From: a virus
Taxonomy: Duplodnaviria > Caudoviricetes
Virus record (IMG/VR): IMGVR_UViG_3300032047_000023
Coordinates: 1-51,579 of that record
Strand: one strand, 5' to 3'
DNA: 51,579 bases
In this document: in pieces, positions 1-51,579 of the stretch
Layout: every line of letters begins with the position of its first letter
Numbering within the stretch: the stretch's first letter is position 1
Position numbers and translations under genes: made by a program
Notes under the pieces: model-generated
Database searches by the model: none
Seen by the model: only the letters and a program-made list of their open reading frames with translations
Told to the model about the DNA's origin: nothing

Positions 1-3000
1 AATGAGAACCATCATTATAAATAGAAGTATCATCACCATCTCCTAAACGTAAAACTCTTCCGTCATTTAAACTAATGTCGTTATTAAAGTTAGCACGACC
101 ACCACTAGACATATCAAGGGTGAGGGCTGTGACTACTGTGCCGTTATCAAGTCCCTTAAGTTGTATGTCTTTATCGTTTACTAAAGAATGGATTACAAAA
201 TTGCTAGAGTCATTTCCAACTCTACCATATTCAAGCCCACCATCTCTAAAAACTATTAAACTACCATTTGCATCAAGAAACATGTTTCCTGAAGTATCCA
301 GTGTTAGGTCGCCCAATAAAGATAGTAAAGAAACTTTATTAGCGTCAGTTGTTATTGAACCAACATGATTAGAACCATTTCTAAATTTCATCATATTACG
401 ACCTGTTCCAGCCGTTCGTCTAATTTGTATTTCTCCGTCTGCGCCTATGTAAGCTGTATTATCACCAGCACCAAGAGACGTCGATGGGTTAGCTCCTATT
501 ACAACGTTACCTGATGAGTCAATGCGCATACGTTCTGTACCGCTTGTATCAAAAGTATAACTAGCACCTTCAAACTGCATTTCAGCCCATGACGCAGTTC
601 TGTCAAAAGCTCTAATAACAGAATCTGTACCTTGTATTTCTATTCTTCTACCTGCACCACCCACTGCAAACTGAGCAACTGGGTTTGTAGTGCCAATACC
701 AACGTTGCCTGATGAGTCTATGCGCATTGTCTCCCCCGACCCACCAACATTTGTAAAAACAAGAGGTGCGGCAGAAGATGATGAGGTAGCAGTTCCACTT
801 TGAATATAATTTATGCCGCCTGTGCTAACAAGCCGCATGGCAGAGTTACTGCTGGAAATATACTGCTCACCAGCGGTTGAGTTATAAACGTGCAAACCCC
901 CACTAGGCGAACTCGTCCCAATACCAAGATTGCCTGTCATTGTATCACCAGCAACATTTACATAACGTGCATCTGATGCAGTTCTTGTGTAATGATCTGC
1001 AAGAGCAAATGTACCATAAGCTACAATATCAACTACATCATTTACTGATGCACCTGATGCTAATGTAATGCTTGTACCATTTGTAGCTGTGAAGTCTGTG
1101 CCAACCAATAGTTTAACACCATTGAGATACACATCAATATAGCCAGTATCATATGTAGCGGAGAATACTGTTTGACCTGCTGTAGCTGTATATGTGGTAC
1201 GTTCTGATGTACCATTAACCGCAGAACCTGCTGACTGCCAACCACCAGAACCGTATACGTTCATGATGTTAGTTGTACTGTTAAAGTATAATGCACCTGT
1301 GATAAGAGCATCACCATCATTGTCTACTGTAGGAGCAGATGATTTAGCACCTAAGTATCTATCATCAAAGTTGTCATAAGAAGCTGCCGCATTAGTAGCA
1401 CTTGTAGCCGCAGATGTTGCAGAGTTACTTGCTGCAGTAGCTGATGAAGCCGCATTGGTTTCACTTGTAGCTGCATTCGTAGCTGAAGTAGCGGCAACAG
1501 TAGCTGAACCTAAAATACCATCTACATAAGTCTTTGTAGTAGCATCTGTGTTAGCAGTTGGCGTACCAAGACCAGTGATCTTATTGTTACCCATAGCTAA
1601 TGCACCAGACATCGTATCGCCTGTCTTAGCTACCCGTGTATCTCTTTGTGCATCTGTATATGCTTTAGTTGCTACATCTTGTGCTGATGTAGGATCACCT
1701 GCACCTGTAATCTTGTTAGTACTCATTGCGATAGCACCTGTCATCGTGCCACCAGCTTTTGGTAGTTTAGTCGCAATGGAGTTAGTTACTGTAGTGCTGA
1801 AGTCATCATCATCATTAAGAGCATCAGCTAGTTCACCTAGTGTATCTAGCCCTACACCTGCATCACCAATCAACGTAGATATTTCATCATCTACATACTT
1901 CTTAGTTGCGGCATCAAGATCATTAGTTGGTGCAGTAAGGTTTTGAATAGTAGCTGATGTACCAGCGTTCATATTTAACGTACCATCAATAGTTACGTTA
2001 GTGAATGTAGATGTACCAGATGATGCAGTTACATTACCTGTTAGGTTTCCAGTTACATTACCTGTAACATCTCCTGTTACGTTACCTGTAACATTACCAG
2101 TTAGATTACCCGTTACGTTACCTGTAATACCACCTGATGAAGTCAGTGTAGTAAATGCACCAGTAGATGCAGATGATGCACCTATTGTAGAACCGTCTAT
2201 AGAGCCACCATTGATGTCTGCAGTAGCTAGGGTAGCTTGACCTGATGTAGAGAGCGTTGTGAAGCTACCTGTGGCGGCTGTAGAAGCACCTATAACAGTA
2301 CCATCTATGTTACCGCCGTTAATGTCTACAGTAGTAAGTGTAGATGTACCAGAAGCACCTAGGGTAGTGAATGAGCCTGTGCTTGGAGTAGTTGCACCTA
2401 ATGCAGCACCATCTATCGTACCGCCATTAATATCTGCTGTGGCGGCAACTAAAGATGTATTAGCATTCAGTGTCGTAAAAGTACCTGCCGCTGGTGTAGC
2501 TGAACCAATAGTAGCATTATCAATAGCACCTGAGTTTAGGTCTGCTGATGTAATAGTTGTAGTACCTACAAGTGTTGATGTACCTGTAACACTCAAGTTA
2601 TTGTTTAGTGTAGCACTTGTAAATGTAGCAGTTGTAGGTGAAGAAGCACCTATGATAGTTCCATCAATATTACCTGCATTAATATCTACAGTAGCTATTG
2701 TAGCTGTACCTTGTAAGTGTAGATCTTTAAACTTAGCTGAACTTGAACCTAAGTCTATATCATTAGTTGTAACTGGAACTATAACACCATCTTGGAAACG
2801 TACTTGTTCTACAGCTGCTGAAGATACTTCTACAAAAACACCAACTGTATTATTGTTAGTATTTATAACAACTTTGTTTAATGCATCAACATCACCGATA
2901 AGAGGAATGTAACCACCTTCACCTGTTGAACCATCGTGCTTGTGACCACTTGATACAGCAAATGCATCACGGAGTTTGTTATACTCAGCGTTAATAGGGG

Positions 3001-3061
3001 CTGCACGAACTGTAGCTGTTGGTATTATGTCTGCTGAAGACTGTCTTACATAACCTGCCAA
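1..3061 (-). CDS. Long tail fibre, N-terminal ~1020 aa; runs off the window edge, absent from the ORF track because it has no stop
   Basis: TTG start at 3061 with AGGAGA RBS. Sampled segments translate as MAGYVRQSSADIIPTATVRAAPINAEYNKLRDAF..., G[ND][VL]T repeats, an Ala/Ser/Thr coiled coil (ATSATNAATSETNAA), YDNFDDRYLG and MRIDSSGNVGIG modules, all typical of marine podophage fibres. Confidence 0.85.
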   Translation of the reverse strand, partial: MAGYVRQSSADIIPTATVRAAPINAEYNKLRDAFAVSSGHKHDGSTGEGGYIPLIGDVDALNKVVINTNNNTVGVFVEVSSAAVEQVRFQDGVIVPVTTNDIDLGSSSAKFKDLHLQGTATIATVDINAGNIDGTIIGASSPTTATFTSATLNNNLSVTGTSTLVGTTTITSADLNSGAIDNATIGSATPAAGTFTTLNANTSLVAATADINGGTIDGAALGATTPSTGSFTTLGASGTSTLTTVDINGGNIDGTVIGASTAATGSFTTLSTSGQATLATADINGGSIDGSTIGASSASTGAFTTLTSSGGITGNVTGNLTGNVTGNVTGDVTGNVTGNLTGNVTASSGTSTFTNVTIDGTLNMNAGTSATIQNLTAPTNDLDAATKKYVDDEISTLIGDAGVGLDTLGELADALNDDDDFSTTVTNSIATKLPKAGGTMTGAIAMSTNKITGAGDPTSAQDVATKAYTDAQRDTRVAKTGDTMSGALAMGNNKITGLGTPTANTDATTKTYVDGILGSATVAATSATNAATSETNAASSATAASNSATSAATSATNAAASYDNFDDRYLGAKSSAPTVDNDGDALITGALYFNSTTNIMNVYGSGGWQSAGSAVNGTSERTTYTATAGQTVFSATYDTGYIDVYLNGVKLLVGTDFTATNGTSITLASGASVNDVVDIVAYGTFALADHYTRTASDARYVNVAGDTMTGNLGIGTSSPSGGLHVYNSTAGEQYISSSNSAMRLVSTGGINYIQSGTATSSSSAAPLVFTNVGGSGETMRIDSSGNVGIGTTNPVAQFAVGGAGRRIEIQGTDSVIRAFDRTASWAEMQFEGASYTFDTSGTERMRIDSSGNVVIGANPSTSLGAGDNTAYIGADGEIQIRRTAGTGRNMMKFRNGSNHVGSITTDANKVSLLSLLGDLTLDTSGNMFLDANGSLIVFRDGGLEYGRVGNDSSNFVIHSLVNDKDIQLKGLDNGTVVTALTLDMSSGGRANFNNDISLNDGRVLRLGDGDDTSIYNDGSH

Positions 3062-3065
3062 AGTA

Positions 3066-4607
3066 TTATCTCCTGTCGGCTGTCTCATACGTTAAGGCTA
3101 TTGCCTGTATAGTATGACTTGCGTTTGTATTATTTGTAACATAGTTTACTGAAACAGAATTACCTGATCCTGATATATTGGTGAGAGTTTTAGGGGAGGG
3201 GTTACCATCGTATATACCCCCTGCTCCGTATATAGCTGTACCATAGACTGAAGCTGCACCCTCTGTAGTAAATTCGTAGTTAGTTGGGTTAGCTGTATTT
3301 ATATCATCGTAGTCATAAGACACACCAACAAACACTTCTGTATTACCTTCAGACTTAAGGTATGTATTTACTTTGTGTACTACCTTACGTACCTCTGGAT
3401 CTTGCATGTAAAAGTAAGGGGTTTGGTATAAACTAAATATACTTTGTCCATCAAAACTGTTACCTATTTCTTGACGATGTACCTTACCAGAATTATCACC
3501 ATGTATTACATGCTCAAACTGCCCTATGTATCCACTATCAACACAGTTAGCTTCTATACCGACCAATTGACTATACTCGAAGATACTTTGTTTATTCTGA
3601 CTTTTACGGATACCACCTATCAAAGACAAAGATGATTCATTCTTAAAGAAAAATCTAAACTGTGACTTCTTCCTAAGCACTACAATAGAAATATCTATTA
3701 TCTGTTCTGATAAATAGTAATTATCGAAGATAGACTGTATTTCTTTAGATACAGTAGCAAGTTCAACATCACCAATTTTATCAGTACCAGAAATAGGACG
3801 CATACCATCAGGACCTAAAAATAGTAAGTCACCACCAAATTCTACCACAGAGTCAGGAGCAAGACAACCCATATTTGATGTAACATTTTCTAATACAAAA
3901 TTAGATATATTATTTCCAGTTAATCTTTTTATATTGTTAGCACCAAAGATATAAAGTTGATTACGAAACTTTTTAATAGCTGTTATAGTGTACCCTACAT
4001 TAATAACACCAGCACCATTAACAGGACTAAAATCAGAATAGTTAAGAGGAGAGCTAAAGTATAAATTAGAGGATTCAGAAGAATTACCACAAAGAAATAA
4101 ATGAGAAGAAAACTCTTCTGAATATTTAGGGTTGCTAGGAGCTTGAGCGTGTGTTATTTGAGAATAAGAAGTTCCATTGTAAACAGATGCTGGGTTAACT
4201 CCGTCTGTAAGTACTAAAACTTCACCTGACCAATTAAAACTATTAAACCGTATTCTACTGACATTAGATACATTAGGGCTTCCTGCAGTTGGAATAGCTA
4301 CCCAAGAGTTACCAGACTTGTTCCATTTATGTAAATAGTTAGAACCTGTTGTAGGTTTTCTACATGCAAAAATACCATCGTCTAAGTTACCATTAACTGC
4401 TACACCTAGTACAGGACCTGTACCTGGAACAGTACCATAGTCATTTGAATAACCGCTTATACGACGATAACCACCTGATAAAGCTGGTTCATAGTTTATC
4501 ATACGTATAGCACTACCTGCTAAACTAGAGGCTTGTGTTAAAGGATCAATGTTAGTTACTAAACCTCCAGAACAAACAGCTAGGTATGTACTTAGTTTAT
4601 CTGCCAT
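3066..4607 (-). CDS. Tail nozzle / tubular protein B-like (beta-propeller)
   Basis: 513 aa, beta-rich; GCLAPDSVVEFGGDLLFLGPDG motif; lies between adaptor and fibre. Confidence 0.7.
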   Translation of the reverse strand: MADKLSTYLAVCSGGLVTNIDPLTQASSLAGSAIRMINYEPALSGGYRRISGYSNDYGTVPGTGPVLGVAVNGNLDDGIFACRKPTTGSNYLHKWNKSGNSWVAIPTAGSPNVSNVSRIRFNSFNWSGEVLVLTDGVNPASVYNGTSYSQITHAQAPSNPKYSEEFSSHLFLCGNSSESSNLYFSSPLNYSDFSPVNGAGVINVGYTITAIKKFRNQLYIFGANNIKRLTGNNISNFVLENVTSNMGCLAPDSVVEFGGDLLFLGPDGMRPISGTDKIGDVELATVSKEIQSIFDNYYLSEQIIDISIVVLRKKSQFRFFFKNESSLSLIGGIRKSQNKQSIFEYSQLVGIEANCVDSGYIGQFEHVIHGDNSGKVHRQEIGNSFDGQSIFSLYQTPYFYMQDPEVRKVVHKVNTYLKSEGNTEVFVGVSYDYDDINTANPTNYEFTTEGAASVYGTAIYGAGGIYDGNPSPKTLTNISGSGNSVSVNYVTNNTNASHTIQAIALTYETADRR

Positions 4608-5318
4608 TTAACTAAAACTCTTAGCTGTAGCATTAGAACCTTTTAATATTACAGTAGATAAAATAGAATCTTTACTATCTACAACAAGTCTTTTCATAGA
4701 CTTTATTCCTACTTTAAATTTATCTTTATGTAATTGTGCCGACTGATCATTAGACCTAAAATACATAAGGTACATCATTGCACCATCAATTATAATGTGT
4801 TTAAACCTATCAGGTATAATACAAACATCAGAGCTTAACACTAAATCACTTGGAAACTTCCAGTATTTGTACTCAACAACATAGTCTGCATCAGGTACTG
4901 GAGTAACACCAAACTTTTCTTCTTGTGTTTTATAAACATTTAAAGGTTTAGTGTAACCGCCTACACCAGAGGTATCATCATTAGCTCTACGATTTGATAA
5001 GTATTCATCGTATGATAGTGTTTTTAAAACATTTGGGTTTGTTGTATTTGTACTCTTTAAATAAAAAGATTCCCAATCAGCTTTTGAATAGTCTGATGGA
5101 AAAGCGTAAGTCTTCGTACCTACCGACAGCGTCTGTTCATAGGTTACTAACGTGAAGGGCCACTCTTGAGCCTCTTGCAGTATTTCACGTATAGAAGAGT
5201 TAATAGAATCTTTAGCTAATGACTGTACGTTTTTAGTTGTAGAAAAGTCTTCTTCATTAATTTCAACCTCGTTAAGACGACGAAGTAATTCATTAACTAG
5301 GTTTATATAAGTCGCCAT
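4608..5318 (-). CDS. Tail adaptor / tubular protein A-like
   Basis: MATYINLVNELLRRLNE N-terminus and WPF motif; directly after the capsid gene. Confidence 0.75.
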   Translation of the reverse strand: MATYINLVNELLRRLNEVEINEEDFSTTKNVQSLAKDSINSSIREILQEAQEWPFTLVTYEQTLSVGTKTYAFPSDYSKADWESFYLKSTNTTNPNVLKTLSYDEYLSNRRANDDTSGVGGYTKPLNVYKTQEEKFGVTPVPDADYVVEYKYWKFPSDLVLSSDVCIIPDRFKHIIIDGAMMYLMYFRSNDQSAQLHKDKFKVGIKSMKRLVVDSKDSILSTVILKGSNATAKSFS

Positions 5319-5348
5319 GTTATTTCCTACGAGATTTTAAATGTATAT

Positions 5349-5377
5349 AAAAGGGCTAACACTTAGTCAGCCCCTTT
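5349..5377 (-). terminator. Intrinsic terminator after the major capsid gene
   Basis: On - strand: AAAGGGGCTGAC-TAAGT-GTTAGCCCTTTT. Confidence 0.75.
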
Positions 5378-5391
5378 AAAGTATTTTGTTA

Positions 5392-6465
5392 TTATGCTAA
5401 GTTGTATTTAGCTGTAATCAATGCCTCTGGGCGTAAAATCTTACGTCCGTAAAGGTGCATACCACGGCAGATGTCAGCGAATGAATCTGGGTCACGATAT
5501 GTTTCTGTTTTATTGATTTGTTCTGCAGTTGCTACAGCTGAATCATGTCCAGCTACAATAGCACCGTAGTTAGCATTTTGGTTAGCTGTACCTGTTGTAC
5601 CTGCACCAGTACCTACTGATGGTAAGTTACTTGAAGTATATACACGGAAGCCGTGGAAGTTATTCAAGACTAAACCGTTGCGTAGTCCACCTGATTCACC
5701 GAAGTCTGCGTTAAATAGGCGAGAATCTTCATCACGAAGAACTTCCATAAACACAGGATCAATTACAAGCCATCTACCTGCAGTATCCACTTGGTTTTGG
5801 TCTAACAAACGACCCATACGTGCTATCAACATTGCTGGTGATACATATGCTGTCGGTAGAGCAGTTGCTCCTGGTAAACGAGCTGCAACTGGGATCGAAT
5901 GATCACCTGCTGAAGTTGTAGTAATGTTTCCGAAGTCACCTTTTTTCAGCTTGTTAGCTGCAAGTAATTCGTCTGAACCAGCAGCTGTATTAGCTTTAGT
6001 TCCATTTACTACGTTGTTTACTGTGCCTGCATTAGCGTGTAACGCAGCTTGTTTGTAACCAGTTAGGTAACCTAACACTTCTTGGTCATGCTGATCAGCC
6101 AAGCGGAAAGCCGCACGGTTTGTAGCTAAGTCCATGAAGTTTACATGTGAGTGTGCTTCTTCGATATCATCAATCTTGAAAGCAAAGTAATTAGCTTTGT
6201 CTACAACGAGTGAGAAATCTGCGTCTGCTAAATCTTGAGCAGCAATAGTTGTACCACGAGCATAAGCTGATACGCTTACCTCAGGCTCTTTTATAATTTT
6301 CACTGTATCGCCTTGTGAAGCAATCTCTCCGAAATAGTCAGAGTTAGTGATATCGCCACATACTGTGGACTTGCGGAATGCAAGTTGTACTTTTTTAGAA
6401 TAAATTACGGAACTAAAGTTACCATTCGGTAAATTTGTATATCCGCTTGCGGATGCAAAAGCCAT
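5392..6465 (-). CDS. Major capsid protein (HK97 fold, P22-coat-like)
   Basis: 357 aa; NSDYFGEI..GDTVKI and ETYRDPDSFADICRGMHLYGRKILRPE motifs; follows the scaffold gene. Confidence 0.92.
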   Translation of the reverse strand: MAFASASGYTNLPNGNFSSVIYSKKVQLAFRKSTVCGDITNSDYFGEIASQGDTVKIIKEPEVSVSAYARGTTIAAQDLADADFSLVVDKANYFAFKIDDIEEAHSHVNFMDLATNRAAFRLADQHDQEVLGYLTGYKQAALHANAGTVNNVVNGTKANTAAGSDELLAANKLKKGDFGNITTTSAGDHSIPVAARLPGATALPTAYVSPAMLIARMGRLLDQNQVDTAGRWLVIDPVFMEVLRDEDSRLFNADFGESGGLRNGLVLNNFHGFRVYTSSNLPSVGTGAGTTGTANQNANYGAIVAGHDSAVATAEQINKTETYRDPDSFADICRGMHLYGRKILRPEALITAKYNLA

Positions 6466-6690
6466 GATTAATATCCTTTTTGATGGTTGGCTTAATAAAT
6501 AAGATACGTAGTTGTATCTCGGTTAAGAGAACCTAATCAATCTGGATAAGGGGCTGAGTTTTCAAGGGTGCTCTTAGGTCTACTTGCCAGCTTTACTAAG
6601 AGGGCCTCTATTGTCAGGTAATTCTTAAAGATTTATTAGTGTTCTAAAGACTCAGTAAGAGTCCTCGAAGATGCCCTAGTAGGACACCAA
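6466..6690 (-). other. Long structured 5' leader of capsid mRNA
   Basis: ~225 nt non-coding between promoter and ATG. Stems: GACTC/GAGTC, CTGA..TCAG enclosing TCTTAG..CTAAGA, GATAC..GTATC. Confidence 0.5.
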
Positions 6691-6692
6691 CA

Positions 6693-6721
6693 GTTATACC
6701 ATACTTATACTTGTCTGTCAA
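6693..6721 (-). promoter_or_regulatory. Sigma70-type promoter for the capsid gene
   Basis: TTGACA-17nt-TATAAC on - strand. Confidence 0.8.
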
Positions 6722-6744
6722 GCACTTATTTAAGCATGTTGGTA

Positions 6745-7683
6745 TTATCTAGCTTTGCCTGATACGTCATAAATAAACTTACCACTTGACATAGCCTTTT
6801 GTATTTTATCGTAGTTTTCTTCAAAATCCCTATCGGACATCTTAGCTACTTCTGATTCTTTTATAATTGAAGCTGAACCTTCGCTATCAACAGCAGGTGT
6901 AGACCTTTTAGAAACAGTTTTAGCTGCATCTTTACTTGCTTTTTTCTTAGCTGCAATAGTCATACCATTGTCTACTTTATACAAGTCAATAACCCTTACA
7001 ACACTTGCTGCATCATCTGAGTTTTCATATAAAGCATCACGTACCCACTTAGGTTGACTTTCTACCCAATCATGGAACTTATCTGAATCACGTAACTCAT
7101 CAAAGTCTGCATGTGATTTACGTATAGTTATTTCAGCTTTAGTTCTTTCAGCTTCATAAGCTGCTTCATCAAATTCACGTAGTCTTTCTTCTGCTACTGC
7201 AAACTTTTCATCTGCTTTTTTAGAAGCAATAGTTTCAACTATAGCTGCTACGTCTGGATACTTTTCTGCCCATGCTTCAATATCTTCATCGGAAGTAGGA
7301 GCTCTAAGAGAAAGACTACTATTGTGTTCTTCTAGTGACTCTTTCCATTCTTTTTCTTTTTCAGCCATATGTCGACGGAGATCACCATAACGCTTTTTAA
7401 ATGACTTTTCTTCTCTACTTAGACCCTCATCAGACTCATCTTCTTCTTTTGATTCAGTTTGTTTTTCTTTTACTTCAGACTTTTCTGTAGTTTCTTCAAC
7501 ATCATTAGTGTTTTCTTCTTCATCTTCTATAGTTTCTTCTGCTTCATCACCTGTATGCTCAGACATTAAAGCTTTTAGTTCTTCTTCATCTTTTTTCATA
7601 CGAGATTGTTTGATTGCGTAATTAGTACCTCTTGAAATCATTGTTTCTTTAGTATCTACATTTTTTACAATTTCTTGAGCCAT
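6745..7683 (-). CDS. Capsid scaffolding protein
   Basis: Acidic, helical; FKKRYGDLRRH and HADFDELRDSDKFHDWVESQP motifs; upstream of capsid. Confidence 0.8.
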   Translation of the reverse strand: MAQEIVKNVDTKETMISRGTNYAIKQSRMKKDEEELKALMSEHTGDEAEETIEDEEENTNDVEETTEKSEVKEKQTESKEEDESDEGLSREEKSFKKRYGDLRRHMAEKEKEWKESLEEHNSSLSLRAPTSDEDIEAWAEKYPDVAAIVETIASKKADEKFAVAEERLREFDEAAYEAERTKAEITIRKSHADFDELRDSDKFHDWVESQPKWVRDALYENSDDAASVVRVIDLYKVDNGMTIAAKKKASKDAAKTVSKRSTPAVDSEGSASIIKESEVAKMSDRDFEENYDKIQKAMSSGKFIYDVSGKAR

Positions 7684-7704
7684 GTTATATATCCTTTTAT
7701 TTAT

Positions 7705-7734
7705 GTTGGGGTCAGCCGTAGCTGAGTGGCCTTA
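7705..7734 (-). promoter_or_regulatory. cUACGg tetraloop hairpin just upstream of the scaffold RBS
   Basis: TAAGGCCAC-TCAGC-TACG-GCTGA-CCCCAAC on - strand. Confidence 0.5.
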
Positions 7735-7781
7735 GTTATTTAGGAGTTGATGAGGGCTGCTCGCCCCCACCTTTAGTAGTA

Positions 7782-9359
7782 TTATTTCTTAGTTGGTTTA
7801 GAAGCTAATCCACCTTTGTTATACATATCTCTTGCATACTTAGGTTTAGAAACTTTAGGACTTGCCTTTGTTCTAACTGTTCTAGCTTTAGGTTTAACAG
7901 TTGATGATGATGAACTGTTAGTACGTCTTGCTCTAGCATCGTCTGTTGTATCTCTAGCATATACAGGTTTCTTAACAATAGGAGACTTACCTGCAGGTTT
8001 GTTTGAACTCATGCTAGGTCTTGCGTATACTGGAGCTTTTGAAACACCTTTAGTACGTCTTGCTCTAGCATCATCTGTGTTATCTCTAGCAGAAGTAGCT
8101 GAACGAGTTCTTGCCATTCTACGATCATCTAAACCTTTAGGAGCTGACTTTGTTGCTGCTTTATTGCCTCTAGCAAATACTCTACCATCACCTGATGATG
8201 TGTTGCTTGCCATACGGTTGCCTTTCATCATTTCAGTCATACCGTAGTTACTCATAGCCATCTTAGTTAAAGTTGTAGTTGAGTCAAAGAACCCACCTAG
8301 TTTTAAATTGTTAGACTTAGCGTATCCACCTGCAGCTTCACGTAACTTAGCAGCTTGATCTGTATAACCATGTGAATCTAGTACAGCTGCATTAGCTAAT
8401 ACTTCAGCATGCTTCTGCGTTTTAAATATCTTACCAAAAATACCTTTATCAAAAAACCCAGATACCGCACCTGCAGCTTTTTCTAAAAAGCTTTGCTCCT
8501 CATCGGTTTCACCCATATTAAGAGTATCCAAGGATTGTTCCATAAGCACAGCAGGGTCTGTGTAATCGTACTTTTTCATCCAAGCTTCTGGGTCATGTTC
8601 TGGTGGTCTTTTTCTACTACTTCCTTTTGATACAGGAACACAGGAGTTTGTAGCAGGGTCTAAGGCATAACCTTCTGGGCATTGAATAGGAGCAGGAGTA
8701 GATGTTGTATCTATAGGAGCTACTGGAGTAGGTATCTCTGGCGCACCTACTACTGTAGGAGCTGCACCAGTTGTACCGGACTCTACAGAAAACCCTGGAG
8801 TATACGTATAAGGGTTATAGCTGCTTGTTGTGCCTGTTGCGTTTAAATTAGTAGTACCGCCTACATTAAACTTACGAGGACCTGCTTGTCCTTTTACTTT
8901 AGGACCTGCATCATCATCTTTCATGTAGATACCTTTTGCTTTTAATAAATTAGATACTGAAGGGTCAGACTTAGCGGCTGCCTTTACTCGATCTATAATA
9001 CTGTTTACGTCTGAGTCTTTCATTACCATTCCACCTGTTGCATAACCATCTAGTTTCATTAAGTCTTCATCTGACACTCCCTCAGAGACTTCTTCTACAG
9101 GCTCACCACCCATACGTCCATCTTCTTCCATGTCCTCTAATCCTGCTTTAGCTTTATTTCTTAGTTTTTCAAAGTAAGCTACACCAAAGTATTTTACTAC
9201 GTCAGCAGGTACAACGTACTCACCTGACGATAACTGAGCAGACACATCGTCTCTGACATCCTCAGCATTAGAACCAGGAGGTATATCATTACCTGAAACT
9301 GGGTCTTTATCAAGACCGTCTGTAGCTAAACCACCTTCTTCATATATCTTACTATCCAT
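7782..9359 (-). CDS. Probable minor/internal virion protein with repeated [YF]xxGG motifs and a basic C-terminus
   Basis: DDVSAQLSSGEYVVPADVV motif; between portal and scaffold; internal DDARARRT repeats. Confidence 0.6.
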   Translation of the reverse strand: MDSKIYEEGGLATDGLDKDPVSGNDIPPGSNAEDVRDDVSAQLSSGEYVVPADVVKYFGVAYFEKLRNKAKAGLEDMEEDGRMGGEPVEEVSEGVSDEDLMKLDGYATGGMVMKDSDVNSIIDRVKAAAKSDPSVSNLLKAKGIYMKDDDAGPKVKGQAGPRKFNVGGTTNLNATGTTSSYNPYTYTPGFSVESGTTGAAPTVVGAPEIPTPVAPIDTTSTPAPIQCPEGYALDPATNSCVPVSKGSSRKRPPEHDPEAWMKKYDYTDPAVLMEQSLDTLNMGETDEEQSFLEKAAGAVSGFFDKGIFGKIFKTQKHAEVLANAAVLDSHGYTDQAAKLREAAGGYAKSNNLKLGGFFDSTTTLTKMAMSNYGMTEMMKGNRMASNTSSGDGRVFARGNKAATKSAPKGLDDRRMARTRSATSARDNTDDARARRTKGVSKAPVYARPSMSSNKPAGKSPIVKKPVYARDTTDDARARRTNSSSSSTVKPKARTVRTKASPKVSKPKYARDMYNKGGLASKPTKK

Positions 9360-9361
9360 TG

Positions 9362-9568
9362 TTAAAAAGTCTCCGTTTTCTCACCATTGATTTTATCACG
9401 TAGCATTTTTAGACTCCGTAACGCTTTTATCTCACCCTGTAACCTGTGGAGTTCTAAGGGCTCATCTCTTTGCTCTATTTGTTTGTATGCAAAGTTAATA
9501 CGTGTATCTAACTCTTTTTGAAAAGCATCATATAACACTTTGTCGTTTACTAATTGTTTTAAAATCAT
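9362..9568 (-). CDS. Small conserved portal-adjacent protein
   Basis: 68 aa; LHRLQGEIKALRSL motif seen downstream of portals in podophages. Confidence 0.6.
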   Translation of the reverse strand: MILKQLVNDKVLYDAFQKELDTRINFAYKQIEQRDEPLELHRLQGEIKALRSLKMLRDKINGEKTETF

Positions 9569-9583
9569 TAGAGTTCCTATTTT

Positions 9584-11701
9584 TTAAATTGGTGTTTGAC
9601 CAGTATTTCCTGAAAAGCCTTGCTCTCCTGGAACTGGAGCACCACCTACATTTATTGCACCTGCATCAGGGGCTCCACCACTAGCACCCATAGCTGCTTG
9701 CATTGCTGCTGCTTCTGCATTAGGGTCTACTTCTGGTGGATTAGCTTCTTGGAATTTTCTTAATATCTCAGCTTGCACTGCTGCTTCAGATAAACTATTA
9801 GCAACTTTATCAGCATCTAAGTCCATTGACTCAGCAATCTCACGTATAACATAATCCATTTTAGCAAAAGGTGCTAGAGCAGGGTTTTGTACAACTTGTA
9901 AGAACTGCATCAGACGTTGACTACGTACTTCGTTAGCCATTAGAGATGATGTACCTTGTGCTTTAACTTCTAAGTCCCCTTTAATCTCTTCATCAAAGTC
10001 AAATTGCATATTAAAAGAAAAGAAAGCTTTACCTAGAGGTCCTAATAAATAATCGTCTACGTTCTTAATTACTGTACGTACAGAGCCGTTAGCTGCTGAC
10101 ATAAGCATGGATATACCAGACGCTGTACGTCCAACACCTGAGACACCTGTTTGACCGTGAGCAAAGCTAGGTAGGCCAGTAGATTCATCAGACAACTGAC
10201 GAGCCTTATCAAACATCTGCATATTCTCATTGGATACGTTAGGAAACTTAGTACCAAAAATAGCTTGACCAGGAGCCCCACCGCTTCTTCGGAAGACTTT
10301 CCCTGGATAAATATCTAAGCTTTGACCTGGAGTTAAGTTGTTTTCATCTACTTCTATTAATAAGTTACCTGATAAAGCAGCATTATCTACTGCCATACGC
10401 ATAAAACCGTTCATAAGAGTTTGTGTATCGTCCATATTCTCTGCTAAACCCACCCCAAAGAATGAGTAAGGATTTACTTCGTAAGGTACAGCGTAATAAG
10501 GAATGATCTGTGGACTAAATGGGTTCATAACCAAACGTATTACCTGTCCGTTACAAATCCAAATATTACAATTAAGTTGTTCAGCATCTTTAAGTTCTGA
10601 AGGAATATCTACATCGTGATCTTCAAGAACATCAGCGTCAACATAACCCCAAAACTCTAAGACCTCATAACGCTCTGTAGCTGTTTCTTGGCTATCGTCT
10701 TCCATAGCCTGTTCCCACCACTCTTTAGAGTAAGACTGCCCAAACGATAAAGCTAAATCAACAGCATTCTTACGAAAGAATGGACGTTTCTTAAGAGAAC
10801 GTACTTGTGTTCTAGACATTTTATGTCGTTCTACTACATATTCTGCTTCGTCCATAGAATTAGCGTCAGGGTCTGGGTAAAAGTTCCAAACAGACACGGC
10901 ATCACACTGAGGCATTGTTTTAATACGAGGTTTATAGTTACCTTCGTCGTCCCAGTTAGGATATTCTTTATCTACTGCAAAAGGGCCTTTCATAACACCA
11001 GTGCCAAACAAAGCACATTCAAAAGCAGCTGTTCTAAGTTTCTTAGATGCACCTGATTCTTCTAACTGGTCATGTATTTTCTTTTCCATCTTCTTAGCTG
11101 CGACCATTGCAGGATGTACGGTTACTTCAGTAGCAGTTTTACCTTCACCTTCCTCCATAATATCGGCCACTGGAGCCAGTGAATCGGCTAATCCACCTAA
11201 TCGTTCCATAAGGTCTGGAATAGTCTCTCCTGGGCGTAATTTGGCATCCTCTGGGCTAATATCAGAGCTATCTTGACCTTTTGCTTTCTGCATATCAGGG
11301 TTAGACTCAAAATGCATTGCTTCTGCAATACCTTCAGGTAGTCTAGTAGGGTCTATTGAGATTGGAAACTTATTATTACCAAATAAAACTTCTACTAACT
11401 GACCATAAGCCGCTAATACTTTAGTTTTAGTAACTTTAACAAAGATTCTAGACTTTTCAGTACTTGTAAAAGCTACATCAGGGCCATAAATACCCCTATA
11501 ATTACGGTATGATTTAACCCAACGCTCTTCGTCTGTGTATCTAGCTGTTTCAGCTCTTTTAAAACGATCAGTAACATAAGAAACTACTTTACCAACAGGC
11601 TCATCTGATGTTTCACCTTCTGGTATGTCGTCTATGTAAGAAGATTCTGAGTCTTCCATAACCGTCTCTAGTTCTTGTTCGTCCATTTCGTACTTATCCA
11701 T
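9584..11701 (-). CDS. Portal protein
   Basis: 705 aa; follows TerL; WNFYPDPDA, EYVVERHKM and RTASGISMLM motifs. Confidence 0.9.
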   Translation of the reverse strand: MDKYEMDEQELETVMEDSESSYIDDIPEGETSDEPVGKVVSYVTDRFKRAETARYTDEERWVKSYRNYRGIYGPDVAFTSTEKSRIFVKVTKTKVLAAYGQLVEVLFGNNKFPISIDPTRLPEGIAEAMHFESNPDMQKAKGQDSSDISPEDAKLRPGETIPDLMERLGGLADSLAPVADIMEEGEGKTATEVTVHPAMVAAKKMEKKIHDQLEESGASKKLRTAAFECALFGTGVMKGPFAVDKEYPNWDDEGNYKPRIKTMPQCDAVSVWNFYPDPDANSMDEAEYVVERHKMSRTQVRSLKKRPFFRKNAVDLALSFGQSYSKEWWEQAMEDDSQETATERYEVLEFWGYVDADVLEDHDVDIPSELKDAEQLNCNIWICNGQVIRLVMNPFSPQIIPYYAVPYEVNPYSFFGVGLAENMDDTQTLMNGFMRMAVDNAALSGNLLIEVDENNLTPGQSLDIYPGKVFRRSGGAPGQAIFGTKFPNVSNENMQMFDKARQLSDESTGLPSFAHGQTGVSGVGRTASGISMLMSAANGSVRTVIKNVDDYLLGPLGKAFFSFNMQFDFDEEIKGDLEVKAQGTSSLMANEVRSQRLMQFLQVVQNPALAPFAKMDYVIREIAESMDLDADKVANSLSEAAVQAEILRKFQEANPPEVDPNAEAAAMQAAMGASGGAPDAGAINVGGAPVPGEQGFSGNTGQTPI

Positions 11702-11710
11702 GTTTATTCC

Positions 11711-13306
11711 TTAGTAGCCAAAGGTGGGGTCAGACATTTGAAAGCCTGATCGTTGTGTAGATGGGTCATAATCCCAAAGAGAGGACCTAGGTCTAGTCAT
11801 TAATCCGTATCTTAAAGCATCATATCCGTGATCAATAGGACTTTTAGTATCTACATCTTCAAGATTATTCTTATCAAGAGGAAGAGAGGGTAATTCTGAT
11901 ATTAGGTTACGACAAGTGTTAAAGAATACTATCCTAGGCTCTTCTGTAAACTCATCTATTTGTAGTCGTCTATGTATTTCGTTTTTACCTGCAATACGTG
12001 ATCCTTTAGATCGATCTGATGGTCTCCATCTACATCCTTTTTGAATCATTTGCTCAGCTAATGATGGTCCAGTGTCTCCTCTGTTATGCCACAAAGAACT
12101 ATCTAAGACCCCATACCTTATCTTTTCACCTTTTTCTATTTCTATTATCATATCTGCTAAATCAGAAGCAGTAGTTTTATTTACGTAGAGTTCCCTATAT
12201 ATAACTATTTGTTCACTAGGGGCTACTGCAAACCATAATACTGCTGTCATAGAACCATATCCGTAGTCACATGCTCTAAATTTAGCCCAACTACTTGGTA
12301 TCTCGTAAGGCTCTACTACATGCTTTTTAGGGTTAAACTCTGAAAAAGCTGCACCCTCAGATATACTCCAGTCACCGTCTAGCAACTGCCTACGTTGATG
12401 CTCTGGCATTGATAGCAAATTAGCCTCATACATACCGTCTTCGGCTAAGTATGGGTTATTAAATAAATTAGCAGGTATAAACCTACGTTTAAATAAAGGC
12501 TCACCTTCTCTTGTGTGACCCTTAGGCCAAGCTATTATCTCACCGTTTTCATCTGTAGCATGGAATGATGTATTAGCAGGAGCTGGGTCTATAAAAGTCT
12601 TTTTAACCCAAAAATGACCTGGGCCACCTGGGTTTGTGGTTGCTCTCATATAGAGAGGTAGTTTAGAGGAACTAGTAGCACGTAAACGTGATCTCATATA
12701 ATTCCAAGCAAAAGGAGAAGGCCATTGTGTAAGCTCGTCGAGCCCTATCCAGTTAAAGGCTTGCCCCTGGTATCTCATAACGTCATCATCTCTATCAAGA
12801 TATGACATCCATAAAGTAGCTCCACTAGGTGCTACCCAAGTCTTATCTCTTTCCATAAACTTAATACCTGGGACAGCTTTTGGGTATAGTTGTTTAGATA
12901 CTGAAATAAGTTCTCTTAATTCTTCTGTACTACGTCTAACAAGAAGACCTCTAGAGTGAGGGTTGTTAAAATATCGAACAGGGTCTGCAACCATTGCATA
13001 TGATTTACCACCACCTGCTGCCCCACCATATAAAACTTCCTGCTCACTAGAAGCTAGGAAGTCTTCCTGAGGACCAGGATTAGGAGCAAATATAATGTCT
13101 TGAGCTTTTTTGACATCTATTGGCTCTGGTTTAGGCGTAGCAAAAGTAGGAGTAACCTCAGGGGTCTGTGTAAAGTTTTCTTGTACCTTTTCCACCGAGT
13201 CTTTCTTCTTCGATGACACGGGCTTTTTCACTGGCTTCTTGGTAACGCCTTGCATAGTCTCTATGGGCTGAGGCCGTGTACCTTCTTTTTTCTTCGATGC
13301 TGACAC
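11711..13306 (-). CDS. terL: Terminase large subunit (start uncertain; overlaps upstream gene)
   Basis: Walker A YGGAAGGGKS, Walker B IGLDE, TTNPGG, nuclease DYGY and DHGYDALRY motifs. Confidence 0.95.
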   Translation of the reverse strand: MSASKKKEGTRPQPIETMQGVTKKPVKKPVSSKKKDSVEKVQENFTQTPEVTPTFATPKPEPIDVKKAQDIIFAPNPGPQEDFLASSEQEVLYGGAAGGGKSYAMVADPVRYFNNPHSRGLLVRRSTEELRELISVSKQLYPKAVPGIKFMERDKTWVAPSGATLWMSYLDRDDDVMRYQGQAFNWIGLDELTQWPSPFAWNYMRSRLRATSSSKLPLYMRATTNPGGPGHFWVKKTFIDPAPANTSFHATDENGEIIAWPKGHTREGEPLFKRRFIPANLFNNPYLAEDGMYEANLLSMPEHQRRQLLDGDWSISEGAAFSEFNPKKHVVEPYEIPSSWAKFRACDYGYGSMTAVLWFAVAPSEQIVIYRELYVNKTTASDLADMIIEIEKGEKIRYGVLDSSLWHNRGDTGPSLAEQMIQKGCRWRPSDRSKGSRIAGKNEIHRRLQIDEFTEEPRIVFFNTCRNLISELPSLPLDKNNLEDVDTKSPIDHGYDALRYGLMTRPRSSLWDYDPSTQRSGFQMSDPTFGY

Positions 13307-13598
13307 GTTTGTTTAATCCTACATGTGAGATATATCTACCTGATTGCTCTGTAAGCCATCTAGCTACAAGTCTTAAACTATATTCTTTTAAGTACTTTTT
13401 AGCTTGTTCTAGCATCTCTAGCTGATCAGGTATTGGCTGAAGTATATCTTTATCTTCTTCGTCTTGCGAATATCCAAAAGGTATATGTCTACCTACTCTT
13501 ACTATTGGGTAGTACTCTCCGTCTAAACCCCTCTTAGGAATCTTCCAAGATTGATCGACAGGGATAGCAGTTAGTGTAGGGGCTTGCTTTCTAGCCAT
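13158..13598 (-). CDS. DNA-binding protein resembling the stand-alone recombinase (RD) domain of large serine recombinases
   Basis: IPFGY...SLRLVARWL...ISHVGLNKR pattern; no catalytic resolvase domain. Confidence 0.55.
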   Translation of the reverse strand: MARKQAPTLTAIPVDQSWKIPKRGLDGEYYPIVRVGRHIPFGYSQDEEDKDILQPIPDQLEMLEQAKKYLKEYSLRLVARWLTEQSGRYISHVGLNKRVSIEEKRRYTASAHRDYARRYQEASEKARVIEEERLGGKGTRKLYTDP

Positions 13599-13627
13599 CT
13601 TATATCACACACACATTAGTTTGTCAA
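13599..13627 (-). promoter_or_regulatory. Sigma70-like promoter abutting the ATG at 13598
   Basis: TTGACA-17nt-TATAAG immediately followed by ATG. Confidence 0.5.
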
Positions 13628-13631
13628 GTTG

Positions 13632-14123
13632 TTATTTAGAACTTCTTTTTTGAGTCCCTGGGTTGGATGCACCACACATAACGTATCCACCTTTTTTATA
13701 ACCCATCTTTTTAGCTACAGCTGGTGCAGCTTTCTTTAAAGCTTTCATACCTTTAGACATTGGTTTTTTAACAACACCGCCGTGTTTATAACCTGTTTTT
13801 TTCATATCTGAATCTTTCATCATTGTGCCATCTGGCATTTTATGATAACCTTTTTTCATAACTACTCCTCCTTCGTTAGCTCTAAACTTAGCAGTCTTTT
13901 CTGCTATCTTTTTTGGTTGTTTAACGAACTGTTTACCAGACGCTTTACCTTTACGTTTAGCAGCAGATGTTGCTGCGTACTCTTGACTCGATAAGGCATC
14001 TCTAGCTGCTTTAGGTAAATACCTTTCACCAGTAGCTTTTTTGCCTTGAGTAGATGGTTTACCTGATTTAGTACCCCATTTTTCTTTAGTCCATTTATTA
14101 AGTGATCTTTGAGGAGCCTTCAT
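13632..14123 (-). CDS. Basic protein, C-terminal half of a DUF5872-like family plus GG-motif tail
   Basis: SLNKWTKEKW, ERYLPKAA and GKQFVKQP motifs. Confidence 0.6.
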   Translation of the reverse strand: MKAPQRSLNKWTKEKWGTKSGKPSTQGKKATGERYLPKAARDALSSQEYAATSAAKRKGKASGKQFVKQPKKIAEKTAKFRANEGGVVMKKGYHKMPDGTMMKDSDMKKTGYKHGGVVKKPMSKGMKALKKAAPAVAKKMGYKKGGYVMCGASNPGTQKRSSK

Positions 14124-14308
14124 TTCTTATAACCTCCACCTGCAGCTTTGTATTGCTTAGCAAGCATTTGGGCTTTACGAGCTGACCATTGACCTGCTGC
14201 CCCACCTTTGCTTCCTGCCTTGATCTTAGCAAATAGTCTTTTACGCATTGTAGGTTTAGTATAGTTTCCTGATGCATTTACTTTTGATTTTGTTTTAGAT
14301 GCTGCCAT
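14120..14308 (-). CDS. Basic protein, N-terminal half of a DUF5872-like family
   Basis: YTKPTMRKRL..IKAGSKGG..GQWSARKAQMLAKQYKAAGGGY; ATGA overlap with next gene. Confidence 0.65.
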   Translation of the reverse strand: MAASKTKSKVNASGNYTKPTMRKRLFAKIKAGSKGGAAGQWSARKAQMLAKQYKAAGGGYKK

Positions 14309-14321
14309 TTGCCTATCCTAA

Positions 14322-14693
14322 CTATATATTTCTAGAAGGGTCATAATACTCTTCAACAGATACCATAATATCCATAGTGTTTGTAGTTTCACTATATGCT
14401 ACTATTTTATCACCTGCATGTAAGTTAAAAAACCCACCATTAACTAAGTTATCAACAGAGTGGCCTGGCATGCTTAAACCATTTGCAATATAATGATACT
14501 GGTCATCATCTTTGTGATAAAACTGAACATATACTTTTTTATTTGAAGGATTATTATTGCTTATGTGAAGATACCTAACAATAGCACTGAAATTATTTGG
14601 ACAAGTGTATAATACTGTAGCATTAGCATCTGCAGCTATAGAATCTACAAGATAACCTTGAGTATGAAACTTAGTATTATCTAACCTAGCCAT
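14322..14693 (-). CDS. Small beta-sandwich protein, possibly virion structural; start re-called at ATG 14693
   Basis: TVLYTCP...LHAGDKIVA pattern; ATG 2 nt after the upstream stop. Confidence 0.55.
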   Translation of the reverse strand: MARLDNTKFHTQGYLVDSIAADANATVLYTCPNNFSAIVRYLHISNNNPSNKKVYVQFYHKDDDQYHYIANGLSMPGHSVDNLVNGGFFNLHAGDKIVAYSETTNTMDIMVSVEEYYDPSRNI

Positions 14694-14694
14694 A

Positions 14695-14994
14695 CTACCA
14701 CTTAGCCTTATCAGCCCAGTAAGCGGCACTCATTTTACCTTTAGCAATGTTCTTGCCATGTCTAGCTTTAAATGATGCTCTTTTCTTCTTCATCTTTGCT
14801 GATTCACCTGCTTTAGGTTTACCTGCAGTGCTAGCTCCTTGCTCACCAAAACGAATAGTCTTAATCTTGTCGCCAACTTTAGCAACAACAACATGAGACT
14901 TTTTAGGGTGGTTAGGTGTTCTTTTAGGTTTATTAAAACCTGATACACCTGCTCTAGCTAGTCTAGGGTCTTTCTTTGGTTTCTTATCAGCCAT
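14695..14994 (-). CDS. Small, very basic conserved phage protein
   Basis: IRFGEQG...RASFKARH...SAAYWADKAKW motif. Confidence 0.65.
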   Translation of the reverse strand: MADKKPKKDPRLARAGVSGFNKPKRTPNHPKKSHVVVAKVGDKIKTIRFGEQGASTAGKPKAGESAKMKKKRASFKARHGKNIAKGKMSAAYWADKAKW

Positions 14995-14995
14995 A

Positions 14996-15361
14996 CTAAT
15001 CTTTCTTTTTAGCTGGTAGTATAAATACAGGTTCTGCTGTAGATACTTCTACCTTTTCTGTTTTAACGAATCCTGCTCTATCCATAAGGTCTTTTGCAGC
15101 TGTCATCTTTTCTTTAGCACCTAACATATCTACATCACCCATTACTTTGAACATTGTATATGCAGCTTTAGTGGAAGACTGTGCTATAAACTTACGAGTA
15201 AGGTCTGCTATCTCGTCTACTAGAGAAGCTGTAACTGATGAAGTTGGAACATTATCGGAGTATCCAGCAAGTTTCTTTGCTTTTAAAGGATCACCCTCTG
15301 CTTGTTCAAATAGAACAGCTAAAAATAACTCTTGTTTTTCTGTGAGGGCTCTTTTTGTCAT
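14996..15361 (-). CDS. Terminase small subunit (putative)
   Basis: LTEKQELFL...AKKLAGYS HTH signature and MDRAG..KTEKVEV tail. Confidence 0.65.
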   Translation of the reverse strand: MTKRALTEKQELFLAVLFEQAEGDPLKAKKLAGYSDNVPTSSVTASLVDEIADLTRKFIAQSSTKAAYTMFKVMGDVDMLGAKEKMTAAKDLMDRAGFVKTEKVEVSTAEPVFILPAKKKD

Positions 15362-15362
15362 A

Positions 15363-15629
15363 TTACACCTTTACCCATGCTTCATTTATATCTAAAGTTT
15401 CTGGGTCATCTGCTATAAAGTGACCATCTTCGTTTCTAGCTCTTTTATACTTAATCTCTTCTTTAGTTTCTACTTTATTTACAATATCTACTATTTCTTT
15501 AATATCACATATAAAGGAACCATAGGGGTCTGTAACACCTACGACATCTCCTCTAGAAGTAACTACTTGGTCAGAAGACACAAAGTACCCAATACTTTTT
15601 AGTTCACTCTTGTGTTTTTTTAAATCCAT
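15363..15629 (-). CDS. Hypothetical protein
   Basis: Coupled to neighbours; C-terminal RARNEDGHFIADDPET..NEAW motif. Confidence 0.6.
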   Translation of the reverse strand: MDLKKHKSELKSIGYFVSSDQVVTSRGDVVGVTDPYGSFICDIKEIVDIVNKVETKEEIKYKRARNEDGHFIADDPETLDINEAWVKV

Positions 15630-15955
15630 TACTTACCCCTTTTATGAGTACCTGGGTTAGAAGCACCACATACAACATACCCACCTTTATTGTACTTACT
15701 TGCTTCTGCTTTACGTGAAAAACTACGATTAGTGCCCTTAAGTTGAACCCTTAAATTCTTTACAGAATTATCTTTAGAGTTACGGTTCTTATGGTCGACA
15801 TCTTTACCGTCTCCTTTTTTTACTAATCCACCTTTTTCTAACATACGTCTAGCTGCTTTACGTGAACGATTAGCCGCTAAGTCTGACTTAGGTGACTTAA
15901 GCTGTAGAGCACGTTCTCTCTTATAGTCTCTTTTATATCCTGGTGAACTTGGCAT
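15629..15955 (-). CDS. HNH endonuclease-like protein
   Basis: DGKDVDHKNRNSKDNSVKNLRV...NRS. Confidence 0.8.
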   Translation of the reverse strand: MPSSPGYKRDYKRERALQLKSPKSDLAANRSRKAARRMLEKGGLVKKGDGKDVDHKNRNSKDNSVKNLRVQLKGTNRSFSRKAEASKYNKGGYVVCGASNPGTHKRGK

Positions 15956-16098
15956 CAGTAATCAAACAAACAAATAGAGGTTAGTACTGTACCACTCTTT
16001 AATTTAAAAGTAAATGATATAGAAGCAGGGTCTAGTTTCCAACACCCAAAACATTTATTACAAGGTTTATCCTTGTTATTCCAACAGTAACCTAGCAT
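15955..16098 (-). CDS. 47-aa Cys-rich protein missing from the ORF track (MLGYCWNNKDKPCNKCFGCWKLDP...)
   Basis: AAGGA RBS; ATG directly after the holin stop; TGATG overlap with the HNH gene; fills the gap exactly. Confidence 0.55.
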   Translation of the reverse strand: MLGYCWNNKDKPCNKCFGCWKLDPASISFTFKLKSGTVLTSICLFDY

Positions 16099-16515
16099 TT
16101 ATTTTCCTTTACTTGGGTTTGTCCACTTATCTACCATCTTTTCTCCAGAACGACCAACAACGTAGCCTCCAACACCAAGAGTTAATAGATTCCAGAGTTG
16201 ATCAGGTAATTCTAATACGTTATTCATAATCTCTGGGTAAGCGATTGCTATTATAGGAAATACTAAATAGTTGACAGCTATAATAGCTATAACAATTAGC
16301 ATAAGGAGGGGTCTCCAAGAAGAGGTCAACCAGTTGCCTGACGAAGCTTCTGCTAGTATTATTTCACCACGTACCTTCTCTATTGAGTCAGCATGTTCTA
16401 GTAAGGCTAGCTTTGTTTCTCTTTCTATTTCTGCTCTTTTATCTGAATCAGGTATAATACGTTTTAACACGTCACCCATAATAGGAGTTAGAAGAGGTAA
16501 TAAAGTATTTATCAT
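16099..16515 (-). CDS. Holin, GTA 3-TM type
   Basis: WLTSSWRPLLM TM segment and LGVGGYVVGRSGEK motif. Confidence 0.8.
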   Translation of the reverse strand: MINTLLPLLTPIMGDVLKRIIPDSDKRAEIERETKLALLEHADSIEKVRGEIILAEASSGNWLTSSWRPLLMLIVIAIIAVNYLVFPIIAIAYPEIMNNVLELPDQLWNLLTLGVGGYVVGRSGEKMVDKWTNPSKGK

Positions 16516-16527
16516 TTTATTCTCGAA

Positions 16528-16752
16528 CTATAGTTCACAGGCATTCGCAGTTCTTGAGTGCTCATAGAATCTAGCGTTAGACCTTTTAGTTTCTATTTCA
16601 TTCATTTTAGTTATCTTTTCAGCGTATACTTCTGAAGAAAGTTTTATACCAAATAAACTTGGAACATTAACTAATAATACTGTTATTACTAGTCCGTAAA
16701 AAACACCTCTTATAATAGTAGGAATTAATAGCTTTTTATGTTCTTCAATCAC
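16528..16752 (-). CDS. Small membrane protein in the lysis cassette
   Basis: One hydrophobic segment; ATGA-type coupling to the upstream gene. Confidence 0.5.
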   Translation of the reverse strand: MIEEHKKLLIPTIIRGVFYGLVITVLLVNVPSLFGIKLSSEVYAEKITKMNEIETKRSNARFYEHSRTANACEL

Positions 16753-17003
16753 AAGACTAAACCTCCCTTTATAATAAACGTAAGTATACCACCTAGGATA
16801 GCACCTATAAACAATTTAACAATCCAACCAATAATACCATCAAAAGATTTTAACTTAGCTTTAGTTATATCAAGATAAATATTAATGTTGTTGATTTCTT
16901 CTTCCATATCACGGACAGTGTCTCTTAACTTAAATAGACGTTTTTCTAATTCATTTTGATCAGTTTGTAACGAGCGTATATCGTCAGCATTTCTATCACT
17001 CAT
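16749..17003 (-). CDS. Coiled-coil protein with C-terminal TM helix (XhlA/holin-like)
   Basis: Heptad N-terminus, then WIVKLFIGAILGGILTFII. Confidence 0.6.
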   Translation of the reverse strand: MSDRNADDIRSLQTDQNELEKRLFKLRDTVRDMEEEINNINIYLDITKAKLKSFDGIIGWIVKLFIGAILGGILTFIIKGGLVL

Positions 17004-17022
17004 GTCTATTCTCTCCCTAAGA

Positions 17023-17409
17023 CTACTTAGGGTATGTACCCCAAGATAATTGATAATGAGGCCCGTCTGGAAAGGATTTCCAATCTCCTCCCCAATCCAT
17101 GTCTATTTCTAATTCTTTTGCTGCTTGCTTCATAGCATCAGCTATCTTGTAGTATAAAGGCCAATCCCATCTCACCGAACCATCTACATAAGCACCTAGG
17201 TCTACCCCGTGTCCTGTTAAATGTCTAGAGTTCAAAGTTGTTGATGCACCCCTCGCGACTAACTCTTTTTGTCTATCCAGGGTACGCATACCCTCTAAAA
17301 CAGTAAAGTCTACTTCAGTTATTTTTATAGCTCTTTCAACTACAGCTACTAAGTCCTTATGAAGACCTTCTAACCTTTGTTTACTCCGCTTACCTAATCT
17401 ATATGTCAT
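17023..17409 (-). CDS. Endolysin, M15 (L-Ala-D-Glu) peptidase
   Basis: EGMRTLDRQ, SRHLTGHGVDL and WGGDWKSFPDGPHYQL motifs. Confidence 0.92.
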   Translation of the reverse strand: MTYRLGKRSKQRLEGLHKDLVAVVERAIKITEVDFTVLEGMRTLDRQKELVARGASTTLNSRHLTGHGVDLGAYVDGSVRWDWPLYYKIADAMKQAAKELEIDMDWGGDWKSFPDGPHYQLSWGTYPK

Positions 17410-17671
17410 AATCGTCTTCCCAATCCCTTTTACGTTTAGGGTCTAGCACATCTTTACTATCTAACTTCTTTTCTAAGAACATTGATCGTTCCATCCTGTC
17501 TAATGAAACCCAGTGTCCTGTATCCAAGTAATACTTTTCTCTTATATAGAAAACATCACTACGGGGAATATGTAGATTATACAAGGCTCTTAGGTCATCA
17601 TCTGCTAGAGCTTGAAAAAATGTGTTAAGGACATCATCGGATGAGTCGTATTTATCTTTAGGGGAGGTCAT
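17399..17671 (-). CDS. Hypothetical protein, first gene of the late arm
   Basis: 90-aa ORF directly downstream of the leftward promoters. Confidence 0.6.
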   Translation of the reverse strand: MTSPKDKYDSSDDVLNTFFQALADDDLRALYNLHIPRSDVFYIREKYYLDTGHWVSLDRMERSMFLEKKLDSKDVLDPKRKRDWEDDYDI

Positions 17672-17710
17672 TATGTCATCTTATTATTATTATTATTGTG
17701 ACTTCTGACA

Positions 17711-17989
17711 GTTATAACACATAGTGTTTTATAAGTCAAGGGGATTTTCAAAAAACTTATACTAAGTTATGCGACAAAGAAGAACTAATTCTAGCCTATA
17801 CTTAAAGTATTACTCTAAGTATTACTTATATTTATAATTAACTAGTAGTTGGACTAAACCATTATGTTTAACTTAAAGTATACTACTCGTATGTTATACC
17901 ACATAATGCCGCGAAGTCAACCCCTAATTTCATAATGTATACATATTAAAGCTTACGCTTAGTATACACTCAATATTCCCTCTTGTCAA
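17711..17989 (-). promoter_or_regulatory. Three tandem leftward sigma70-type promoters
   Basis: TTGACT-17-TATAAC (17739-17711), TTGACT-16-TATAAC (17920-17893), TTGACA-17-TATACT (17989-17961). Confidence 0.75.
17798..17881. repeat. Palindrome ATACTT-A-AAGTAT, cluster 1
   Basis: Perfect copy 17798-17810; near copy 17870-17881; degenerate copy 17811-17822. Confidence 0.7.
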
Positions 17990-18325
17990 GTAAATAATAC
18001 ACATAGGCCCAAAATAGTTGTATGTAAACCAAGGTGGTTAACACCTAAACCAAAAATACCCCTCTCTGTCATTGTGCATATATAACACCGTATACACCCC
18101 CCATGCCCCATCTACCCCCTGTAACTACTATCCGAGGTACATATTCACGTATTCATATATCAAGATATGTCTATATGTTTTATACTTCATATTCACATAT
18201 TGCAATACGTTATTGTATACTTATGCATACAAGTTTGGTTTTCAGTATCCGATTGTATACCATTGTATTTTATATACACTTTAATAAACATTATAATACA
18301 TTCAAATAACAGAATACTTGAATAA

Positions 18326-18363
18326 GAACAAACAGTAGAACAAACAGTAAACAAACAGAGAAC
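18326..18363. repeat. AACAAACAG x3, degenerate alphaproteobacterial LexA-box-like array
   Basis: GAAC-N8-GAAC-N7-AAAC-N7-GAAC. Confidence 0.5.
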
Positions 18364-18629
18364 CACCCCTTAGAAGCTCAAATAAGGCCACCCACAGCCT
18401 CTAGCATCTCTCTGGTAGTTTACTATATAAAATCTCTTAGGCTCGATCCTGAGAGTTTGTTCTATATATGTCACACAATTAAATTAAATTAGAATAATTT
18501 TAAGAAAAGACTTTACATTCTATTAAAAGTATATCACGCGCGCACGCGTTCCTTCTTATTAAAAGGAATAACATATTCAAATATTCATATATGTTAATCT
18601 CAACCAGTCTGGAATATTTTAGAAAAAGA

Positions 18630-18655
18630 GAACGAATCAGGAACAAATCTAAAAC
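18630..18655. promoter_or_regulatory. Alphaproteobacterial LexA (SOS) box plus a third half-site
   Basis: GAAC-GAATCAG-GAAC (exact GAAC-N7-GAAC), followed by N7-AAAC. Confidence 0.6.
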
Positions 18656-18663
18656 GAATCACT

Positions 18664-19012
18664 TAACCCATTGATTTTAAACGATTTTTTCTAATATCTA
18701 CTATGTCAAGTTTGCAGCTCGTATGCTAAGCCATTGTTTTTAAACGATTATTTATTATGTAAGATGTAACCCATTGATTTTAAACGATTTTCTTGAAACT
18801 CAAACAAAACAGGCCTTTAAATTACTATAATAATATCAAAATGATACAAAATATTGCCTATTTTAAAGATTTTTATAAAAAAAGAATTCAATGATTTCAA
18901 TGACTTACAAGAAATATAAAATTAATTTGAAATATTTTACAATTATTTTATTCAATGTTTTCAATGACTTAGAAGGAGAAACTGGATTTTATTCAATGTT
19001 TTCAAGGGGTTA
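18664..19012. repeat. Six IHF-consensus-like sites, three in each orientation
   Basis: TAACCCATTGATT at 18664 and 18767 (revcomp = exact WATCAANNNNTTR); TAAGCCATTGTTT at 18727; TTTCAATGACTTA at 18895 and 18959; TTTCAAGGGGTTA at 19000. Confidence 0.65.
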
Positions 19013-19349
19013 GCAGGGGGTTGCATATCTTATTCAACTAGTATCTAAAGAGGATATAGAAATTAAGGAGTTAAGAAAAACAGACACTAAAGCGCGGTTG
19101 GAGGCCGCTATGATCAAAATCAATCTCTCTGACTAGTACCACTTGTAAAGTGCTGACACCCTGATAGGACGGGTGAGCGATCAGGTGTGTGGTTTCGGCA
19201 GTGTGCAAAAAGTAATCTTAGTTTATAGATCATGTATCTATTAGCGTTGTTCTGAATTAACAGGTGAAAATGGAAAATTGCACAAACATTTTATATATGA
19301 GTATATCATGCTGATATGCTTTTATTAGAAATGTTCATAGGAGAAAATT

Positions 19350-19829
19350 ATGACAAAAGTAAACGATATTAAATCATTAGAAAACAAATTTATTACAAAC
19401 ATGGGTTCAGGCATTGCGGCTAGTTCTAACTTATTTGAACTAATTAAATCTACAGTAAGTAGTGAAGACGCAAGGCCGTTAGCGAGTGCTGTTGCTAGAC
19501 TATTAAATAAAGGGGATAAGCAAGGGGCAACTGCTGTTAAGGCGATTATAGGTGCTGTTTTTGTTGGTGCTAAAATTAAGAAAGCAAAGGACAAAAAGAC
19601 ATTAGTTATTGATATATCAAATGTAGAGGTTGATAGCTTTGCATATTCAAGGTTCGCGGCGGCTGTTGAAAAGAAATTGTCTCTTAGATCAACACTAGTG
19701 AAAGAGGTTCTAAATAAAAAGAACCCTGAAGAGGTTAAATTACCTAAAAGTGCAGAAGCATTTGTTAAGCGTATGAATAAAGCAGGTTTCACAAAAGCGG
19801 CTGTTATCGCCGCAATACAAGGCTTATAA
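19350..19829 (+). CDS. First early protein, basic, function unknown
   Basis: AGGAGA RBS; 159-aa Lys/Ala-rich ORF. Confidence 0.8.
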   Translation: MTKVNDIKSLENKFITNMGSGIAASSNLFELIKSTVSSEDARPLASAVARLLNKGDKQGATAVKAIIGAVFVGAKIKKAKDKKTLVIDISNVEVDSFAYSRFAAAVEKKLSLRSTLVKEVLNKKNPEEVKLPKSAEAFVKRMNKAGFTKAAVIAAIQGL

Positions 19830-19840
19830 GTTAGGAAAGT

Positions 19841-19874
19841 TATGCCAATCAGTTTCTCCCTACTGGTTGGCATA
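19841..19874 (+). other. 13-bp intergenic hairpin (processing site or terminator)
   Basis: TATGCCAATCAGT-8nt-ACTGGTTGGCATA. Confidence 0.55.
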
Positions 19875-19907
19875 CACGTTTTAACTTAAACAGTAGAGGA
19901 AAATACT

Positions 19908-20054
19908 ATGACAAGTATAATTTTAAATGGATCGAAATCGGGTGAATTATCAACAGAAATGGCGTGGCATTTTGCAAAGCAAGTTGTGTCTGGTGGGTCA
20001 ACTATAACAATGTGGACTGACAAAGTTTTATGTGTAACAAGCAAGGGGAAGTAA
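19908..20054 (+). CDS. 48-aa early hypothetical protein (not in ORF track)
   Basis: GAGGA RBS; MTSIILNGSKSGELSTEMAWHFAK... Confidence 0.6.
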   Translation: MTSIILNGSKSGELSTEMAWHFAKQVVSGGSTITMWTDKVLCVTSKGK

Positions 20055-20055
20055 A

Positions 20056-20196
20056 ATGACTGCTCACGAGTTTTTTGAATTGTGTACCAATTATTTAATC
20101 GAGCCAGATATTGCTCTGGAAAATGCTAATCTAAAAGAGGCCGTGGAATTAGGTCAATACCATAAAATTGAAACAATCTTGAAAGAGGAATTTTAA
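20056..20196 (+). CDS. 46-aa early hypothetical protein (not in ORF track)
   Basis: GGGG RBS; MTAHEFFELCTNYLIEPDIALEN...EEF; fills the gap. Confidence 0.6.
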   Translation: MTAHEFFELCTNYLIEPDIALENANLKEAVELGQYHKIETILKEEF

Positions 20197-20197
20197 A

Positions 20198-20470
20198 ATG
20201 AAGTTATCACAAGTGGGAACTCAATCCGAATTAAATAATTGGTTTATGACAGTGTTGAAACATGGCACTGCTGAACAGCGTCAATATTCAAGAGCCGTGT
20301 GGTTCGATCTGACTGAAAAGTGGGAAAATGCTTTTGCCTTTGATGGTCATGTCAATGGTATCGTTGGTGTAGGTAAAATCTCTTTTGCTGATAATGTTTT
20401 GGCTGATGAAGTATTTTATCTATTAACTAAAAGTAATATTGATCGTAAAATGATCATGCAAATTAAATAG
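20198..20470 (+). CDS. Early hypothetical protein
   Basis: GAGGA RBS; tight packing. Confidence 0.7.
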   Translation: MKLSQVGTQSELNNWFMTVLKHGTAEQRQYSRAVWFDLTEKWENAFAFDGHVNGIVGVGKISFADNVLADEVFYLLTKSNIDRKMIMQIK

Positions 20471-20479
20471 GAGAATAAA

Positions 20480-20875
20480 ATGAAACATTTAGAAAAAGTA
20501 ATATTCGCAATAGATAACCCACACGATCTGCATCAGGTAGCGTGTTTCACTAGGTTCTTAGATACCCAACGTGCTTTGAATAGGTTATCAGGTGAAGTTG
20601 TTCAATGTATAGGCCATTGGGAAGGTATTCTTGAACCTTCATATATGATGAATGCAGTTGATTACCACGAGTTTGTCGAAAAGTCAGGCTACCTTACAAA
20701 TCAAATTTGTGTTCTTCATGTTCCTGCTGATACACGGCAACCATGTCACACGGCAACACCTTACGGTATGACTGAAAATGTGGGTCGTATGGTTAAAGTT
20801 GACAAGTCTGAATTAAACCTTGTTGACCCTTGGACTTATGTAATTGAAACAGAGGAGTATTTTCAATGTCTTTAA
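20480..20875 (+). CDS. Early hypothetical protein
   Basis: AGGAGA RBS; GHWEG..EPSY motif. Confidence 0.7.
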   Translation: MKHLEKVIFAIDNPHDLHQVACFTRFLDTQRALNRLSGEVVQCIGHWEGILEPSYMMNAVDYHEFVEKSGYLTNQICVLHVPADTRQPCHTATPYGMTENVGRMVKVDKSELNLVDPWTYVIETEEYFQCL

Positions 20876-21060
20876 AAGATAAATCACAAGATTATCAAGA
20901 CGGCTATCAACACGCTTTAGATGAGGCCGAATATATGTTATCGATTGACGTGGTGCATAGCATCGCGTCATTCAGAAATGACCCACCTGATAGTGATTAT
21001 CAACGTGGGTTTTTACACGCAATGGAATACCAGTATTGGAAAATGTCAGAGGAGTTATAG
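20866..21060 (+). CDS. Early hypothetical protein
   Basis: GAGGAG RBS; two YQxG[YF] motifs (DYQDGY, DYQRGF). Confidence 0.65.
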   Translation: MSLKDKSQDYQDGYQHALDEAEYMLSIDVVHSIASFRNDPPDSDYQRGFLHAMEYQYWKMSEEL

Positions 21061-21061
21061 T

Positions 21062-21139
21062 ATGATAACATTCATATCAATTATTATGATTATATTTTCA
21101 ATTCTTGTAATCTATATAAAATCAGGAGATAAATATTAA
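21062..21139 (+). CDS. 25-aa single-TM peptide
   Basis: GAGGAG RBS; MITFISIIMIIFSILVIYIKSGDKY. Confidence 0.5.
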   Translation: MITFISIIMIIFSILVIYIKSGDKY

Positions 21140-21140
21140 A

Positions 21141-21266
21141 ATGGAAACTACTATGAAAGCGTGGCAAGCTAATTCAATTTTGGATACGCTAGAAGATTAT
21201 CTTGAAGTACCTACTATATCAGAGGACTTAAACGAGATTGATGAAATATTAGAAGAGGAGTTTTAA
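21141..21266 (+). CDS. 41-aa acidic early peptide
   Basis: AGGAG RBS; METTMKAWQANSILDTLEDYLE...EEEF. Confidence 0.55.
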   Translation: METTMKAWQANSILDTLEDYLEVPTISEDLNEIDEILEEEF

Positions 21267-21470
21267 ATGGTCGATAAAAGCTTTAAAATTGACAGTGCAA
21301 AAGTTAAATATGAGTTGATAATATCTGAAGTTTCAGGAGGGTATTCCTCTGTTATAGATGTACACTTCACTGACTATCTTGTCGAAGCTATGGATATTAA
21401 AGATAGGTGGACTAGCCGTGGTGCATTTGTTGAGGTAAATAAGATAACAACTGAAAGGTTAAACCTATGA
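21267..21470 (+). CDS. Early hypothetical protein
   Basis: GAGGAG RBS; coupled to neighbours. Confidence 0.6.
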   Translation: MVDKSFKIDSAKVKYELIISEVSGGYSSVIDVHFTDYLVEAMDIKDRWTSRGAFVEVNKITTERLNL

Positions 21471-21673
21471 TAGCTAGTAGAGAAAATCTAAGTCATTTGA
21501 TAGGTAGGGTAAACCTAGAGACCGGTAGTCATCTTAGAATTCAATACAACTTAGGTGGTGTTCGTATCTATGAAGGTGATGACGAGCCGCCTAGTTACTT
21601 AACTGAAACAATACCTATTGATAATGCTATTGCATATCTTGAAGGTTGCCTGTATAATCACTATTTAAACTAA
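21467..21673 (+). CDS. Early hypothetical protein
   Basis: ATGA overlap with the upstream gene. Confidence 0.6.
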   Translation: MIASRENLSHLIGRVNLETGSHLRIQYNLGGVRIYEGDDEPPSYLTETIPIDNAIAYLEGCLYNHYLN

Positions 21674-21683
21674 GGAGTGTAAT

Positions 21684-21977
21684 ATGAATAATTTAATTAA
21701 AATAACTGCGGTACTATTAACAGCACTAGGATCGGCTAGTTACTCTGCTCAAGTTATGGTAGGGTCTGCATTAGATGGTGAAGTAATAAACAAAACAGAT
21801 TTACTTCCAATGCCCAATATATCTTGTGACTTAGCTGTTGATATAATTGAACATAACTTAAAAGCTACACCTGTAGGTTGGTTACGTTTTAAATTCCATT
21901 CAAGAGATGGAAAGTTTATGAGATACAATGCTAAAAAGAATGGTATAGATTATATGGTCATATGCCTTGAAGAATAA
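21684..21977 (+). CDS. Exported early protein
   Basis: AAGGAG RBS; signal-peptide-like MNNLIKITAVLLTALGSASYSA; two Cys. Confidence 0.6.
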   Translation: MNNLIKITAVLLTALGSASYSAQVMVGSALDGEVINKTDLLPMPNISCDLAVDIIEHNLKATPVGWLRFKFHSRDGKFMRYNAKKNGIDYMVICLEE

Positions 21978-22021
21978 CTAAGTATAACTGTATTAATTAT
22001 AACATAGGAAAGGATTATATT

Positions 22022-23566
22022 ATGAAACAGTTTATGGAAATAGTAAATAATGAGTATCACGAGATATTTAGTAAAGAAACAGTCATAGATAGTATACAAG
22101 CTTGTTTTAATTACGATGTGTATTATTATGCTTGCCCTAACTATGGTATCAATAGTTGGAGGCGTTATCACGATATGGACTATGCACCAGATGTAAGGCC
22201 TATCTTTGACGAAGATCAACTTGTGTATAGAGGTCACGTAAATAAGTATACTAAGTATGGTGTGCTTGAAGCTTTTCAAGACTCTAAATACGGTTCTCTT
22301 GATGACATTGCTGACGCATTGGTAAACAACGAGAGTGTAAAGTTTGATCAAACGTCTGCATTGGCAGAGTTCTTGAAGTCTACTATTGATCGAGAGTATA
22401 ACAACCTAAACAATTCTTTACTAACATGGGCAGATGTTACTAAGGTTTTAGCTATCTTTAACCCTACTGAGTGTCCCAAGACTAAGGGTCATATAGCTAT
22501 GTTCCTTACTCACAAGGACAAGGCTCGTGAGCGTGTAACTAGTATGAAAGGTGGCAAGGCTATTCGCCGTATGTTTGCTCACCTATCTAACCAACACGTT
22601 GCTAGTATAACTGAGGACTACATTGAGCATACTACGCCTCGTGACTTTGAGTTAGTATTTTCAGAGGATGCGCATGATTTCGTGAGAGCATACGAAGGCG
22701 ATACAGTACAATACCGCAACCCAAGGTTAGAGTGTGAGCGTAAGAACTTAGCTACATCTTGTATGCAAGGTGTCGGTAGGCACGATGACTATGATTGTGA
22801 AGGTACTTACTACAGTGTAGCCGAAGCATACGCCTCTGGTGATTTCGGTATTCTTTATGTTAAAGATAAGACTAACCGTATTGCAGGGCGTACTGTTGTA
22901 GGTATACATCGCATGGGTACAGACGTTACTTATGTTCATCAGTCTATGTATGGAGCTTGTGAACAGTCTATGGATATGATGAAAGAACACCTAGATTTTA
23001 TGGGTTCTACATTCCATAACGATACTCACCTTGGGTGGTATGGTCTTAAGCTTAAAGTATTAGGTGATAGATATGACCCAATCGTACCTTATGTCGATGG
23101 TGAATACAGATGTGATTTTTATCACAATGACAATAACTTCTTTGTCTTAAATGATGATGGTGAGTATTCACTAACAGAGACTGATGGTACTATATCCACT
23201 GGTCAGTTATGTGGATGTTGTCAAGAGATGGAGCAAGAGTTGCACAGTACACCAGATGGTGACTCATACTGTAACTATTGCTTTGATGAGCATTACACAA
23301 CTTGTGCTATCAATGATGAGATTGTTCACAATGAGGATACAGTATATGCTTACATGGACTGTGGTAAAGATGCTAATGGTGAAAGCATTATCAGACAACA
23401 CGATATGCACATGGATGAAACAGTCTTTGTGGAGTTTGTCGAAGAGTTCTGGTACATTGGTGACTGTAGCTTACATGAGGAGAGTGATGAGTATATACCT
23501 AATCACTTATTTAACGCATACTTAGATATGTATAAACATGACAACCCAGAAGAGGTGACAGCATGA
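22022..23566 (+). CDS. Large early protein with TSCM motif and C-terminal Zn-ribbon repeats
   Basis: LATSCMQG, IAGRTVV, PYVD, CGCC..YCNYCFDEHYTTC. Confidence 0.7.
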   Translation: MKQFMEIVNNEYHEIFSKETVIDSIQACFNYDVYYYACPNYGINSWRRYHDMDYAPDVRPIFDEDQLVYRGHVNKYTKYGVLEAFQDSKYGSLDDIADALVNNESVKFDQTSALAEFLKSTIDREYNNLNNSLLTWADVTKVLAIFNPTECPKTKGHIAMFLTHKDKARERVTSMKGGKAIRRMFAHLSNQHVASITEDYIEHTTPRDFELVFSEDAHDFVRAYEGDTVQYRNPRLECERKNLATSCMQGVGRHDDYDCEGTYYSVAEAYASGDFGILYVKDKTNRIAGRTVVGIHRMGTDVTYVHQSMYGACEQSMDMMKEHLDFMGSTFHNDTHLGWYGLKLKVLGDRYDPIVPYVDGEYRCDFYHNDNNFFVLNDDGEYSLTETDGTISTGQLCGCCQEMEQELHSTPDGDSYCNYCFDEHYTTCAINDEIVHNEDTVYAYMDCGKDANGESIIRQHDMHMDETVFVEFVEEFWYIGDCSLHEESDEYIPNHLFNAYLDMYKHDNPEEVTA

Positions 23567-24564
23567 CTACTATGAACAAGTTTGACTTAATACAACAACT
23601 CGTTGCTATGATGTCATACAAAAGACCTGCTTACAGTGCATCAGAAAAAGCTTTTGCTGATAGGTTCTTGCTTCCTGTATTTGGTAATCCTGATAGATTT
23701 GGAAACTTTATACATACTATAGGTGATAATCCTCGTGTACTTTTTGCAGCTCATTATGATACAGTTCACAAGACTGAGGGTATGCAGAGTGTAACCATGG
23801 ATCATAACACTGGTATCATGTCAAAGACTAAGATAGATAATGAGTGCCTAGGTGCTGATTGTACTACTGGTGTTTGGTTACAGTTAAACATGATCAAAGC
23901 AGGTGTCGAAGGTGTCTATGTTTGTCACGCGGCTGAAGAGATTGGTGGCCTTGGTTCAAGAGGTATCGTTGACTCTTGGGTTGACTATCAAAACAGAGAC
24001 AGTGAGATAAACACCTACCCTTGGTTGGACTATATTGATGCTGTTATATCTTTTGATAGATTAGGCACTACTAGTGTGGTAACTCATCAAACAGGTGAAC
24101 GTACAAGTAGTGATATATTTGCTTACTCACTTATTGATATACTAGGTCATCAATGGAACTACGAACTTGACAAGTATGGGGTCTATACAGACTCTATGGA
24201 ATATGCAGAGATTGTGTCAGAGTGTACTAACATTAGTGTTGGATATTACAATCAACATACAAACAAAGAGATACAAGACGTATTCTTTGCAATAGACTTG
24301 CTTGAGAAGCTCATACAAGCCGACTGGGGGCGGTTAGAGATAGAACGTGAACCTACCCCCTTAAATATATGGAACAGCCATGAGGAGCAGGATATGGATG
24401 TCAAGGAAATGATGGAGATAGAAGCTATTGAGAGATTAGTAGCTGACCACCCTAAACGTCTAGCAGAGATGCTATACGACTTAAACTTAGATGTTGAGAT
24501 ACTTGTCGAGCATCTACAACTAGACCACTTTATTATAGATCAATATAGAAGGAACTACCACTAA
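23563..24564 (+). CDS. Zn-dependent M28/M20-family peptidase-like protein
   Basis: AHYDTVH, LGADCTTG, EEIGGLGS, FDR, YTDS and NISVGYYNQHT metal-binding motifs. Confidence 0.85.
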   Translation: MTTMNKFDLIQQLVAMMSYKRPAYSASEKAFADRFLLPVFGNPDRFGNFIHTIGDNPRVLFAAHYDTVHKTEGMQSVTMDHNTGIMSKTKIDNECLGADCTTGVWLQLNMIKAGVEGVYVCHAAEEIGGLGSRGIVDSWVDYQNRDSEINTYPWLDYIDAVISFDRLGTTSVVTHQTGERTSSDIFAYSLIDILGHQWNYELDKYGVYTDSMEYAEIVSECTNISVGYYNQHTNKEIQDVFFAIDLLEKLIQADWGRLEIEREPTPLNIWNSHEEQDMDVKEMMEIEAIERLVADHPKRLAEMLYDLNLDVEILVEHLQLDHFIIDQYRRNYH

Positions 24565-24764
24565 TGTCATTTACTTATATCGTAGAAATAAAACAAAACA
24601 AATCACTAGTAGAGTCAACAACTACTAGTTCACTATCTAAAGCAATTACATACGCTGAGAAGAACACTCTAGTAGGTGACTTAGTTGTCGTATCTGAGGG
24701 TTACGAAGGCTTAGATGGAGTCGTTGAGGGAGTTGATCACGTAACTTCTTGGTATGTTGATTAA
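24564..24764 (+). CDS. Hypothetical protein
   Basis: TAATG coupling. Confidence 0.6.
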   Translation: MSFTYIVEIKQNKSLVESTTTSSLSKAITYAEKNTLVGDLVVVSEGYEGLDGVVEGVDHVTSWYVD

Positions 24765-24772
24765 AATAGTGC

Positions 24773-24801
24773 TTGACAAGTTATTCAAGTATCGTTACAA
24801 T
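24773..24801 (+). promoter_or_regulatory. Sigma70-type promoter
   Basis: TTGACA-17nt-TACAAT. Confidence 0.75.
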
Positions 24802-24816
24802 ACAACTTGTTGTTAT

Positions 24817-24896
24817 ATACTTAAAGTATTAACTTATATTATCTTACTAAAGATATAGGAGATAAGTATTACTTAAAGTATATACTTAAAGTATAT
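24817..24896. repeat. Palindrome ATACTT-A-AAGTAT, cluster 2
   Basis: Copies at 24817-24829, 24869-24881 and 24880-24896 (ATATACTT-A-AAGTATAT). Confidence 0.75.
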
Positions 24897-24913
24897 CTAA
24901 AGGAGTAAGTAAT

Positions 24914-25240
24914 ATGAAGTTATATACTAATAAACGTGGAGACTGGGCAGGTACTCAAGCTACTGCAAGAAAACTTGAAGGTAGTTATATTGGGGTTGAC
25001 GTTCCAGTCTCTAAAGCTGACTTACTGGTATTCCTAAACGATAACAAAGTAAGTTCAACAACAACAGCAGAAGACAAACCACCACCATCACTTAAAGATA
25101 AACCAGAGCTTTTGTCACAGGATGCAGCAAGTTGGGTAAGTTGGGCATATGAGAGGTTAAGGAGAGGTAAAAAAGGAGATGCCGAAGCAATGCTTTTAAA
25201 GGGTCTACAAATACAACGTGATTTAACAAAGGATAATTAA
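24914..25240 (+). CDS. Hypothetical protein
   Basis: AAGGAG RBS; MKLY..GDWAGTQA N-terminus. Confidence 0.7.
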   Translation: MKLYTNKRGDWAGTQATARKLEGSYIGVDVPVSKADLLVFLNDNKVSSTTTAEDKPPPSLKDKPELLSQDAASWVSWAYERLRRGKKGDAEAMLLKGLQIQRDLTKDN

Positions 25241-25245
25241 AAAAA

Positions 25246-25458
25246 ATGAAAGAGACTAAGCAATTTACCTGCACCAACTGCTACTCTACTGATCTACAGT
25301 GGAGAGCATTCGTCTCTTGGGATTACATCGCTCAAGAAATGATTATAGACGAAGTAGGAGAAGATATAGCAAACGAAGCTTATTGCTTTGAATGTGGTCA
25401 AGATGTAGAGATAGAAGAAACAACAACAATTCATAGGATAGTAGAAAGAGATTTATAA
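25246..25458 (+). CDS. Zn-ribbon protein
   Basis: CTNC...CFEC. Confidence 0.7.
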   Translation: MKETKQFTCTNCYSTDLQWRAFVSWDYIAQEMIIDEVGEDIANEAYCFECGQDVEIEETTTIHRIVERDL

Positions 25459-25625
25459 TGGTTATAGACCCAATCCTAGTAGGACTAGGAATACTAGTAG
25501 GCATTGTTGTGTATCAACAGTGGGTTATTAGAAACATACAGATTGATCTTGATGATGTAATAGATGGACACAATCATTTAGTTAAAACTATTATAGTAGC
25601 ATCAAAAAATGATCCTAACCTATAA
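25458..25625 (+). CDS. 55-aa N-terminal-TM protein (not in ORF track)
   Basis: TAATG coupling; MVIDPILVGLGILVGIVVYQQW... Confidence 0.55.
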   Translation: MVIDPILVGLGILVGIVVYQQWVIRNIQIDLDDVIDGHNHLVKTIIVASKNDPNL

Positions 25626-25639
25626 ACAAAAAATAAAAG

Positions 25640-25677
25640 AAGGGGGGCTTTACAGAGTTCCCCTTTTACTTTATAAT
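25640..25677 (+). promoter_or_regulatory. Terminator-like hairpin with an embedded sigma70 promoter
   Basis: AAGGGGGGCT/AGTTCCCCTT stem plus T-run; TTTACA(25649)-17nt-TATAAT(25672). Confidence 0.65.
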
Positions 25678-25698
25678 AGTACACATACTGTTATTATG

Positions 25699-25780
25699 AG
25701 TACTTAGTACATGACGATGTATACTCTTTGAAGCACCAGACGGAGATTGCAACCTGAGGGGTGGAGAGGTTCTAAGTACT
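25699..25780 (+). ncRNA. Putative structured RNA of unknown class upstream of the tRNA
   Basis: Perfect 9-bp closing stem AGTACTTAG/CTAAGTACT enclosing TACAT-GACG-ATGTA and CACC..GGTG stems. Confidence 0.45.
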
Positions 25781-25786
25781 TTTAAT

Positions 25787-25860
25787 AGGGGTATAGTTCA
25801 ATGGTAGAACGACTGATTCCAAACCAGTAGATGTGGGTTCGATTCCTACTACCCCTGCCA
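25787..25860 (+). tRNA. trnW: tRNA-Trp (CCA)
   Basis: Acceptor stem AGGGGTA/TACCCCT; D arm GTTC..GAAC; anticodon loop TT-CCA-AA; T loop GTTCGATT; encoded 3' CCA. Confidence 0.95.
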
Positions 25861-25879
25861 AATAACAAAGGAGAATATA

Positions 25880-26509
25880 ATGGATGTAAATTTGATAGAC
25901 TATATGGGTAGTGACCTGTCTGTAGTTAACGCGGCTAGAGTTAGTTTTGGAAAGTACCACGGTATCTTTGATGAAGATAAGGACTCAAGGTTAATAAAAT
26001 ACTTAGCAAGACATAAACATATGTCACCCTTCGGACATTCATTTGCTACGTTTCATGTATCTGCTCCTATCTTTGTAGCACGTCAATTAGTCAAGCATAA
26101 GTTCCTACGTTGGAATGAGATTAGCCGTAGGTATGTAGATGATGAACCAAAGTTCTATATCCCTGAGGTTTGGCGTGGTCGAAGTGATGACAAGAAACAA
26201 GGCTCTCAAGGCTTATCTAAATCTCAGTACTTCCCAAGTGTATACACTAAAGAGATTACAGACAAAGCTTTAGAAGACTACAAGAAGATGTTAATGCAAG
26301 GGGTTACTCCAGAACAAGCTCGTATGGTACTTCCCCAGAATACAATGACCGAGTGGTATTGGAGTGGTAGTCTCGATGCCCTAGCCGATATGTGTAATTT
26401 AAGATGTACAAGAGATACTCAGTTAGAGACAAAGATAATAGCTGACAATATTGATGATATAATGAGGGGTCTTTACCCTATATCATGGAGAAGTTTAAGA
26501 GGAGAATAA
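25880..26509 (+). CDS. thyX: FAD-dependent thymidylate synthase
   Basis: VVNAARVSF, HMSPF, ARQLVKH..NEISRRY and EQARMVLP motifs. Confidence 0.95.
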   Translation: MDVNLIDYMGSDLSVVNAARVSFGKYHGIFDEDKDSRLIKYLARHKHMSPFGHSFATFHVSAPIFVARQLVKHKFLRWNEISRRYVDDEPKFYIPEVWRGRSDDKKQGSQGLSKSQYFPSVYTKEITDKALEDYKKMLMQGVTPEQARMVLPQNTMTEWYWSGSLDALADMCNLRCTRDTQLETKIIADNIDDIMRGLYPISWRSLRGE

Positions 26510-26512
26510 ACA

Positions 26513-26590
26513 ATGTTAGCTTTAACAGCAACTACAGTTATACTATGTATAATACTTTACTTAGTAGTAACAGATAAAGGAGAAGATTAA
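26513..26590 (+). CDS. 25-aa single-TM peptide
   Basis: GAGGAG RBS; MLALTATTVILCIILYLVVTDKGED; TAATG coupling. Confidence 0.5.
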   Translation: MLALTATTVILCIILYLVVTDKGED

Positions 26591-26787
26591 TGAATTATGA
26601 TTCTGAAGAGATACAGACATATAGTATGCCTAAAGCTCTAACAGCTTACGAACAAGGCCTTGTAGTGTATATAGCTCATCCCCTTGATGAAGATGCAGAT
26701 GATAGAATGCATAGTGAGGAAGAAATCATAAGTGCTGATGGACACCTATTTATAATTAAAGAAGAAATAACAGGAGTACCAGTGTAA
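26590..26787 (+). CDS. Hypothetical acidic protein
   Basis: AAGGAG RBS; coupled. Confidence 0.6.
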   Translation: MNYDSEEIQTYSMPKALTAYEQGLVVYIAHPLDEDADDRMHSEEEIISADGHLFIIKEEITGVPV

Positions 26788-27032
26788 TGCTTAAGAAAGA
26801 CTTTTATAAATGGCTTGATACAATGCCAAGCGGAGACTACTATGAAATTGAAGATAATGATAATGGTATATTTACTGTAGTCTTTACAGGAATTGATGAT
26901 AAGATGAGAGTAAGAACACTTCGTGAAAAAGATACAGGTATCGTTGTTGAAGTTGATGAGACTGAATACAAAAGGTTTTTTGATAATAGAAATCCATTTG
27001 AGTGGTCATTAGTAGAGGATAGATTTATATGA
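26787..27032 (+). CDS. Hypothetical protein
   Basis: AGGAG RBS; TAATG coupling. Confidence 0.6.
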   Translation: MLKKDFYKWLDTMPSGDYYEIEDNDNGIFTVVFTGIDDKMRVRTLREKDTGIVVEVDETEYKRFFDNRNPFEWSLVEDRFI

Positions 27033-27262
27033 TTAACTTACCAAACTCGGAAGATGCTAGTGACATTTCTTACTCTTATAGAACTAAAAGGTTGCAGGAT
27101 ACAATAACTACTGCAATGCATGAAGGTAAACAATGTGCTTATATAAAAGAACACTTAACTAATCGTGAAGACGTACATGAATTACACGATCTGGGTTACG
27201 AAACAAACGTGGATAGCAGAGGTGATCTGTGGATACATTGGAGGAGATTAAATGGGAAATAG
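27029..27262 (+). CDS. Hypothetical protein
   Basis: GAGGA RBS; ATGA overlap. Confidence 0.6.
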   Translation: MINLPNSEDASDISYSYRTKRLQDTITTAMHEGKQCAYIKEHLTNREDVHELHDLGYETNVDSRGDLWIHWRRLNGK

Positions 27263-28844
27263 AGTTCATCAACCTTGCCCATATGAGGCTTGTGGTTCAT
27301 CTGATGCTTTCTCTTGGGAAGAGGATGATCAGGTAGGCCATTGCCACAGTTGCTCTAGGTCTTACCCTATGTCAGGTATGAACCAACTAAAGATATTTGA
27401 TTGGGTAGCTAGTGACTATCCTCTTAAGAAAAGAAAGGAGAATATAATGAATGTAGATATTGTCTCAGGTACTTTTGAAGGTATCAGAGGTATCTCAGCA
27501 GAGGTATGCCAACTATATGGTATTCAACTTCAATTAGATGCTGATAACAATCCAATACGTTACGCCTTTAAGTGGCCTAACAACGTCAAGTATAGGGGCT
27601 ATGACGAAAAGAAGTTCTGGTTAAAGGATAGGTCATCTCTTGATGATCTGTTTGGACCAGACTTTAACAGTGGTTCATCTAATCGTTTATACATTACAGA
27701 AGGTGAGTTTGATGCCGCATCACTCTTTGAGGTTCTAGGTAAGTCATTTCCTGTAAAGTCAATACCTGGGGCATCTATCTCAGAAAAGTTTATCAAAAAG
27801 AACTTCGAGTATATGAACAGCTTTAAAGAAGTTATATATGCAGGTGAGTTAGACGATGCAGGTTCAGTTGCCGCAGAGAGGTTATATCAACTATTTCCAG
27901 AGAAGTTCTTCTTTGTTCCTATGTCTAAACATAAGGACGCTAACGAGTTCTTGATGTCAGGTGATAAAGACGACTTGATGTGGTCAGCCAAGAAGCCACA
28001 GCGTTTTTCACCAGACAACTTCTACATCGGTGATCTAGACATTGAGGAAACAATAAAGAAAGAGAATCCTTACAGCTATGTACCTACAGGACACAGTGGT
28101 CTAGATGATAAGATTAGAGGTCTTGTTAAGGGTGGGTTAACCTTTGTTAAAGCACCACGCGGTGGCGGTAAGACAGAGATGGTTAGGTTTTTTGAATGTG
28201 GACTACTTGCTAATGACCCTAAGGTTAAGATAGGTCTGATGCACATGGAAGAAATGAGGTCAACTACTTATCGTGCTATGGCTACCTATGAGTTAGGTAT
28301 TAATGTTCGTACTAAAGAGGATGCTGCAACTAATGGTATCACCGAGAATAATGTTATCAAGGCGGCTCAAAAGATGGCTGATGACCGTACTGTAGTCTTT
28401 GAACTTAGATCACACGACGACCCTATGAAACTTCTAGACTACGTTAGGATGGCGGCTACAGTCTATGGTGTTGACTATGTATTTATTGACCACGTACAAC
28501 GTCTAGCCTACCTATCTCAGGGAGGTGCTGATGGTGCTACTTCAATGCTAACAGCTATCGGTTCTCGTATGGCTCAGTTAGCTAAAGAATTAGACATTGG
28601 TGTTATCTTCATCTCACAAGTCAATGATGATGGTCGTACCAAGTATGCAGGTTCTCTTGAAGAAGAAGCTATTATCTGTTTAAAGTTAGAGCGTGATACT
28701 GAGTCTGAGGACGAAGACATAAGGAACACAACTAACTTTATCGTTGATAAGAACAGACCTTTTAGTAGGTTAGGTAAAGCAGGTTCTATTTATTACGAAC
28801 CAGAGACTACAATACTAGCAGAGGAGACTTTCAATGGTGTCTGA
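27252..28844 (+). CDS. T7 gp4-like primase-helicase
   Basis: Zn finger CPYEACGSSDA..CHSC; TOPRIM ITEGEFDA and KDANE; Walker A APRGGGKT; FIDH; KNR. Confidence 0.95.
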   Translation: MGNRVHQPCPYEACGSSDAFSWEEDDQVGHCHSCSRSYPMSGMNQLKIFDWVASDYPLKKRKENIMNVDIVSGTFEGIRGISAEVCQLYGIQLQLDADNNPIRYAFKWPNNVKYRGYDEKKFWLKDRSSLDDLFGPDFNSGSSNRLYITEGEFDAASLFEVLGKSFPVKSIPGASISEKFIKKNFEYMNSFKEVIYAGELDDAGSVAAERLYQLFPEKFFFVPMSKHKDANEFLMSGDKDDLMWSAKKPQRFSPDNFYIGDLDIEETIKKENPYSYVPTGHSGLDDKIRGLVKGGLTFVKAPRGGGKTEMVRFFECGLLANDPKVKIGLMHMEEMRSTTYRAMATYELGINVRTKEDAATNGITENNVIKAAQKMADDRTVVFELRSHDDPMKLLDYVRMAATVYGVDYVFIDHVQRLAYLSQGGADGATSMLTAIGSRMAQLAKELDIGVIFISQVNDDGRTKYAGSLEEEAIICLKLERDTESEDEDIRNTTNFIVDKNRPFSRLGKAGSIYYEPETTILAEETFNGV

Positions 28845-29106
28845 TGATTATGATGACGATGACTATAATATAAGTGTAGACAACTTATACTCAAGTGTTG
28901 ACTACTTTGACACTCTTAGTGATGAAGAGTTAGACCAGTATGACGATAGTAAAGAGATTTACTTTGAACAACTTGAGGCTCGTGTAAGTGTAGCAGAGAA
29001 TCAGTTAGCTCACGCCCTTAAACACGAAGATGATCCAAATGTAATTGAGAGGTTGCAAGATGAATTAGAACTATTACTTATTGACTACTTTAACTTTGAA
29101 CTTTAA
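28834..29106 (+). CDS. Highly acidic small protein
   Basis: D/E-rich, 90 aa, between helicase and polymerase. Confidence 0.65.
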   Translation: MVSDDYDDDDYNISVDNLYSSVDYFDTLSDEELDQYDDSKEIYFEQLEARVSVAENQLAHALKHEDDPNVIERLQDELELLLIDYFNFEL

Positions 29107-29115
29107 GGAGACATT

Positions 29116-31077
29116 ATGGCACGTATAGCATTCTGTGATATTGAAACTAACTCTATCGAACATCCAGATAAAATCTGGTTAGTTGGTGGTAAGATGCAAG
29201 ATACTGGCGAAGTCTTTAAGTTCGAGAATATACATACAGACCCTATAGCAAGAAAGGAAGCTACTGAGTGGCATCAATCCCTTGACAAGATGGTTGGTCA
29301 TAACTTTATACAGTATGATTTACCTATTCTTAATCAATGGTTAGACGTACCTCTTGACCCACGTAAAGTTATTGACACATTGATTGTATCTCGTACAGTT
29401 GATTATGATATAGCTATACCTGCCGGTGGTAAAGGTCCGCACTCTCTCAAAAGTTGGGGCATACGCCTAGGTGTTTACAAAGGTGACTACGACGACTTTG
29501 CCAACTTCAATCAGGATATGATTGACTACTGGTATGGTGATCTTGACACTACTGAGGCTTTGTTCAATCACTTCAGTCCTATACTTTATGACAAAGACTG
29601 GGCTAAAGCAATGAGAGCTGAGCATGATGTACAGATTGAGTTAGTACGTAGTAAGTATTATGGCTTTCACTTTGACCATGAACTAGCACAGAGTTTACTA
29701 GACAGTGTACTAGTTGAGAAGGCTGAGCTTGAAGAACTATTTCAAGAAGACTTCCCACCTAAGTTACTTCCAGTCAACACTATCAAGTATCGTGAGAAGA
29801 AAGATGGTACGTTGTTTTCCAGCGTCATCAATGCTAAGAAAAAGTATGCGGCTACTGATAGGCAAGGTGATGACCTTATCTGTTATGACTTTATTAGCTT
29901 CAACCCTGGGGCTTCCAAAGATCGTGTAGACGTGTTATGGGATGCAGGTTGGAAACCTTTTGAGAAGACTGCAACTCACAACAAGTTCAATAGACTTAAA
30001 GTAGGAGACCCTTATGGTAAGAAAATTACTAAGATGGATCAGAAATTCTATGACGAGAAGAAACAATCTCTTGAGCGTTATGGGTACACAGTATCAGAAG
30101 ACAACTTATCGACGTTACCTGATACAGCACCTAGGGGTGCTAAGTCACTTGCTCAGTGGCTTACGTTAGAAGGCCGTAGGTCTTCCCTAGTTGAGTGGAT
30201 TAACCAAGTATGTGATGATAGTCGTATACATGGTACTATCAATAATATTGGCGCATGGACAGGACGTTGTGCACACAACAATCCAAACACCGCCAACATT
30301 GCTTCACCTTTTCATGGTACACCGCGTAATGCAGTTGACGAGATCAAAGCTAAGTATGATCATCAACTACGTCAGTGTTGGACAGTTCCTAAGGGCAGTT
30401 ACTTAGTGGGTTGTGATGCAGACGGTATCCAGTTACGAGTACTTGCTGATTACATGTGGCGACACTTTGATGCTAATATGTATGCTAAGGCTATCATGGA
30501 AGGTAAGAAAGAGAACGAGACAGACATTCACAATATGAACAAGAAAGCTTTAGGTATACCACACGCTACTCGTGATATGGCTAAGACATTCATATATGGA
30601 TGGCTACTAGGTGCAGGAGTTGCCAAGACTGCTAGTATTATGCAGGTTGGTGTACAAGAAGCATCGGCGGCTATGAAACGCTTCGAGCAAAGCATTGACG
30701 GTTTGTCGCCTCTCAAGAAACGTATGGTTCCTTATATCGCTGATAAAGGGTACTTTACAGGTTACGATGGTCGTAAGGTTATCGTACCCAATGAGCACAA
30801 GACTCTAGCAGGTATACTACAATCTGGTGAGTCTATCCTGATGAAGTACACTCTTCTCAACTTTCACAAGAAAGCTAGAGCCGAGGGTATCAACTTCAAG
30901 ATGTGTGCTTTTGTGCATGATGAATACCAAGTAGAAGTTATAGGCACTCGTGATGAGGCTGAACATCTAGGTAAACTGATTGCTACTACTATGTCGGAAA
31001 CTGGTGTTGAGCTAGGTTTCAAGATACCAACCCCAGGTTCTTATGATATAGGAAAATCGTGGTATGATACACATTGA
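29116..31077 (+). CDS. polA: Family A DNA polymerase with 3'-5' exonuclease (T7 gp5-like)
   Basis: DIET, GHNFIQYD, TGR, motif A DADGIQLR, motif B RDMAKTFIYGWLLG, motif C VHDE. Confidence 0.97.
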   Translation: MARIAFCDIETNSIEHPDKIWLVGGKMQDTGEVFKFENIHTDPIARKEATEWHQSLDKMVGHNFIQYDLPILNQWLDVPLDPRKVIDTLIVSRTVDYDIAIPAGGKGPHSLKSWGIRLGVYKGDYDDFANFNQDMIDYWYGDLDTTEALFNHFSPILYDKDWAKAMRAEHDVQIELVRSKYYGFHFDHELAQSLLDSVLVEKAELEELFQEDFPPKLLPVNTIKYREKKDGTLFSSVINAKKKYAATDRQGDDLICYDFISFNPGASKDRVDVLWDAGWKPFEKTATHNKFNRLKVGDPYGKKITKMDQKFYDEKKQSLERYGYTVSEDNLSTLPDTAPRGAKSLAQWLTLEGRRSSLVEWINQVCDDSRIHGTINNIGAWTGRCAHNNPNTANIASPFHGTPRNAVDEIKAKYDHQLRQCWTVPKGSYLVGCDADGIQLRVLADYMWRHFDANMYAKAIMEGKKENETDIHNMNKKALGIPHATRDMAKTFIYGWLLGAGVAKTASIMQVGVQEASAAMKRFEQSIDGLSPLKKRMVPYIADKGYFTGYDGRKVIVPNEHKTLAGILQSGESILMKYTLLNFHKKARAEGINFKMCAFVHDEYQVEVIGTRDEAEHLGKLIATTMSETGVELGFKIPTPGSYDIGKSWYDTH

Positions 31078-31081
31078 CCTG

Positions 31082-31110
31082 TTGACATATCACTAAATTT
31101 CTGGTATAAT
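31082..31110 (+). promoter_or_regulatory. Consensus sigma70 promoter
   Basis: TTGACA-17nt-TATAAT. Confidence 0.85.
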
Positions 31111-31144
31111 TGCAGAACAACAACAAAGCTATAGGAGATAAAAT

Positions 31145-31675
31145 ATGGCGACTAAAACAATAGAACTAACAGGTATCTTAGAATGGGCTAAACTATTTGA
31201 AGGTAACAGAGACAACGGTGAGTACGACACAGAAACAGATGGTGCTACAACTGTTGATATTATAATGGACGATGCTACGTTCAAGATGATGAAAGACTCT
31301 GGTGTACGAAAACAGGGTAAGCCTGACCCAGACGGACGCGGTACTCGTGTCAAGTTTAAACGCCCTTGGAAAGATAAGTTTGATCGTGAGTGGGCGGCAG
31401 GTGCACCAAAGGTATTCAATGCAAGTGGTGACGCTTGGACAGATGCTGACGGTATGATTGGCAACGGCTCAGTAGGTGTTGTGTACGTTGATGTATACGA
31501 TACTAAAATGGGCGTAGGTTCTCGACTAAGTGGTGTTCAAGTTATTGATCATGTAGTCTTTGAATCCGACGGTGGTGGAGTATCATCGGGCATTCAACCT
31601 AAGAACTACGCTAATGCAACACCAAGTCCTTCTTCTAAACCTAATAAGGCAACTCCAGGGGATATTCCATTCTGA
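31145..31675 (+). CDS. Single-stranded DNA-binding protein (gp2.5-like)
   Basis: IGNGS motif, RLSGVQVI, C-terminal DIPF tail; follows the polymerase. Confidence 0.8.
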   Translation: MATKTIELTGILEWAKLFEGNRDNGEYDTETDGATTVDIIMDDATFKMMKDSGVRKQGKPDPDGRGTRVKFKRPWKDKFDREWAAGAPKVFNASGDAWTDADGMIGNGSVGVVYVDVYDTKMGVGSRLSGVQVIDHVVFESDGGGVSSGIQPKNYANATPSPSSKPNKATPGDIPF

Positions 31676-31747
31676 GAGCAAGGCCCTCGGTAATTACTTG
31701 GAGGGGCGCACTTGCGCCCTTTCTCACCTCTAACAGAAGGAAATACA

Positions 31748-32608
31748 ATGGCTAAACAAATAGCTACACTTGTACAAGATATGGAGAGCGTGATATACGG
31801 TAACGAAGGTTGGGACAATACTATTGGTCAACTGGTTGGAACTAACATAGCACAGATGGCTTATGATAGGTTTAAAGCCCCACAAGAACCTAGGGGTTAT
31901 TTGTCTATGTCATCACTAGGTACACCATGCTCACGTAAGTTATGGTACAAGATTAATCAAACAGATAAGGCAGAAGCCTTAGGAGCCAACGCACTGCTCA
32001 AGTTCTTTTATGGAGACATGATTGAGGAACTTGCTTTAGGTATCGCACAGCAAGCAGGACACGAGGTTGTTGGTCAACAAGACAAGATGGATGCTCATGG
32101 TATCAGAGGTAGACGAGATTGTGTAATTGATGGTATGACTGTTGATGTCAAATCTGCATCTCCTTACTCTTTTAAGAAGTTCAAAGAAGGTAACTTAAGA
32201 GAACAAGACCCCTTCGGTTACATCTCTCAACTATCTTCATATGTCTATGCGGCTAAAGATGACCCACTGGTTACTAACAAAACTCATGGTGCATTTTTAG
32301 TTATAGATAAAGTAAATGGACATATATGCTTAGACATGTATGACTTTATTGAGGAGCTTAAGACTAAAGAAGAAGAGATAAAAGCAATTAAGGTTATGGT
32401 AAAGAATAAAGTACCACCTACTCGTGCTTACAAAGATGAACCACAAAGTAAAACATCTCCTAATAAGAAACTATGTATGGAGTGTTCTTACTGTGAATTT
32501 AAGAAGGCTTGTTGGCCTGGGTTACGTAAGTTTGCTTACTCATATGGTCCTCAGTATTTAACTAAGGTTAAGAAAGAAATAAAAGTTAATGAAGTGGAGG
32601 ATTTCTAA
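31748..32608 (+). CDS. Cas4-like PD-(D/E)XK exonuclease; start re-called at ATG 31748
   Basis: GAAGGA RBS; C..RKLWY, D..DVKSAS, Y..QLSSY, CMECSYCEFKKAC. Confidence 0.85.
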   Translation: MAKQIATLVQDMESVIYGNEGWDNTIGQLVGTNIAQMAYDRFKAPQEPRGYLSMSSLGTPCSRKLWYKINQTDKAEALGANALLKFFYGDMIEELALGIAQQAGHEVVGQQDKMDAHGIRGRRDCVIDGMTVDVKSASPYSFKKFKEGNLREQDPFGYISQLSSYVYAAKDDPLVTNKTHGAFLVIDKVNGHICLDMYDFIEELKTKEEEIKAIKVMVKNKVPPTRAYKDEPQSKTSPNKKLCMECSYCEFKKACWPGLRKFAYSYGPQYLTKVKKEIKVNEVEDF

Positions 32609-33009
32609 TGGCTAAAAGAAGTAGGTTTCGTGGTATAGCTGCAGGTTATAGATCAGGGTTAGAAGAATCAACAGCTACTAATCTCAAAGAACGTGGTATC
32701 AAATTCACATATGAAGAGACTAAGATTAAGTGGATAGATATGAAAGTTAGAAACTATACACCTGACTTTGTTCTTGACAATGGTATTATAATCGAAACTA
32801 AAGGACGCTTTATTTCTACAGATAGACGTAAACATAAAGAAATACAAAAGCAGTTTCCAGAACATGATATACGTTTTGTATTTAACAACTCACGAGCCAA
32901 GCTCTATAAGGGAGCTAAAAGCACCTACGGAGATTGGTGTATTAAAAATGGCTTTCTATATTCAGACAAAATCATTCCTGAGGAATGGACAGAAGAGGAA
33001 AAGAAATGA
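32608..33009 (+). CDS. Endonuclease I (T7 gp3-like Holliday junction resolvase)
   Basis: YRSGLE, YTPDF, IETKGRF and DIRFVF motifs. Confidence 0.93.
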   Translation: MAKRSRFRGIAAGYRSGLEESTATNLKERGIKFTYEETKIKWIDMKVRNYTPDFVLDNGIIIETKGRFISTDRRKHKEIQKQFPEHDIRFVFNNSRAKLYKGAKSTYGDWCIKNGFLYSDKIIPEEWTEEEKK

Positions 33010-33803
33010 CTATAAGTAAATCAGCAATGGGTAAAACAGCAATTGTTTGGTCGTGTGCTCACGCAACACCAGAAACTTCTAATGAAAGATTTGATTGGTT
33101 GGGTGGTTTGATCTATGATATTAAACCTGACTATTGTATAGACTTAGGTGATGGAGCAGACATGAAGTCCCTAAACTCTTACGATACACGTAAACCAGAG
33201 GCTGTTGTATCTCAAAACTACGAGAGAGATATTGATTCTTACATTGAGTCTCAAGACCTTCTACGTTATAGGTTTAGACAGCAAAGACGTAGAAGACCAA
33301 AGTGGTATGGCTTTGAAGGTAATCACGAAGCACGTATTAAAACAGCTATTGCTTTTGACCCTAGACTAGAAGGTGATAAGTATGGTATCTCTTTTAAACA
33401 CTTAAGTACTAAGAAGTATTTTGATGAGTACCATGAGTATCAGAATGGTGCACCTGCTATCTACAACTACGATGGTGTAGACTATGCACACTACATCGGC
33501 GCAGGTAACTTTGGTAGAGCAATCAGTGGTGTTCATCACGCTTACGCTTTACTACAGAAGCGTTACCGTTCAGCTACTGTTGGACACAGCCACAAACGTG
33601 ACATGTACTTTAAAGAAGACGTAGGTGTTAATGGGGGTATCGGTGCTGTAGTTGGCTGTTACAAAGGTGCGGAAGAAACATGGGCAGGTCAGTCTAATGG
33701 TGAATGGTGGAAAGGAGTGCTTATAAAGCGTAACATTATGGATGGTCAGTACGATGCACAGTGGGTATCACTAGACGTTCTTAGACAAACTTATGGAGGT
33801 TAG
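33006..33803 (+). CDS. Calcineurin-like metallophosphoesterase
   Basis: CAH, LGDGAD, GNHE and GHSH motifs; ATG at 33006 with GAGGA RBS. Confidence 0.85.
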   Translation: MTISKSAMGKTAIVWSCAHATPETSNERFDWLGGLIYDIKPDYCIDLGDGADMKSLNSYDTRKPEAVVSQNYERDIDSYIESQDLLRYRFRQQRRRRPKWYGFEGNHEARIKTAIAFDPRLEGDKYGISFKHLSTKKYFDEYHEYQNGAPAIYNYDGVDYAHYIGAGNFGRAISGVHHAYALLQKRYRSATVGHSHKRDMYFKEDVGVNGGIGAVVGCYKGAEETWAGQSNGEWWKGVLIKRNIMDGQYDAQWVSLDVLRQTYGG

Positions 33804-33804
33804 T

Positions 33805-33972
33805 GTGGAGTTTGAAGTAACATTTAAAGTTAGAATGGATGCAGATCAGTTTGTATTAGACTTAGAGCAGACTGATAGGGAAGACCTTGTTAAGGATGAA
33901 GTACTAGGTGTTCTCTATGATTTAGAAGATGGTGTTATAGAGTTTATGGAAGTTACAGAGGTGACTGGATGA
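33805..33972 (+). CDS. 55-aa acidic protein (not in ORF track)
   Basis: GGAGG RBS; GTG start; MEFEVTFKVRMDADQF...; ATGA overlap with MazG. Confidence 0.6.
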   Translation: MEFEVTFKVRMDADQFVLDLEQTDREDLVKDEVLGVLYDLEDGVIEFMEVTEVTG

Positions 33973-34289
33973 CAAGAAATATAGATGAATACTCTTTATG
34001 GGTAGAGGGTAAGGTAATGACAGAAGGTGAAACTAGGCTAATTGAAAATACCTTAGGTCTTATCGGAGAGTCAGGTGAGATAGCTGAAAAGATTAAGAAG
34101 CTCTTACGTGACAACACTAAAGTAGAAGCTCAAGACATTATAAAAGAATTAGGTGATGTTGCATTCTACTTAACAGCTCTGGCGAACTACTTCGGCAGCA
34201 GTTTACATGACGTGTTAGAACTTAACATGATTAAACTTAACGATAGACAAGAACGTGGTGTTCTCTCTGGATCAGGAGACAATAGATGA
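33969..34289 (+). CDS. mazG: MazG-like NTP pyrophosphohydrolase
   Basis: LGLIGESGEIAEKIKK, KELGDVAFY and GSGDNR motifs. Confidence 0.9.
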   Translation: MTRNIDEYSLWVEGKVMTEGETRLIENTLGLIGESGEIAEKIKKLLRDNTKVEAQDIIKELGDVAFYLTALANYFGSSLHDVLELNMIKLNDRQERGVLSGSGDNR

Positions 34290-34546
34290 TTAAAAGAATA
34301 TTAAACAGTAAAGCAAGGCGTATTGTATGCAATTGTATACGATCACCATTTGTATGGGTGTACAGGTTCTGGAATTACTTAATGACATGGCAAATGCACA
34401 GAGATACTATTAAGCATCTTAATCGTTTGTCTAATAGAGAATTAAGTGACATTGGATTAACTCGTGGTGACATTGACAATTTAGTTTGGATGAGAGAAGA
34501 CTTCAGACGTAGAGGTGAAGGTTACGAAGCAAATGGTGATAAGTGA
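34286..34546 (+). CDS. DUF1127 (YjiS-like) small protein
   Basis: LNRLSNRELSDIGLTRGDI. Confidence 0.85.
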   Translation: MIKRILNSKARRIVCNCIRSPFVWVYRFWNYLMTWQMHRDTIKHLNRLSNRELSDIGLTRGDIDNLVWMREDFRRRGEGYEANGDK

Positions 34547-34607
34547 ATCACAGTCTCTTCATTACGTAATGCTACTAATAGATAAAGAATTTAAAAAGGA
34601 TTAACAT

Positions 34608-36356
34608 ATGAGTATTAAAAACCACCAAGGACCAAGCCTAGGGATATCAGAAGAAATACATGCAATGAAATATCGCTCTAAAGGTGAAAGTTTCAGAGAA
34701 GCTATGTCAAGGGTAGCTGACTCACTTAAAGATAACGAAGATCATTACAACAACTTTAGAGACATATTGTTAGATCAACGCTTCTTACCTGCAGGTAGAG
34801 TACAATCTGCAATGGGTTCACCACGCAGAGTAACACCTTACAACTGTTTTGTATCAATGACTATTGAAGATAGTATGGAAGGTATTATGAAAGCAGCAAC
34901 AGAAGCTGCTAAGACTATGCAACTGGGTGGGGGTATAGGTTACGACTTCTCCACACTACGTCCACACGGAGCACTTATCAAGAGCCTAGACAGTCGTTCT
35001 AGCGGCCCTCTTAGCTTCATGGGTATCTTTGATGCATTATGTAAAACTATAAGCTCTGCAGGCCACCGTAGGGGCGCACAGATGGCAGTTTTAAGAGTCG
35101 ATCATCCAGATATTCAAGAATACATCAAAGCTAAAAACAACAGCACTAGTTTAACTCAGTTTAATATGTCTGTTGGTGTTACTGATGATTTTATGCAAGC
35201 AGTTAAAGATGATGCTGACTTTGATCTAGTGTTTGATGGAAGAGTATATAGCACTATAAGAGCTAAAGCTTTGTGGGATGACATCTTACGTTCTACATGG
35301 GACTGGGCTGAACCGGGTATCTTGTTTATTGATCGTATCAATCGTAAGAACAACTTACATTATTGTGAGTATATAGCAGCCACGAATCCTTGCGGAGAAC
35401 AACCTTTGCCACCTAATGGTGCATGTTTATTAGGTTCATTTAACTTAACACAGTATGTTGAGAAAAACATTGACTCTAGTTTTAGTTTTAACTTAGAGAA
35501 ACTAAAGCATGATATTCCACACGTCGTACGAGCAATGGATAATGTAGTAGATAGAGCTACATACCCTTTACCAGCTCAACAGCTGGAAGCTCAGAGTAAG
35601 AGACGTATGGGTCTAGGTGTAACTGGTGTAGCTAATGCTCTTGAAGCACTTGGCAACCCTTACGGTTCAGAAGGATTCTTAAATGATCTAGAAGAAATAA
35701 TGCAAGTTATTAGAGATACATGTTACAAAACATCAATAAGCCTTGCTGTAGAAAAGGGACCCTTTCCATTATTCGAAAAGGAATATTTAAATAGTGAATT
35801 TGCTAAAACATTACCTACAGATATTCGTGACGACATTGATCGTTTCGGCATCCGTAATAGCCATCTCTTGTCTGTCGCTCCTACTGGTACTATCAGTCTT
35901 TCAGCTGATAATGTCAGCTCTGGTATAGAACCAGTATTTTCTCACTTCTATGATAGAACCATACAAACCTTTGATGGCCCAATCATTGAACGTGTCGAAG
36001 ACTACGGCTACCGAGTATTTGGTGTAAAGGGTGAGACTGCTGATTCACTATCAGTGTTCGATCACGTTAAGGTTCTTAACCTAGCATCTAAGTATGTAGA
36101 TAGTGCTTGTTCTAAGACTTGTAATGTTGGAGATGATGTTACTTGGGAACAGTTCAAGGATGTATACATGGCTGCTTATGATGGTGGTTCATCAGGTTGT
36201 ACTACCTTCCGTGCCAGTGGAAAGCGTTTCGGAATTTTAAATGCAGCTGCAACAGAAGACGTTGTAGTAGAGCCAGAAGTAGAGGAAGATAACTTCATTG
36301 ACGAAGGTGGAGCTTGTTATTTTGATCCTGCTACAGGTCTTCGTACTTGCGAATAA
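34608..36356 (+). CDS. nrdJ: Class II (cobalamin-dependent) ribonucleotide reductase
   Basis: YNCFV, RRGAQM, TNPCGEQPL, APTGTIS; C-terminal Cys pair; no small-subunit gene nearby. Confidence 0.88.
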   Translation: MSIKNHQGPSLGISEEIHAMKYRSKGESFREAMSRVADSLKDNEDHYNNFRDILLDQRFLPAGRVQSAMGSPRRVTPYNCFVSMTIEDSMEGIMKAATEAAKTMQLGGGIGYDFSTLRPHGALIKSLDSRSSGPLSFMGIFDALCKTISSAGHRRGAQMAVLRVDHPDIQEYIKAKNNSTSLTQFNMSVGVTDDFMQAVKDDADFDLVFDGRVYSTIRAKALWDDILRSTWDWAEPGILFIDRINRKNNLHYCEYIAATNPCGEQPLPPNGACLLGSFNLTQYVEKNIDSSFSFNLEKLKHDIPHVVRAMDNVVDRATYPLPAQQLEAQSKRRMGLGVTGVANALEALGNPYGSEGFLNDLEEIMQVIRDTCYKTSISLAVEKGPFPLFEKEYLNSEFAKTLPTDIRDDIDRFGIRNSHLLSVAPTGTISLSADNVSSGIEPVFSHFYDRTIQTFDGPIIERVEDYGYRVFGVKGETADSLSVFDHVKVLNLASKYVDSACSKTCNVGDDVTWEQFKDVYMAAYDGGSSGCTTFRASGKRFGILNAAATEDVVVEPEVEEDNFIDEGGACYFDPATGLRTCE

Positions 36357-36358
36357 CC

Positions 36359-36416
36359 TTGACAACAACACTATAAGTATGATACTATTAGGGAGTGACT
36401 TAGGTTGCTCCCTTTT
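36359..36416 (+). terminator. Promoter firing into an intrinsic terminator hairpin
   Basis: TTGACA-18nt-TACTAT (36359-36388), then AGGGAGTGAC-TTAG-GTTGCTCCCT-TTT (36390-36416). Confidence 0.65.
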
Positions 36417-36434
36417 CATTTAACAGGAAAGATT

Positions 36435-37139
36435 ATGACCCAACAAAAACCAAAAACTAAAAGTAAAAAACGAGAGACTAAATACAAAGGTGCTAATAAT
36501 AAACGTACTTCTGGTATTCTACCTAAGAATGAAAATCAAAAGCTACTTATTGATTCTATAAAGTCGTCATGCCAAGTTATTGTATTTGGACCTGCAGGTA
36601 CAGGTAAGACTTATGTAACAACTACGATGGCGGCTGACCTGTATATTAAAAAAGATATAGATAAAATTGTTATTACTCGTCCTATGGTTTCTGTTGGAAG
36701 AGAAATAGGTATTCTTCCAGGAGACTTGGGAGAAAAAGTAGCTCCTTGGGGTTTACCAGTTATTGATGTATTAATCAAACACCTAGGACGAGGTGCTGTT
36801 GAGACAGGTATAAAGAACGGTAATATTGACATGGCTCCTCTTGCTATGATGCGAGGACGTTCATTCGACAACGCTTTTATCATATGTGATGAAGCTCAGA
36901 ATATAACTACACATGAACTAAAAATGCTACTCACTAGGGTAGGGGAGGGTTCTACTATAGTACTCAATGGGGATATACAGCAGACTGATCTTAAAGATGG
37001 CGATGGTTTAACTAAGATAACCCACCTAGCTAAGAAACATAGCTTACCAGTGCCTATCGTTGAGTTTTCATTGGACGATATTGTACGATCAGATATTTGT
37101 GCAAGTTGGGTTAGAGTATTTTACAAAGAGGGTTTATAA
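36435..37139 (+). CDS. phoH: PhoH-family ATPase; start re-called at ATG 36435
   Basis: GPAGTGKT, LPGDL, MRGRSF, DEAQN, GDIQQTD, DIVRS motifs. Confidence 0.95.
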   Translation: MTQQKPKTKSKKRETKYKGANNKRTSGILPKNENQKLLIDSIKSSCQVIVFGPAGTGKTYVTTTMAADLYIKKDIDKIVITRPMVSVGREIGILPGDLGEKVAPWGLPVIDVLIKHLGRGAVETGIKNGNIDMAPLAMMRGRSFDNAFIICDEAQNITTHELKMLLTRVGEGSTIVLNGDIQQTDLKDGDGLTKITHLAKKHSLPVPIVEFSLDDIVRSDICASWVRVFYKEGL

Positions 37140-37471
37140 TGGCTCCAGATTGTTCATGGTGTGGAGATAGCACACTTAAAGGTTTTAAATGTAAAGTTTG
37201 CGGAGGCAAAAATATGGCTAAAAAGAAAAAGAATGAAGAGATAGTGAGAGAACCACAACACTACTCACGTTGGGTAATAGAACCCATTGAATTTATAATG
37301 CGTAACAAGTTTGAGTTTTGGAGAGGTAACATAATAAAGTATGTTGTTAGAGCAGGGTTTAAATCGTATGAAGGTAAAGACTCTACTGAGTCAGAGATTA
37401 TAGATTTACAAAAAGTAATAAGATATTCAGAAATGCGTATAAACCATTTAAAGGGTAAGGATAAGTTATGA
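37139..37471 (+). CDS. DUF3310-like protein
   Basis: PQHY..IEPIEFI..FWRGNIIKYVVRAG..DLQK. Confidence 0.8.
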   Translation: MAPDCSWCGDSTLKGFKCKVCGGKNMAKKKKNEEIVREPQHYSRWVIEPIEFIMRNKFEFWRGNIIKYVVRAGFKSYEGKDSTESEIIDLQKVIRYSEMRINHLKGKDKL

Positions 37472-38112
37472 AGTATGTAGTGATAATTATATTAATATCA
37501 TTAGCTTTAACTGTAGGTGTGCCTATGACAGCACATTCAGCTGATATTACTCACAGTGATTCTCAGATAACTCTTGAGGGTAAGATTAAAAATGATGACT
37601 ACAAAGAGTTACAGAGAGTTGTAGATAGAACAGGTATAAAGTCTATACGGCTTAACTCTGACGGAGGAGCTGCTATAGAAGGCTATCAAATAGGCTATAC
37701 TATACGTAAAAACAAGATGAGCACTGTAGTCAAAAAAGGAGATAGATGTCTCAGTGCCTGTGCTGTCGCTTACTTAGGTGGTACAAACAAGTACAACTAC
37801 GGTATATTAGGTTTTCATGTAGCTTGGGCGCAACAGTCAGGAAGAGACTTTAATGAAGGCATGAGAGCAGGTCAACTCTTTGGTTCTATAGATTCTATCT
37901 ACTCTTTTAATATGGGTTACACAGCTCAACTTAACTTTATTATATCTCAGATAACTAGTAAGAAAGACTTTCTTGTACTAAGTTTAGATGATCTAAAACT
38001 ATTTGAAATGGAAGATAAAGAATACACAAGTTTTAAAACACTACCTAAAAACTGGATGTCTGACAGGCTTTATAACCCACTTAGACTTCACTTACTAACA
38101 GGAGGTCGATAA
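37468..38112 (+). CDS. Exported ClpP/crotonase-fold protein (COG3904-like)
   Basis: Signal peptide ending AHSA; LNSDGG, CLSACA and LGFH motifs. Confidence 0.75.
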   Translation: MKYVVIIILISLALTVGVPMTAHSADITHSDSQITLEGKIKNDDYKELQRVVDRTGIKSIRLNSDGGAAIEGYQIGYTIRKNKMSTVVKKGDRCLSACAVAYLGGTNKYNYGILGFHVAWAQQSGRDFNEGMRAGQLFGSIDSIYSFNMGYTAQLNFIISQITSKKDFLVLSLDDLKLFEMEDKEYTSFKTLPKNWMSDRLYNPLRLHLLTGGR

Positions 38113-38522
38113 TGAATAAATGGAAATGGTGGTTCGTCACTAACTCAGGCATATTAGCTCTAATTATAGGTCACATTAAGTTTGATCTATTTAATAAACT
38201 ATTAACATCAGATAGTACATATCTTACTTTTTTTATAATAGGCATTTCTCTTGCAACATCAGCATCTATGTTTTTCAAAAGGACTGATATGCATTGGTTT
38301 GCATCAGACGCAGTTTTATCTATAGGTATGGTAGGAACTTTATTCGGTTTTCTTATGGTATTAGGTCAAAGCTTTACAGACATAGACACAAGCTCAGTAG
38401 AGAGTATGACAGATGCTATAGGTCTATTGGCTACTGGAATGTCTACAGCCCTTATAACGTCTCTTGTAGGTCTCATAGCCTCTTTATGGTTAAAGCTACA
38501 GCTAGTTATACTAGGAGATTAA
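38112..38522 (+). CDS. MotA/TolQ/ExbB proton-channel family protein
   Basis: Four hydrophobic helices; IGMVGTLFGF...LATGMSTALITSLVGL signature. Confidence 0.85.
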   Translation: MNKWKWWFVTNSGILALIIGHIKFDLFNKLLTSDSTYLTFFIIGISLATSASMFFKRTDMHWFASDAVLSIGMVGTLFGFLMVLGQSFTDIDTSSVESMTDAIGLLATGMSTALITSLVGLIASLWLKLQLVILGD

Positions 38523-38523
38523 T

Positions 38524-39162
38524 ATGAGAAAGTATAATAGTAATCTAGCTTTTGTTGACTTACTTTTTAATTTACTCATTGGGTTTACTAGTCTGTTTGT
38601 TATTTCATTTTTACTAATAAATCCAATATCTAAAAAGGGAGTAGTTGACCCACCTGTAAAAGTAATGTTTGAAATATCGTGGGATGACAAAAGCTACCAT
38701 GATATAGACTTATATTTAAAAGGACCTGATAATCAAGTTGTATATTATGCTAACAAAACTAATGGGTATATAACTTTAAAAAGGGATGATTTAGGTTTCC
38801 AGACAGATACATATGAGATTAATGGAAAAGTAGAAATAGTAGAACGTAATTATGAGATTACTACTATGTCGAGTTTACCTGACGGAGACTATATAGTCAA
38901 TGTTCATTTTTATGCAAGAGGTAAAAGAAGACCTACTGACCCTGTTAATATCAAAGTAACTGATCTTGAGCAAGAGGTTTTTGTACGAGTAACAAGTATA
39001 CAACCTTTCAAGATACTTGCTGATACATCTACAATACTTAAATACTTTCAAGAACGAACTATACTTGTTTTTAAAGTATTAGATGGTAAAATTGTAGAAG
39101 TCAGAGATGATATACAAGTCAGATTAAGAAAGAAACATGCAGGACAGGGAGGTGGGTTCTAA
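38524..39162 (+). CDS. ExbD/TolR/MotB-like single-TM partner with a periplasmic beta domain
   Basis: NLAFVDLLFNLLIGF TM with intramembrane Asp; ISWDD..DIDLYLKGPD (YfaP-like) domain. Confidence 0.7.
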   Translation: MRKYNSNLAFVDLLFNLLIGFTSLFVISFLLINPISKKGVVDPPVKVMFEISWDDKSYHDIDLYLKGPDNQVVYYANKTNGYITLKRDDLGFQTDTYEINGKVEIVERNYEITTMSSLPDGDYIVNVHFYARGKRRPTDPVNIKVTDLEQEVFVRVTSIQPFKILADTSTILKYFQERTILVFKVLDGKIVEVRDDIQVRLRKKHAGQGGGF

Positions 39163-39596
39163 TGACTAACATATATATAGTATATTTACTATTAAGCACT
39201 TTTGTAGTATTTTTAATGTTTTATTCTAGGTTAAATGTATTTATTAAAGCTTTAGCTTTATCAGCTACAATTCTTTTAGGTTTACTTACTCAAGCACATT
39301 ACATACTACAACTAGGTAAGCCTATAGAAAAGTACCCTGCAGATAAATTTGTGTATATACATCATATGTCCCAAGTAGATAAGATATACGTTTGGGTATG
39401 GACTGATGAAGCAGGTAATAGACTACATGTAATACCCTACAATCAGGACACAGCCAAGGAGTTACAAAAAGGTAAAGAAGAACAGCAAAGAGGTTCTACC
39501 CAAGAAGGTAAGTTTTCTAAAGTTAAAGACGGTTCCAACAACCCAGGTCTCATAATAGACACTTGGAAAGGACCAAAGAGTTTAAATAATAAATAA
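39162..39596 (+). CDS. Two-TM membrane protein
   Basis: Two N-terminal hydrophobic helices; LGKP and IYVWV motifs; TAATG coupling. Confidence 0.7.
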   Translation: MTNIYIVYLLLSTFVVFLMFYSRLNVFIKALALSATILLGLLTQAHYILQLGKPIEKYPADKFVYIHHMSQVDKIYVWVWTDEAGNRLHVIPYNQDTAKELQKGKEEQQRGSTQEGKFSKVKDGSNNPGLIIDTWKGPKSLNNK

Positions 39597-39607
39597 AGGA
39601 AGATATA

Positions 39608-40231
39608 GTGAATATATTAGAAATGGCTAAGAAAACTATAAAAGAAACAACTAAGGTTACAACAAAGGAGGCTAAACCAGAGCCTGCAATGCTACCTCCT
39701 GGTTCTTACTTAAGAGAGCACGGTATGCTTATGCTAATAGATAAGTTTGATCAAGAAAAGATTATGCCTCTAGTAGCTGCTATATATGAATACAATTTAA
39801 TGCCAGAGGATTTAAGACCAGATCAAATTACATTGGTAATCAATAGCCCAGGGGGTTCAGTACACTCAGCCTTTCACCTTATTGATGCAATAAAGATGTC
39901 AGAAATACCTGTAGTAACAATAGGTAAGGGTCTGGTTGCCTCTTGTGGAGTACTAACTATAATGGCAGGTAGTCGTCGACTATTAACACACAACACGTCT
40001 GTTATGTCACATCAGTACTCATGGGGTTCTAAAGGAAAAGAACATGAACTACATGCAATGATTAAAGAGTTTGATTTAGCAGGTGATCGTATGATCAATC
40101 ACTACAAGAAGTGTACTAAAAAGTCAGAGAAGTATATTCGTAAGAATCTATTACATCCTACTGATGAATGGCTTACTCCAGAGGAGTGTGTTAAACATGG
40201 TATTGTTGACGAAATAGTTAACACATATTAG
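39608..40231 (+). CDS. clpP: ClpP-like serine protease
   Basis: INSPGGSV; catalytic Ser (VASCG), His (MSHQ) and Asp (TDEWL); GIVDEI. Confidence 0.88.
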   Translation: MNILEMAKKTIKETTKVTTKEAKPEPAMLPPGSYLREHGMLMLIDKFDQEKIMPLVAAIYEYNLMPEDLRPDQITLVINSPGGSVHSAFHLIDAIKMSEIPVVTIGKGLVASCGVLTIMAGSRRLLTHNTSVMSHQYSWGSKGKEHELHAMIKEFDLAGDRMINHYKKCTKKSEKYIRKNLLHPTDEWLTPEECVKHGIVDEIVNTY

Positions 40232-40234
40232 ACC

Positions 40235-40263
40235 TTGACAAAAGGGTGTTCTTATGATACACT
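40235..40263 (+). promoter_or_regulatory. Sigma70-type promoter overlapping a hairpin
   Basis: TTGACA-17nt-TACACT; AAGGGTGT..ACACTCCCTT stem. Confidence 0.65.
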
Positions 40264-40286
40264 CCCTTATATTCAATTAAAGGAAT

Positions 40287-40529
40287 ATGTTGATGACTAC
40301 CAAACGCAAAAAGCCCCCTGCTCCTAGTCTGGAACAAGAGGCTAAAGCCTTTATTAAATCTAAAGAAACAACCACTGTGAATGTTCCTAAGAGTCTCTCC
40401 TCTCATAAAGAACAACTAGCAGCTTCAGTCCTAGCTGGACTGCTAGGTTCCAGTGGAGGTAATCGAGCAGAAGAACTCGTACAAGAAGCATACAGGTATG
40501 TGGACCTTTTGCTTCAATATAAAAAGTAA
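40287..40529 (+). CDS. Hypothetical protein, last gene of the + arm
   Basis: AAGGA RBS; LAASVLAGLL..AYRYVDLLL motif. Confidence 0.65.
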   Translation: MLMTTKRKKPPAPSLEQEAKAFIKSKETTTVNVPKSLSSHKEQLAASVLAGLLGSSGGNRAEELVQEAYRYVDLLLQYKK

Positions 40530-40537
40530 ACAAACTT

Positions 40538-40576
40538 AACCCCCTTCAGTTTAATTACTGTTGGGGGTTTTTCTTT
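40538..40576. terminator. Terminator between the converging arms, probably bidirectional
   Basis: AACCCCC-TT-CAGT-TTAATT-ACTG-TT-GGGGGTT, followed by a T-run and preceded by an A-rich tract. Confidence 0.8.
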
Positions 40577-40578
40577 GT

Positions 40579-43500
40579 CTAGAACATTGTTGGGTCTATT
40601 CTCATACGTTTAATTGTATCAGCAGTTTTTAACTGTGAATCTATTAACATCAACTGACCTTCACTAAGGTCACCCATGTTATCGCCTAACTCTAAATCAG
40701 ACATAGCCTTTTTAATATCATCAGCAGAATATTTAGAAACTAGGTCATACTGACTACGTAATGTTGTGCCTGTTCCGTCATATCTCGTTACTAATCGAAG
40801 TTTAGTTAATTCCTTAACTTCTTTCATTTTATCTTTCCATATTATGCGTAGTTCATCTTGTGGTAGACTACGGAACTTCATACTTTCCATCTTTTTAGTA
40901 GACCATTCCTCTATAGACTGATACATCTGGCGTTGATATTCATTAACAGCCTCCGGTATCATTCTCTTTTTGTCTTTAGACAAAGGAGCATTAATCTTCC
41001 ACTGGTCTAATCCCATTAAGTTCATAACACGTTGTGTGTTTGTTAACTCTACAGTTCTAACACCTACGTTTTTAGCAGACTGTTGTTTAGTTTCACCTGC
41101 TGCTGAAGATTGTTTAGTTGGCATATTCTCACCAGTAGTCAAGAAGTCAGTGAAAGAATCAACGTATTTAAATGACTCAGCGATAGTTCTATTTAGTCTA
41201 CTTTCTATCTGCTTTAAGTCTTTAGGGCTTTGGTCTATATCCATAATTAAACCAAATGCAGTATCAATAGGCTCTAGAGGTCTAACAAAACCAGATATAG
41301 CTTGTGCAGATATTTCTGTTACAACATTTAAACCTTCATCGTAAGCGTTATCTATCTCACCTTTAAGAATAGCCATAGTGAAGTCAGCAATCTCACCAGT
41401 AGTCTTAGTGAGGTTACGTGTAAGCCCACCTCCACCAAAGTCTTTACCAATTTGTGCTAGTATTTCTTCTGGAACTTCTTCACCTGCCATGTGGTAAGAT
41501 ACTACACGGGCAGCTGCTTTGAATAAGGAGATAGGATAATCATACTGTTGTGATACAACTTGACCATCTATTATGTTATCATATAATCCTAGTCCTGCCT
41601 TACGGTTTTCTTGTTCGTCTTGAGCCATTGTGTATATTAAACCAGTAACCACAGCACCTCTTGCCGCTAGTTCCTCTATAGGCACATCGTTATACTTACC
41701 ACTAATCTTTTTAACTGCTATATTAAGTACTGGTGTATTTTTAATACCAAAGTCTATAGTGTTGTTAAAGAACCTACCAAACGGAACCATGAAACCAAGA
41801 CCTGGGATGTTACGTGCATCTTCTACGAAACCTGCAAGCTCACCTAGTTTAGTACGGTTCTTGTATGACTTAGAGAATGTATTTTCCATAGTTTTAGCTA
41901 CAGCATCTATTTCCATTTGTTTGTATTCTTTAGTAGCCATGATCTTAACAGCTTCTGGGCTAGTGTAGAACTCATTCCAACTCTTACCAAACTTAAGTCT
42001 TAGTTGCTTGTTCATTTGACCTATATACTCTTGAGACTTAGTATAAGCATCTTGAGCATTAACAAACGTAGCTCTTTGTACAGCATTGATAACAGTATCT
42101 GATTTGTCTTGTAAGAAAGCACCTTTACCTAACGAAGCCATTTGCTCCGTAGTGTTACTGATCTCAACACCACCAGACAATGTACGATTAAGCTTGTCTA
42201 AAGCACCCGTGTTATTTTGCAGTGCACTCTTATAAGCTGCATATGTCATATCATTATCAAACGCAAACTTAACACGATCTTTAGCAGATAATAATAATTG
42301 TTTAGCTACAAAAGTATTCTTAGCACCTGCATCTGCAAAGCCTAACACTGACTGCAGTGTTCCCCTACCACCTTTAAATAAAGCTAGTGTTACATCAGTA
42401 GATATATCTAAACCTGCTGCTGCTCCATAACCTAGTACGTTTAAGATAGAAGTAGAAGGATGAGACACTAGTGATCTAATAAATTTGTTTTGAAGCTCAG
42501 ATATGTTAGATGCAACAGCACCTCTTGGTTTAAACTTATCTTTCTGTAGTACAATATCATCCATAAGATTTAAGTCTAGAGCTTCTTTCATAAAGCTGTC
42601 CATATCTAAATCTTCTACGTTAACATCTAGTCTCTTAGCAACCTGCATAACACTATTCATACTACGAGCACTTGCGTTCATTCTAGAGGCAAAAGCATCA
42701 CCAAATGTTTCTGGTGTAATCTTAGTATTCTTGCGTTTAGCTTTACCGCCAAATGCTTTCATAATACCATCAATATCAGTTTGATCTAGCTCTTCTTTCA
42801 TAAAGTCAGCTATCCAGTTTGATATCTTATCGTCATCAGTACGCTTGCTAAATAAGTAGCCACCCTCTTGCATGATCTGCGCGAGACCCTTAAGGTTGTT
42901 TTCACCTTCGCCTTTATATATACCTAGTAGTACATCAATAAAGAAGTCAGTATCACCTTTAGTGATATCGTCTCCTGACTTAACCTTCTGTAACCAAGTA
43001 GTTGTACCTTCTGGTTCTTTTTCTACAAAAGACTTGATAGCATCTTGCATTTCTTTAGCTATCTGTTTAGGGGATACCTTTTTTACAGTCTCAGTAATAA
43101 GGGCTGTGTCAGATGTACCACGTTTAAGTACTACACCTGCTTGTACTGTACCCATAGCCATAGCTGACAAAGCAGCAATACCAACAGCAGTTGTACTAAT
43201 TTCTTCCTGTACGTCAGTGTCGACTAATGCACGTTGATATAGGTACTCAAAACCACCATTTGTAGCTGCATCAAACGCTGTTACAGTAGCTATCTCTTTA
43301 AGTGCTCCTTTATTAAGTACTTTCTTTAGACCTTTGTTAGCCACCATCTTAGCAGAAAACTCAGCTACTTCTTTAGTAGTATTAACAGTAGCTACTTTAG
43401 CGGCTGATTTAAGAACTTTAGTACCTGCTTTAGCAGCTATTTCTTTAGAAGCACCTGCCATTAGTTGCTTAGTTACTTCTTTCATAGCTAACTTCTCAGC

Positions 43501-44259
43501 AGTCATAACAGAAGTTTTTACTGCAGTACCACCTACAGCTTTGCCTATAAACCCACCTACCAAGTTCACAGGATCGAGTATAACAGAACCTACGTAGTCT
43601 TTAATACCTTCTCCAAATTCACTCCAAGTAACACCTTCACCAGTTAAGCCTTCCATCTTTTCAAAGATAGAGTATGCTTTACCTGCCATTAGTAGTTTCT
43701 CAGGGTCCTTCTTAGCATCCATTAGCCAATCAACTTCGGCTATAGCTTTAATAGAATTACCTGCAGATACTCCTCGTCTATTGTTAAGGAATGTATCTAC
43801 AATTTCTTCTCTACTCTTATTCTCAACAGCTTGTATACCATACCTAGCTTTAACAAAGTCGTTGATAGGATTAAAGAGTTCATCACGCTCAGACATATCA
43901 TCTTGTGAATATGTAAAAGCTTCAACACCTTTAGGTAGTTTAACCAGTCCGTCCTCGTCCAGCAGACTGTTTGATTCAATAGTTTCAATAGTAGAAGTTT
44001 TTTGAACATCTACTTCTCGCATCCATGAAGGAAGCTCTGTGAGACCCTTTTCTTCCTCTTCAACTACTCTCATCCATGAAGGAAGCTCATCGCTCTCCTC
44101 GGCTTCTACAGGGGCTTCTGGAGCTACTTCTGGCTCCTCATCTACTAGTCTCATCCACGTAGGTACTTCTAAATCTGTACTAGGTGAGAATACTGGTTTA
44201 TTTAATCTTTCAAGACGATCTTGTGCTGTCTCTAACCCAACAGGTGCTCTTGCCGGCAT
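40579..44259 (-). CDS. Large internal virion (DNA ejection) protein
   Basis: 1226 aa, helical; last gene of the structural arm (position of T7 gp16 analogues). Confidence 0.7.
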   Translation of the reverse strand: MPARAPVGLETAQDRLERLNKPVFSPSTDLEVPTWMRLVDEEPEVAPEAPVEAEESDELPSWMRVVEEEEKGLTELPSWMREVDVQKTSTIETIESNSLLDEDGLVKLPKGVEAFTYSQDDMSERDELFNPINDFVKARYGIQAVENKSREEIVDTFLNNRRGVSAGNSIKAIAEVDWLMDAKKDPEKLLMAGKAYSIFEKMEGLTGEGVTWSEFGEGIKDYVGSVILDPVNLVGGFIGKAVGGTAVKTSVMTAEKLAMKEVTKQLMAGASKEIAAKAGTKVLKSAAKVATVNTTKEVAEFSAKMVANKGLKKVLNKGALKEIATVTAFDAATNGGFEYLYQRALVDTDVQEEISTTAVGIAALSAMAMGTVQAGVVLKRGTSDTALITETVKKVSPKQIAKEMQDAIKSFVEKEPEGTTTWLQKVKSGDDITKGDTDFFIDVLLGIYKGEGENNLKGLAQIMQEGGYLFSKRTDDDKISNWIADFMKEELDQTDIDGIMKAFGGKAKRKNTKITPETFGDAFASRMNASARSMNSVMQVAKRLDVNVEDLDMDSFMKEALDLNLMDDIVLQKDKFKPRGAVASNISELQNKFIRSLVSHPSTSILNVLGYGAAAGLDISTDVTLALFKGGRGTLQSVLGFADAGAKNTFVAKQLLLSAKDRVKFAFDNDMTYAAYKSALQNNTGALDKLNRTLSGGVEISNTTEQMASLGKGAFLQDKSDTVINAVQRATFVNAQDAYTKSQEYIGQMNKQLRLKFGKSWNEFYTSPEAVKIMATKEYKQMEIDAVAKTMENTFSKSYKNRTKLGELAGFVEDARNIPGLGFMVPFGRFFNNTIDFGIKNTPVLNIAVKKISGKYNDVPIEELAARGAVVTGLIYTMAQDEQENRKAGLGLYDNIIDGQVVSQQYDYPISLFKAAARVVSYHMAGEEVPEEILAQIGKDFGGGGLTRNLTKTTGEIADFTMAILKGEIDNAYDEGLNVVTEISAQAISGFVRPLEPIDTAFGLIMDIDQSPKDLKQIESRLNRTIAESFKYVDSFTDFLTTGENMPTKQSSAAGETKQQSAKNVGVRTVELTNTQRVMNLMGLDQWKINAPLSKDKKRMIPEAVNEYQRQMYQSIEEWSTKKMESMKFRSLPQDELRIIWKDKMKEVKELTKLRLVTRYDGTGTTLRSQYDLVSKYSADDIKKAMSDLELGDNMGDLSEGQLMLIDSQLKTADTIKRMRIDPTMF

Positions 44260-44270
44260 ACTTTATTCCT

Positions 44271-46355
44271 TTATTGGTTTGAGTTAACTAATGATTTTAT
44301 TCGTGCCTCTATTTCATCCTCACTCATATGGATAGTTGCGTTTTTATATCTTTTCTTGAACTCTTCCATAGCCCACTTAACTCTATTTCTCTTAGGTGTT
44401 CTAGGAGGTATAGAATCTACTACATCAAATACTTTATCACTTACTACAGTAGCGTTTGCTTCTGCTAAATCCATAGGCTCTTCTACAGTACCTTCACCTT
44501 TAAATGATCTATCTACAAACGTATCTAAATCTATTACTTTCTCTCCAGGTTTACTGCCCTCTACTTGTTCTTCAGTAGTTCCTTTGCCCATTCTAGATAA
44601 GCCTTCTGCTTGCTTATCAAAGATCTTCTCTACTGCACCTGATTCTTTAAGGTTATCCTCTTCTTCAAACTTCTTCATTTCAGCTAATTCTTTTTCCATT
44701 GCCTCCAACCTTAGTGTCTCTCGGTCTTCGTCAGTTACAATAGGTGTTGTACCCATACCTGCAGGTATGTTATTAGGGTAGTTTTCTTCTTCTGAGTAAG
44801 GGTCTACTTCAAATACTTTGTTACCCATTTTAACAAACCCTGAGAATCCTTTTAACCTAGCTTCTTGTATGTCCTCAGGAGAGTTGAATACAGTAGGATT
44901 GCTCTTACTATTCTCTAAAAGATCAGTTTGAGTATCACCACCAGTTCCACCACCAGTTCCACCACCAGTTCCACCACCAGTTCCACCACCGCTAGTAACT
45001 TCAGCCTCTACAGGTTCTCCATAAAATGACTGAACAAGAGGGTTTTTATCTAAGTTAAACTCAGATTGTATAGATATACCGTAGTTTAAATCAGCTAGTA
45101 TTTGATAGCCTCTAGCATCATCTTTATCTTTTTTAATAAATGCTAATGCTCTTTCTACTTTATCTTTTTTATCTTCATCTGTTATCTCACCAACAGCTAT
45201 ACGAGCTTCGTTAGCTATAGCAGTCTTCCAGATGCCTTCACCTTTAGTAACTTCATTAGCGTCTGGAGGTGTACCTGTTTGTTGGAATAACTCTTCAGTA
45301 GGTCTGTACCCTTTAAGAACCATTAGACCTTTAGCCATAGCTTCTGGATTCTCTAATCCATCACCCTTCATCATATCCTTTACAATTTCTAAAGCTTCTT
45401 CCTCGTTCTTACCTTCTACTTGACCTAAGTAACTAAAGTACTGAGGTAATTCATTTAACTGTACTTCATTACCTTTTTTAGCTTGTGCATCTACAAAAGC
45501 TTGTAACGATGCCTGTGCTGAAGGACTAGATATAGCAGCTTTAAAGAATGGAGATTCTTGTTCTTGTTTAGTTAACTTAGTGTTGTAATTAGCAGTAAAC
45601 TTCTTAGACACAGCTACAGTAGCGTTAGTGCCAATAGGTACAGCCTTGCCTGAGTCTCCTGATAAAGCACCAAGTAAAGATGAAGGTATCATGTCTATAA
45701 CTGCTTGTGTATACGCTAAGTCTGCCGCACGTTCTTTAATATCAAATCCTTTTTGTGCTAAGTCTTCAGCAACACCTGCTGCTCTCATCTGCTCTTCAAA
45801 CTGGTCTTCACGCAAGTTAAAGTTCTTTTCAGCCATCTCTTGACCAAACTTAGTTATTTCTATTTGACGAAGTGATTCAGCTATTGCTCTAGCTTCTGCT
45901 CTATTGTCGCGTATATCTTGTGCTCTATCTCTTAGTTTACCATACTTAAACTTTTCAATAGTAAGTTTGTAGAGCTTATCTGTTTGTTCTTGAGCTTGTT
46001 GATTAGTAAGTTTAGTAAAGTCAAACTTTTCAACAGCCATACCCCACTCTTTGTTCTTCCATTTTTCATCAAGCTCTATCTTTTTTTCTAAGTTTTCTTG
46101 AGCTAGTGCTTCTCTTGCTAACCTATCTTCACGACCTTCTTCATACGTTTTTACTTGTATATCGTAATTTGATTGCCAGTTTTTTTGCTGTTGATCACGA
46201 AAAGCTTTTGTATTAGCATCAGTTAACAAATCTCTACTCTTAGTATACTCAAATGTAGCCTGACGTTCTGCTCTACGTGCTTCTAATTCTTCTTGCTCTG
46301 CCTTCGCTTCTTTAGCGTCCTTAAATCCTTTTGCTACACCTGCCCAAAAACTCAT
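44271..46355 (-). CDS. Internal virion/ejection protein
   Basis: MSFWAGVAKGF amphipathic N-terminus; coiled coil; GGTG linker. Confidence 0.65.
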   Translation of the reverse strand: MSFWAGVAKGFKDAKEAKAEQEELEARRAERQATFEYTKSRDLLTDANTKAFRDQQQKNWQSNYDIQVKTYEEGREDRLAREALAQENLEKKIELDEKWKNKEWGMAVEKFDFTKLTNQQAQEQTDKLYKLTIEKFKYGKLRDRAQDIRDNRAEARAIAESLRQIEITKFGQEMAEKNFNLREDQFEEQMRAAGVAEDLAQKGFDIKERAADLAYTQAVIDMIPSSLLGALSGDSGKAVPIGTNATVAVSKKFTANYNTKLTKQEQESPFFKAAISSPSAQASLQAFVDAQAKKGNEVQLNELPQYFSYLGQVEGKNEEEALEIVKDMMKGDGLENPEAMAKGLMVLKGYRPTEELFQQTGTPPDANEVTKGEGIWKTAIANEARIAVGEITDEDKKDKVERALAFIKKDKDDARGYQILADLNYGISIQSEFNLDKNPLVQSFYGEPVEAEVTSGGGTGGGTGGGTGGGTGGDTQTDLLENSKSNPTVFNSPEDIQEARLKGFSGFVKMGNKVFEVDPYSEEENYPNNIPAGMGTTPIVTDEDRETLRLEAMEKELAEMKKFEEEDNLKESGAVEKIFDKQAEGLSRMGKGTTEEQVEGSKPGEKVIDLDTFVDRSFKGEGTVEEPMDLAEANATVVSDKVFDVVDSIPPRTPKRNRVKWAMEEFKKRYKNATIHMSEDEIEARIKSLVNSNQ
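44938..44990. repeat. 12-bp tandem repeat CCACCAGTTCCA x4.4 encoding (GGGT)n
   Basis: Exact tandem copies at 44938, 44950, 44962 and 44974. Confidence 0.95.
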
Positions 46356-46858
46356 AACTCTTCTCCTCGTCTAGCCATTAAGCCTCTAGGTTCTTCCTTA
46401 GGCATATCCATAGGTAACTCTTCTTGCATAGGCTCCTCAGAGTCCATGTCTTCTTCGACTTTCATATCCAACTCAGCAAGAATGTCTTGAGCTTTTTTCT
46501 CATTAATTTGATATTCTATTTCTTCATCTTGTTTACTGTTGTCAGGTATACCTTCTTCAAAGTCAATTCCTAACTTTTCAGCAGTAGATGTTATATATTC
46601 GTGTATAACAGGTGCTATTATTAGAGAAATGTCGATACTGTGTATCCCACCCATTACAGCACCCCTTAGTAAACCTTCAGTAATTGTAACAACATCAAGG
46701 CCTAGCTCTAGTGTGTCTGCTAATGCTTTAAACTTTTCCTCATCTTGAAGACGGTTTAAATGCCACATAATAGAGTCTTCTGCAGTAGTTAACTCAGGAG
46801 GATTTTCATACGGTGCATTCTTCGGCTCTGCAGTCAGGGACTGTCCAGGTATAATCAT
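46352..46858 (-). CDS. Conserved virion-associated protein
   Basis: IPGQSLTAEPKNAPYENPP N-terminus; GLMARR C-terminus. Confidence 0.65.
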   Translation of the reverse strand: MIIPGQSLTAEPKNAPYENPPELTTAEDSIMWHLNRLQDEEKFKALADTLELGLDVVTITEGLLRGAVMGGIHSIDISLIIAPVIHEYITSTAEKLGIDFEEGIPDNSKQDEEIEYQINEKKAQDILAELDMKVEEDMDSEEPMQEELPMDMPKEEPRGLMARRGEEL

Positions 46859-46870
46859 TTACATATTCCT

Positions 46871-47530
46871 CTATTTGAATTTGTTGTAGTAGTCAGACAG
46901 TCTAGTACCAAACTTATCAGCAGGGTTATACTTACCTTTAGTTTTAAAGAATTTCTTCATACCTGTCTTACCACCTAAGTGAGCAACTGCTCTTAAACCA
47001 TCTCGTGACATTGTACCAGATTTATCTAAACTGTCAATAGTTTTATCTATATCTTTCATATGCCATTCAAATACTTTTTCTTGTAACTTAGGCTTACGTT
47101 TAAATGTCTCTGTTGAGAACTCCATGCCCTCTGCTTTCATAAAGTCTTTTAACCTAGCATCTGAAAACTGATAAGAACCAGTCATCTTACGACCATCGTC
47201 TAATTCAATCTGTGTGTCTGACTTACCACTGCTTTCAGATTCTTTTAGTTTCATAGCAAAGCCCTTCATGCCAAGACCTTCTGGTCTAGCTTTAGGTTTT
47301 TGCATAGACCTCATCAAAGAAAGACCCATACCCTCCTCAGATATTGGACTTCGTTCTATACTCTCAGGCCGTAGACGTGGACGCATAAGACCTGATTCAC
47401 TTGTTTCCTGTTCTACCCCTTCTTCTGGAGCTTCTCTTCCTATATCTGTTTGTAGTTTTTCTATAAGAGCCTTACGAGCCATCTCTAAGTTCTTTAGGTA
47501 CATACCTTTATTCATTGGAACCATTATCAC
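46871..47530 (-). CDS. Virion-associated lysozyme/lytic transglycosylase-like protein
   Basis: ESSG catalytic motif, GSYQF, LQE, AHLGG. Confidence 0.7.
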   Translation of the reverse strand: MIMVPMNKGMYLKNLEMARKALIEKLQTDIGREAPEEGVEQETSESGLMRPRLRPESIERSPISEEGMGLSLMRSMQKPKARPEGLGMKGFAMKLKESESSGKSDTQIELDDGRKMTGSYQFSDARLKDFMKAEGMEFSTETFKRKPKLQEKVFEWHMKDIDKTIDSLDKSGTMSRDGLRAVAHLGGKTGMKKFFKTKGKYNPADKFGTRLSDYYNKFK

Positions 47531-49524
47531 ATTCCTCCTAACATTTGACCAAAGAGATATCCAATACCTTCTTTATCTTTTTGTTTATTAGCTTGATTAG
47601 TTTCCCACATAGATAACGTCTTAGACTCATTAGCTAAGAAAACACTAAGTGCTCTGTCAGTAGCACTTTCAGATTGTTTGAATGCGTAGTCCATTATATC
47701 ACGCTCACGTTGCCATACTGTGTCTAGCATTTGTTGTGTAAACATGTTAGCTGCTTTAGCTGACTCTAGGTTGGCTAAGTTTTGTGCTTGTGAATTAACT
47801 GTAGTAGCGTTCTGCCTCCACTGAGCATTAGCTTGAGCAATTACTAAAGCATTCTGTGCATTAAACTGATCTCTCTGTACATCCATACCTGCATTAAACT
47901 GTTGTACTTGTGTAGCCATGTTAGCAAAAAACTGATTAGTTTGGTTTTCACTACTTGCATTAAACTGCTTGGCTGCATTAATAGCTGATTGATCACTAAA
48001 GATAGCTTGTATATTAGATTGTGCTTTAAACAAGTCTGTTTGTTGTTGAAGGTCCATATTTTTCATGTCCATTTGCATGAAAGACTGAGCATTCATAACT
48101 GCTGCTTGCTGACGATTGTTTAAGTTTTGCATGTCCATTTGTGACATAGCAGCTGCATCAGCCATCATCTTAGCATTTTTAGCATTAAGATTAGTAAGAT
48201 CAACTGTCTGCGCCATACGAGCGTTTTCAAGAGCTATTTGCTGTTCAGCAGTAAAGTTCATGTTAGCTATATCAGCTACTCTTGACGCATTAGCTACTCT
48301 TGACTGAAACTCTTGTGAAAACTCTATGTTTAAAAACTGAGCACGTTGCTGTGCCGCAAACATTGTAGTCTGCTGTCTATTAGACAAGTTCATAGACTCA
48401 AACTTAGCAAATGTTTGAGCGTCTGCCATAGCAATAGGTATTGCTGACTCCATAGTCGCTTGTATTAAAGCTTGACCTGCCATACTAGAGGCTCCCAAAC
48501 CACGAGCTGCCATCTGTGCAGTAGCGTTACGTAGTGCACCAGCTGCCCAAGCTGGGGGAGAGTCTGCATCAAAGTCTGCCATTAGGCTACTCATTTGACC
48601 TTTTACAGTAGCCTGTAGTGAAGGGTCAGCTTGAGCTGCTTGTATGTCAAGAGCTTCATCAACTGCTGCCATATCTACTGCAGAACCTGAGATCATTTCT
48701 CCTGATTCTATTGTACGTTTAGCGGCAGGAGATACTGTCTGAGCACTAGTTATTTGCTGTGCTTCCAGTTCTCTAGCAGATAGAGTAGTAGGGTCTTTAG
48801 TTTGTGCTTCGACTATAGCAGAGGGATCAACAACTCCTTGTACAGCCTCTAAACTATCAGTTACACCTGTTACACCGCTGACAGCCTTAGTAGGGTCTAC
48901 AGAGGCTGCTTTAAAGGCATCTGGGTCTGTTATCTGAGGAGCATCAGGGTCTAGGATACCTGTACCTTCTGCAATCGTAGTTCCTTCAGCACTTGGGTCT
49001 ATTTGAGAAACTGCTGCAGTAGTAGCCATAGTTCCAGGTGATGTGACAGAGGCTTCCATCATATTACCTGATGCATTCTTAATCTTATCTGATTGTGTCT
49101 TAGCTTTTTCTTGCTGAGTAGGAGGAGTAGTAGGGTCTTCTTTAGTTCCAGGATCATTTTCATCTACAGGAGTTGGAAGTACAGGTGTTTCATCTATCAT
49201 AGGTACATCTTGACCCATACCTCCCATTGGCATAGGAGTACTTGGTTGTACTGCTGAAGGACTAGGAGCAGTACCTCCTCCCCCACTATCTGTAGAAGCC
49301 ATCTGGTTAGCTCTTGCCTGTAAGGTAGCAGGGTCTCCACCCATAACGACAGCACCTGTATTAGTGTTAGTTAAAGGAGCACCTGTCCTAGTGTTAGTGA
49401 TAGGCTGAGCAGTAGTAGGCCTATTAGCTGCTTGCTTCTTACCCTCTTCAGTACCTCCACCAAATGTAATCAAACCAGAACCAACTGGATTAAGTATTCT
49501 TTTCATTGAAAACGGGTTATACAT
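47527..49524 (-). CDS. Q/N/A-rich DNA pilot/ejection protein
   Basis: Long QFNA-type helical repeats; RGLGASSMAGQA motif; low-complexity N-terminus. Confidence 0.7.
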   Translation of the reverse strand: MYNPFSMKRILNPVGSGLITFGGGTEEGKKQAANRPTTAQPITNTRTGAPLTNTNTGAVVMGGDPATLQARANQMASTDSGGGGTAPSPSAVQPSTPMPMGGMGQDVPMIDETPVLPTPVDENDPGTKEDPTTPPTQQEKAKTQSDKIKNASGNMMEASVTSPGTMATTAAVSQIDPSAEGTTIAEGTGILDPDAPQITDPDAFKAASVDPTKAVSGVTGVTDSLEAVQGVVDPSAIVEAQTKDPTTLSARELEAQQITSAQTVSPAAKRTIESGEMISGSAVDMAAVDEALDIQAAQADPSLQATVKGQMSSLMADFDADSPPAWAAGALRNATAQMAARGLGASSMAGQALIQATMESAIPIAMADAQTFAKFESMNLSNRQQTTMFAAQQRAQFLNIEFSQEFQSRVANASRVADIANMNFTAEQQIALENARMAQTVDLTNLNAKNAKMMADAAAMSQMDMQNLNNRQQAAVMNAQSFMQMDMKNMDLQQQTDLFKAQSNIQAIFSDQSAINAAKQFNASSENQTNQFFANMATQVQQFNAGMDVQRDQFNAQNALVIAQANAQWRQNATTVNSQAQNLANLESAKAANMFTQQMLDTVWQRERDIMDYAFKQSESATDRALSVFLANESKTLSMWETNQANKQKDKEGIGYLFGQMLGGM

Positions 49525-49526
49525 TC

Positions 49527-49943
49527 TTAGAACATCCTCTTGTGTAACTTGTTCCTATTATAGAATCTTCGGAAGTGGACTTGATTAGCGGTTCCGTATA
49601 GTTCTGTAGTCGTGTTCCTTATGGCTCTCATCATCTTACGTGTGTGACCAAAAGGAGCTATAAATTCTATACCCCATAACTTATCTGAAGTATTCTGTTT
49701 GTAATCTTTTGCAGTAGGTTGATACTTATCGTTTAAGAAAAGATTAGACTTAGTAGTTGATAACCAACACCAAGTTATTAATCCTACAGGTCTAGTATCT
49801 TCATAATAGATTCTAATCTTATTATGCTCTATAGGAAGAAGAAGAAAGGTATTAACTTGACTTGGAGTATAGTAAGAGTGTATATCTCCTAACTCCAATA
49901 AGCTAATACCGTCTACTACTGCTTTGTACTTGTCTATAACCAT
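49527..49943 (-). CDS. HlyC/CyaC-like toxin-activating lysine acyltransferase
   Basis: GDIH, LLPIEHNKI, PVGLITWCWLS and LWGIEFIAPFGH match the HlyC family layout (SxxH...W..DWIAPFG). Confidence 0.8.
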   Translation of the reverse strand: MVIDKYKAVVDGISLLELGDIHSYYTPSQVNTFLLLPIEHNKIRIYYEDTRPVGLITWCWLSTTKSNLFLNDKYQPTAKDYKQNTSDKLWGIEFIAPFGHTRKMMRAIRNTTTELYGTANQVHFRRFYNRNKLHKRMF

Positions 49944-49981
49944 ATAGTATACCTATATACATCCGGGGCAACCTTAAGTTA

Positions 49982-50010
49982 ATTATACACATGTTTTACA
50001 CATCTGTCAA
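49982..50010 (-). promoter_or_regulatory. Consensus sigma70 promoter for the acyltransferase-ejection operon
   Basis: TTGACA-17nt-TATAAT on - strand. Confidence 0.85.
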
Positions 50011-50029
50011 GTACTTTTTTTATATTATG

Positions 50030-50275
50030 TTATTCAGCCGTATAACCATTACCAGCAGTAATAGCTGCATTAGCCGCAGTCATACTTTCATCTTTCCAGT
50101 AATCTTTAGCAACCATTAGTTCTAGGTGCTGAGTATTACGATCCACACAGTCTTGTCGATCTTCTGCATCATCATCTGCCATAGCATTACCTGCTATTAC
50201 GTCATTGATAAGTGCAACTGAGTCACCCATTGCTGAGTAGTTCTGTGCAATTTGTTCTGCTGTTAATTCATCCAT
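50030..50275 (-). CDS. Small acidic tail-fibre-associated protein
   Basis: AAGGAG RBS; directly after the fibre; VDRNTQHLELM motif. Confidence 0.65.
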   Translation of the reverse strand: MDELTAEQIAQNYSAMGDSVALINDVIAGNAMADDDAEDRQDCVDRNTQHLELMVAKDYWKDESMTAANAAITAGNGYTAE

Positions 50276-50278
50276 TGT

Positions 50279-51579
50279 TTATGCTCCTTCTAGGTTTGCA
50301 ACTTTAGCTTCAAGGGTTTCTATTCTAGCCATAGCTTCTTGTAGTGCTTTAAAGGCTTTTATCATTAATACTGTTGTTTTTACTGACTTGAAGCCATCTT
50401 GACCGTCTTTAACAACACCGTTTAAACCAGCAGTCTCAAGTTCTTGTGCAATCCAACCTATCTGTTCTGGAGCATCATCTGCAAATTCTTCAACATCAGC
50501 GTTAAACTTATATTTTTTTACAACAGCGGCCTTAACGTCATCCCATTGTGAGTTAGCCGTTGTAATTTGCTGTTTTAATCTTTGATCAGATATAGTTCCA
50601 TATGACCCAGAACGTGTGGCAATATCACCGTCTGCTTCCATATACAAGGTAGTCGTATTAGAGGAAGGGTAGTCAGAAGTTACAACTAAAACATTATTAT
50701 TTTGTGCCGACACTGAGTTATCAAATATTGCTGTGCCACCAGAATCAATCCGCATCCTAGGATTACCATCCCCATCAGACAGCACGATGTTGTTGCTTGA
50801 GGTGCGGAGGTCTAGGCCGCCAGTGTTGCCGTTGTAGCGTCCAATGATTGTGTTGTCGTGACCTGTGGTTATTAAATCACCTGCGTTTGTACCTATAAAG
50901 GTGTTGTTGAAGCCTGTGGTGCATGAGTATCCTGCGGATTGACCAAAAAAGGCATTAAAAACATTGCCTGTATCATTAGATAAATAACCAGCTTGTCGTC
51001 CAACAAATGTGTTATAGTTTCCAGTAGCGTTAGTATACCCTGCCTGATACCCAACTGCGGTGTTGGCGATTGCGGTGGTGTTATTAGAAAGTGCTTGTGA
51101 ACCAACAGCAACATTATAACTGCCTGCAGTATTGTCGTACATACTCTGATTGCCCATACTAACATTAAACGTACCTGTAGTATTAGAGTATAATGCACGA
51201 TAACCGTGAGCATCATTATCGCTTGCTGTAGTGTTTGCATACAAGGCTTGATAACCAATGGCAGTATTTACTTCGCCTGTCGTATTACTAAACCCAGCCC
51301 GATAACCAACAGCCGTGTTGCTGCTTGCGGTGGTGTTACTTTGTAGTGCTTGGCGACCTACTGCTACATTATAAAATCCAGAAGAACAACTGTACAAAGC
51401 GGATGCACCAACAGCCACGTTATCTCCTCCAGTAGTGTTATAATACAACGCATCAAGACCTATACCTACGCTTGCCGAACCAGTTGTAGTTCCGTACATA
51501 GAATTTTTACCCAGAGCAGTGTTGTAGCTTGCAGTAGTACCTGAATATAAAGAAAATGCACCTAAAGTAGTGTTGCTTG
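50279..51579 (-). CDS. Tail fibre C-terminal part (5' partial): NTAVG beta-repeats and S74-type intramolecular chaperone
   Basis: Frame open to the window edge; ~14-aa N[TV]A[VI]GYQA repeats; SDQRLK autocleavage motif; terminal coiled coil. Confidence 0.88.
   Translation of the reverse strand, partial: SNTTLGAFSLYSGTTASYNTALGKNSMYGTTTGSASVGIGLDALYYNTTGGDNVAVGASALYSCSSGFYNVAVGRQALQSNTTASSNTAVGYRAGFSNTTGEVNTAIGYQALYANTTASDNDAHGYRALYSNTTGTFNVSMGNQSMYDNTAGSYNVAVGSQALSNNTTAIANTAVGYQAGYTNATGNYNTFVGRQAGYLSNDTGNVFNAFFGQSAGYSCTTGFNNTFIGTNAGDLITTGHDNTIIGRYNGNTGGLDLRTSSNNIVLSDGDGNPRMRIDSGGTAIFDNSVSAQNNNVLVVTSDYPSSNTTTLYMEADGDIATRSGSYGTISDQRLKQQITTANSQWDDVKAAVVKKYKFNADVEEFADDAPEQIGWIAQELETAGLNGVVKDGQDGFKSVKTTVLMIKAFKALQEAMARIETLEAKVANLEGA

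What the first reader, a model, noticed from the sequence alone, without database searches (positions are those of the whole stretch)
37468..40231. Phage-encoded ExbB/ExbD(MotAB)-like ion-motor operon bracketed by two ClpP-fold proteins
Seen: five tightly coupled genes (TAATG overlaps and 1-11 nt gaps). In order: an exported ClpP/crotonase-fold protein (CLSAC, GFH), a compact MotA/TolQ/ExbB channel subunit, a single-TM partner with the intramembrane Asp (AFVDLLF) fused to a YfaP-like periplasmic domain rather than an ExbD or OmpA domain, a 2-TM protein, and a ClpP with an intact Ser-His-Asp triad. Known: MotAB, ExbBD, TolQR and the ZorAB defence proteins form 5:2 ion-driven motors that need this Asp. 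Inference: the phage builds its own PMF-coupled envelope machine linked to proteolysis on both sides of the inner membrane. Possible roles are superinfection exclusion, poisoning or hijacking host Ton/Tol/Zorya motors, or control of membrane potential. No TonB/TolA gene is present, so the 2-TM protein may be a novel transducer. I know of ExbB-like annotations in marine phages but of no functional description of this cassette.
Basis: partly seen in the sequence, partly recalled or inferred. Interest (0 to 1): 0.88.

Follow-up and report, generated by a model that had tools for sequence, protein, structure and literature searches.

The report
Mini MotA/ExbB-like three-gene membrane module
A marine phage carries an optional gene block whose conserved core is three small membrane proteins resembling a stripped-down ion-driven motor; the same trio also occurs in bacterial chromosomes and has no described function.

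Summary
The five genes are real and packed as described. I call them w1 to w5.

- **w1** is an exported ClpP-fold protein with invariant Ser96 and His117.
- **w2** is a 136-aa, four-helix member of the MotA/ExbB/ZorA superfamily with almost no cytoplasmic part.
- **w3** has one membrane helix, whose Asp is kept in 88 of 88 relatives. Its periplasmic domain has a TerD fold, which Pfam's YfaP/DUF2135 family matches only weakly.
- **w4** is a two-helix protein of no known family.
- **w5** is a ClpP with Ser, His and Asp in place.

The conserved unit is w2-w3-w4, not all five genes. The trio recurs in 53 of 53 related viral loci, in Rhizobium phages, and in bacterial chromosomes of Desulfobacterales and small-genome marine Alphaproteobacteria. 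The chromosomal copies lie beside housekeeping genes. w1 belongs to this phage lineage. w5 is usually 1.4-3.1 kb away, mostly behind an SbmA/BacA-like transporter gene that this window lacks. The close relative CRP-13 lacks the whole block.

Best reading (0.5): a self-contained ion-coupled complex of the 5:2 motor type, carried as an accessory envelope module. Its role is unknown; exclusion of rival phages is my first guess. Assembly was not shown. My searches found no functional description. I file it as a new variant of a known kind, interest 0.62.

The parts
37468..38112 (+). w1: exported ClpP/crotonase-fold protein, probably a periplasmic Ser-His peptidase. It neighbours the trio in this phage lineage only.
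   Evidence: ORF. Hydrophobic N-terminal leader at residues 4-22. AlphaFold2 model with pLDDT 88.6. Foldseek against the PDB gave 431 chains at E <= 0.001, topped by ClpP, with the NfeD-type protease 1510-N, SppA and enoyl-CoA hydratases also listed. G66, G67, C94, S96, C98 and H117 are invariant in 16 of 16 sequences. No Pfam family passes its cut-off.
38112..38522 (+). w2: A-type subunit, a minimal four-helix MotA/ExbB/TolQ/ZorA-like protein with no cytoplasmic domain.
   Evidence: PF01618 scores 16.3 bits, E 0.0086, below the 22.9 cut-off. All 18 of 18 family members hit PF01618 at E <= 0.1, best 1.6e-9. PADLOC ZorA2 scores 6.3e-8 over residues 35-133, and 18 of 18 members hit it, best 4.1e-11. 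hhalign to E. coli ExbB residues 143-190 gives E 3.1e-4. The GxxGT motif together with the last-helix S/T motif occurs in 91 of 93 HMM hits. One search's 19-residue hydropathy scan finds three segments; the first N-terminal helix and the short loops are my own reading of the sequence.
38524..39162 (+). w3: B-type subunit. One N-terminal membrane helix carries the invariant Asp12, a ~12-residue linker follows, and the periplasmic domain is a TerD-fold beta sandwich.
   Evidence: D12 is invariant and the Asp is present in 88 of 88 HMM hits. Model pLDDT is 85.3, with a helix at 6-32 followed by a beta sandwich. VIA-align gives Z 9.9 (rmsd 3.5, 131 aligned, 2qz7_B) and Z 8.6 (2kxt) to TerD, with the next best at 5.9. 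Foldseek gives TerD at E 4.5e-4. No Pfam, NCBIfam or PADLOC family matches.
39162..39596 (+). w4: third conserved subunit. It has two membrane helices, an LGxP motif, a small domain and a charged tail. No family is known.
   Evidence: Two hydrophobic segments, 4-22 and 25-43. It lies directly downstream of w3 in 49 of 53 viral loci; the other 4 loci end inside w3. It also follows w3 in 3 of 3 Rhizobium phage regions and in 27 of 31 genome loci. It aligns with 16-3 p042, RHph_N3_19 067 and RL2RES 112. There is no Pfam, NCBIfam, PADLOC or named Atlas family.
39608..40231 (+). w5: ClpP-family peptidase with no leader, so presumably cytoplasmic. It is only loosely linked to the trio.
   Evidence: PF00574 at 3.4e-27. 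It matches 105 PDB ClpP-type sequences at E <= 1e-5, and Ser112, His135 and Asp186 fall in the ClpP Ser, His and Asp columns. These three residues are invariant in 13 of 13 relatives. It is directly adjacent to w4 only in L004-L008 and L041, and lies 1.4-3.1 kb downstream of w3 in 31 other loci.
37139..37471 (+). DUF3310 gene, which overlaps the w1 start by 4 nt. It is part of the block that CRP-13 lacks.
   Evidence: PF11753 at 2.6e-9. The junction is shown. CRP-13 has only a small gene (gp34) between PhoH and the convergent large gene.
40287..40529 (+). w6: an 80-aa gene of unknown function that always follows w5. It lies behind a promoter-like site at 40235-40263.
   Evidence: phmmer finds w6 after w5 in the related loci. 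TTGACA-17-TACACT is reported, where sites in the region as a whole were no more frequent than in shuffles. No family matches.

Best explanation
**What the core is.** The core of the finding is the trio w2-w3-w4. I read it as a self-contained, ion-coupled inner-membrane complex of the MotA/ExbB/ZorA type.
- w2 would form the outer ring. By analogy with solved relatives this would be five copies.
- The helix of w3 would sit inside the ring, by analogy in two copies. Its invariant Asp12 would lie near the cytoplasmic end and take up and release the ion. It would face the conserved Thr76 and Ser/Thr117 of w2.
- w2 has essentially no cytoplasmic part, and w3 has only a ~12-residue linker. Any output must therefore occur at the periplasmic face. 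It would go through the TerD-fold domain of w3, which is probably Ca2+-binding, and through the third subunit w4.

**What it is in this genome.** The module exists in bacterial chromosomes and in many unrelated phages. In this HMO-2011-type phage it is part of an optional block at the end of the early/middle operon, and the close relative CRP-13 lacks that block.

**The two ClpP-fold genes.** In this lineage the trio is joined to w1, an exported ClpP-fold Ser-His protein. w1 may act on periplasmic or envelope proteins. w5 is a separate cytoplasmic ClpP that merely shares the accessory region.

**Role.** My first guess is a defence-like or exclusion function that changes the infected cell's envelope or membrane potential against competing phages.

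**Shown:** the gene calls, the folds of w1 and w3, the family placement of w2, the residue conservation, the gene order, and the distribution.

**Inferred:** the topology, the stoichiometry, ion coupling, Ca2+ binding, and the role.
For: **Family placement of w2**
- 18 of 18 members hit PF01618, best 1.6e-9.
- Chromosomal relatives score 30.9 and 32.4 bits against a cut-off of 22.9.
- 18 of 18 members hit ZorA2 models, best 4.1e-11, across three helices.
- hhalign places w2 residues 71-126 on ExbB 143-190 (E 3.1e-4) and on TolQ 140-188 (E 0.0084).
- That alignment puts Thr76 on ExbB T148 / TolQ T145, and Ser117 on ExbB T181. That these Thr residues line the ion path is recalled knowledge.

**Partner logic**
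- The Asp in the w3 helix is present in 88 of 88 relatives, from marine phages to Rhizobium phages and bacteria.
- It lies near the N-terminal end of the helix, as in TolR and ExbD.

**Gene order** (as in tolQ-tolR-tolA)
- w2 lies directly before w3 in 53 of 53 viral loci.
- w4 lies directly after w3 in 49 of 53; the other 4 loci are cut.
- All three genes occur in this order in 3 of 3 Rhizobium phage regions; in 16-3 a small ORF (p039, p041) separates each pair.
- In the genome loci, 29 of 31 have w3 and 27 of 31 have w4.

**The trio stands alone**
- It sits beside sufB (E 4.9e-214) and ispG (E 6.4e-115) in bacterial contigs, with no w1 or w5 hit in the chromosomal loci opened.

**A tail-less ring is plausible**
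- ZorA tail truncations did not impair assembly of the membrane motor (PMC11946911, passages read).

**A natural hybrid gene**
- In 3 contigs from 3 samples, the w3 Asp helix replaces the first helix of a w2 copy. This is a mild hint that the two helices sit side by side.

**Accessory status**
- CRP-13 has an 87% identical capsid protein but goes from PhoH to a small gene to the convergent large gene, with no w1-w5 HMM hit.

**Link to an exported ClpP-fold protein**
- w1 lies upstream in 45 of 53 viral loci.
- A lipoprotein-type ClpP-fold gene sits 2 nt before w2 in a Desulfobacterales contig, whose w3 lies in a separate clade of the tree.
Against: - The window's own w2 is below the Pfam cut-off: 16.3 against 22.9 bits; 15.8 bits in the six-frame search.
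- A profile of the w2 family finds no solved structure by sequence at E <= 1.
- hhalign probabilities to ExbB and TolQ are low, 39% and 5%.
- The w3 profile shows no sequence similarity to TolR or ExbD.
- w3 has no known peptidoglycan-binding or ExbD domain, and w2 has no cytoplasmic domain. The parts that do the work in every studied 5:2 motor are therefore missing.
- The TerD match is at fold level only. No TerD Pfam hit appeared in 21 members at E <= 1, and I did not check the Ca2+ ligands.
- w1-like proteins also occur alone, without the trio, in Agrobacterium phage Atu_ph08 and Vibrio phage qdvp001.
- PADLOC holds ZorA as its only MotA-like models, so the ZorA hits do not show a specific kinship.
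- Nothing here bears directly on the role. The exclusion or defence idea rests on accessory status, patchy distribution and the ZorA likeness alone.
Confidence: 0.5

Rival explanations
1. **A host-function booster, like an auxiliary metabolic gene.** The phage carries a copy of a normal bacterial envelope module to keep that function running during infection. In most relatives it would work with the SbmA/BacA-like importer, the exported protease and the cytoplasmic ClpP. Together they would break down envelope or periplasmic proteins and take up the peptides for phage production in nutrient-poor water.
For: - The trio occurs in chromosomes of ~1 Mb marine Alphaproteobacteria, with conserved neighbours in 5 contigs, and in Desulfobacterales.
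- An SbmA/BacA-like gene (PF05992, 4.8e-124) is present in 36 of 56 viral loci. It lies directly after w4 in 35 of them, and it is also present in the divergent loci L066 and L067.
- Some loci add a Glu/Leu/Phe/Val dehydrogenase (L011, L013) or a subtilase lipoprotein (L025).
- PhoH and ribonucleotide reductase lie just upstream.
Against: - This window and its closest relatives (L004-L008) lack the SbmA-like gene, yet keep w1-w5.
- The Rhizobium phage regions and the chromosomal copies have neither SbmA nor ClpP beside the trio.
- The region is a junction of convergent transcription units where unrelated extras may simply collect.
- No function is known for the bacterial copies, so there is no defined host function to boost.
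Confidence: 0.17
2. **A gated ion leak rather than a motor.** w2 and w3 form a channel that the TerD-like domain plugs or opens, perhaps in response to Ca2+. The complex depolarises the membrane on a signal, as RexB does, for exclusion or for timing of lysis. No mechanical work is done.
For: - w2 has no cytoplasmic domain, and w3 has no wall-binding domain and only a ~12-residue linker. There is therefore no obvious stator anchor or rotor partner.
- The TerD-fold domain sits right after the helix, where MotB-type plugs lie. The plug position is recalled knowledge.
- The conserved acidic cluster D60, D62, D88, D89 and E111 is invariant across 13 divergent sequences.
Against: - The strictly conserved third subunit w4 is not needed for a simple gated leak.
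- CRP-13 completes a lytic cycle without the block, so it is not the essential lysis system.
- Bacteria with ~1 Mb genomes keep the trio beside housekeeping genes, which is odd for a suicide channel.
- No tool here tests ion flux.
Confidence: 0.15
3. **A decoy that poisons host motors.** The tail-less w2 mixes with host ZorA, TolQ or ExbB rings. This would disable Zorya defence, or Tol/Ton-dependent entry of rival phages.
For: - In PADLOC, w2 matches only ZorA-type models (ZorA2 and ZorA1 groups), E 6.3e-8 to 0.062.
- ZorA without its tail assembles but gives no defence (PMC11946911, passages read), so a tail-less mimic could be dominant-negative.
- The block is accessory.
Against: - A decoy would not need its own partner with an invariant Asp, nor a conserved third subunit.
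- The same trio sits in bacterial chromosomes that also carry canonical MotA/ExbB genes (E ~1e-36), and 4 of the 5 genomes have TonB_C matches.
- w3 has no ZorB match.
- My searches found no anti-Zorya protein of this kind.
Confidence: 0.06
4. **Not one machine.** These are five unrelated small envelope and protease genes that lie together only because this spot collects accessory genes.
For: - w5 and w1 each occur without the trio elsewhere.
- Other genes are inserted between w4 and w5 in most relatives.
- The promoter scan shows no enrichment.
Against: - The order w2-w3-w4 holds, mostly with overlapping or touching reading frames, across podoviruses, T4-like phages, the temperate phage 16-3 and two bacterial phyla. 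Chance does not produce this.
Confidence: 0.08

Closest known systems
ExbB-ExbD-TonB and TolQ-TolR-TolA (Ton and Tol energisers)
   Same: - The order is three genes: A subunit, B subunit, third membrane protein.
- w2 shares the last two helices with ExbB 143-190 and TolQ 140-188, including the GxxGT motif.
- w3 has one N-terminal helix with an Asp near its start, as TolR D23 and ExbD D25 do.
   Different: - w2 is 136 aa against 244 and 230 aa. It has an extra N-terminal helix and no cytoplasmic domain.
- The w3 periplasmic domain has a TerD fold, with no ExbD family match.
- w4 has two helices and no TonB_C match.
- The bacterial genomes that carry the trio also carry canonical MotA/ExbB genes, and 4 of 5 have TonB_C matches, so the trio does not replace them.
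ZorA-ZorB of the Zorya anti-phage systems
   Same: - In the defence library PADLOC, w2 matches only ZorA-type models, best ZorA2 at 6.3e-8 over residues 35-133. All 18 of 18 family members also hit ZorA2 models.
- ZorAB is a 5:2 proton-driven complex with a key Asp in ZorB (PMC11946911, passages read).
   Different: - w2 lacks the long cytoplasmic ZorA tail that is required for defence.
- w3 has no ZorB or peptidoglycan-binding match.
- No ZorC, ZorD or ZorE partner was seen next to it.
- PADLOC has no other MotA-like models, so a closer kinship to ZorA than to ExbB is not shown.
MotA-MotB / PomA-PomB flagellar stator units
   Same: - Four membrane helices in the A subunit.
- A single-helix B subunit with the ion-binding Asp.
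- A weak NCBIfam PomA hit for a chromosomal relative (E 0.0015).
   Different: - No cytoplasmic torque-generating loop.
- No OmpA-like wall-binding domain.
- No flagellar genes in the record.
TerD family (tellurite-resistance, Ca2+-binding beta sandwich)
   Same: w3 residues 45-203 match TerD structures at Z 9.9 and 8.6, well above the next fold at 5.9.
   Different: - There is no sequence-family match.
- TerD proteins are soluble and, as I recall, cytoplasmic. The w3 domain is fused to a membrane helix and is predicted to face the periplasm.
- I did not check the Ca2+ ligands.
ClpP, NfeD (1510-N) and SppA self-compartmentalising serine peptidases
   Same: - w5 is a ClpP-family member with its triad.
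- w1 has the same fold, with an invariant Ser and His at ClpP-like spacing.
   Different: - w1 has a leader and is probably periplasmic. It has no Pfam ClpP match, and hhalign to w5 covers only the GG motif, with probability 18%.
- No ClpX or ClpA partner is encoded near w5.

Membership tests
MotA/TolQ/ExbB (PF01618), for w2 | The window's own protein scores above the Pfam gathering cut-off | tested here: not met
   16.3 bits, E 0.0086, against a cut-off of 22.9. The six-frame search gives 15.8 bits.
MotA/TolQ/ExbB (PF01618), for w2 | Clear relatives of the protein belong to the family | tested here: met
   18 of 18 aligned relatives hit PF01618 at E <= 0.1, best 1.6e-9. Chromosomal relatives score 30.9 and 32.4 bits, above the cut-off. 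Many of the 120 listed relatives carry a precomputed PF01618 hit.
MotA/TolQ/ExbB (PF01618), for w2 | Conserved helix hairpin with the GxxGT motif and a hydroxyl residue in the last helix | tested here: met
   hhalign to ExbB 143-190 and TolQ 140-188. Both motifs are present in 91 of 93 HMM hits. The role of these residues in ion passage is recalled, not tested.
MotA/TolQ/ExbB (PF01618), for w2 | Cytoplasmic domain between the helices or at the C-terminus | tested here: not met
   By my reading of the sequence and the hydropathy scan, about 10 residues lie between the second and third helix and about 9 follow the last helix.
5:2 ion-driven motors (general) | Five A subunits around two B helices | not testable with these tools
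ExbD/TolR/MotB-type B subunit, for w3 | A single N-terminal membrane helix with a conserved Asp near its cytoplasmic end | tested here: met
   Model helix at 6-32. D12 is invariant. The Asp is present in 88 of 88 hits. The position is compared with TolR D23 and ExbD D25. The orientation is inferred from charge distribution only.
ExbD/TolR/MotB-type B subunit, for w3 | ExbD-type or OmpA-type periplasmic domain | tested here: not met
   No Pfam hit. No PF02472 match in the record. hhalign to TolR and ExbD gives nothing. The fold is TerD-like.
Zorya ZorA/ZorB | ZorA-like membrane domain | tested here: met
   PADLOC ZorA2 at 6.3e-8 over residues 35-133. 18 of 18 relatives hit it, best 4.1e-11.
Zorya ZorA/ZorB | Long cytoplasmic ZorA tail, and a ZorB with a wall-binding domain | tested here: not met
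   w2 ends about 9 residues after its last helix. w3 has no PADLOC hit at E <= 0.1.
TerD, for the w3 C-terminal domain | TerD beta-sandwich fold | tested here: met
   Z 9.9 (rmsd 3.5, 131 aligned) and Z 8.6, with the next best at 5.9. Foldseek E 4.5e-4 to 6.6e-3 for TerD entries.
TerD, for the w3 C-terminal domain | Sequence-family match and Ca2+-binding motif | tested here: inconclusive
   No TerD Pfam hit appeared among 21 members at E <= 1. The conserved acidic residues D60, D62, D88, D89 and E111 were not mapped onto the TerD sites.
DUF2135 / YfaP, for the w3 C-terminal domain | Pfam PF09906 match | tested here: inconclusive
   There is no hit for the window copy. 7 of 21 relatives hit at E <= 1, best 0.025. 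An Atlas DUF2135 cluster scores only 0.83. Some JGI records carry the name.
ClpP (PF00574), for w5 | Family match, with Ser-His-Asp in the catalytic columns | tested here: met
   95.9 bits, 3.4e-27. The alignment to solved ClpP shows Ser112, His135 and Asp186 in the matching columns. They are invariant in 13 of 13 sequences. Which columns are catalytic is recalled.
ClpP/crotonase fold, for w1 | The fold, with a nucleophile Ser and a His | tested here: met
   431 PDB chains at E <= 0.001, with ClpP on top. S96 and H117 are invariant. I did not check that they lie together in the model.
ClpP (PF00574), for w1 | Sequence-family match | tested here: not met
   No CLP_protease hit appeared in 16 members at E <= 0.1. 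PDB ClpP sequences match only at E 0.15-0.9.
TonB/TolA transducers, for w4 | TonB C-terminal domain | tested here: not met
   There is no PF03544 match in the whole record at E <= 1. w4 has no Pfam or NCBIfam hit. I could not model its fold.

The most novel reading that the evidence does not exclude
w2-w3-w4 is a new, smallest class of 5:2-type ion-driven machine. It would consist of a four-helix ring subunit with no cytoplasmic part, an axle subunit whose periplasmic end is a Ca2+-binding TerD-like domain, and a dedicated two-helix third subunit. Small-genome marine bacteria, sulfate-reducer relatives and many phages share it. It would work as an envelope-level sensor and effector that blocks incoming phages, making it a Zorya-like defence that acts wholly at the membrane and that phages themselves use against rivals.
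Probability: 0.25. Interest if true: 0.85.

Novelty: new variant of a known kind. Interest (0 to 1): 0.62.

Why it matters
Ion-driven 5:2 complexes power flagella, Ton and Tol transport, gliding and Zorya defence. In each of these, the cytoplasmic or wall-binding parts do the work.

This module keeps only the membrane core and adds two new parts: a TerD-fold domain and a new third subunit. It is abundant. A profile of w2 finds 1,895 cluster representatives at E <= 0.001 and 1,042 at E <= 1e-10.

It is present in ~1 Mb marine bacterial genomes that keep few spare genes, and in phages of three different body plans. Working out what it does could reveal a new use of the proton gradient at the envelope. 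It would also explain one of the recurring accessory blocks in the abundant HMO-2011-type marine phages.

If it proves to be only an odd ExbB-like channel with a dull role, the main gain is a correct annotation for several thousand "hypothetical" proteins.

Tried and rejected
**Complex prediction.** w2 x4 with w3 residues 1-50 x2 gave no verdict. The score was 0.12 against a mark of 0.32, and the controls were not run. This counts neither for nor against binding. The native 5:2 form has seven chains and cannot be sent.

**Sequence searches that found nothing**
- The w2 profile against PDB sequences gave 0 hits at E <= 1.
- The w3 profile against PDB sequences gave only two chance-level hits, at 0.15 and 0.47.
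- hhalign of the w3 profile against E. coli TolR and ExbD found nothing.
- hhalign of w1 against w5 aligned only the GG motif, with probability 18%.
- tblastn of w2 against 50,697 phage records found no match.
- blastn of the region found only short matches under the DUF3310 gene.

**Genome scans**
- The genome-contig scan with the marine w3 pattern gave 97 pattern hits and 0 confirmed. The pattern was one exact 8-residue word, so this did not show absence. The second scan, with w2, then found 31 loci.

**Checks for fused forms**
- The longer w2-family hits P0322, P0320, P0329, P0265 and P0269 are not fusions of w2 with w3. They only have extensions.

**Atlas**
- For w3 and w4 the Atlas returned only unnamed clusters, most of them viral.

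**RNA libraries**
- Contigs from 4 metatranscriptome runs of 4 studies are 90-95% identical to the window. They bridge w1-w2-w3 (37406-38645) and w3-w4-w5 (38834-39891).
- The tool warns that DNA can be present in such libraries and that contigs show no transcript. I therefore do not count this as proof of expression.

**Lysis cassette idea.** I rejected it as the main reading. The block sits among DNA-metabolism genes, and the lytic phage CRP-13 lacks it.

**Direction of transfer.** I did not decide it. The w3 tree has only a midpoint root. The 12 chromosomal rows form one supported clade among the viral rows. I left out near-identical loci: 18 of the 59 viral or phage w3 hits and 17 of the 29 genome w3 hits were used, plus the window.

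**Literature**
- Searches found no functional description of a phage MotA/ExbB-like trio.
- For PMC9038755, a term search of the main text found 0 mentions of Clp, MotA, ExbB, SbmA or protease.
- PMC11361711 (passages read) names a phage "TonB-system energizer ExbB" as a metabolic helper gene, without a test.
- PMC12505986 (passages read) classifies bacterial MotAB relatives. Phage appears there only for Zorya defence.

**Limits reached**
- Only 3 of the 30 phage records with a w3 match were opened for context.
w2 and w4 were therefore not folded, and the neighbours of most genome loci were not named.

Full report
**1. What is in the sequence**

- w1, 37468-38112
- w2, 38112-38522
- w3, 38524-39162
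- w4, 39162-39596
- w5, 39608-40231 (GTG start)

One search prints the junctions. An ATGA overlap joins the upstream DUF3310 gene to w1. TAATG overlaps join w1/w2 and w3/w4. One base separates w2 from w3, and 11 bases with AGGAAG precede w5.

Upstream lie ribonucleotide reductase, PhoH (PF02562, 9.9e-64) and DUF3310. Downstream are an 80-aa gene (w6) and a convergent 1,226-aa gene.

The window is a whole IMG/VR virus record of 51,579 bases, estimated 93% complete. It encodes a capsid protein, portal, terminase, primase-helicase and DNA polymerase. Its capsid protein is 87% identical to that of Roseobacter phage CRP-13 and 69% to that of Puniceispirillum phage HMO-2011. It is therefore an HMO-2011-type marine podovirus.

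**2. The five proteins**

*w5* is a ClpP-family protein (PF00574, 3.4e-27). It aligns to solved ClpP chains with Ser112, His135 and Asp186 in the Ser, His and Asp columns. These residues are invariant in 13 of 13 relatives. It has no leader.

*w1* has no family above any cut-off. Its model (pLDDT 88.6) matches 431 PDB chains at Foldseek E <= 0.001. ClpP is on top, and the NfeD-type protease 1510-N, SppA and enoyl-CoA hydratases are also listed. It has a hydrophobic leader. Gly66-Gly67, Cys94, Ser96, Cys98 and His117 are invariant.

*w2* scores only 16.3 bits on PF01618, below the cut-off of 22.9. Its family, however, is clearly in the superfamily:
- 18 of 18 relatives hit PF01618, best 1.6e-9.
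- Chromosomal relatives pass the cut-off at 30.9 and 32.4 bits.
- 18 of 18 hit PADLOC ZorA2 models across three helices, best 4.1e-11.
- hhalign lays w2 71-126 on E. coli ExbB 143-190 (E 3.1e-4) and TolQ 140-188 (E 0.0084).

By my reading of the sequence and the hydropathy scan, w2 has four helices, about 10 residues between the second and third, and about 9 after the last. It has no cytoplasmic domain.

*w3* has a helix at 6-32, followed by a beta sandwich (pLDDT 85.3). The sandwich matches TerD structures at Z 9.9 and 8.6, with the next fold at 5.9. DUF2135 appears only below threshold, in 7 of 21 members with best E 0.025.

*w4* has two helices and no known family.

**3. What is conserved**

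A scan of viral contigs gave 56 loci. With HMMs built from my alignments:
- 53 loci hold a w3 ORF. These fall into about 24 clusters at 90% identity.
- All 53 have w2 directly upstream.
- 49 have w4 directly downstream. The other 4 loci end inside w3.
- 45 have w1.
- 37 have w5.

w5 touches w4 in only 6 of these 37 loci: L004-L008, which are the window's own kind, and L041. In the other 31 it lies 1.4-3.1 kb after w3. The gap holds an SbmA/BacA-like gene (PF05992, 4.8e-124). That gene is present in 36 of 56 viral loci. Some loci also hold an amino-acid dehydrogenase, a subtilase lipoprotein or an endonuclease.

Eight divergent loci, some T4-like by their neighbours (UvsY in L054), have only w2-w3-w4.

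In the phage collection, w3 matches 30 records: 27 Rhizobium, 2 Sinorhizobium and 1 weak Vibrio match. I opened three of them. All have the trio. Two also have an exported trypsin-like protease within about 3 kb (p036 of 16-3, and 075 of RHph_N3_19). None has a ClpP-fold neighbour.

The Asp of the w3 helix is present in 88 of 88 HMM hits, and the two w2 motifs are together present in 91 of 93.

**4. The block is optional**

CRP-13 runs from reductase to glutaredoxin to PhoH to a small gene to the convergent large gene. It gives no HMM hit for w1-w5. tblastn of w3 and w5 finds no Roseobacter, Puniceispirillum or Pelagibacter phage record.

**5. The trio is not phage-only**

A scan of one genome per species with the w2 pattern gave 31 loci. 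w3 follows w2 in 29 of them, and w4 follows in 27.

Some are phage-like contigs binned into genomes, such as L072 and L083. Others are chromosomal:
- Five contigs of marine Alphaproteobacteria share the same neighbours. These include sufB, at E 4.9e-214 to solved SufB. The two of their genomes that I searched are about 1.0-1.1 Mb.
- Desulfobacterales chromosomes of 5-7 Mb carry the trio near acyl-CoA dehydrogenase-like genes and ispG (E 6.4e-115).

The five genomes searched also carry canonical MotA/ExbB genes at about 1e-36. Four of the five have TonB_C matches. The trio is therefore an extra system and not a replacement.

In a w3 tree the 12 chromosomal rows form one supported clade (99/97) among the viral rows. 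The root is only a midpoint, so I draw no direction of transfer.

One Desulfobacterales contig has a lipoprotein-type ClpP-fold gene 2 nt before w2. Its w3 lies in a separate clade of the tree. This is a second case of the pairing seen with w1.

**6. How it most likely works**

The family placement of w2, the invariant Asp of w3 and the fixed A-B-third-gene order all match the Ton, Tol, Mot and Zorya complexes. In those, five A subunits surround two B helices, and the Asp carries the ion. This is established knowledge; passages on ZorAB were read.

ZorA without its tail still assembles, so a ring with no cytoplasmic part is plausible.

The linker of w3 is short and w2 is bare on the inside. 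Any output must therefore be at the periplasmic face, through the TerD-like domain and w4. The acidic cluster D60, D62, D88, D89 and E111, invariant across 13 divergent sequences, suggests metal binding as in TerD. I did not test this.

Topology is inferred from charge distribution only.

A natural hybrid gene replaces the first helix of a w2 copy with the w3 helix. It is explained by an in-frame tandem duplication and occurs in 3 contigs from 3 samples. The two helices share an orientation, and the hybrid hints that they are neighbours.

**7. Role**

Nothing here tests it. The evidence is as follows:
- Accessory status, patchy spread across unrelated phages and bacteria, and the ZorA likeness favour a defence-like or exclusion role.
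- The SbmA-like, protease and dehydrogenase neighbours favour a peptide-salvage or host-function-booster role. This window, however, lacks the transporter.
- The lack of anchor and rotor parts favours a gated leak.
- A decoy role is unlikely. The module brings its own Asp partner and third subunit, and it lives in bacterial chromosomes.

I put 0.5 on the ion-coupled A-B-C complex as such. Within that, I favour exclusion only weakly.

**8. Known or new**

No Pfam, NCBIfam or PADLOC model exists for w3 or w4. Literature searches and passages read turned up only annotation-level mentions of phage ExbB.

The family is large: 1,895 representatives for w2 at E <= 0.001.

I file it as a new variant of a known kind. 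Its interpretation is partly supported, with four corrections:
- The core is three genes, not five.
- The fold is TerD rather than YfaP.
- w5 is only loosely linked.
- The module also exists in bacterial chromosomes.

Noticed in passing
L017:3576-4028, L056:4983-5435, L058:4196-4648: A 150-aa hybrid gene lies between a normal w2 and a normal w3. Its first ~37 residues are the w3 Asp helix (w3 HMM positions 1-33, E 3e-16). The rest is w2 (w2 HMM positions 11-143, E 3e-54). An in-frame tandem duplication explains it. The copy has diverged from its neighbour and is seen in 3 contigs from 3 samples.
   Followed up: partly
L016:6022-6996 and 35 other IMG/VR loci; also L066:4567-5637 and L067:3793-4773: An SbmA/BacA-like inner-membrane transporter gene (PF05992, 4.8e-124) sits directly after w4 in most related phages, and before w2 in L041. 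The window and its closest relatives L004-L008 lack it.
   Followed up: partly
L088, L090, L092, L094, L096 (marine Alphaproteobacteria genome contigs): The trio sits at a fixed chromosomal place. On one side is a divergent gene for an exported ~395-aa protein. On the other are a 262-aa gene and sufB. The two genomes searched are ~1.0-1.1 Mb. This points to a stable cellular function.
   Followed up: partly
L078:580-1230: A ClpP-fold gene with a lipoprotein-like leader lies 2 nt upstream of w2 in a Desulfobacterales contig (w5 HMM 1.8e-11, w1 HMM 3.5e-6). This is a second pairing of the trio with an exported ClpP-fold protein.
   Followed up: partly
L025:7528-8598; L011:7189-8214 and L013:7007-8032: Further extras occur in the same accessory region of relatives. 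L025 has a subtilase (PF00082, 1.2e-16) with a lipoprotein-like leader. L013 has a Glu/Leu/Phe/Val dehydrogenase (PF02812 and PF00208); the near-identical L011 ORF was not scanned.
   Followed up: partly
L001:2247-3146 (16-3 p036) and L002:7285-7977 (RHph_N3_19 gene 075): Trypsin-like peptidases with leaders (PF13365, 3.6e-20 and 4e-12) lie within about 3 kb of the trio in two of the three Rhizobium phage regions I opened. The third, RL2RES, has none annotated within 4 kb.
   Followed up: partly
window 38920-38965 (w3 residues ~133-147): The window's w3 has an insertion of about 10 residues that the other 20 aligned relatives lack. Model confidence drops to 63-69 there.
   Followed up: no
window 40235-40263: A promoter-like site, TTGACA-17-TACACT with TG before the second hexamer, lies between w5 and w6. 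Another lies at 36359-36388 before PhoH. Sites in the region as a whole are no more frequent than in shuffles: 25 found against 25.8 expected.
   Followed up: no
L064:1332-2021 (Agrobacterium phage Atu_ph08) and L065:2501-3094 (Vibrio phage qdvp001): w1-like exported ClpP-fold proteins occur without any w2, w3 or w4 hit nearby (w1 HMM 7e-26 and 8e-18). In qdvp001 the gene lies about 1.2 kb downstream of rIIA and rIIB.
   Followed up: partly

Follow-up and report, generated by a model that had tools for sequence, protein, structure and literature searches.

What would a short-tailed phage do with an HlyC-like acyltransferase gene at the head of a virion operon? The locus lies in a 51,579-nucleotide IMG/VR record that was analysed over its whole length (the window) and belongs to a marine HMO-2011/SU10-like podovirus. 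The original prediction held that the enzyme fatty-acylates an ejection protein encoded directly downstream, either on lysines of a GKK motif or, as an alternative, on an N-terminal glycine. The genes of the locus are all on the minus strand, in the order tail fibre, 81-aa ORF, promoter, 138 aa, 665 aa, 219 aa (muralytic-like), 168 aa, 694 aa, and 1226 aa. We examined the 138-aa protein, the protein encoded next to it and their relatives in other phages.

The 138-aa protein is a predicted HlyC/TAAT-family acyltransferase

The ORF at 49527..49943(-) matched the Pfam family PF02794 (HlyC) with an E-value of 2.7e-16 and a score of 60.1 bits (cutoff 25), which bears out its description as HlyC-like. 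HlyC was the only family that Pfam recognised in this protein, and 46/46 of its close homologues have a precomputed PF02794 assignment. An alignment to ApxC (4whn) obtained with phmmer (E 4e-5) placed His22 (in GDIH) opposite His35 of the chain and Glu93 (in WGIEFIAPFGH) opposite chain Asp104, in line with the prediction that the catalytic His is kept and that the acidic residue is Glu. The two chain residues are 69 residues apart, which is the spacing of the published His24 and Asp93; going by this spacing alone, we take Asp93 to be the label of the catalytic Asp in ApxC.

The AF2 model of the enzyme (pLDDT 87.6) was compared with the PDB by Foldseek. The top three matches were chains of 4whn (E 2e-8 to 1e-7, TMq 0.77-0.79), followed by a GNAT domain at E 1e-2, so the best structural match is a TAAT (TMq 0.79) and not an unrelated fold. 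Across 115 distinct phage homologues the catalytic position is occupied by His (109) or Tyr (6) and the acidic position by Glu (95) or Asp (20), giving an acidic residue in 115/115; Arg125 and Arg126 are invariant. This conservation points to selection on the catalytic residues of the phage enzyme, and the replacement of Asp by Glu in the predicted dyad is a conservative change. Passages of a study of TAATs propose that the general base is the Asp and describe variants with His changed to Ala as partly active (PMC8510554). Taking sequence and model together, the 138-aa protein is a member of the HlyC/TAAT family (GNAT superfamily) that we predict to be catalytically competent. Fused enzyme-substrate forms were absent among the longer proteins searched, which is weak evidence.

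Pfam searches of 67 ORFs and of all six frames of the whole record (estimated 93% complete) detected neither RTX repeats (HemolysinCabind, PF00353) nor an ACP (PP-binding, PF00550), and the Pfam scans of the 67 ORFs gave none of the type I secretion families ABC, HlyD, and TolC. The claim that the record holds no RTX toxin or type I secretion gene was thus upheld at this level of completeness.

The enzyme gene has its own promoter and is tightly spaced with the next gene

A sigma-70-type promoter, TTGACA-17 nt-TATAAT, was read from the sequence ahead of the acyltransferase gene (50010..49982(-)) and is the sole 12/12 site within 40.3-51.6 kb. Across the window there are 7 sites with at most one mismatch, compared to 0.91 expected from shuffles. 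Among 75 distinct upstream regions from relatives, 28 have a perfect promoter about 60-70 nt ahead of the acyltransferase gene. The stop codon of the acyltransferase and the ATG of the 665-aa ORF (47527..49524(-)) are 2 nt apart; the perfect promoter and this gap had both been predicted correctly.

A downstream ORF could be read in 203 of the 205 loci with the enzyme. Its start ranged, in 124 measured loci, from an 11-nt overlap to 3 nt past the enzyme stop codon, and such tight spacing suggests translational coupling. Synteny of the enzyme with a virion/ejection-type operon gene is thus tight and conserved among the relatives, as the prediction would have it. Relatives are encoded on 135 and 136 candidate stretches of IMG/VR (two overlapping sets), and CRP-235, which has a Roseobacter host, is one cultivated phage with the system; the enzyme-bearing group is common in marine viromes. 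The family of the 665-aa protein (p665) also occurs without the enzyme, on at least 548 stretches.

p665 is presumed to be an internal virion or ejection protein

The N-terminal third of p665 is disordered and rich in T, P, and G, and its conserved C-terminal domain (about residues 200-665) is helical and rich in Q, N, and A. AF2 modelled long helices for residues 300-663 with low confidence (pLDDT 58.8). Searches of Pfam, PHROG, and NCBIfam gave no match for p665, nor did its family profile against PDB sequences, hhalign against T7 gp14 and P22 gp7, or Foldseek with the low-confidence model. A feature search of the Atlas returned viral clusters only, in which a common Pfam family was absent. 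A lead to P22_gp7 (PF25688) fell below threshold (0.82, to a cluster with P22_gp7 in 22% of its members) and was treated as chance level. The original label of a pilot/ejection protein agrees with the position of the gene, the helical Q/N-rich body and the neighbouring genes, on which we presume p665 to be an internal virion or ejection protein, and it finds no backing in detectable homology to T7 gp14 or P22 gp7.

On the upstream side, the final tail gene ahead of the operon (50279..51577(-)) encodes the C-terminal part of a tail-fibre/spike protein, which carries an intramolecular chaperone domain and matched tail-fibre PHROGs as well as Pfam Peptidase_S74 (E 1.3e-8), and the 81-aa ORF (50030..50275(-)) between this gene and the promoter matched phrog_8475, of unknown function (E 0.0037). 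Downstream of p665 lies the gene for the 219-aa protein (46871..47530(-)), whose C-terminal part is endolysin-like (phrog_26675 'endolysin', E 6.8e-12, residues 102-216). It is followed by the genes for a 168-aa acidic protein conserved in the operon (46352..46858(-)), which follows the p665 homologue in the majority of the related loci, a 694-aa presumed internal virion protein, syntenic among relatives (44271..46355(-)), and the 1226-aa protein (40579..44259(-)), presumed from synteny and a weak tblastn match to be the largest internal virion protein. That tblastn search (E 3e-6) aligned 21% of the 1226-aa query with a protein of Pelagibacter phage HTVC142P named 'internal virion protein D' and also matched large proteins of CRP-9, CRP-207, and CRP-603. 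Pfam and PHROG gave no family match for the 168-aa and 694-aa proteins, and PDB sequences gave none for the 1226-aa and 219-aa proteins. The gene for the endolysin-like protein is set apart from the lysis cassette, which has a holin at 16099-16515 and an M15 peptidase at 17023-17409.

An oligo-glycine N-terminus accompanies the enzyme

The p665 protein starts with MYNPFSMKRILNPVGSGLITFGGGTEEGKK. Its N-terminal module (49453..49524(-)) consists of the leader MYNPFSMKRILNPVGSGLITF (residues 1-21) and GGG (residues 22-24). We collected the N-termini of the downstream proteins from 203 related viral loci, 111 of which were distinct. A leader of about 20 residues with YNPF was present in 70/111. 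Nearly all leader-type N-termini run into glycines (GG in 69/70, three or more Gly in 67/70), mostly after an aromatic residue, with the consensus YNPF...(F/Y/R)GGGG; the exception (L157/L158) is without any GG. The remaining 41/111 open directly with MGG or MSGG and there was no third kind (0/111). Six of these 41 leaderless proteins have MSGG, in which Ser and not Gly follows after Met removal. Starts of the MGG or MSGG type were absent from the other ORFs of the same loci (0/497).

Within the p665 family, 67 of 68 distinct proteins from loci with the enzyme carry the leader, compared to 0 of 52 from enzyme-free loci. The one exception is gp25 of CRP-235, where the enzyme, gp30, has a different protein as its neighbour, gp29, with the start MGGGGG. 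In a tree of the p665 C-domain the label (with or without enzyme) switches at least 6 times, and of all alignment columns none but those of YNPF tell the two sets apart. Co-inheritance of enzyme and leader is partly due to physical linkage, because no more than 2 nt separate the enzyme gene from the leader codons. In the leaderless phages the Gly tip sits on a different protein body, which argues that the tip, and not the body, tracks the enzyme.

Two further ideas were tried and rejected. CRP-235 gp25 (MGFWSDTFGGG) and one ORF of L183 suggested a second Gly-tagged substrate as a rule; this was ruled out by the leaderless records L281-L283 (100% complete in two cases and 88% in the third), in which the N-termini of the p665-like proteins are unrelated. 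A ClpP-like gene was considered for the leader peptidase and was found in 2/5 leader-type and 0/5 leaderless records, hence not as a consistent partner; the leader-type records that miss it are 82-87% complete. No leader peptidase was identified.

Proposed acylation of the glycine tip and its alternatives

The family, fold, and dyad of the enzyme, its promoter, the conserved gene order and an all-or-none association between enzyme and Gly module are established. The reading that we tentatively put first, and hold at somewhat under even confidence, is that the enzyme acylates the Gly-tipped N-terminus of the next protein in an acyl-ACP-dependent manner. A TAAT gene would have been recruited to the 'internal virion protein A' (IVP-A) position of a podovirus and would be transcribed from its own strong promoter, and the N-terminal oligo-Gly module of the next protein would be the functional partner of the enzyme. 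Host acyl-ACP would donate the fatty acyl group, to be placed on the N-terminus of that protein; the likeliest site would be the alpha-amino group of the first Gly, with a nearby Lys as second choice. Removal of Met would expose this Gly in the leaderless relatives (MGGGG...), and in the present phage it might become exposed by loss of the YNPF leader of about 20 residues, similar to the loss of 20 residues from P22 gp7. The lipid could then give p665, whose place and role in the virion are likewise inferred, a membrane anchor when it is ejected from the capsid and reaches the host envelope. To our knowledge, TAATs are known only as Lys epsilon-acyltransferases, and alpha-amine acylation would be new chemistry for the family. 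Also speaking against this reading are the MSGG starts of six leaderless proteins, the one leader-type N-terminus without GG and the six enzymes with Tyr at the position of the catalytic His. The wider claim, that throughout the group a virus-encoded, acyl-ACP-dependent TAAT lipidates the free N-terminal Gly of the first internal/ejection protein after Met or leader removal, is possible but on the doubtful side. A literature search found no virion proteomics for these phages.

Alternatively, the protein might be a non-catalytic morphogenetic factor that, like T7 gp13 or P22 gp14, binds the N-terminal module and aids procapsid loading with no acyl transfer. Binding alone would account for the correlation between module and enzyme, and passages of one study describe IVP-A as needed for morphogenesis and not retained in virions, with unrelated proteins able to fill its slot in some phages (PMC4819975). 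We nevertheless consider such a role unlikely: the acidic residue is kept in every homologue and the His in nearly all, sequence and fold match the TAATs specifically and not a degenerate GNAT, and the leaderless partners offer little to bind except their Gly tip.

The acceptor named in the original prediction, an internal Lys in the Gly-Lys context of p665 (GGGTEEGKK) that would be acylated as HlyC acylates HlyA, now seems improbable to us. It would suit the known activity, since TAATs are Lys acyltransferases and the sites in HlyA lie in Gly-Lys motifs, and variation need not speak against it, as the acylated Lys of CdiA is not invariant either (passages of PMC8510554). A G-K also follows soon after the Gly run in the subgroup of the present phage and in some others. 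However, a Lys within 10 residues after the run is present in 21/72 distinct N-termini, and 10/72 are free of Lys all the way from residue 1 to a point 30 residues beyond the run. The alignment has no Lys column specific to the enzyme-linked proteins; K500, their only Lys column conserved to at least 70%, is equally conserved in proteins from enzyme-free phages. Lys acylation would also leave the exact MGG start of the leaderless partners unexplained. On these alignments, the conserved element next to the enzyme is the N-terminal oligo-Gly, with or without leader, and not the GKK lysines, and N-acyl-Gly, the alternative in the original prediction, fits it better than acylated Lys.

We give even less credence to the transfer of a different group (acetyl, aminoacyl, or an unusual acyl) onto the Gly tip from a donor other than fatty acyl-ACP. 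At 138 aa, the phage enzyme falls about 30 residues short of ApxC (169-170 aa in the 4whn chains), GNAT-superfamily enzymes, among the weaker Foldseek matches, use many donors, and the record has no ACP gene. Yet ACP is present in every bacterial host, the closest relatives in structure and sequence are acyl-ACP-dependent TAATs, and the invariant Arg125/Arg126 would suit the binding of an acidic carrier protein. A target elsewhere, such as the tail fibre or another virion protein, a host envelope protein or a lipid, is very improbable, because in 111 distinct contexts nothing but the N-terminus of the next protein co-varies with the enzyme and a promoter stands between the enzyme gene and the tail-fibre gene, although the evidence that pairs the enzyme with p665 is indirect.

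How the ejection proteins of short-tailed phages enter and cross the Gram-negative envelope is still poorly understood, and term searches of passages of a 2022 review on these proteins did not find acyl, acetyltransferase, or myristoyl (PMC8954989). Here the gene at the head of the operon belongs to an enzyme family of known chemistry. Acylation of the Gly tip is directly testable by co-expression and mass spectrometry because the presumed target is short and sharply defined (MGG..., leader-F-GGGG). If true, lipidation of proteins would be added to the means by which phages enter cells, and TAATs would be known to act on substrates other than RTX toxins and CdiA. It would also offer a working hypothesis for the older puzzle posed by T7 gp13/P22 gp14, a first catalytic explanation for the acetyltransferase-like IVP-A slot of podoviruses and, among bacterial viruses, an equivalent to the penetration proteins that animal viruses carry in N-myristoylated form.

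Comparison with known acyltransferase systems

The phage enzyme shares with HlyC, CyaC, and ApxC the Pfam family PF02794, the fold (4WHN, TMq 0.79) and an equivalent dyad of His and an acidic residue, and in both cases the enzyme gene is immediately upstream of the presumed substrate gene. It differs in being about 30 residues shorter and in the replacement of Asp by Glu in 95/115 homologues. Moreover, its gene resides in a phage virion operon with no RTX toxin or type I secretion genes, and its presumed substrate has an N-terminal oligo-Gly module in place of a conserved Lys.

N-myristoyltransferase is a two-domain, CoA-dependent host enzyme with a GNAT fold. Eukaryotic viruses have N-myristoylated penetration proteins, with an N-terminal Gly as acceptor, which leave the capsid to breach a membrane. 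The combination of a GNAT-fold enzyme with an N-terminal Gly makes the phage system a functional analogy; unlike N-myristoyltransferase, the phage enzyme is a single-domain, virus-encoded TAAT whose N-terminal acylation activity is hypothetical.

The phage enzyme is related to T7 gp13 and P22 gp14 only by position and at the level of the fold. A 27-sequence enzyme profile gave hhalign probabilities of 0.4% for T7 gp13 and 1.0% for P22 gp14, with sensitivity limited by the single-sequence targets, and no gp13/gp14-type Pfam family was found for the 138-aa protein at E <= 0.1. Weak matches in BFVD (E 0.07, TMq 0.43-0.55) were a 'membrane-associated initiation of head vertex' protein of a Klebsiella phage and a 'host range protein' of Escherichia phage P694, which we take from their names alone to be gp13-type proteins. 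The N-terminus of mature P22 gp7 was reportedly found by Edman sequencing and is hence unblocked; if so, IVP-A need not acylate an alpha-amine. According to the P22 sequence record gp7, whose gene follows gene 14, is shortened by 20 residues at its N-terminus, leaving KGGKGG. Passages of Hardies et al. (2016; PMC4819975) place T7 IVP-A (gp13) first in the IVP operon and state that it 'matches as an acetyltransferase'. T7 gp13, P22 gp14, and the epsilon15 equivalent resemble the phage enzyme in being encoded by a small GNAT-superfamily gene at the head of the IVP operon, after the tail genes, and the next gene encodes the first ejection protein. T7 gp13 has the same length (138 aa) and also its own promoter (phi13). 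The phage enzyme keeps a defined catalytic dyad, whereas the parts of the literature consulted name no catalytic residues or chemistry for gp13/gp14.

CdiC, a TAAT of class IV contact-dependent inhibition, puts 3-hydroxydecanoate on an internal Lys in the receptor-binding domain of CdiA, a non-RTX protein that is thereby lipidated for engaging the bacterial outer membrane (passages of PMC8510554). Adjacent RTX and type I secretion genes are absent from CdiC too, and such genes therefore mark the classical operon and not the enzyme family. In contrast to CdiA, the conserved element in the phage is the extreme N-terminus, known here from sequence alone. The acceptor residue of CdiA is likewise poorly conserved in those passages, and in both systems an HlyC-family enzyme appears to have been co-opted for a non-RTX protein that meets the Gram-negative envelope from outside.

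The enzyme belongs to the HlyC family of toxin-activating acyltransferases

The original prediction had proposed an HlyC-like gene, and profile searches bore this out. The 138-aa product of 49527-49943(-), hereafter the enzyme, scored 60.1 bits against Pfam HlyC (PF02794, cutoff 25) and matched the solved toxin-activating acyltransferase (TAAT) ApxC (4whn) in a phmmer search (E 4e-5). In the ApxC alignment its His22 falls on chain His35 and its Glu93 on chain Asp104, in agreement with the retained catalytic His and the acidic Glu read earlier from the sequence. The resulting dyad spacing of 69 residues is the same as that from the published His24 to the catalytic Asp of TAATs, which we take to be Asp93. 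Both the label His24 and the model of a His/Asp dyad are taken from work on TAATs (PMC8510554). The best PDB matches of an AF2 model built from 27 sequences (pLDDT 87.6) were the three chains of 4whn (E 2e-8 to 1e-7, TMq 0.77-0.79); generic GNAT domains came next, from E 1e-2. By sequence, fold and dyad, the enzyme is a member of the HlyC/TAAT family. As the prediction had also stated, no RTX toxin or repeat and no type I secretion gene was found in the record (an estimated 93% complete), nor was an acyl-carrier gene.

The gene has been named before, since the only homologue in the phage collection, gp30 of the isolate Roseobacter phage CRP-235 (33% identity), is annotated as 'putative toxin-activating lysine-acyltransferase', and 'HlyC, toxin-activating lysine-acyltransferase' stands uncommented in a genome-map legend for HTVC023P-type phages in a pelagiphage preprint (10.1101/2019.12.14.876532). 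Our search of the literature on phage acyltransferases, acylation and lipidation found no discussion of its role. Relatives are numerous in IMG/VR, and among 1.84 billion representative proteins a profile had 905 hits at E <= 1e-3, 194 at <= 1e-10 and 14 at <= 1e-30.

The acidic dyad residue is kept in all 115 distinct phage homologues (95 Glu, 20 Asp) and the His in 109, with Tyr in its place in the other six (L161, L170, L181 and three further homologues), all of which keep the acidic residue. At L161, L170 and L181 the Tyr variant is followed by a protein whose leader and Gly run are normal. TAATs are currently modelled with Asp as the general base, and enzymes with His changed to Ala retain some activity (PMC8510554). 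This conservation fits an active enzyme better than a scaffold alone. We regard a non-catalytic assembly role of the kind of 'internal virion protein A' (IVP-A) of podoviruses, which in T7 is reported to be needed for morphogenesis and not retained in virions (Hardies et al., PMC4819975), as improbable, if the best of the alternatives. Arg125 and Arg126 are nearly invariant among the 115 homologues and might, at a guess, help to bind the carrier protein.

The enzyme heads a presumed ejection operon

The record (51,579 bases, 38% G+C, linear class) represents an HMO-2011/SU10-like podovirus by its Pfam matches, with a SU10-type portal and adaptor, P22-type coat protein and large terminase on the minus strand, and DNA polymerase A, primase-helicase, ribonucleotide reductase, ThyX, PhoH and MazG on the plus strand. 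On the minus strand, a tail-fibre C-terminus with a Peptidase_S74 chaperone domain (50279-51577(-)) is followed by an 81-aa ORF, a promoter at 50010..49982(-), the enzyme, a 665-aa protein (p665, 47527-49524(-)), a 219-aa protein with an endolysin PHROG match (E 7e-12) in its C-terminal half, and proteins of 168, 694 and 1226 aa, in that order. Tail-fibre-like ORFs lie at both ends of the record, a large one leaving it at the left (2-3088(-)) and the S74 ORF entering from the right; they may be one gene split there, or a piece may be missing. The plus strand also carries a DUF1127 small protein (34286-34546(+)) and a weak S-adenosylmethionine-lyase-family match just below the 28-bit cutoff (20480-20875(+); 27.8 bits, E 2.7e-6), which may have an anti-restriction function.

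The N-terminal third of p665 is disordered and T/P/G-rich, and its C-terminal domain is Q/N/A-rich, with long helices in a low-confidence AF2 model (pLDDT 58.8). No relatives were detectable in Pfam, PHROGs, NCBIfam, PDB sequences or Foldseek, and hhalign found no relationship to T7 gp14 or P22 gp7. The label 'ejection operon' is thus based on where the genes lie, on their size and composition and on the muralytic neighbour, criteria to which Hardies et al. also had to resort for divergent podoviruses (PMC4819975). Because the lysis genes, a 3-TM holin (16099-16515) and an M15 peptidase (17023-17409), form a cassette of their own elsewhere in the record, the 219-aa muralytic-like protein is more likely to be entry-associated. 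The 1226-aa protein weakly resembles, over 21% of its length (E 3e-6), the 'internal virion protein D' of a T7-like pelagiphage.

The predicted perfect TTGACA-17-TATAAT promoter is directly visible in the sequence and is the sole 12/12 match within the 11-kb region. Of the 75 distinct regions examined upstream of the gene in relatives, 28 have an identical promoter at a distance of 60-70 nt. Sigma-70-type sites with at most one mismatch number seven in the window against 0.91 expected by chance, at 6693-6721, 13599-13627, 17961-17989 and 49982-50010 on the minus strand and 24773-24801, 25649-25677 and 31082-31110 on the plus strand; two of them are perfect. The phage transcription units appear to be served by the host RNA polymerase holoenzyme.

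A glycine-tipped N-terminus accompanies the enzyme

The p665 ORF starts 2 nt past the enzyme stop codon, as the prediction had noted, and begins MYNPFSMKRILNPVGSGLITFGGGTEEGKK. Relatives keep this arrangement: wherever downstream DNA is available, an ORF (>=100 aa or running off the contig end) follows, as in 203 of 205 enzyme loci, and in the 124 loci measured it starts between an 11-nt overlap and 3 nt past the stop codon. Counted over their first 60 residues, the 203 loci gave 111 distinct downstream N-termini, which fall into two classes with nothing left over. The leader class (70) has a leader of about 18-25 residues starting (M..)YNPF(M/S)P, which ends in a Gly run in 69 of the 70, with three or more Gly in 67. 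The residue before the run is usually aromatic (F 45, Y 11, R 7, W 2, from an earlier set of 72 N-termini that includes a few leaderless ones). The leaderless class (41) starts directly with MGG (35) or MSGG (6), as in MGGGGGDTTNVTNTGLGDDQY (CRP-235 gp29) and MGGSSPAPAP, and no such start occurs among 497 other distinct ORFs (>=100 aa) of the same loci. Leaderless-class proteins have no detectable relationship to p665, and their genomes encode a separate p665-like protein further downstream with an unrelated N-terminus. The enzyme is thus tracked by the Gly tip, not by the protein body.

Several further features of these loci were seen. Gene callers can clip the YNPF leader, since the protein Atlas entry of p665 starts only at Met7 (49507-49524(-) being left out); the upstream start codon is supported by YNPF itself, which stays conserved between proteins that share 17-30% identity over their first 70 residues. 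Shortly past the glycines many leader-class proteins read F(T/K)S(S/T)xPEL.G(Q/K)x(Y/F) (e.g. L029:2076, L031:6423, L155, L156, L161) and most leaderless ones TGLGD(D/S/E)QY (e.g. L001:12407, L201-L237); these motifs could be part of a recognition element. Between the Gly-tipped and p665-like proteins of CRP-235 (L001, 13887-15041), L282 (2930-4084) and L283 (4463-5614) sit a lysozyme gene and a small ORF that starts with a signal sequence of lipoprotein type and may encode a spanin, so that lysis genes are embedded in the virion operon of leaderless phages.

The leader is absent from p665 relatives that lack the enzyme

Homologues of the p665 C-terminal domain are widespread in enzyme-less phages, HMO-2011-type and others (HMO-2011 gp25, CRP-2 gp49, HTVC103P gp59; at least 548 IMG/VR stretches). 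The count took in each distinct family member whose N-terminus was complete and whose upstream DNA sufficed; five loci with <450 nt upstream were excluded. The YNPF leader was present on 67 of 68 proteins at enzyme loci, the exception being CRP-235 gp25, and on none of 52 at enzyme-less loci, one of which had a chance GGG. Mapped onto a maximum-likelihood C-domain tree of 109 rows, the enzyme label requires seven changes, at least six of them forced by well-supported branches, and enzyme and leader were therefore gained or lost repeatedly, always together. A 33-sequence full-length alignment separated the two sets only by the leader columns Y, N, P and F. Physical linkage accounts for part of this pattern, the leader being encoded within about 70 nt of the enzyme gene; the leaderless class, in which a different protein bears the tip, offers the more independent evidence. 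At enzyme-less loci (L046-L119; e.g. L057:1553, L060:1817, L068:4036, L099:3943) p665 proteins often have a different conserved N-terminal module, MAKKFAGFTPEQ...GKI... or MA(V/M)F(K/R)AFKPEAMNKIA..MGY.G.M, which may be a targeting or assembly signal in place of the YNPF-Gly module.

The N-terminal glycine is a candidate acylation site

The reading we favour, tentatively and at somewhat under even odds, is that the phage-encoded TAAT uses host acyl-ACP as donor and acylates the oligo-Gly N-terminus of the first protein of the internal-virion operon, exposed by Met or leader removal, the lipid then serving as an anchor for envelope penetration. Met-Gly is a standard methionine aminopeptidase substrate, so leaderless proteins should start with a free Gly; in the leader class, cleavage before the Gly run would yield the same mature end. 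P22 offers a close precedent at the same genomic position: its record lists gene 14 (151 aa) followed by gene 7, which carries the annotation 'N-terminal 20 amino acids cleaved by host Salmonella OpdA protease', so that the processed gene 7 product begins KGGKGG. A leader peptidase candidate in the window, a ClpP-like gene, occurs in only two of five leader-class and none of five leaderless records. This gene (39608-40231(+); Pfam CLP_protease, E 3e-27) ends the replication/metabolism arm and converges on the 1226-aa gene. Among the 25 listed of 105 matching records there is no CRP, HMO-2011 or Pelagibacter phage. Its product may act in head maturation or leader removal.

What the original prediction observed is confirmed in full; its interpretation has the enzyme and the neighbouring protein right, but the acylation site is probably another. 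The Gly-Lys acceptor that it put forward is not conserved. Only 21 of 72 N-termini have a Lys in the 10 residues that follow the glycines and 45 have one in the first 20, and 10 have none from residue 1 to 30 residues beyond the run; K500, the one Lys column at least 70% conserved in enzyme-linked proteins, is equally conserved without the enzyme. The exact MGG start of the leaderless class points instead to the N-terminus itself as the putative site, and we consider Lys acylation unlikely. Transfer of another group seems a little less likely still. A target other than the next protein is very unlikely given the all-or-none pairing with its Gly tip.

Comparison with known systems

The enzyme belongs to the HlyC/TAAT family by sequence, fold and dyad; the classical RTX/type I secretion context is missing. 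That context is not obligatory, since the TAAT CdiC does without it, transferring 3-hydroxydecanoate onto Lys of the CdiA receptor-binding domain, and lipidated CdiA thereby engages the outer membrane of the target bacterium (PMC8510554).

The enzyme also occupies the IVP-A slot: in the T7 record, gene 13 likewise encodes 138 aa, is served by a promoter of its own (phi13) and precedes genes 14, 15 and 16. Hardies et al. (PMC4819975) reported that T7 IVP-A and a number of genes syntenic with it 'match as an acetyltransferase', and that P22 and epsilon15 have IVP-A/IVP-B pairs. Phage TAATs show no sequence link to T7 gp13 or P22 gp14 (hhalign probability 1% or less), and the enzyme has weak fold-level matches (E 0.07) to two phage proteins whose names suggest the gp13 type; the relation to IVP-A is thus one of position and superfamily, not of demonstrated family membership.

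Already known, then, are the gene name, from databases and a figure legend, and the acetyltransferase-like IVP-A genes; the novelty lies in the enzyme's all-or-none association, across two architectures, with a sharply defined Gly-tipped N-terminus, and in the testable chemistry that this implies. Penetration proteins that animal viruses release from the capsid are well known to be acylated on the N-terminal Gly, and the phage proposal would resemble this by analogy only.
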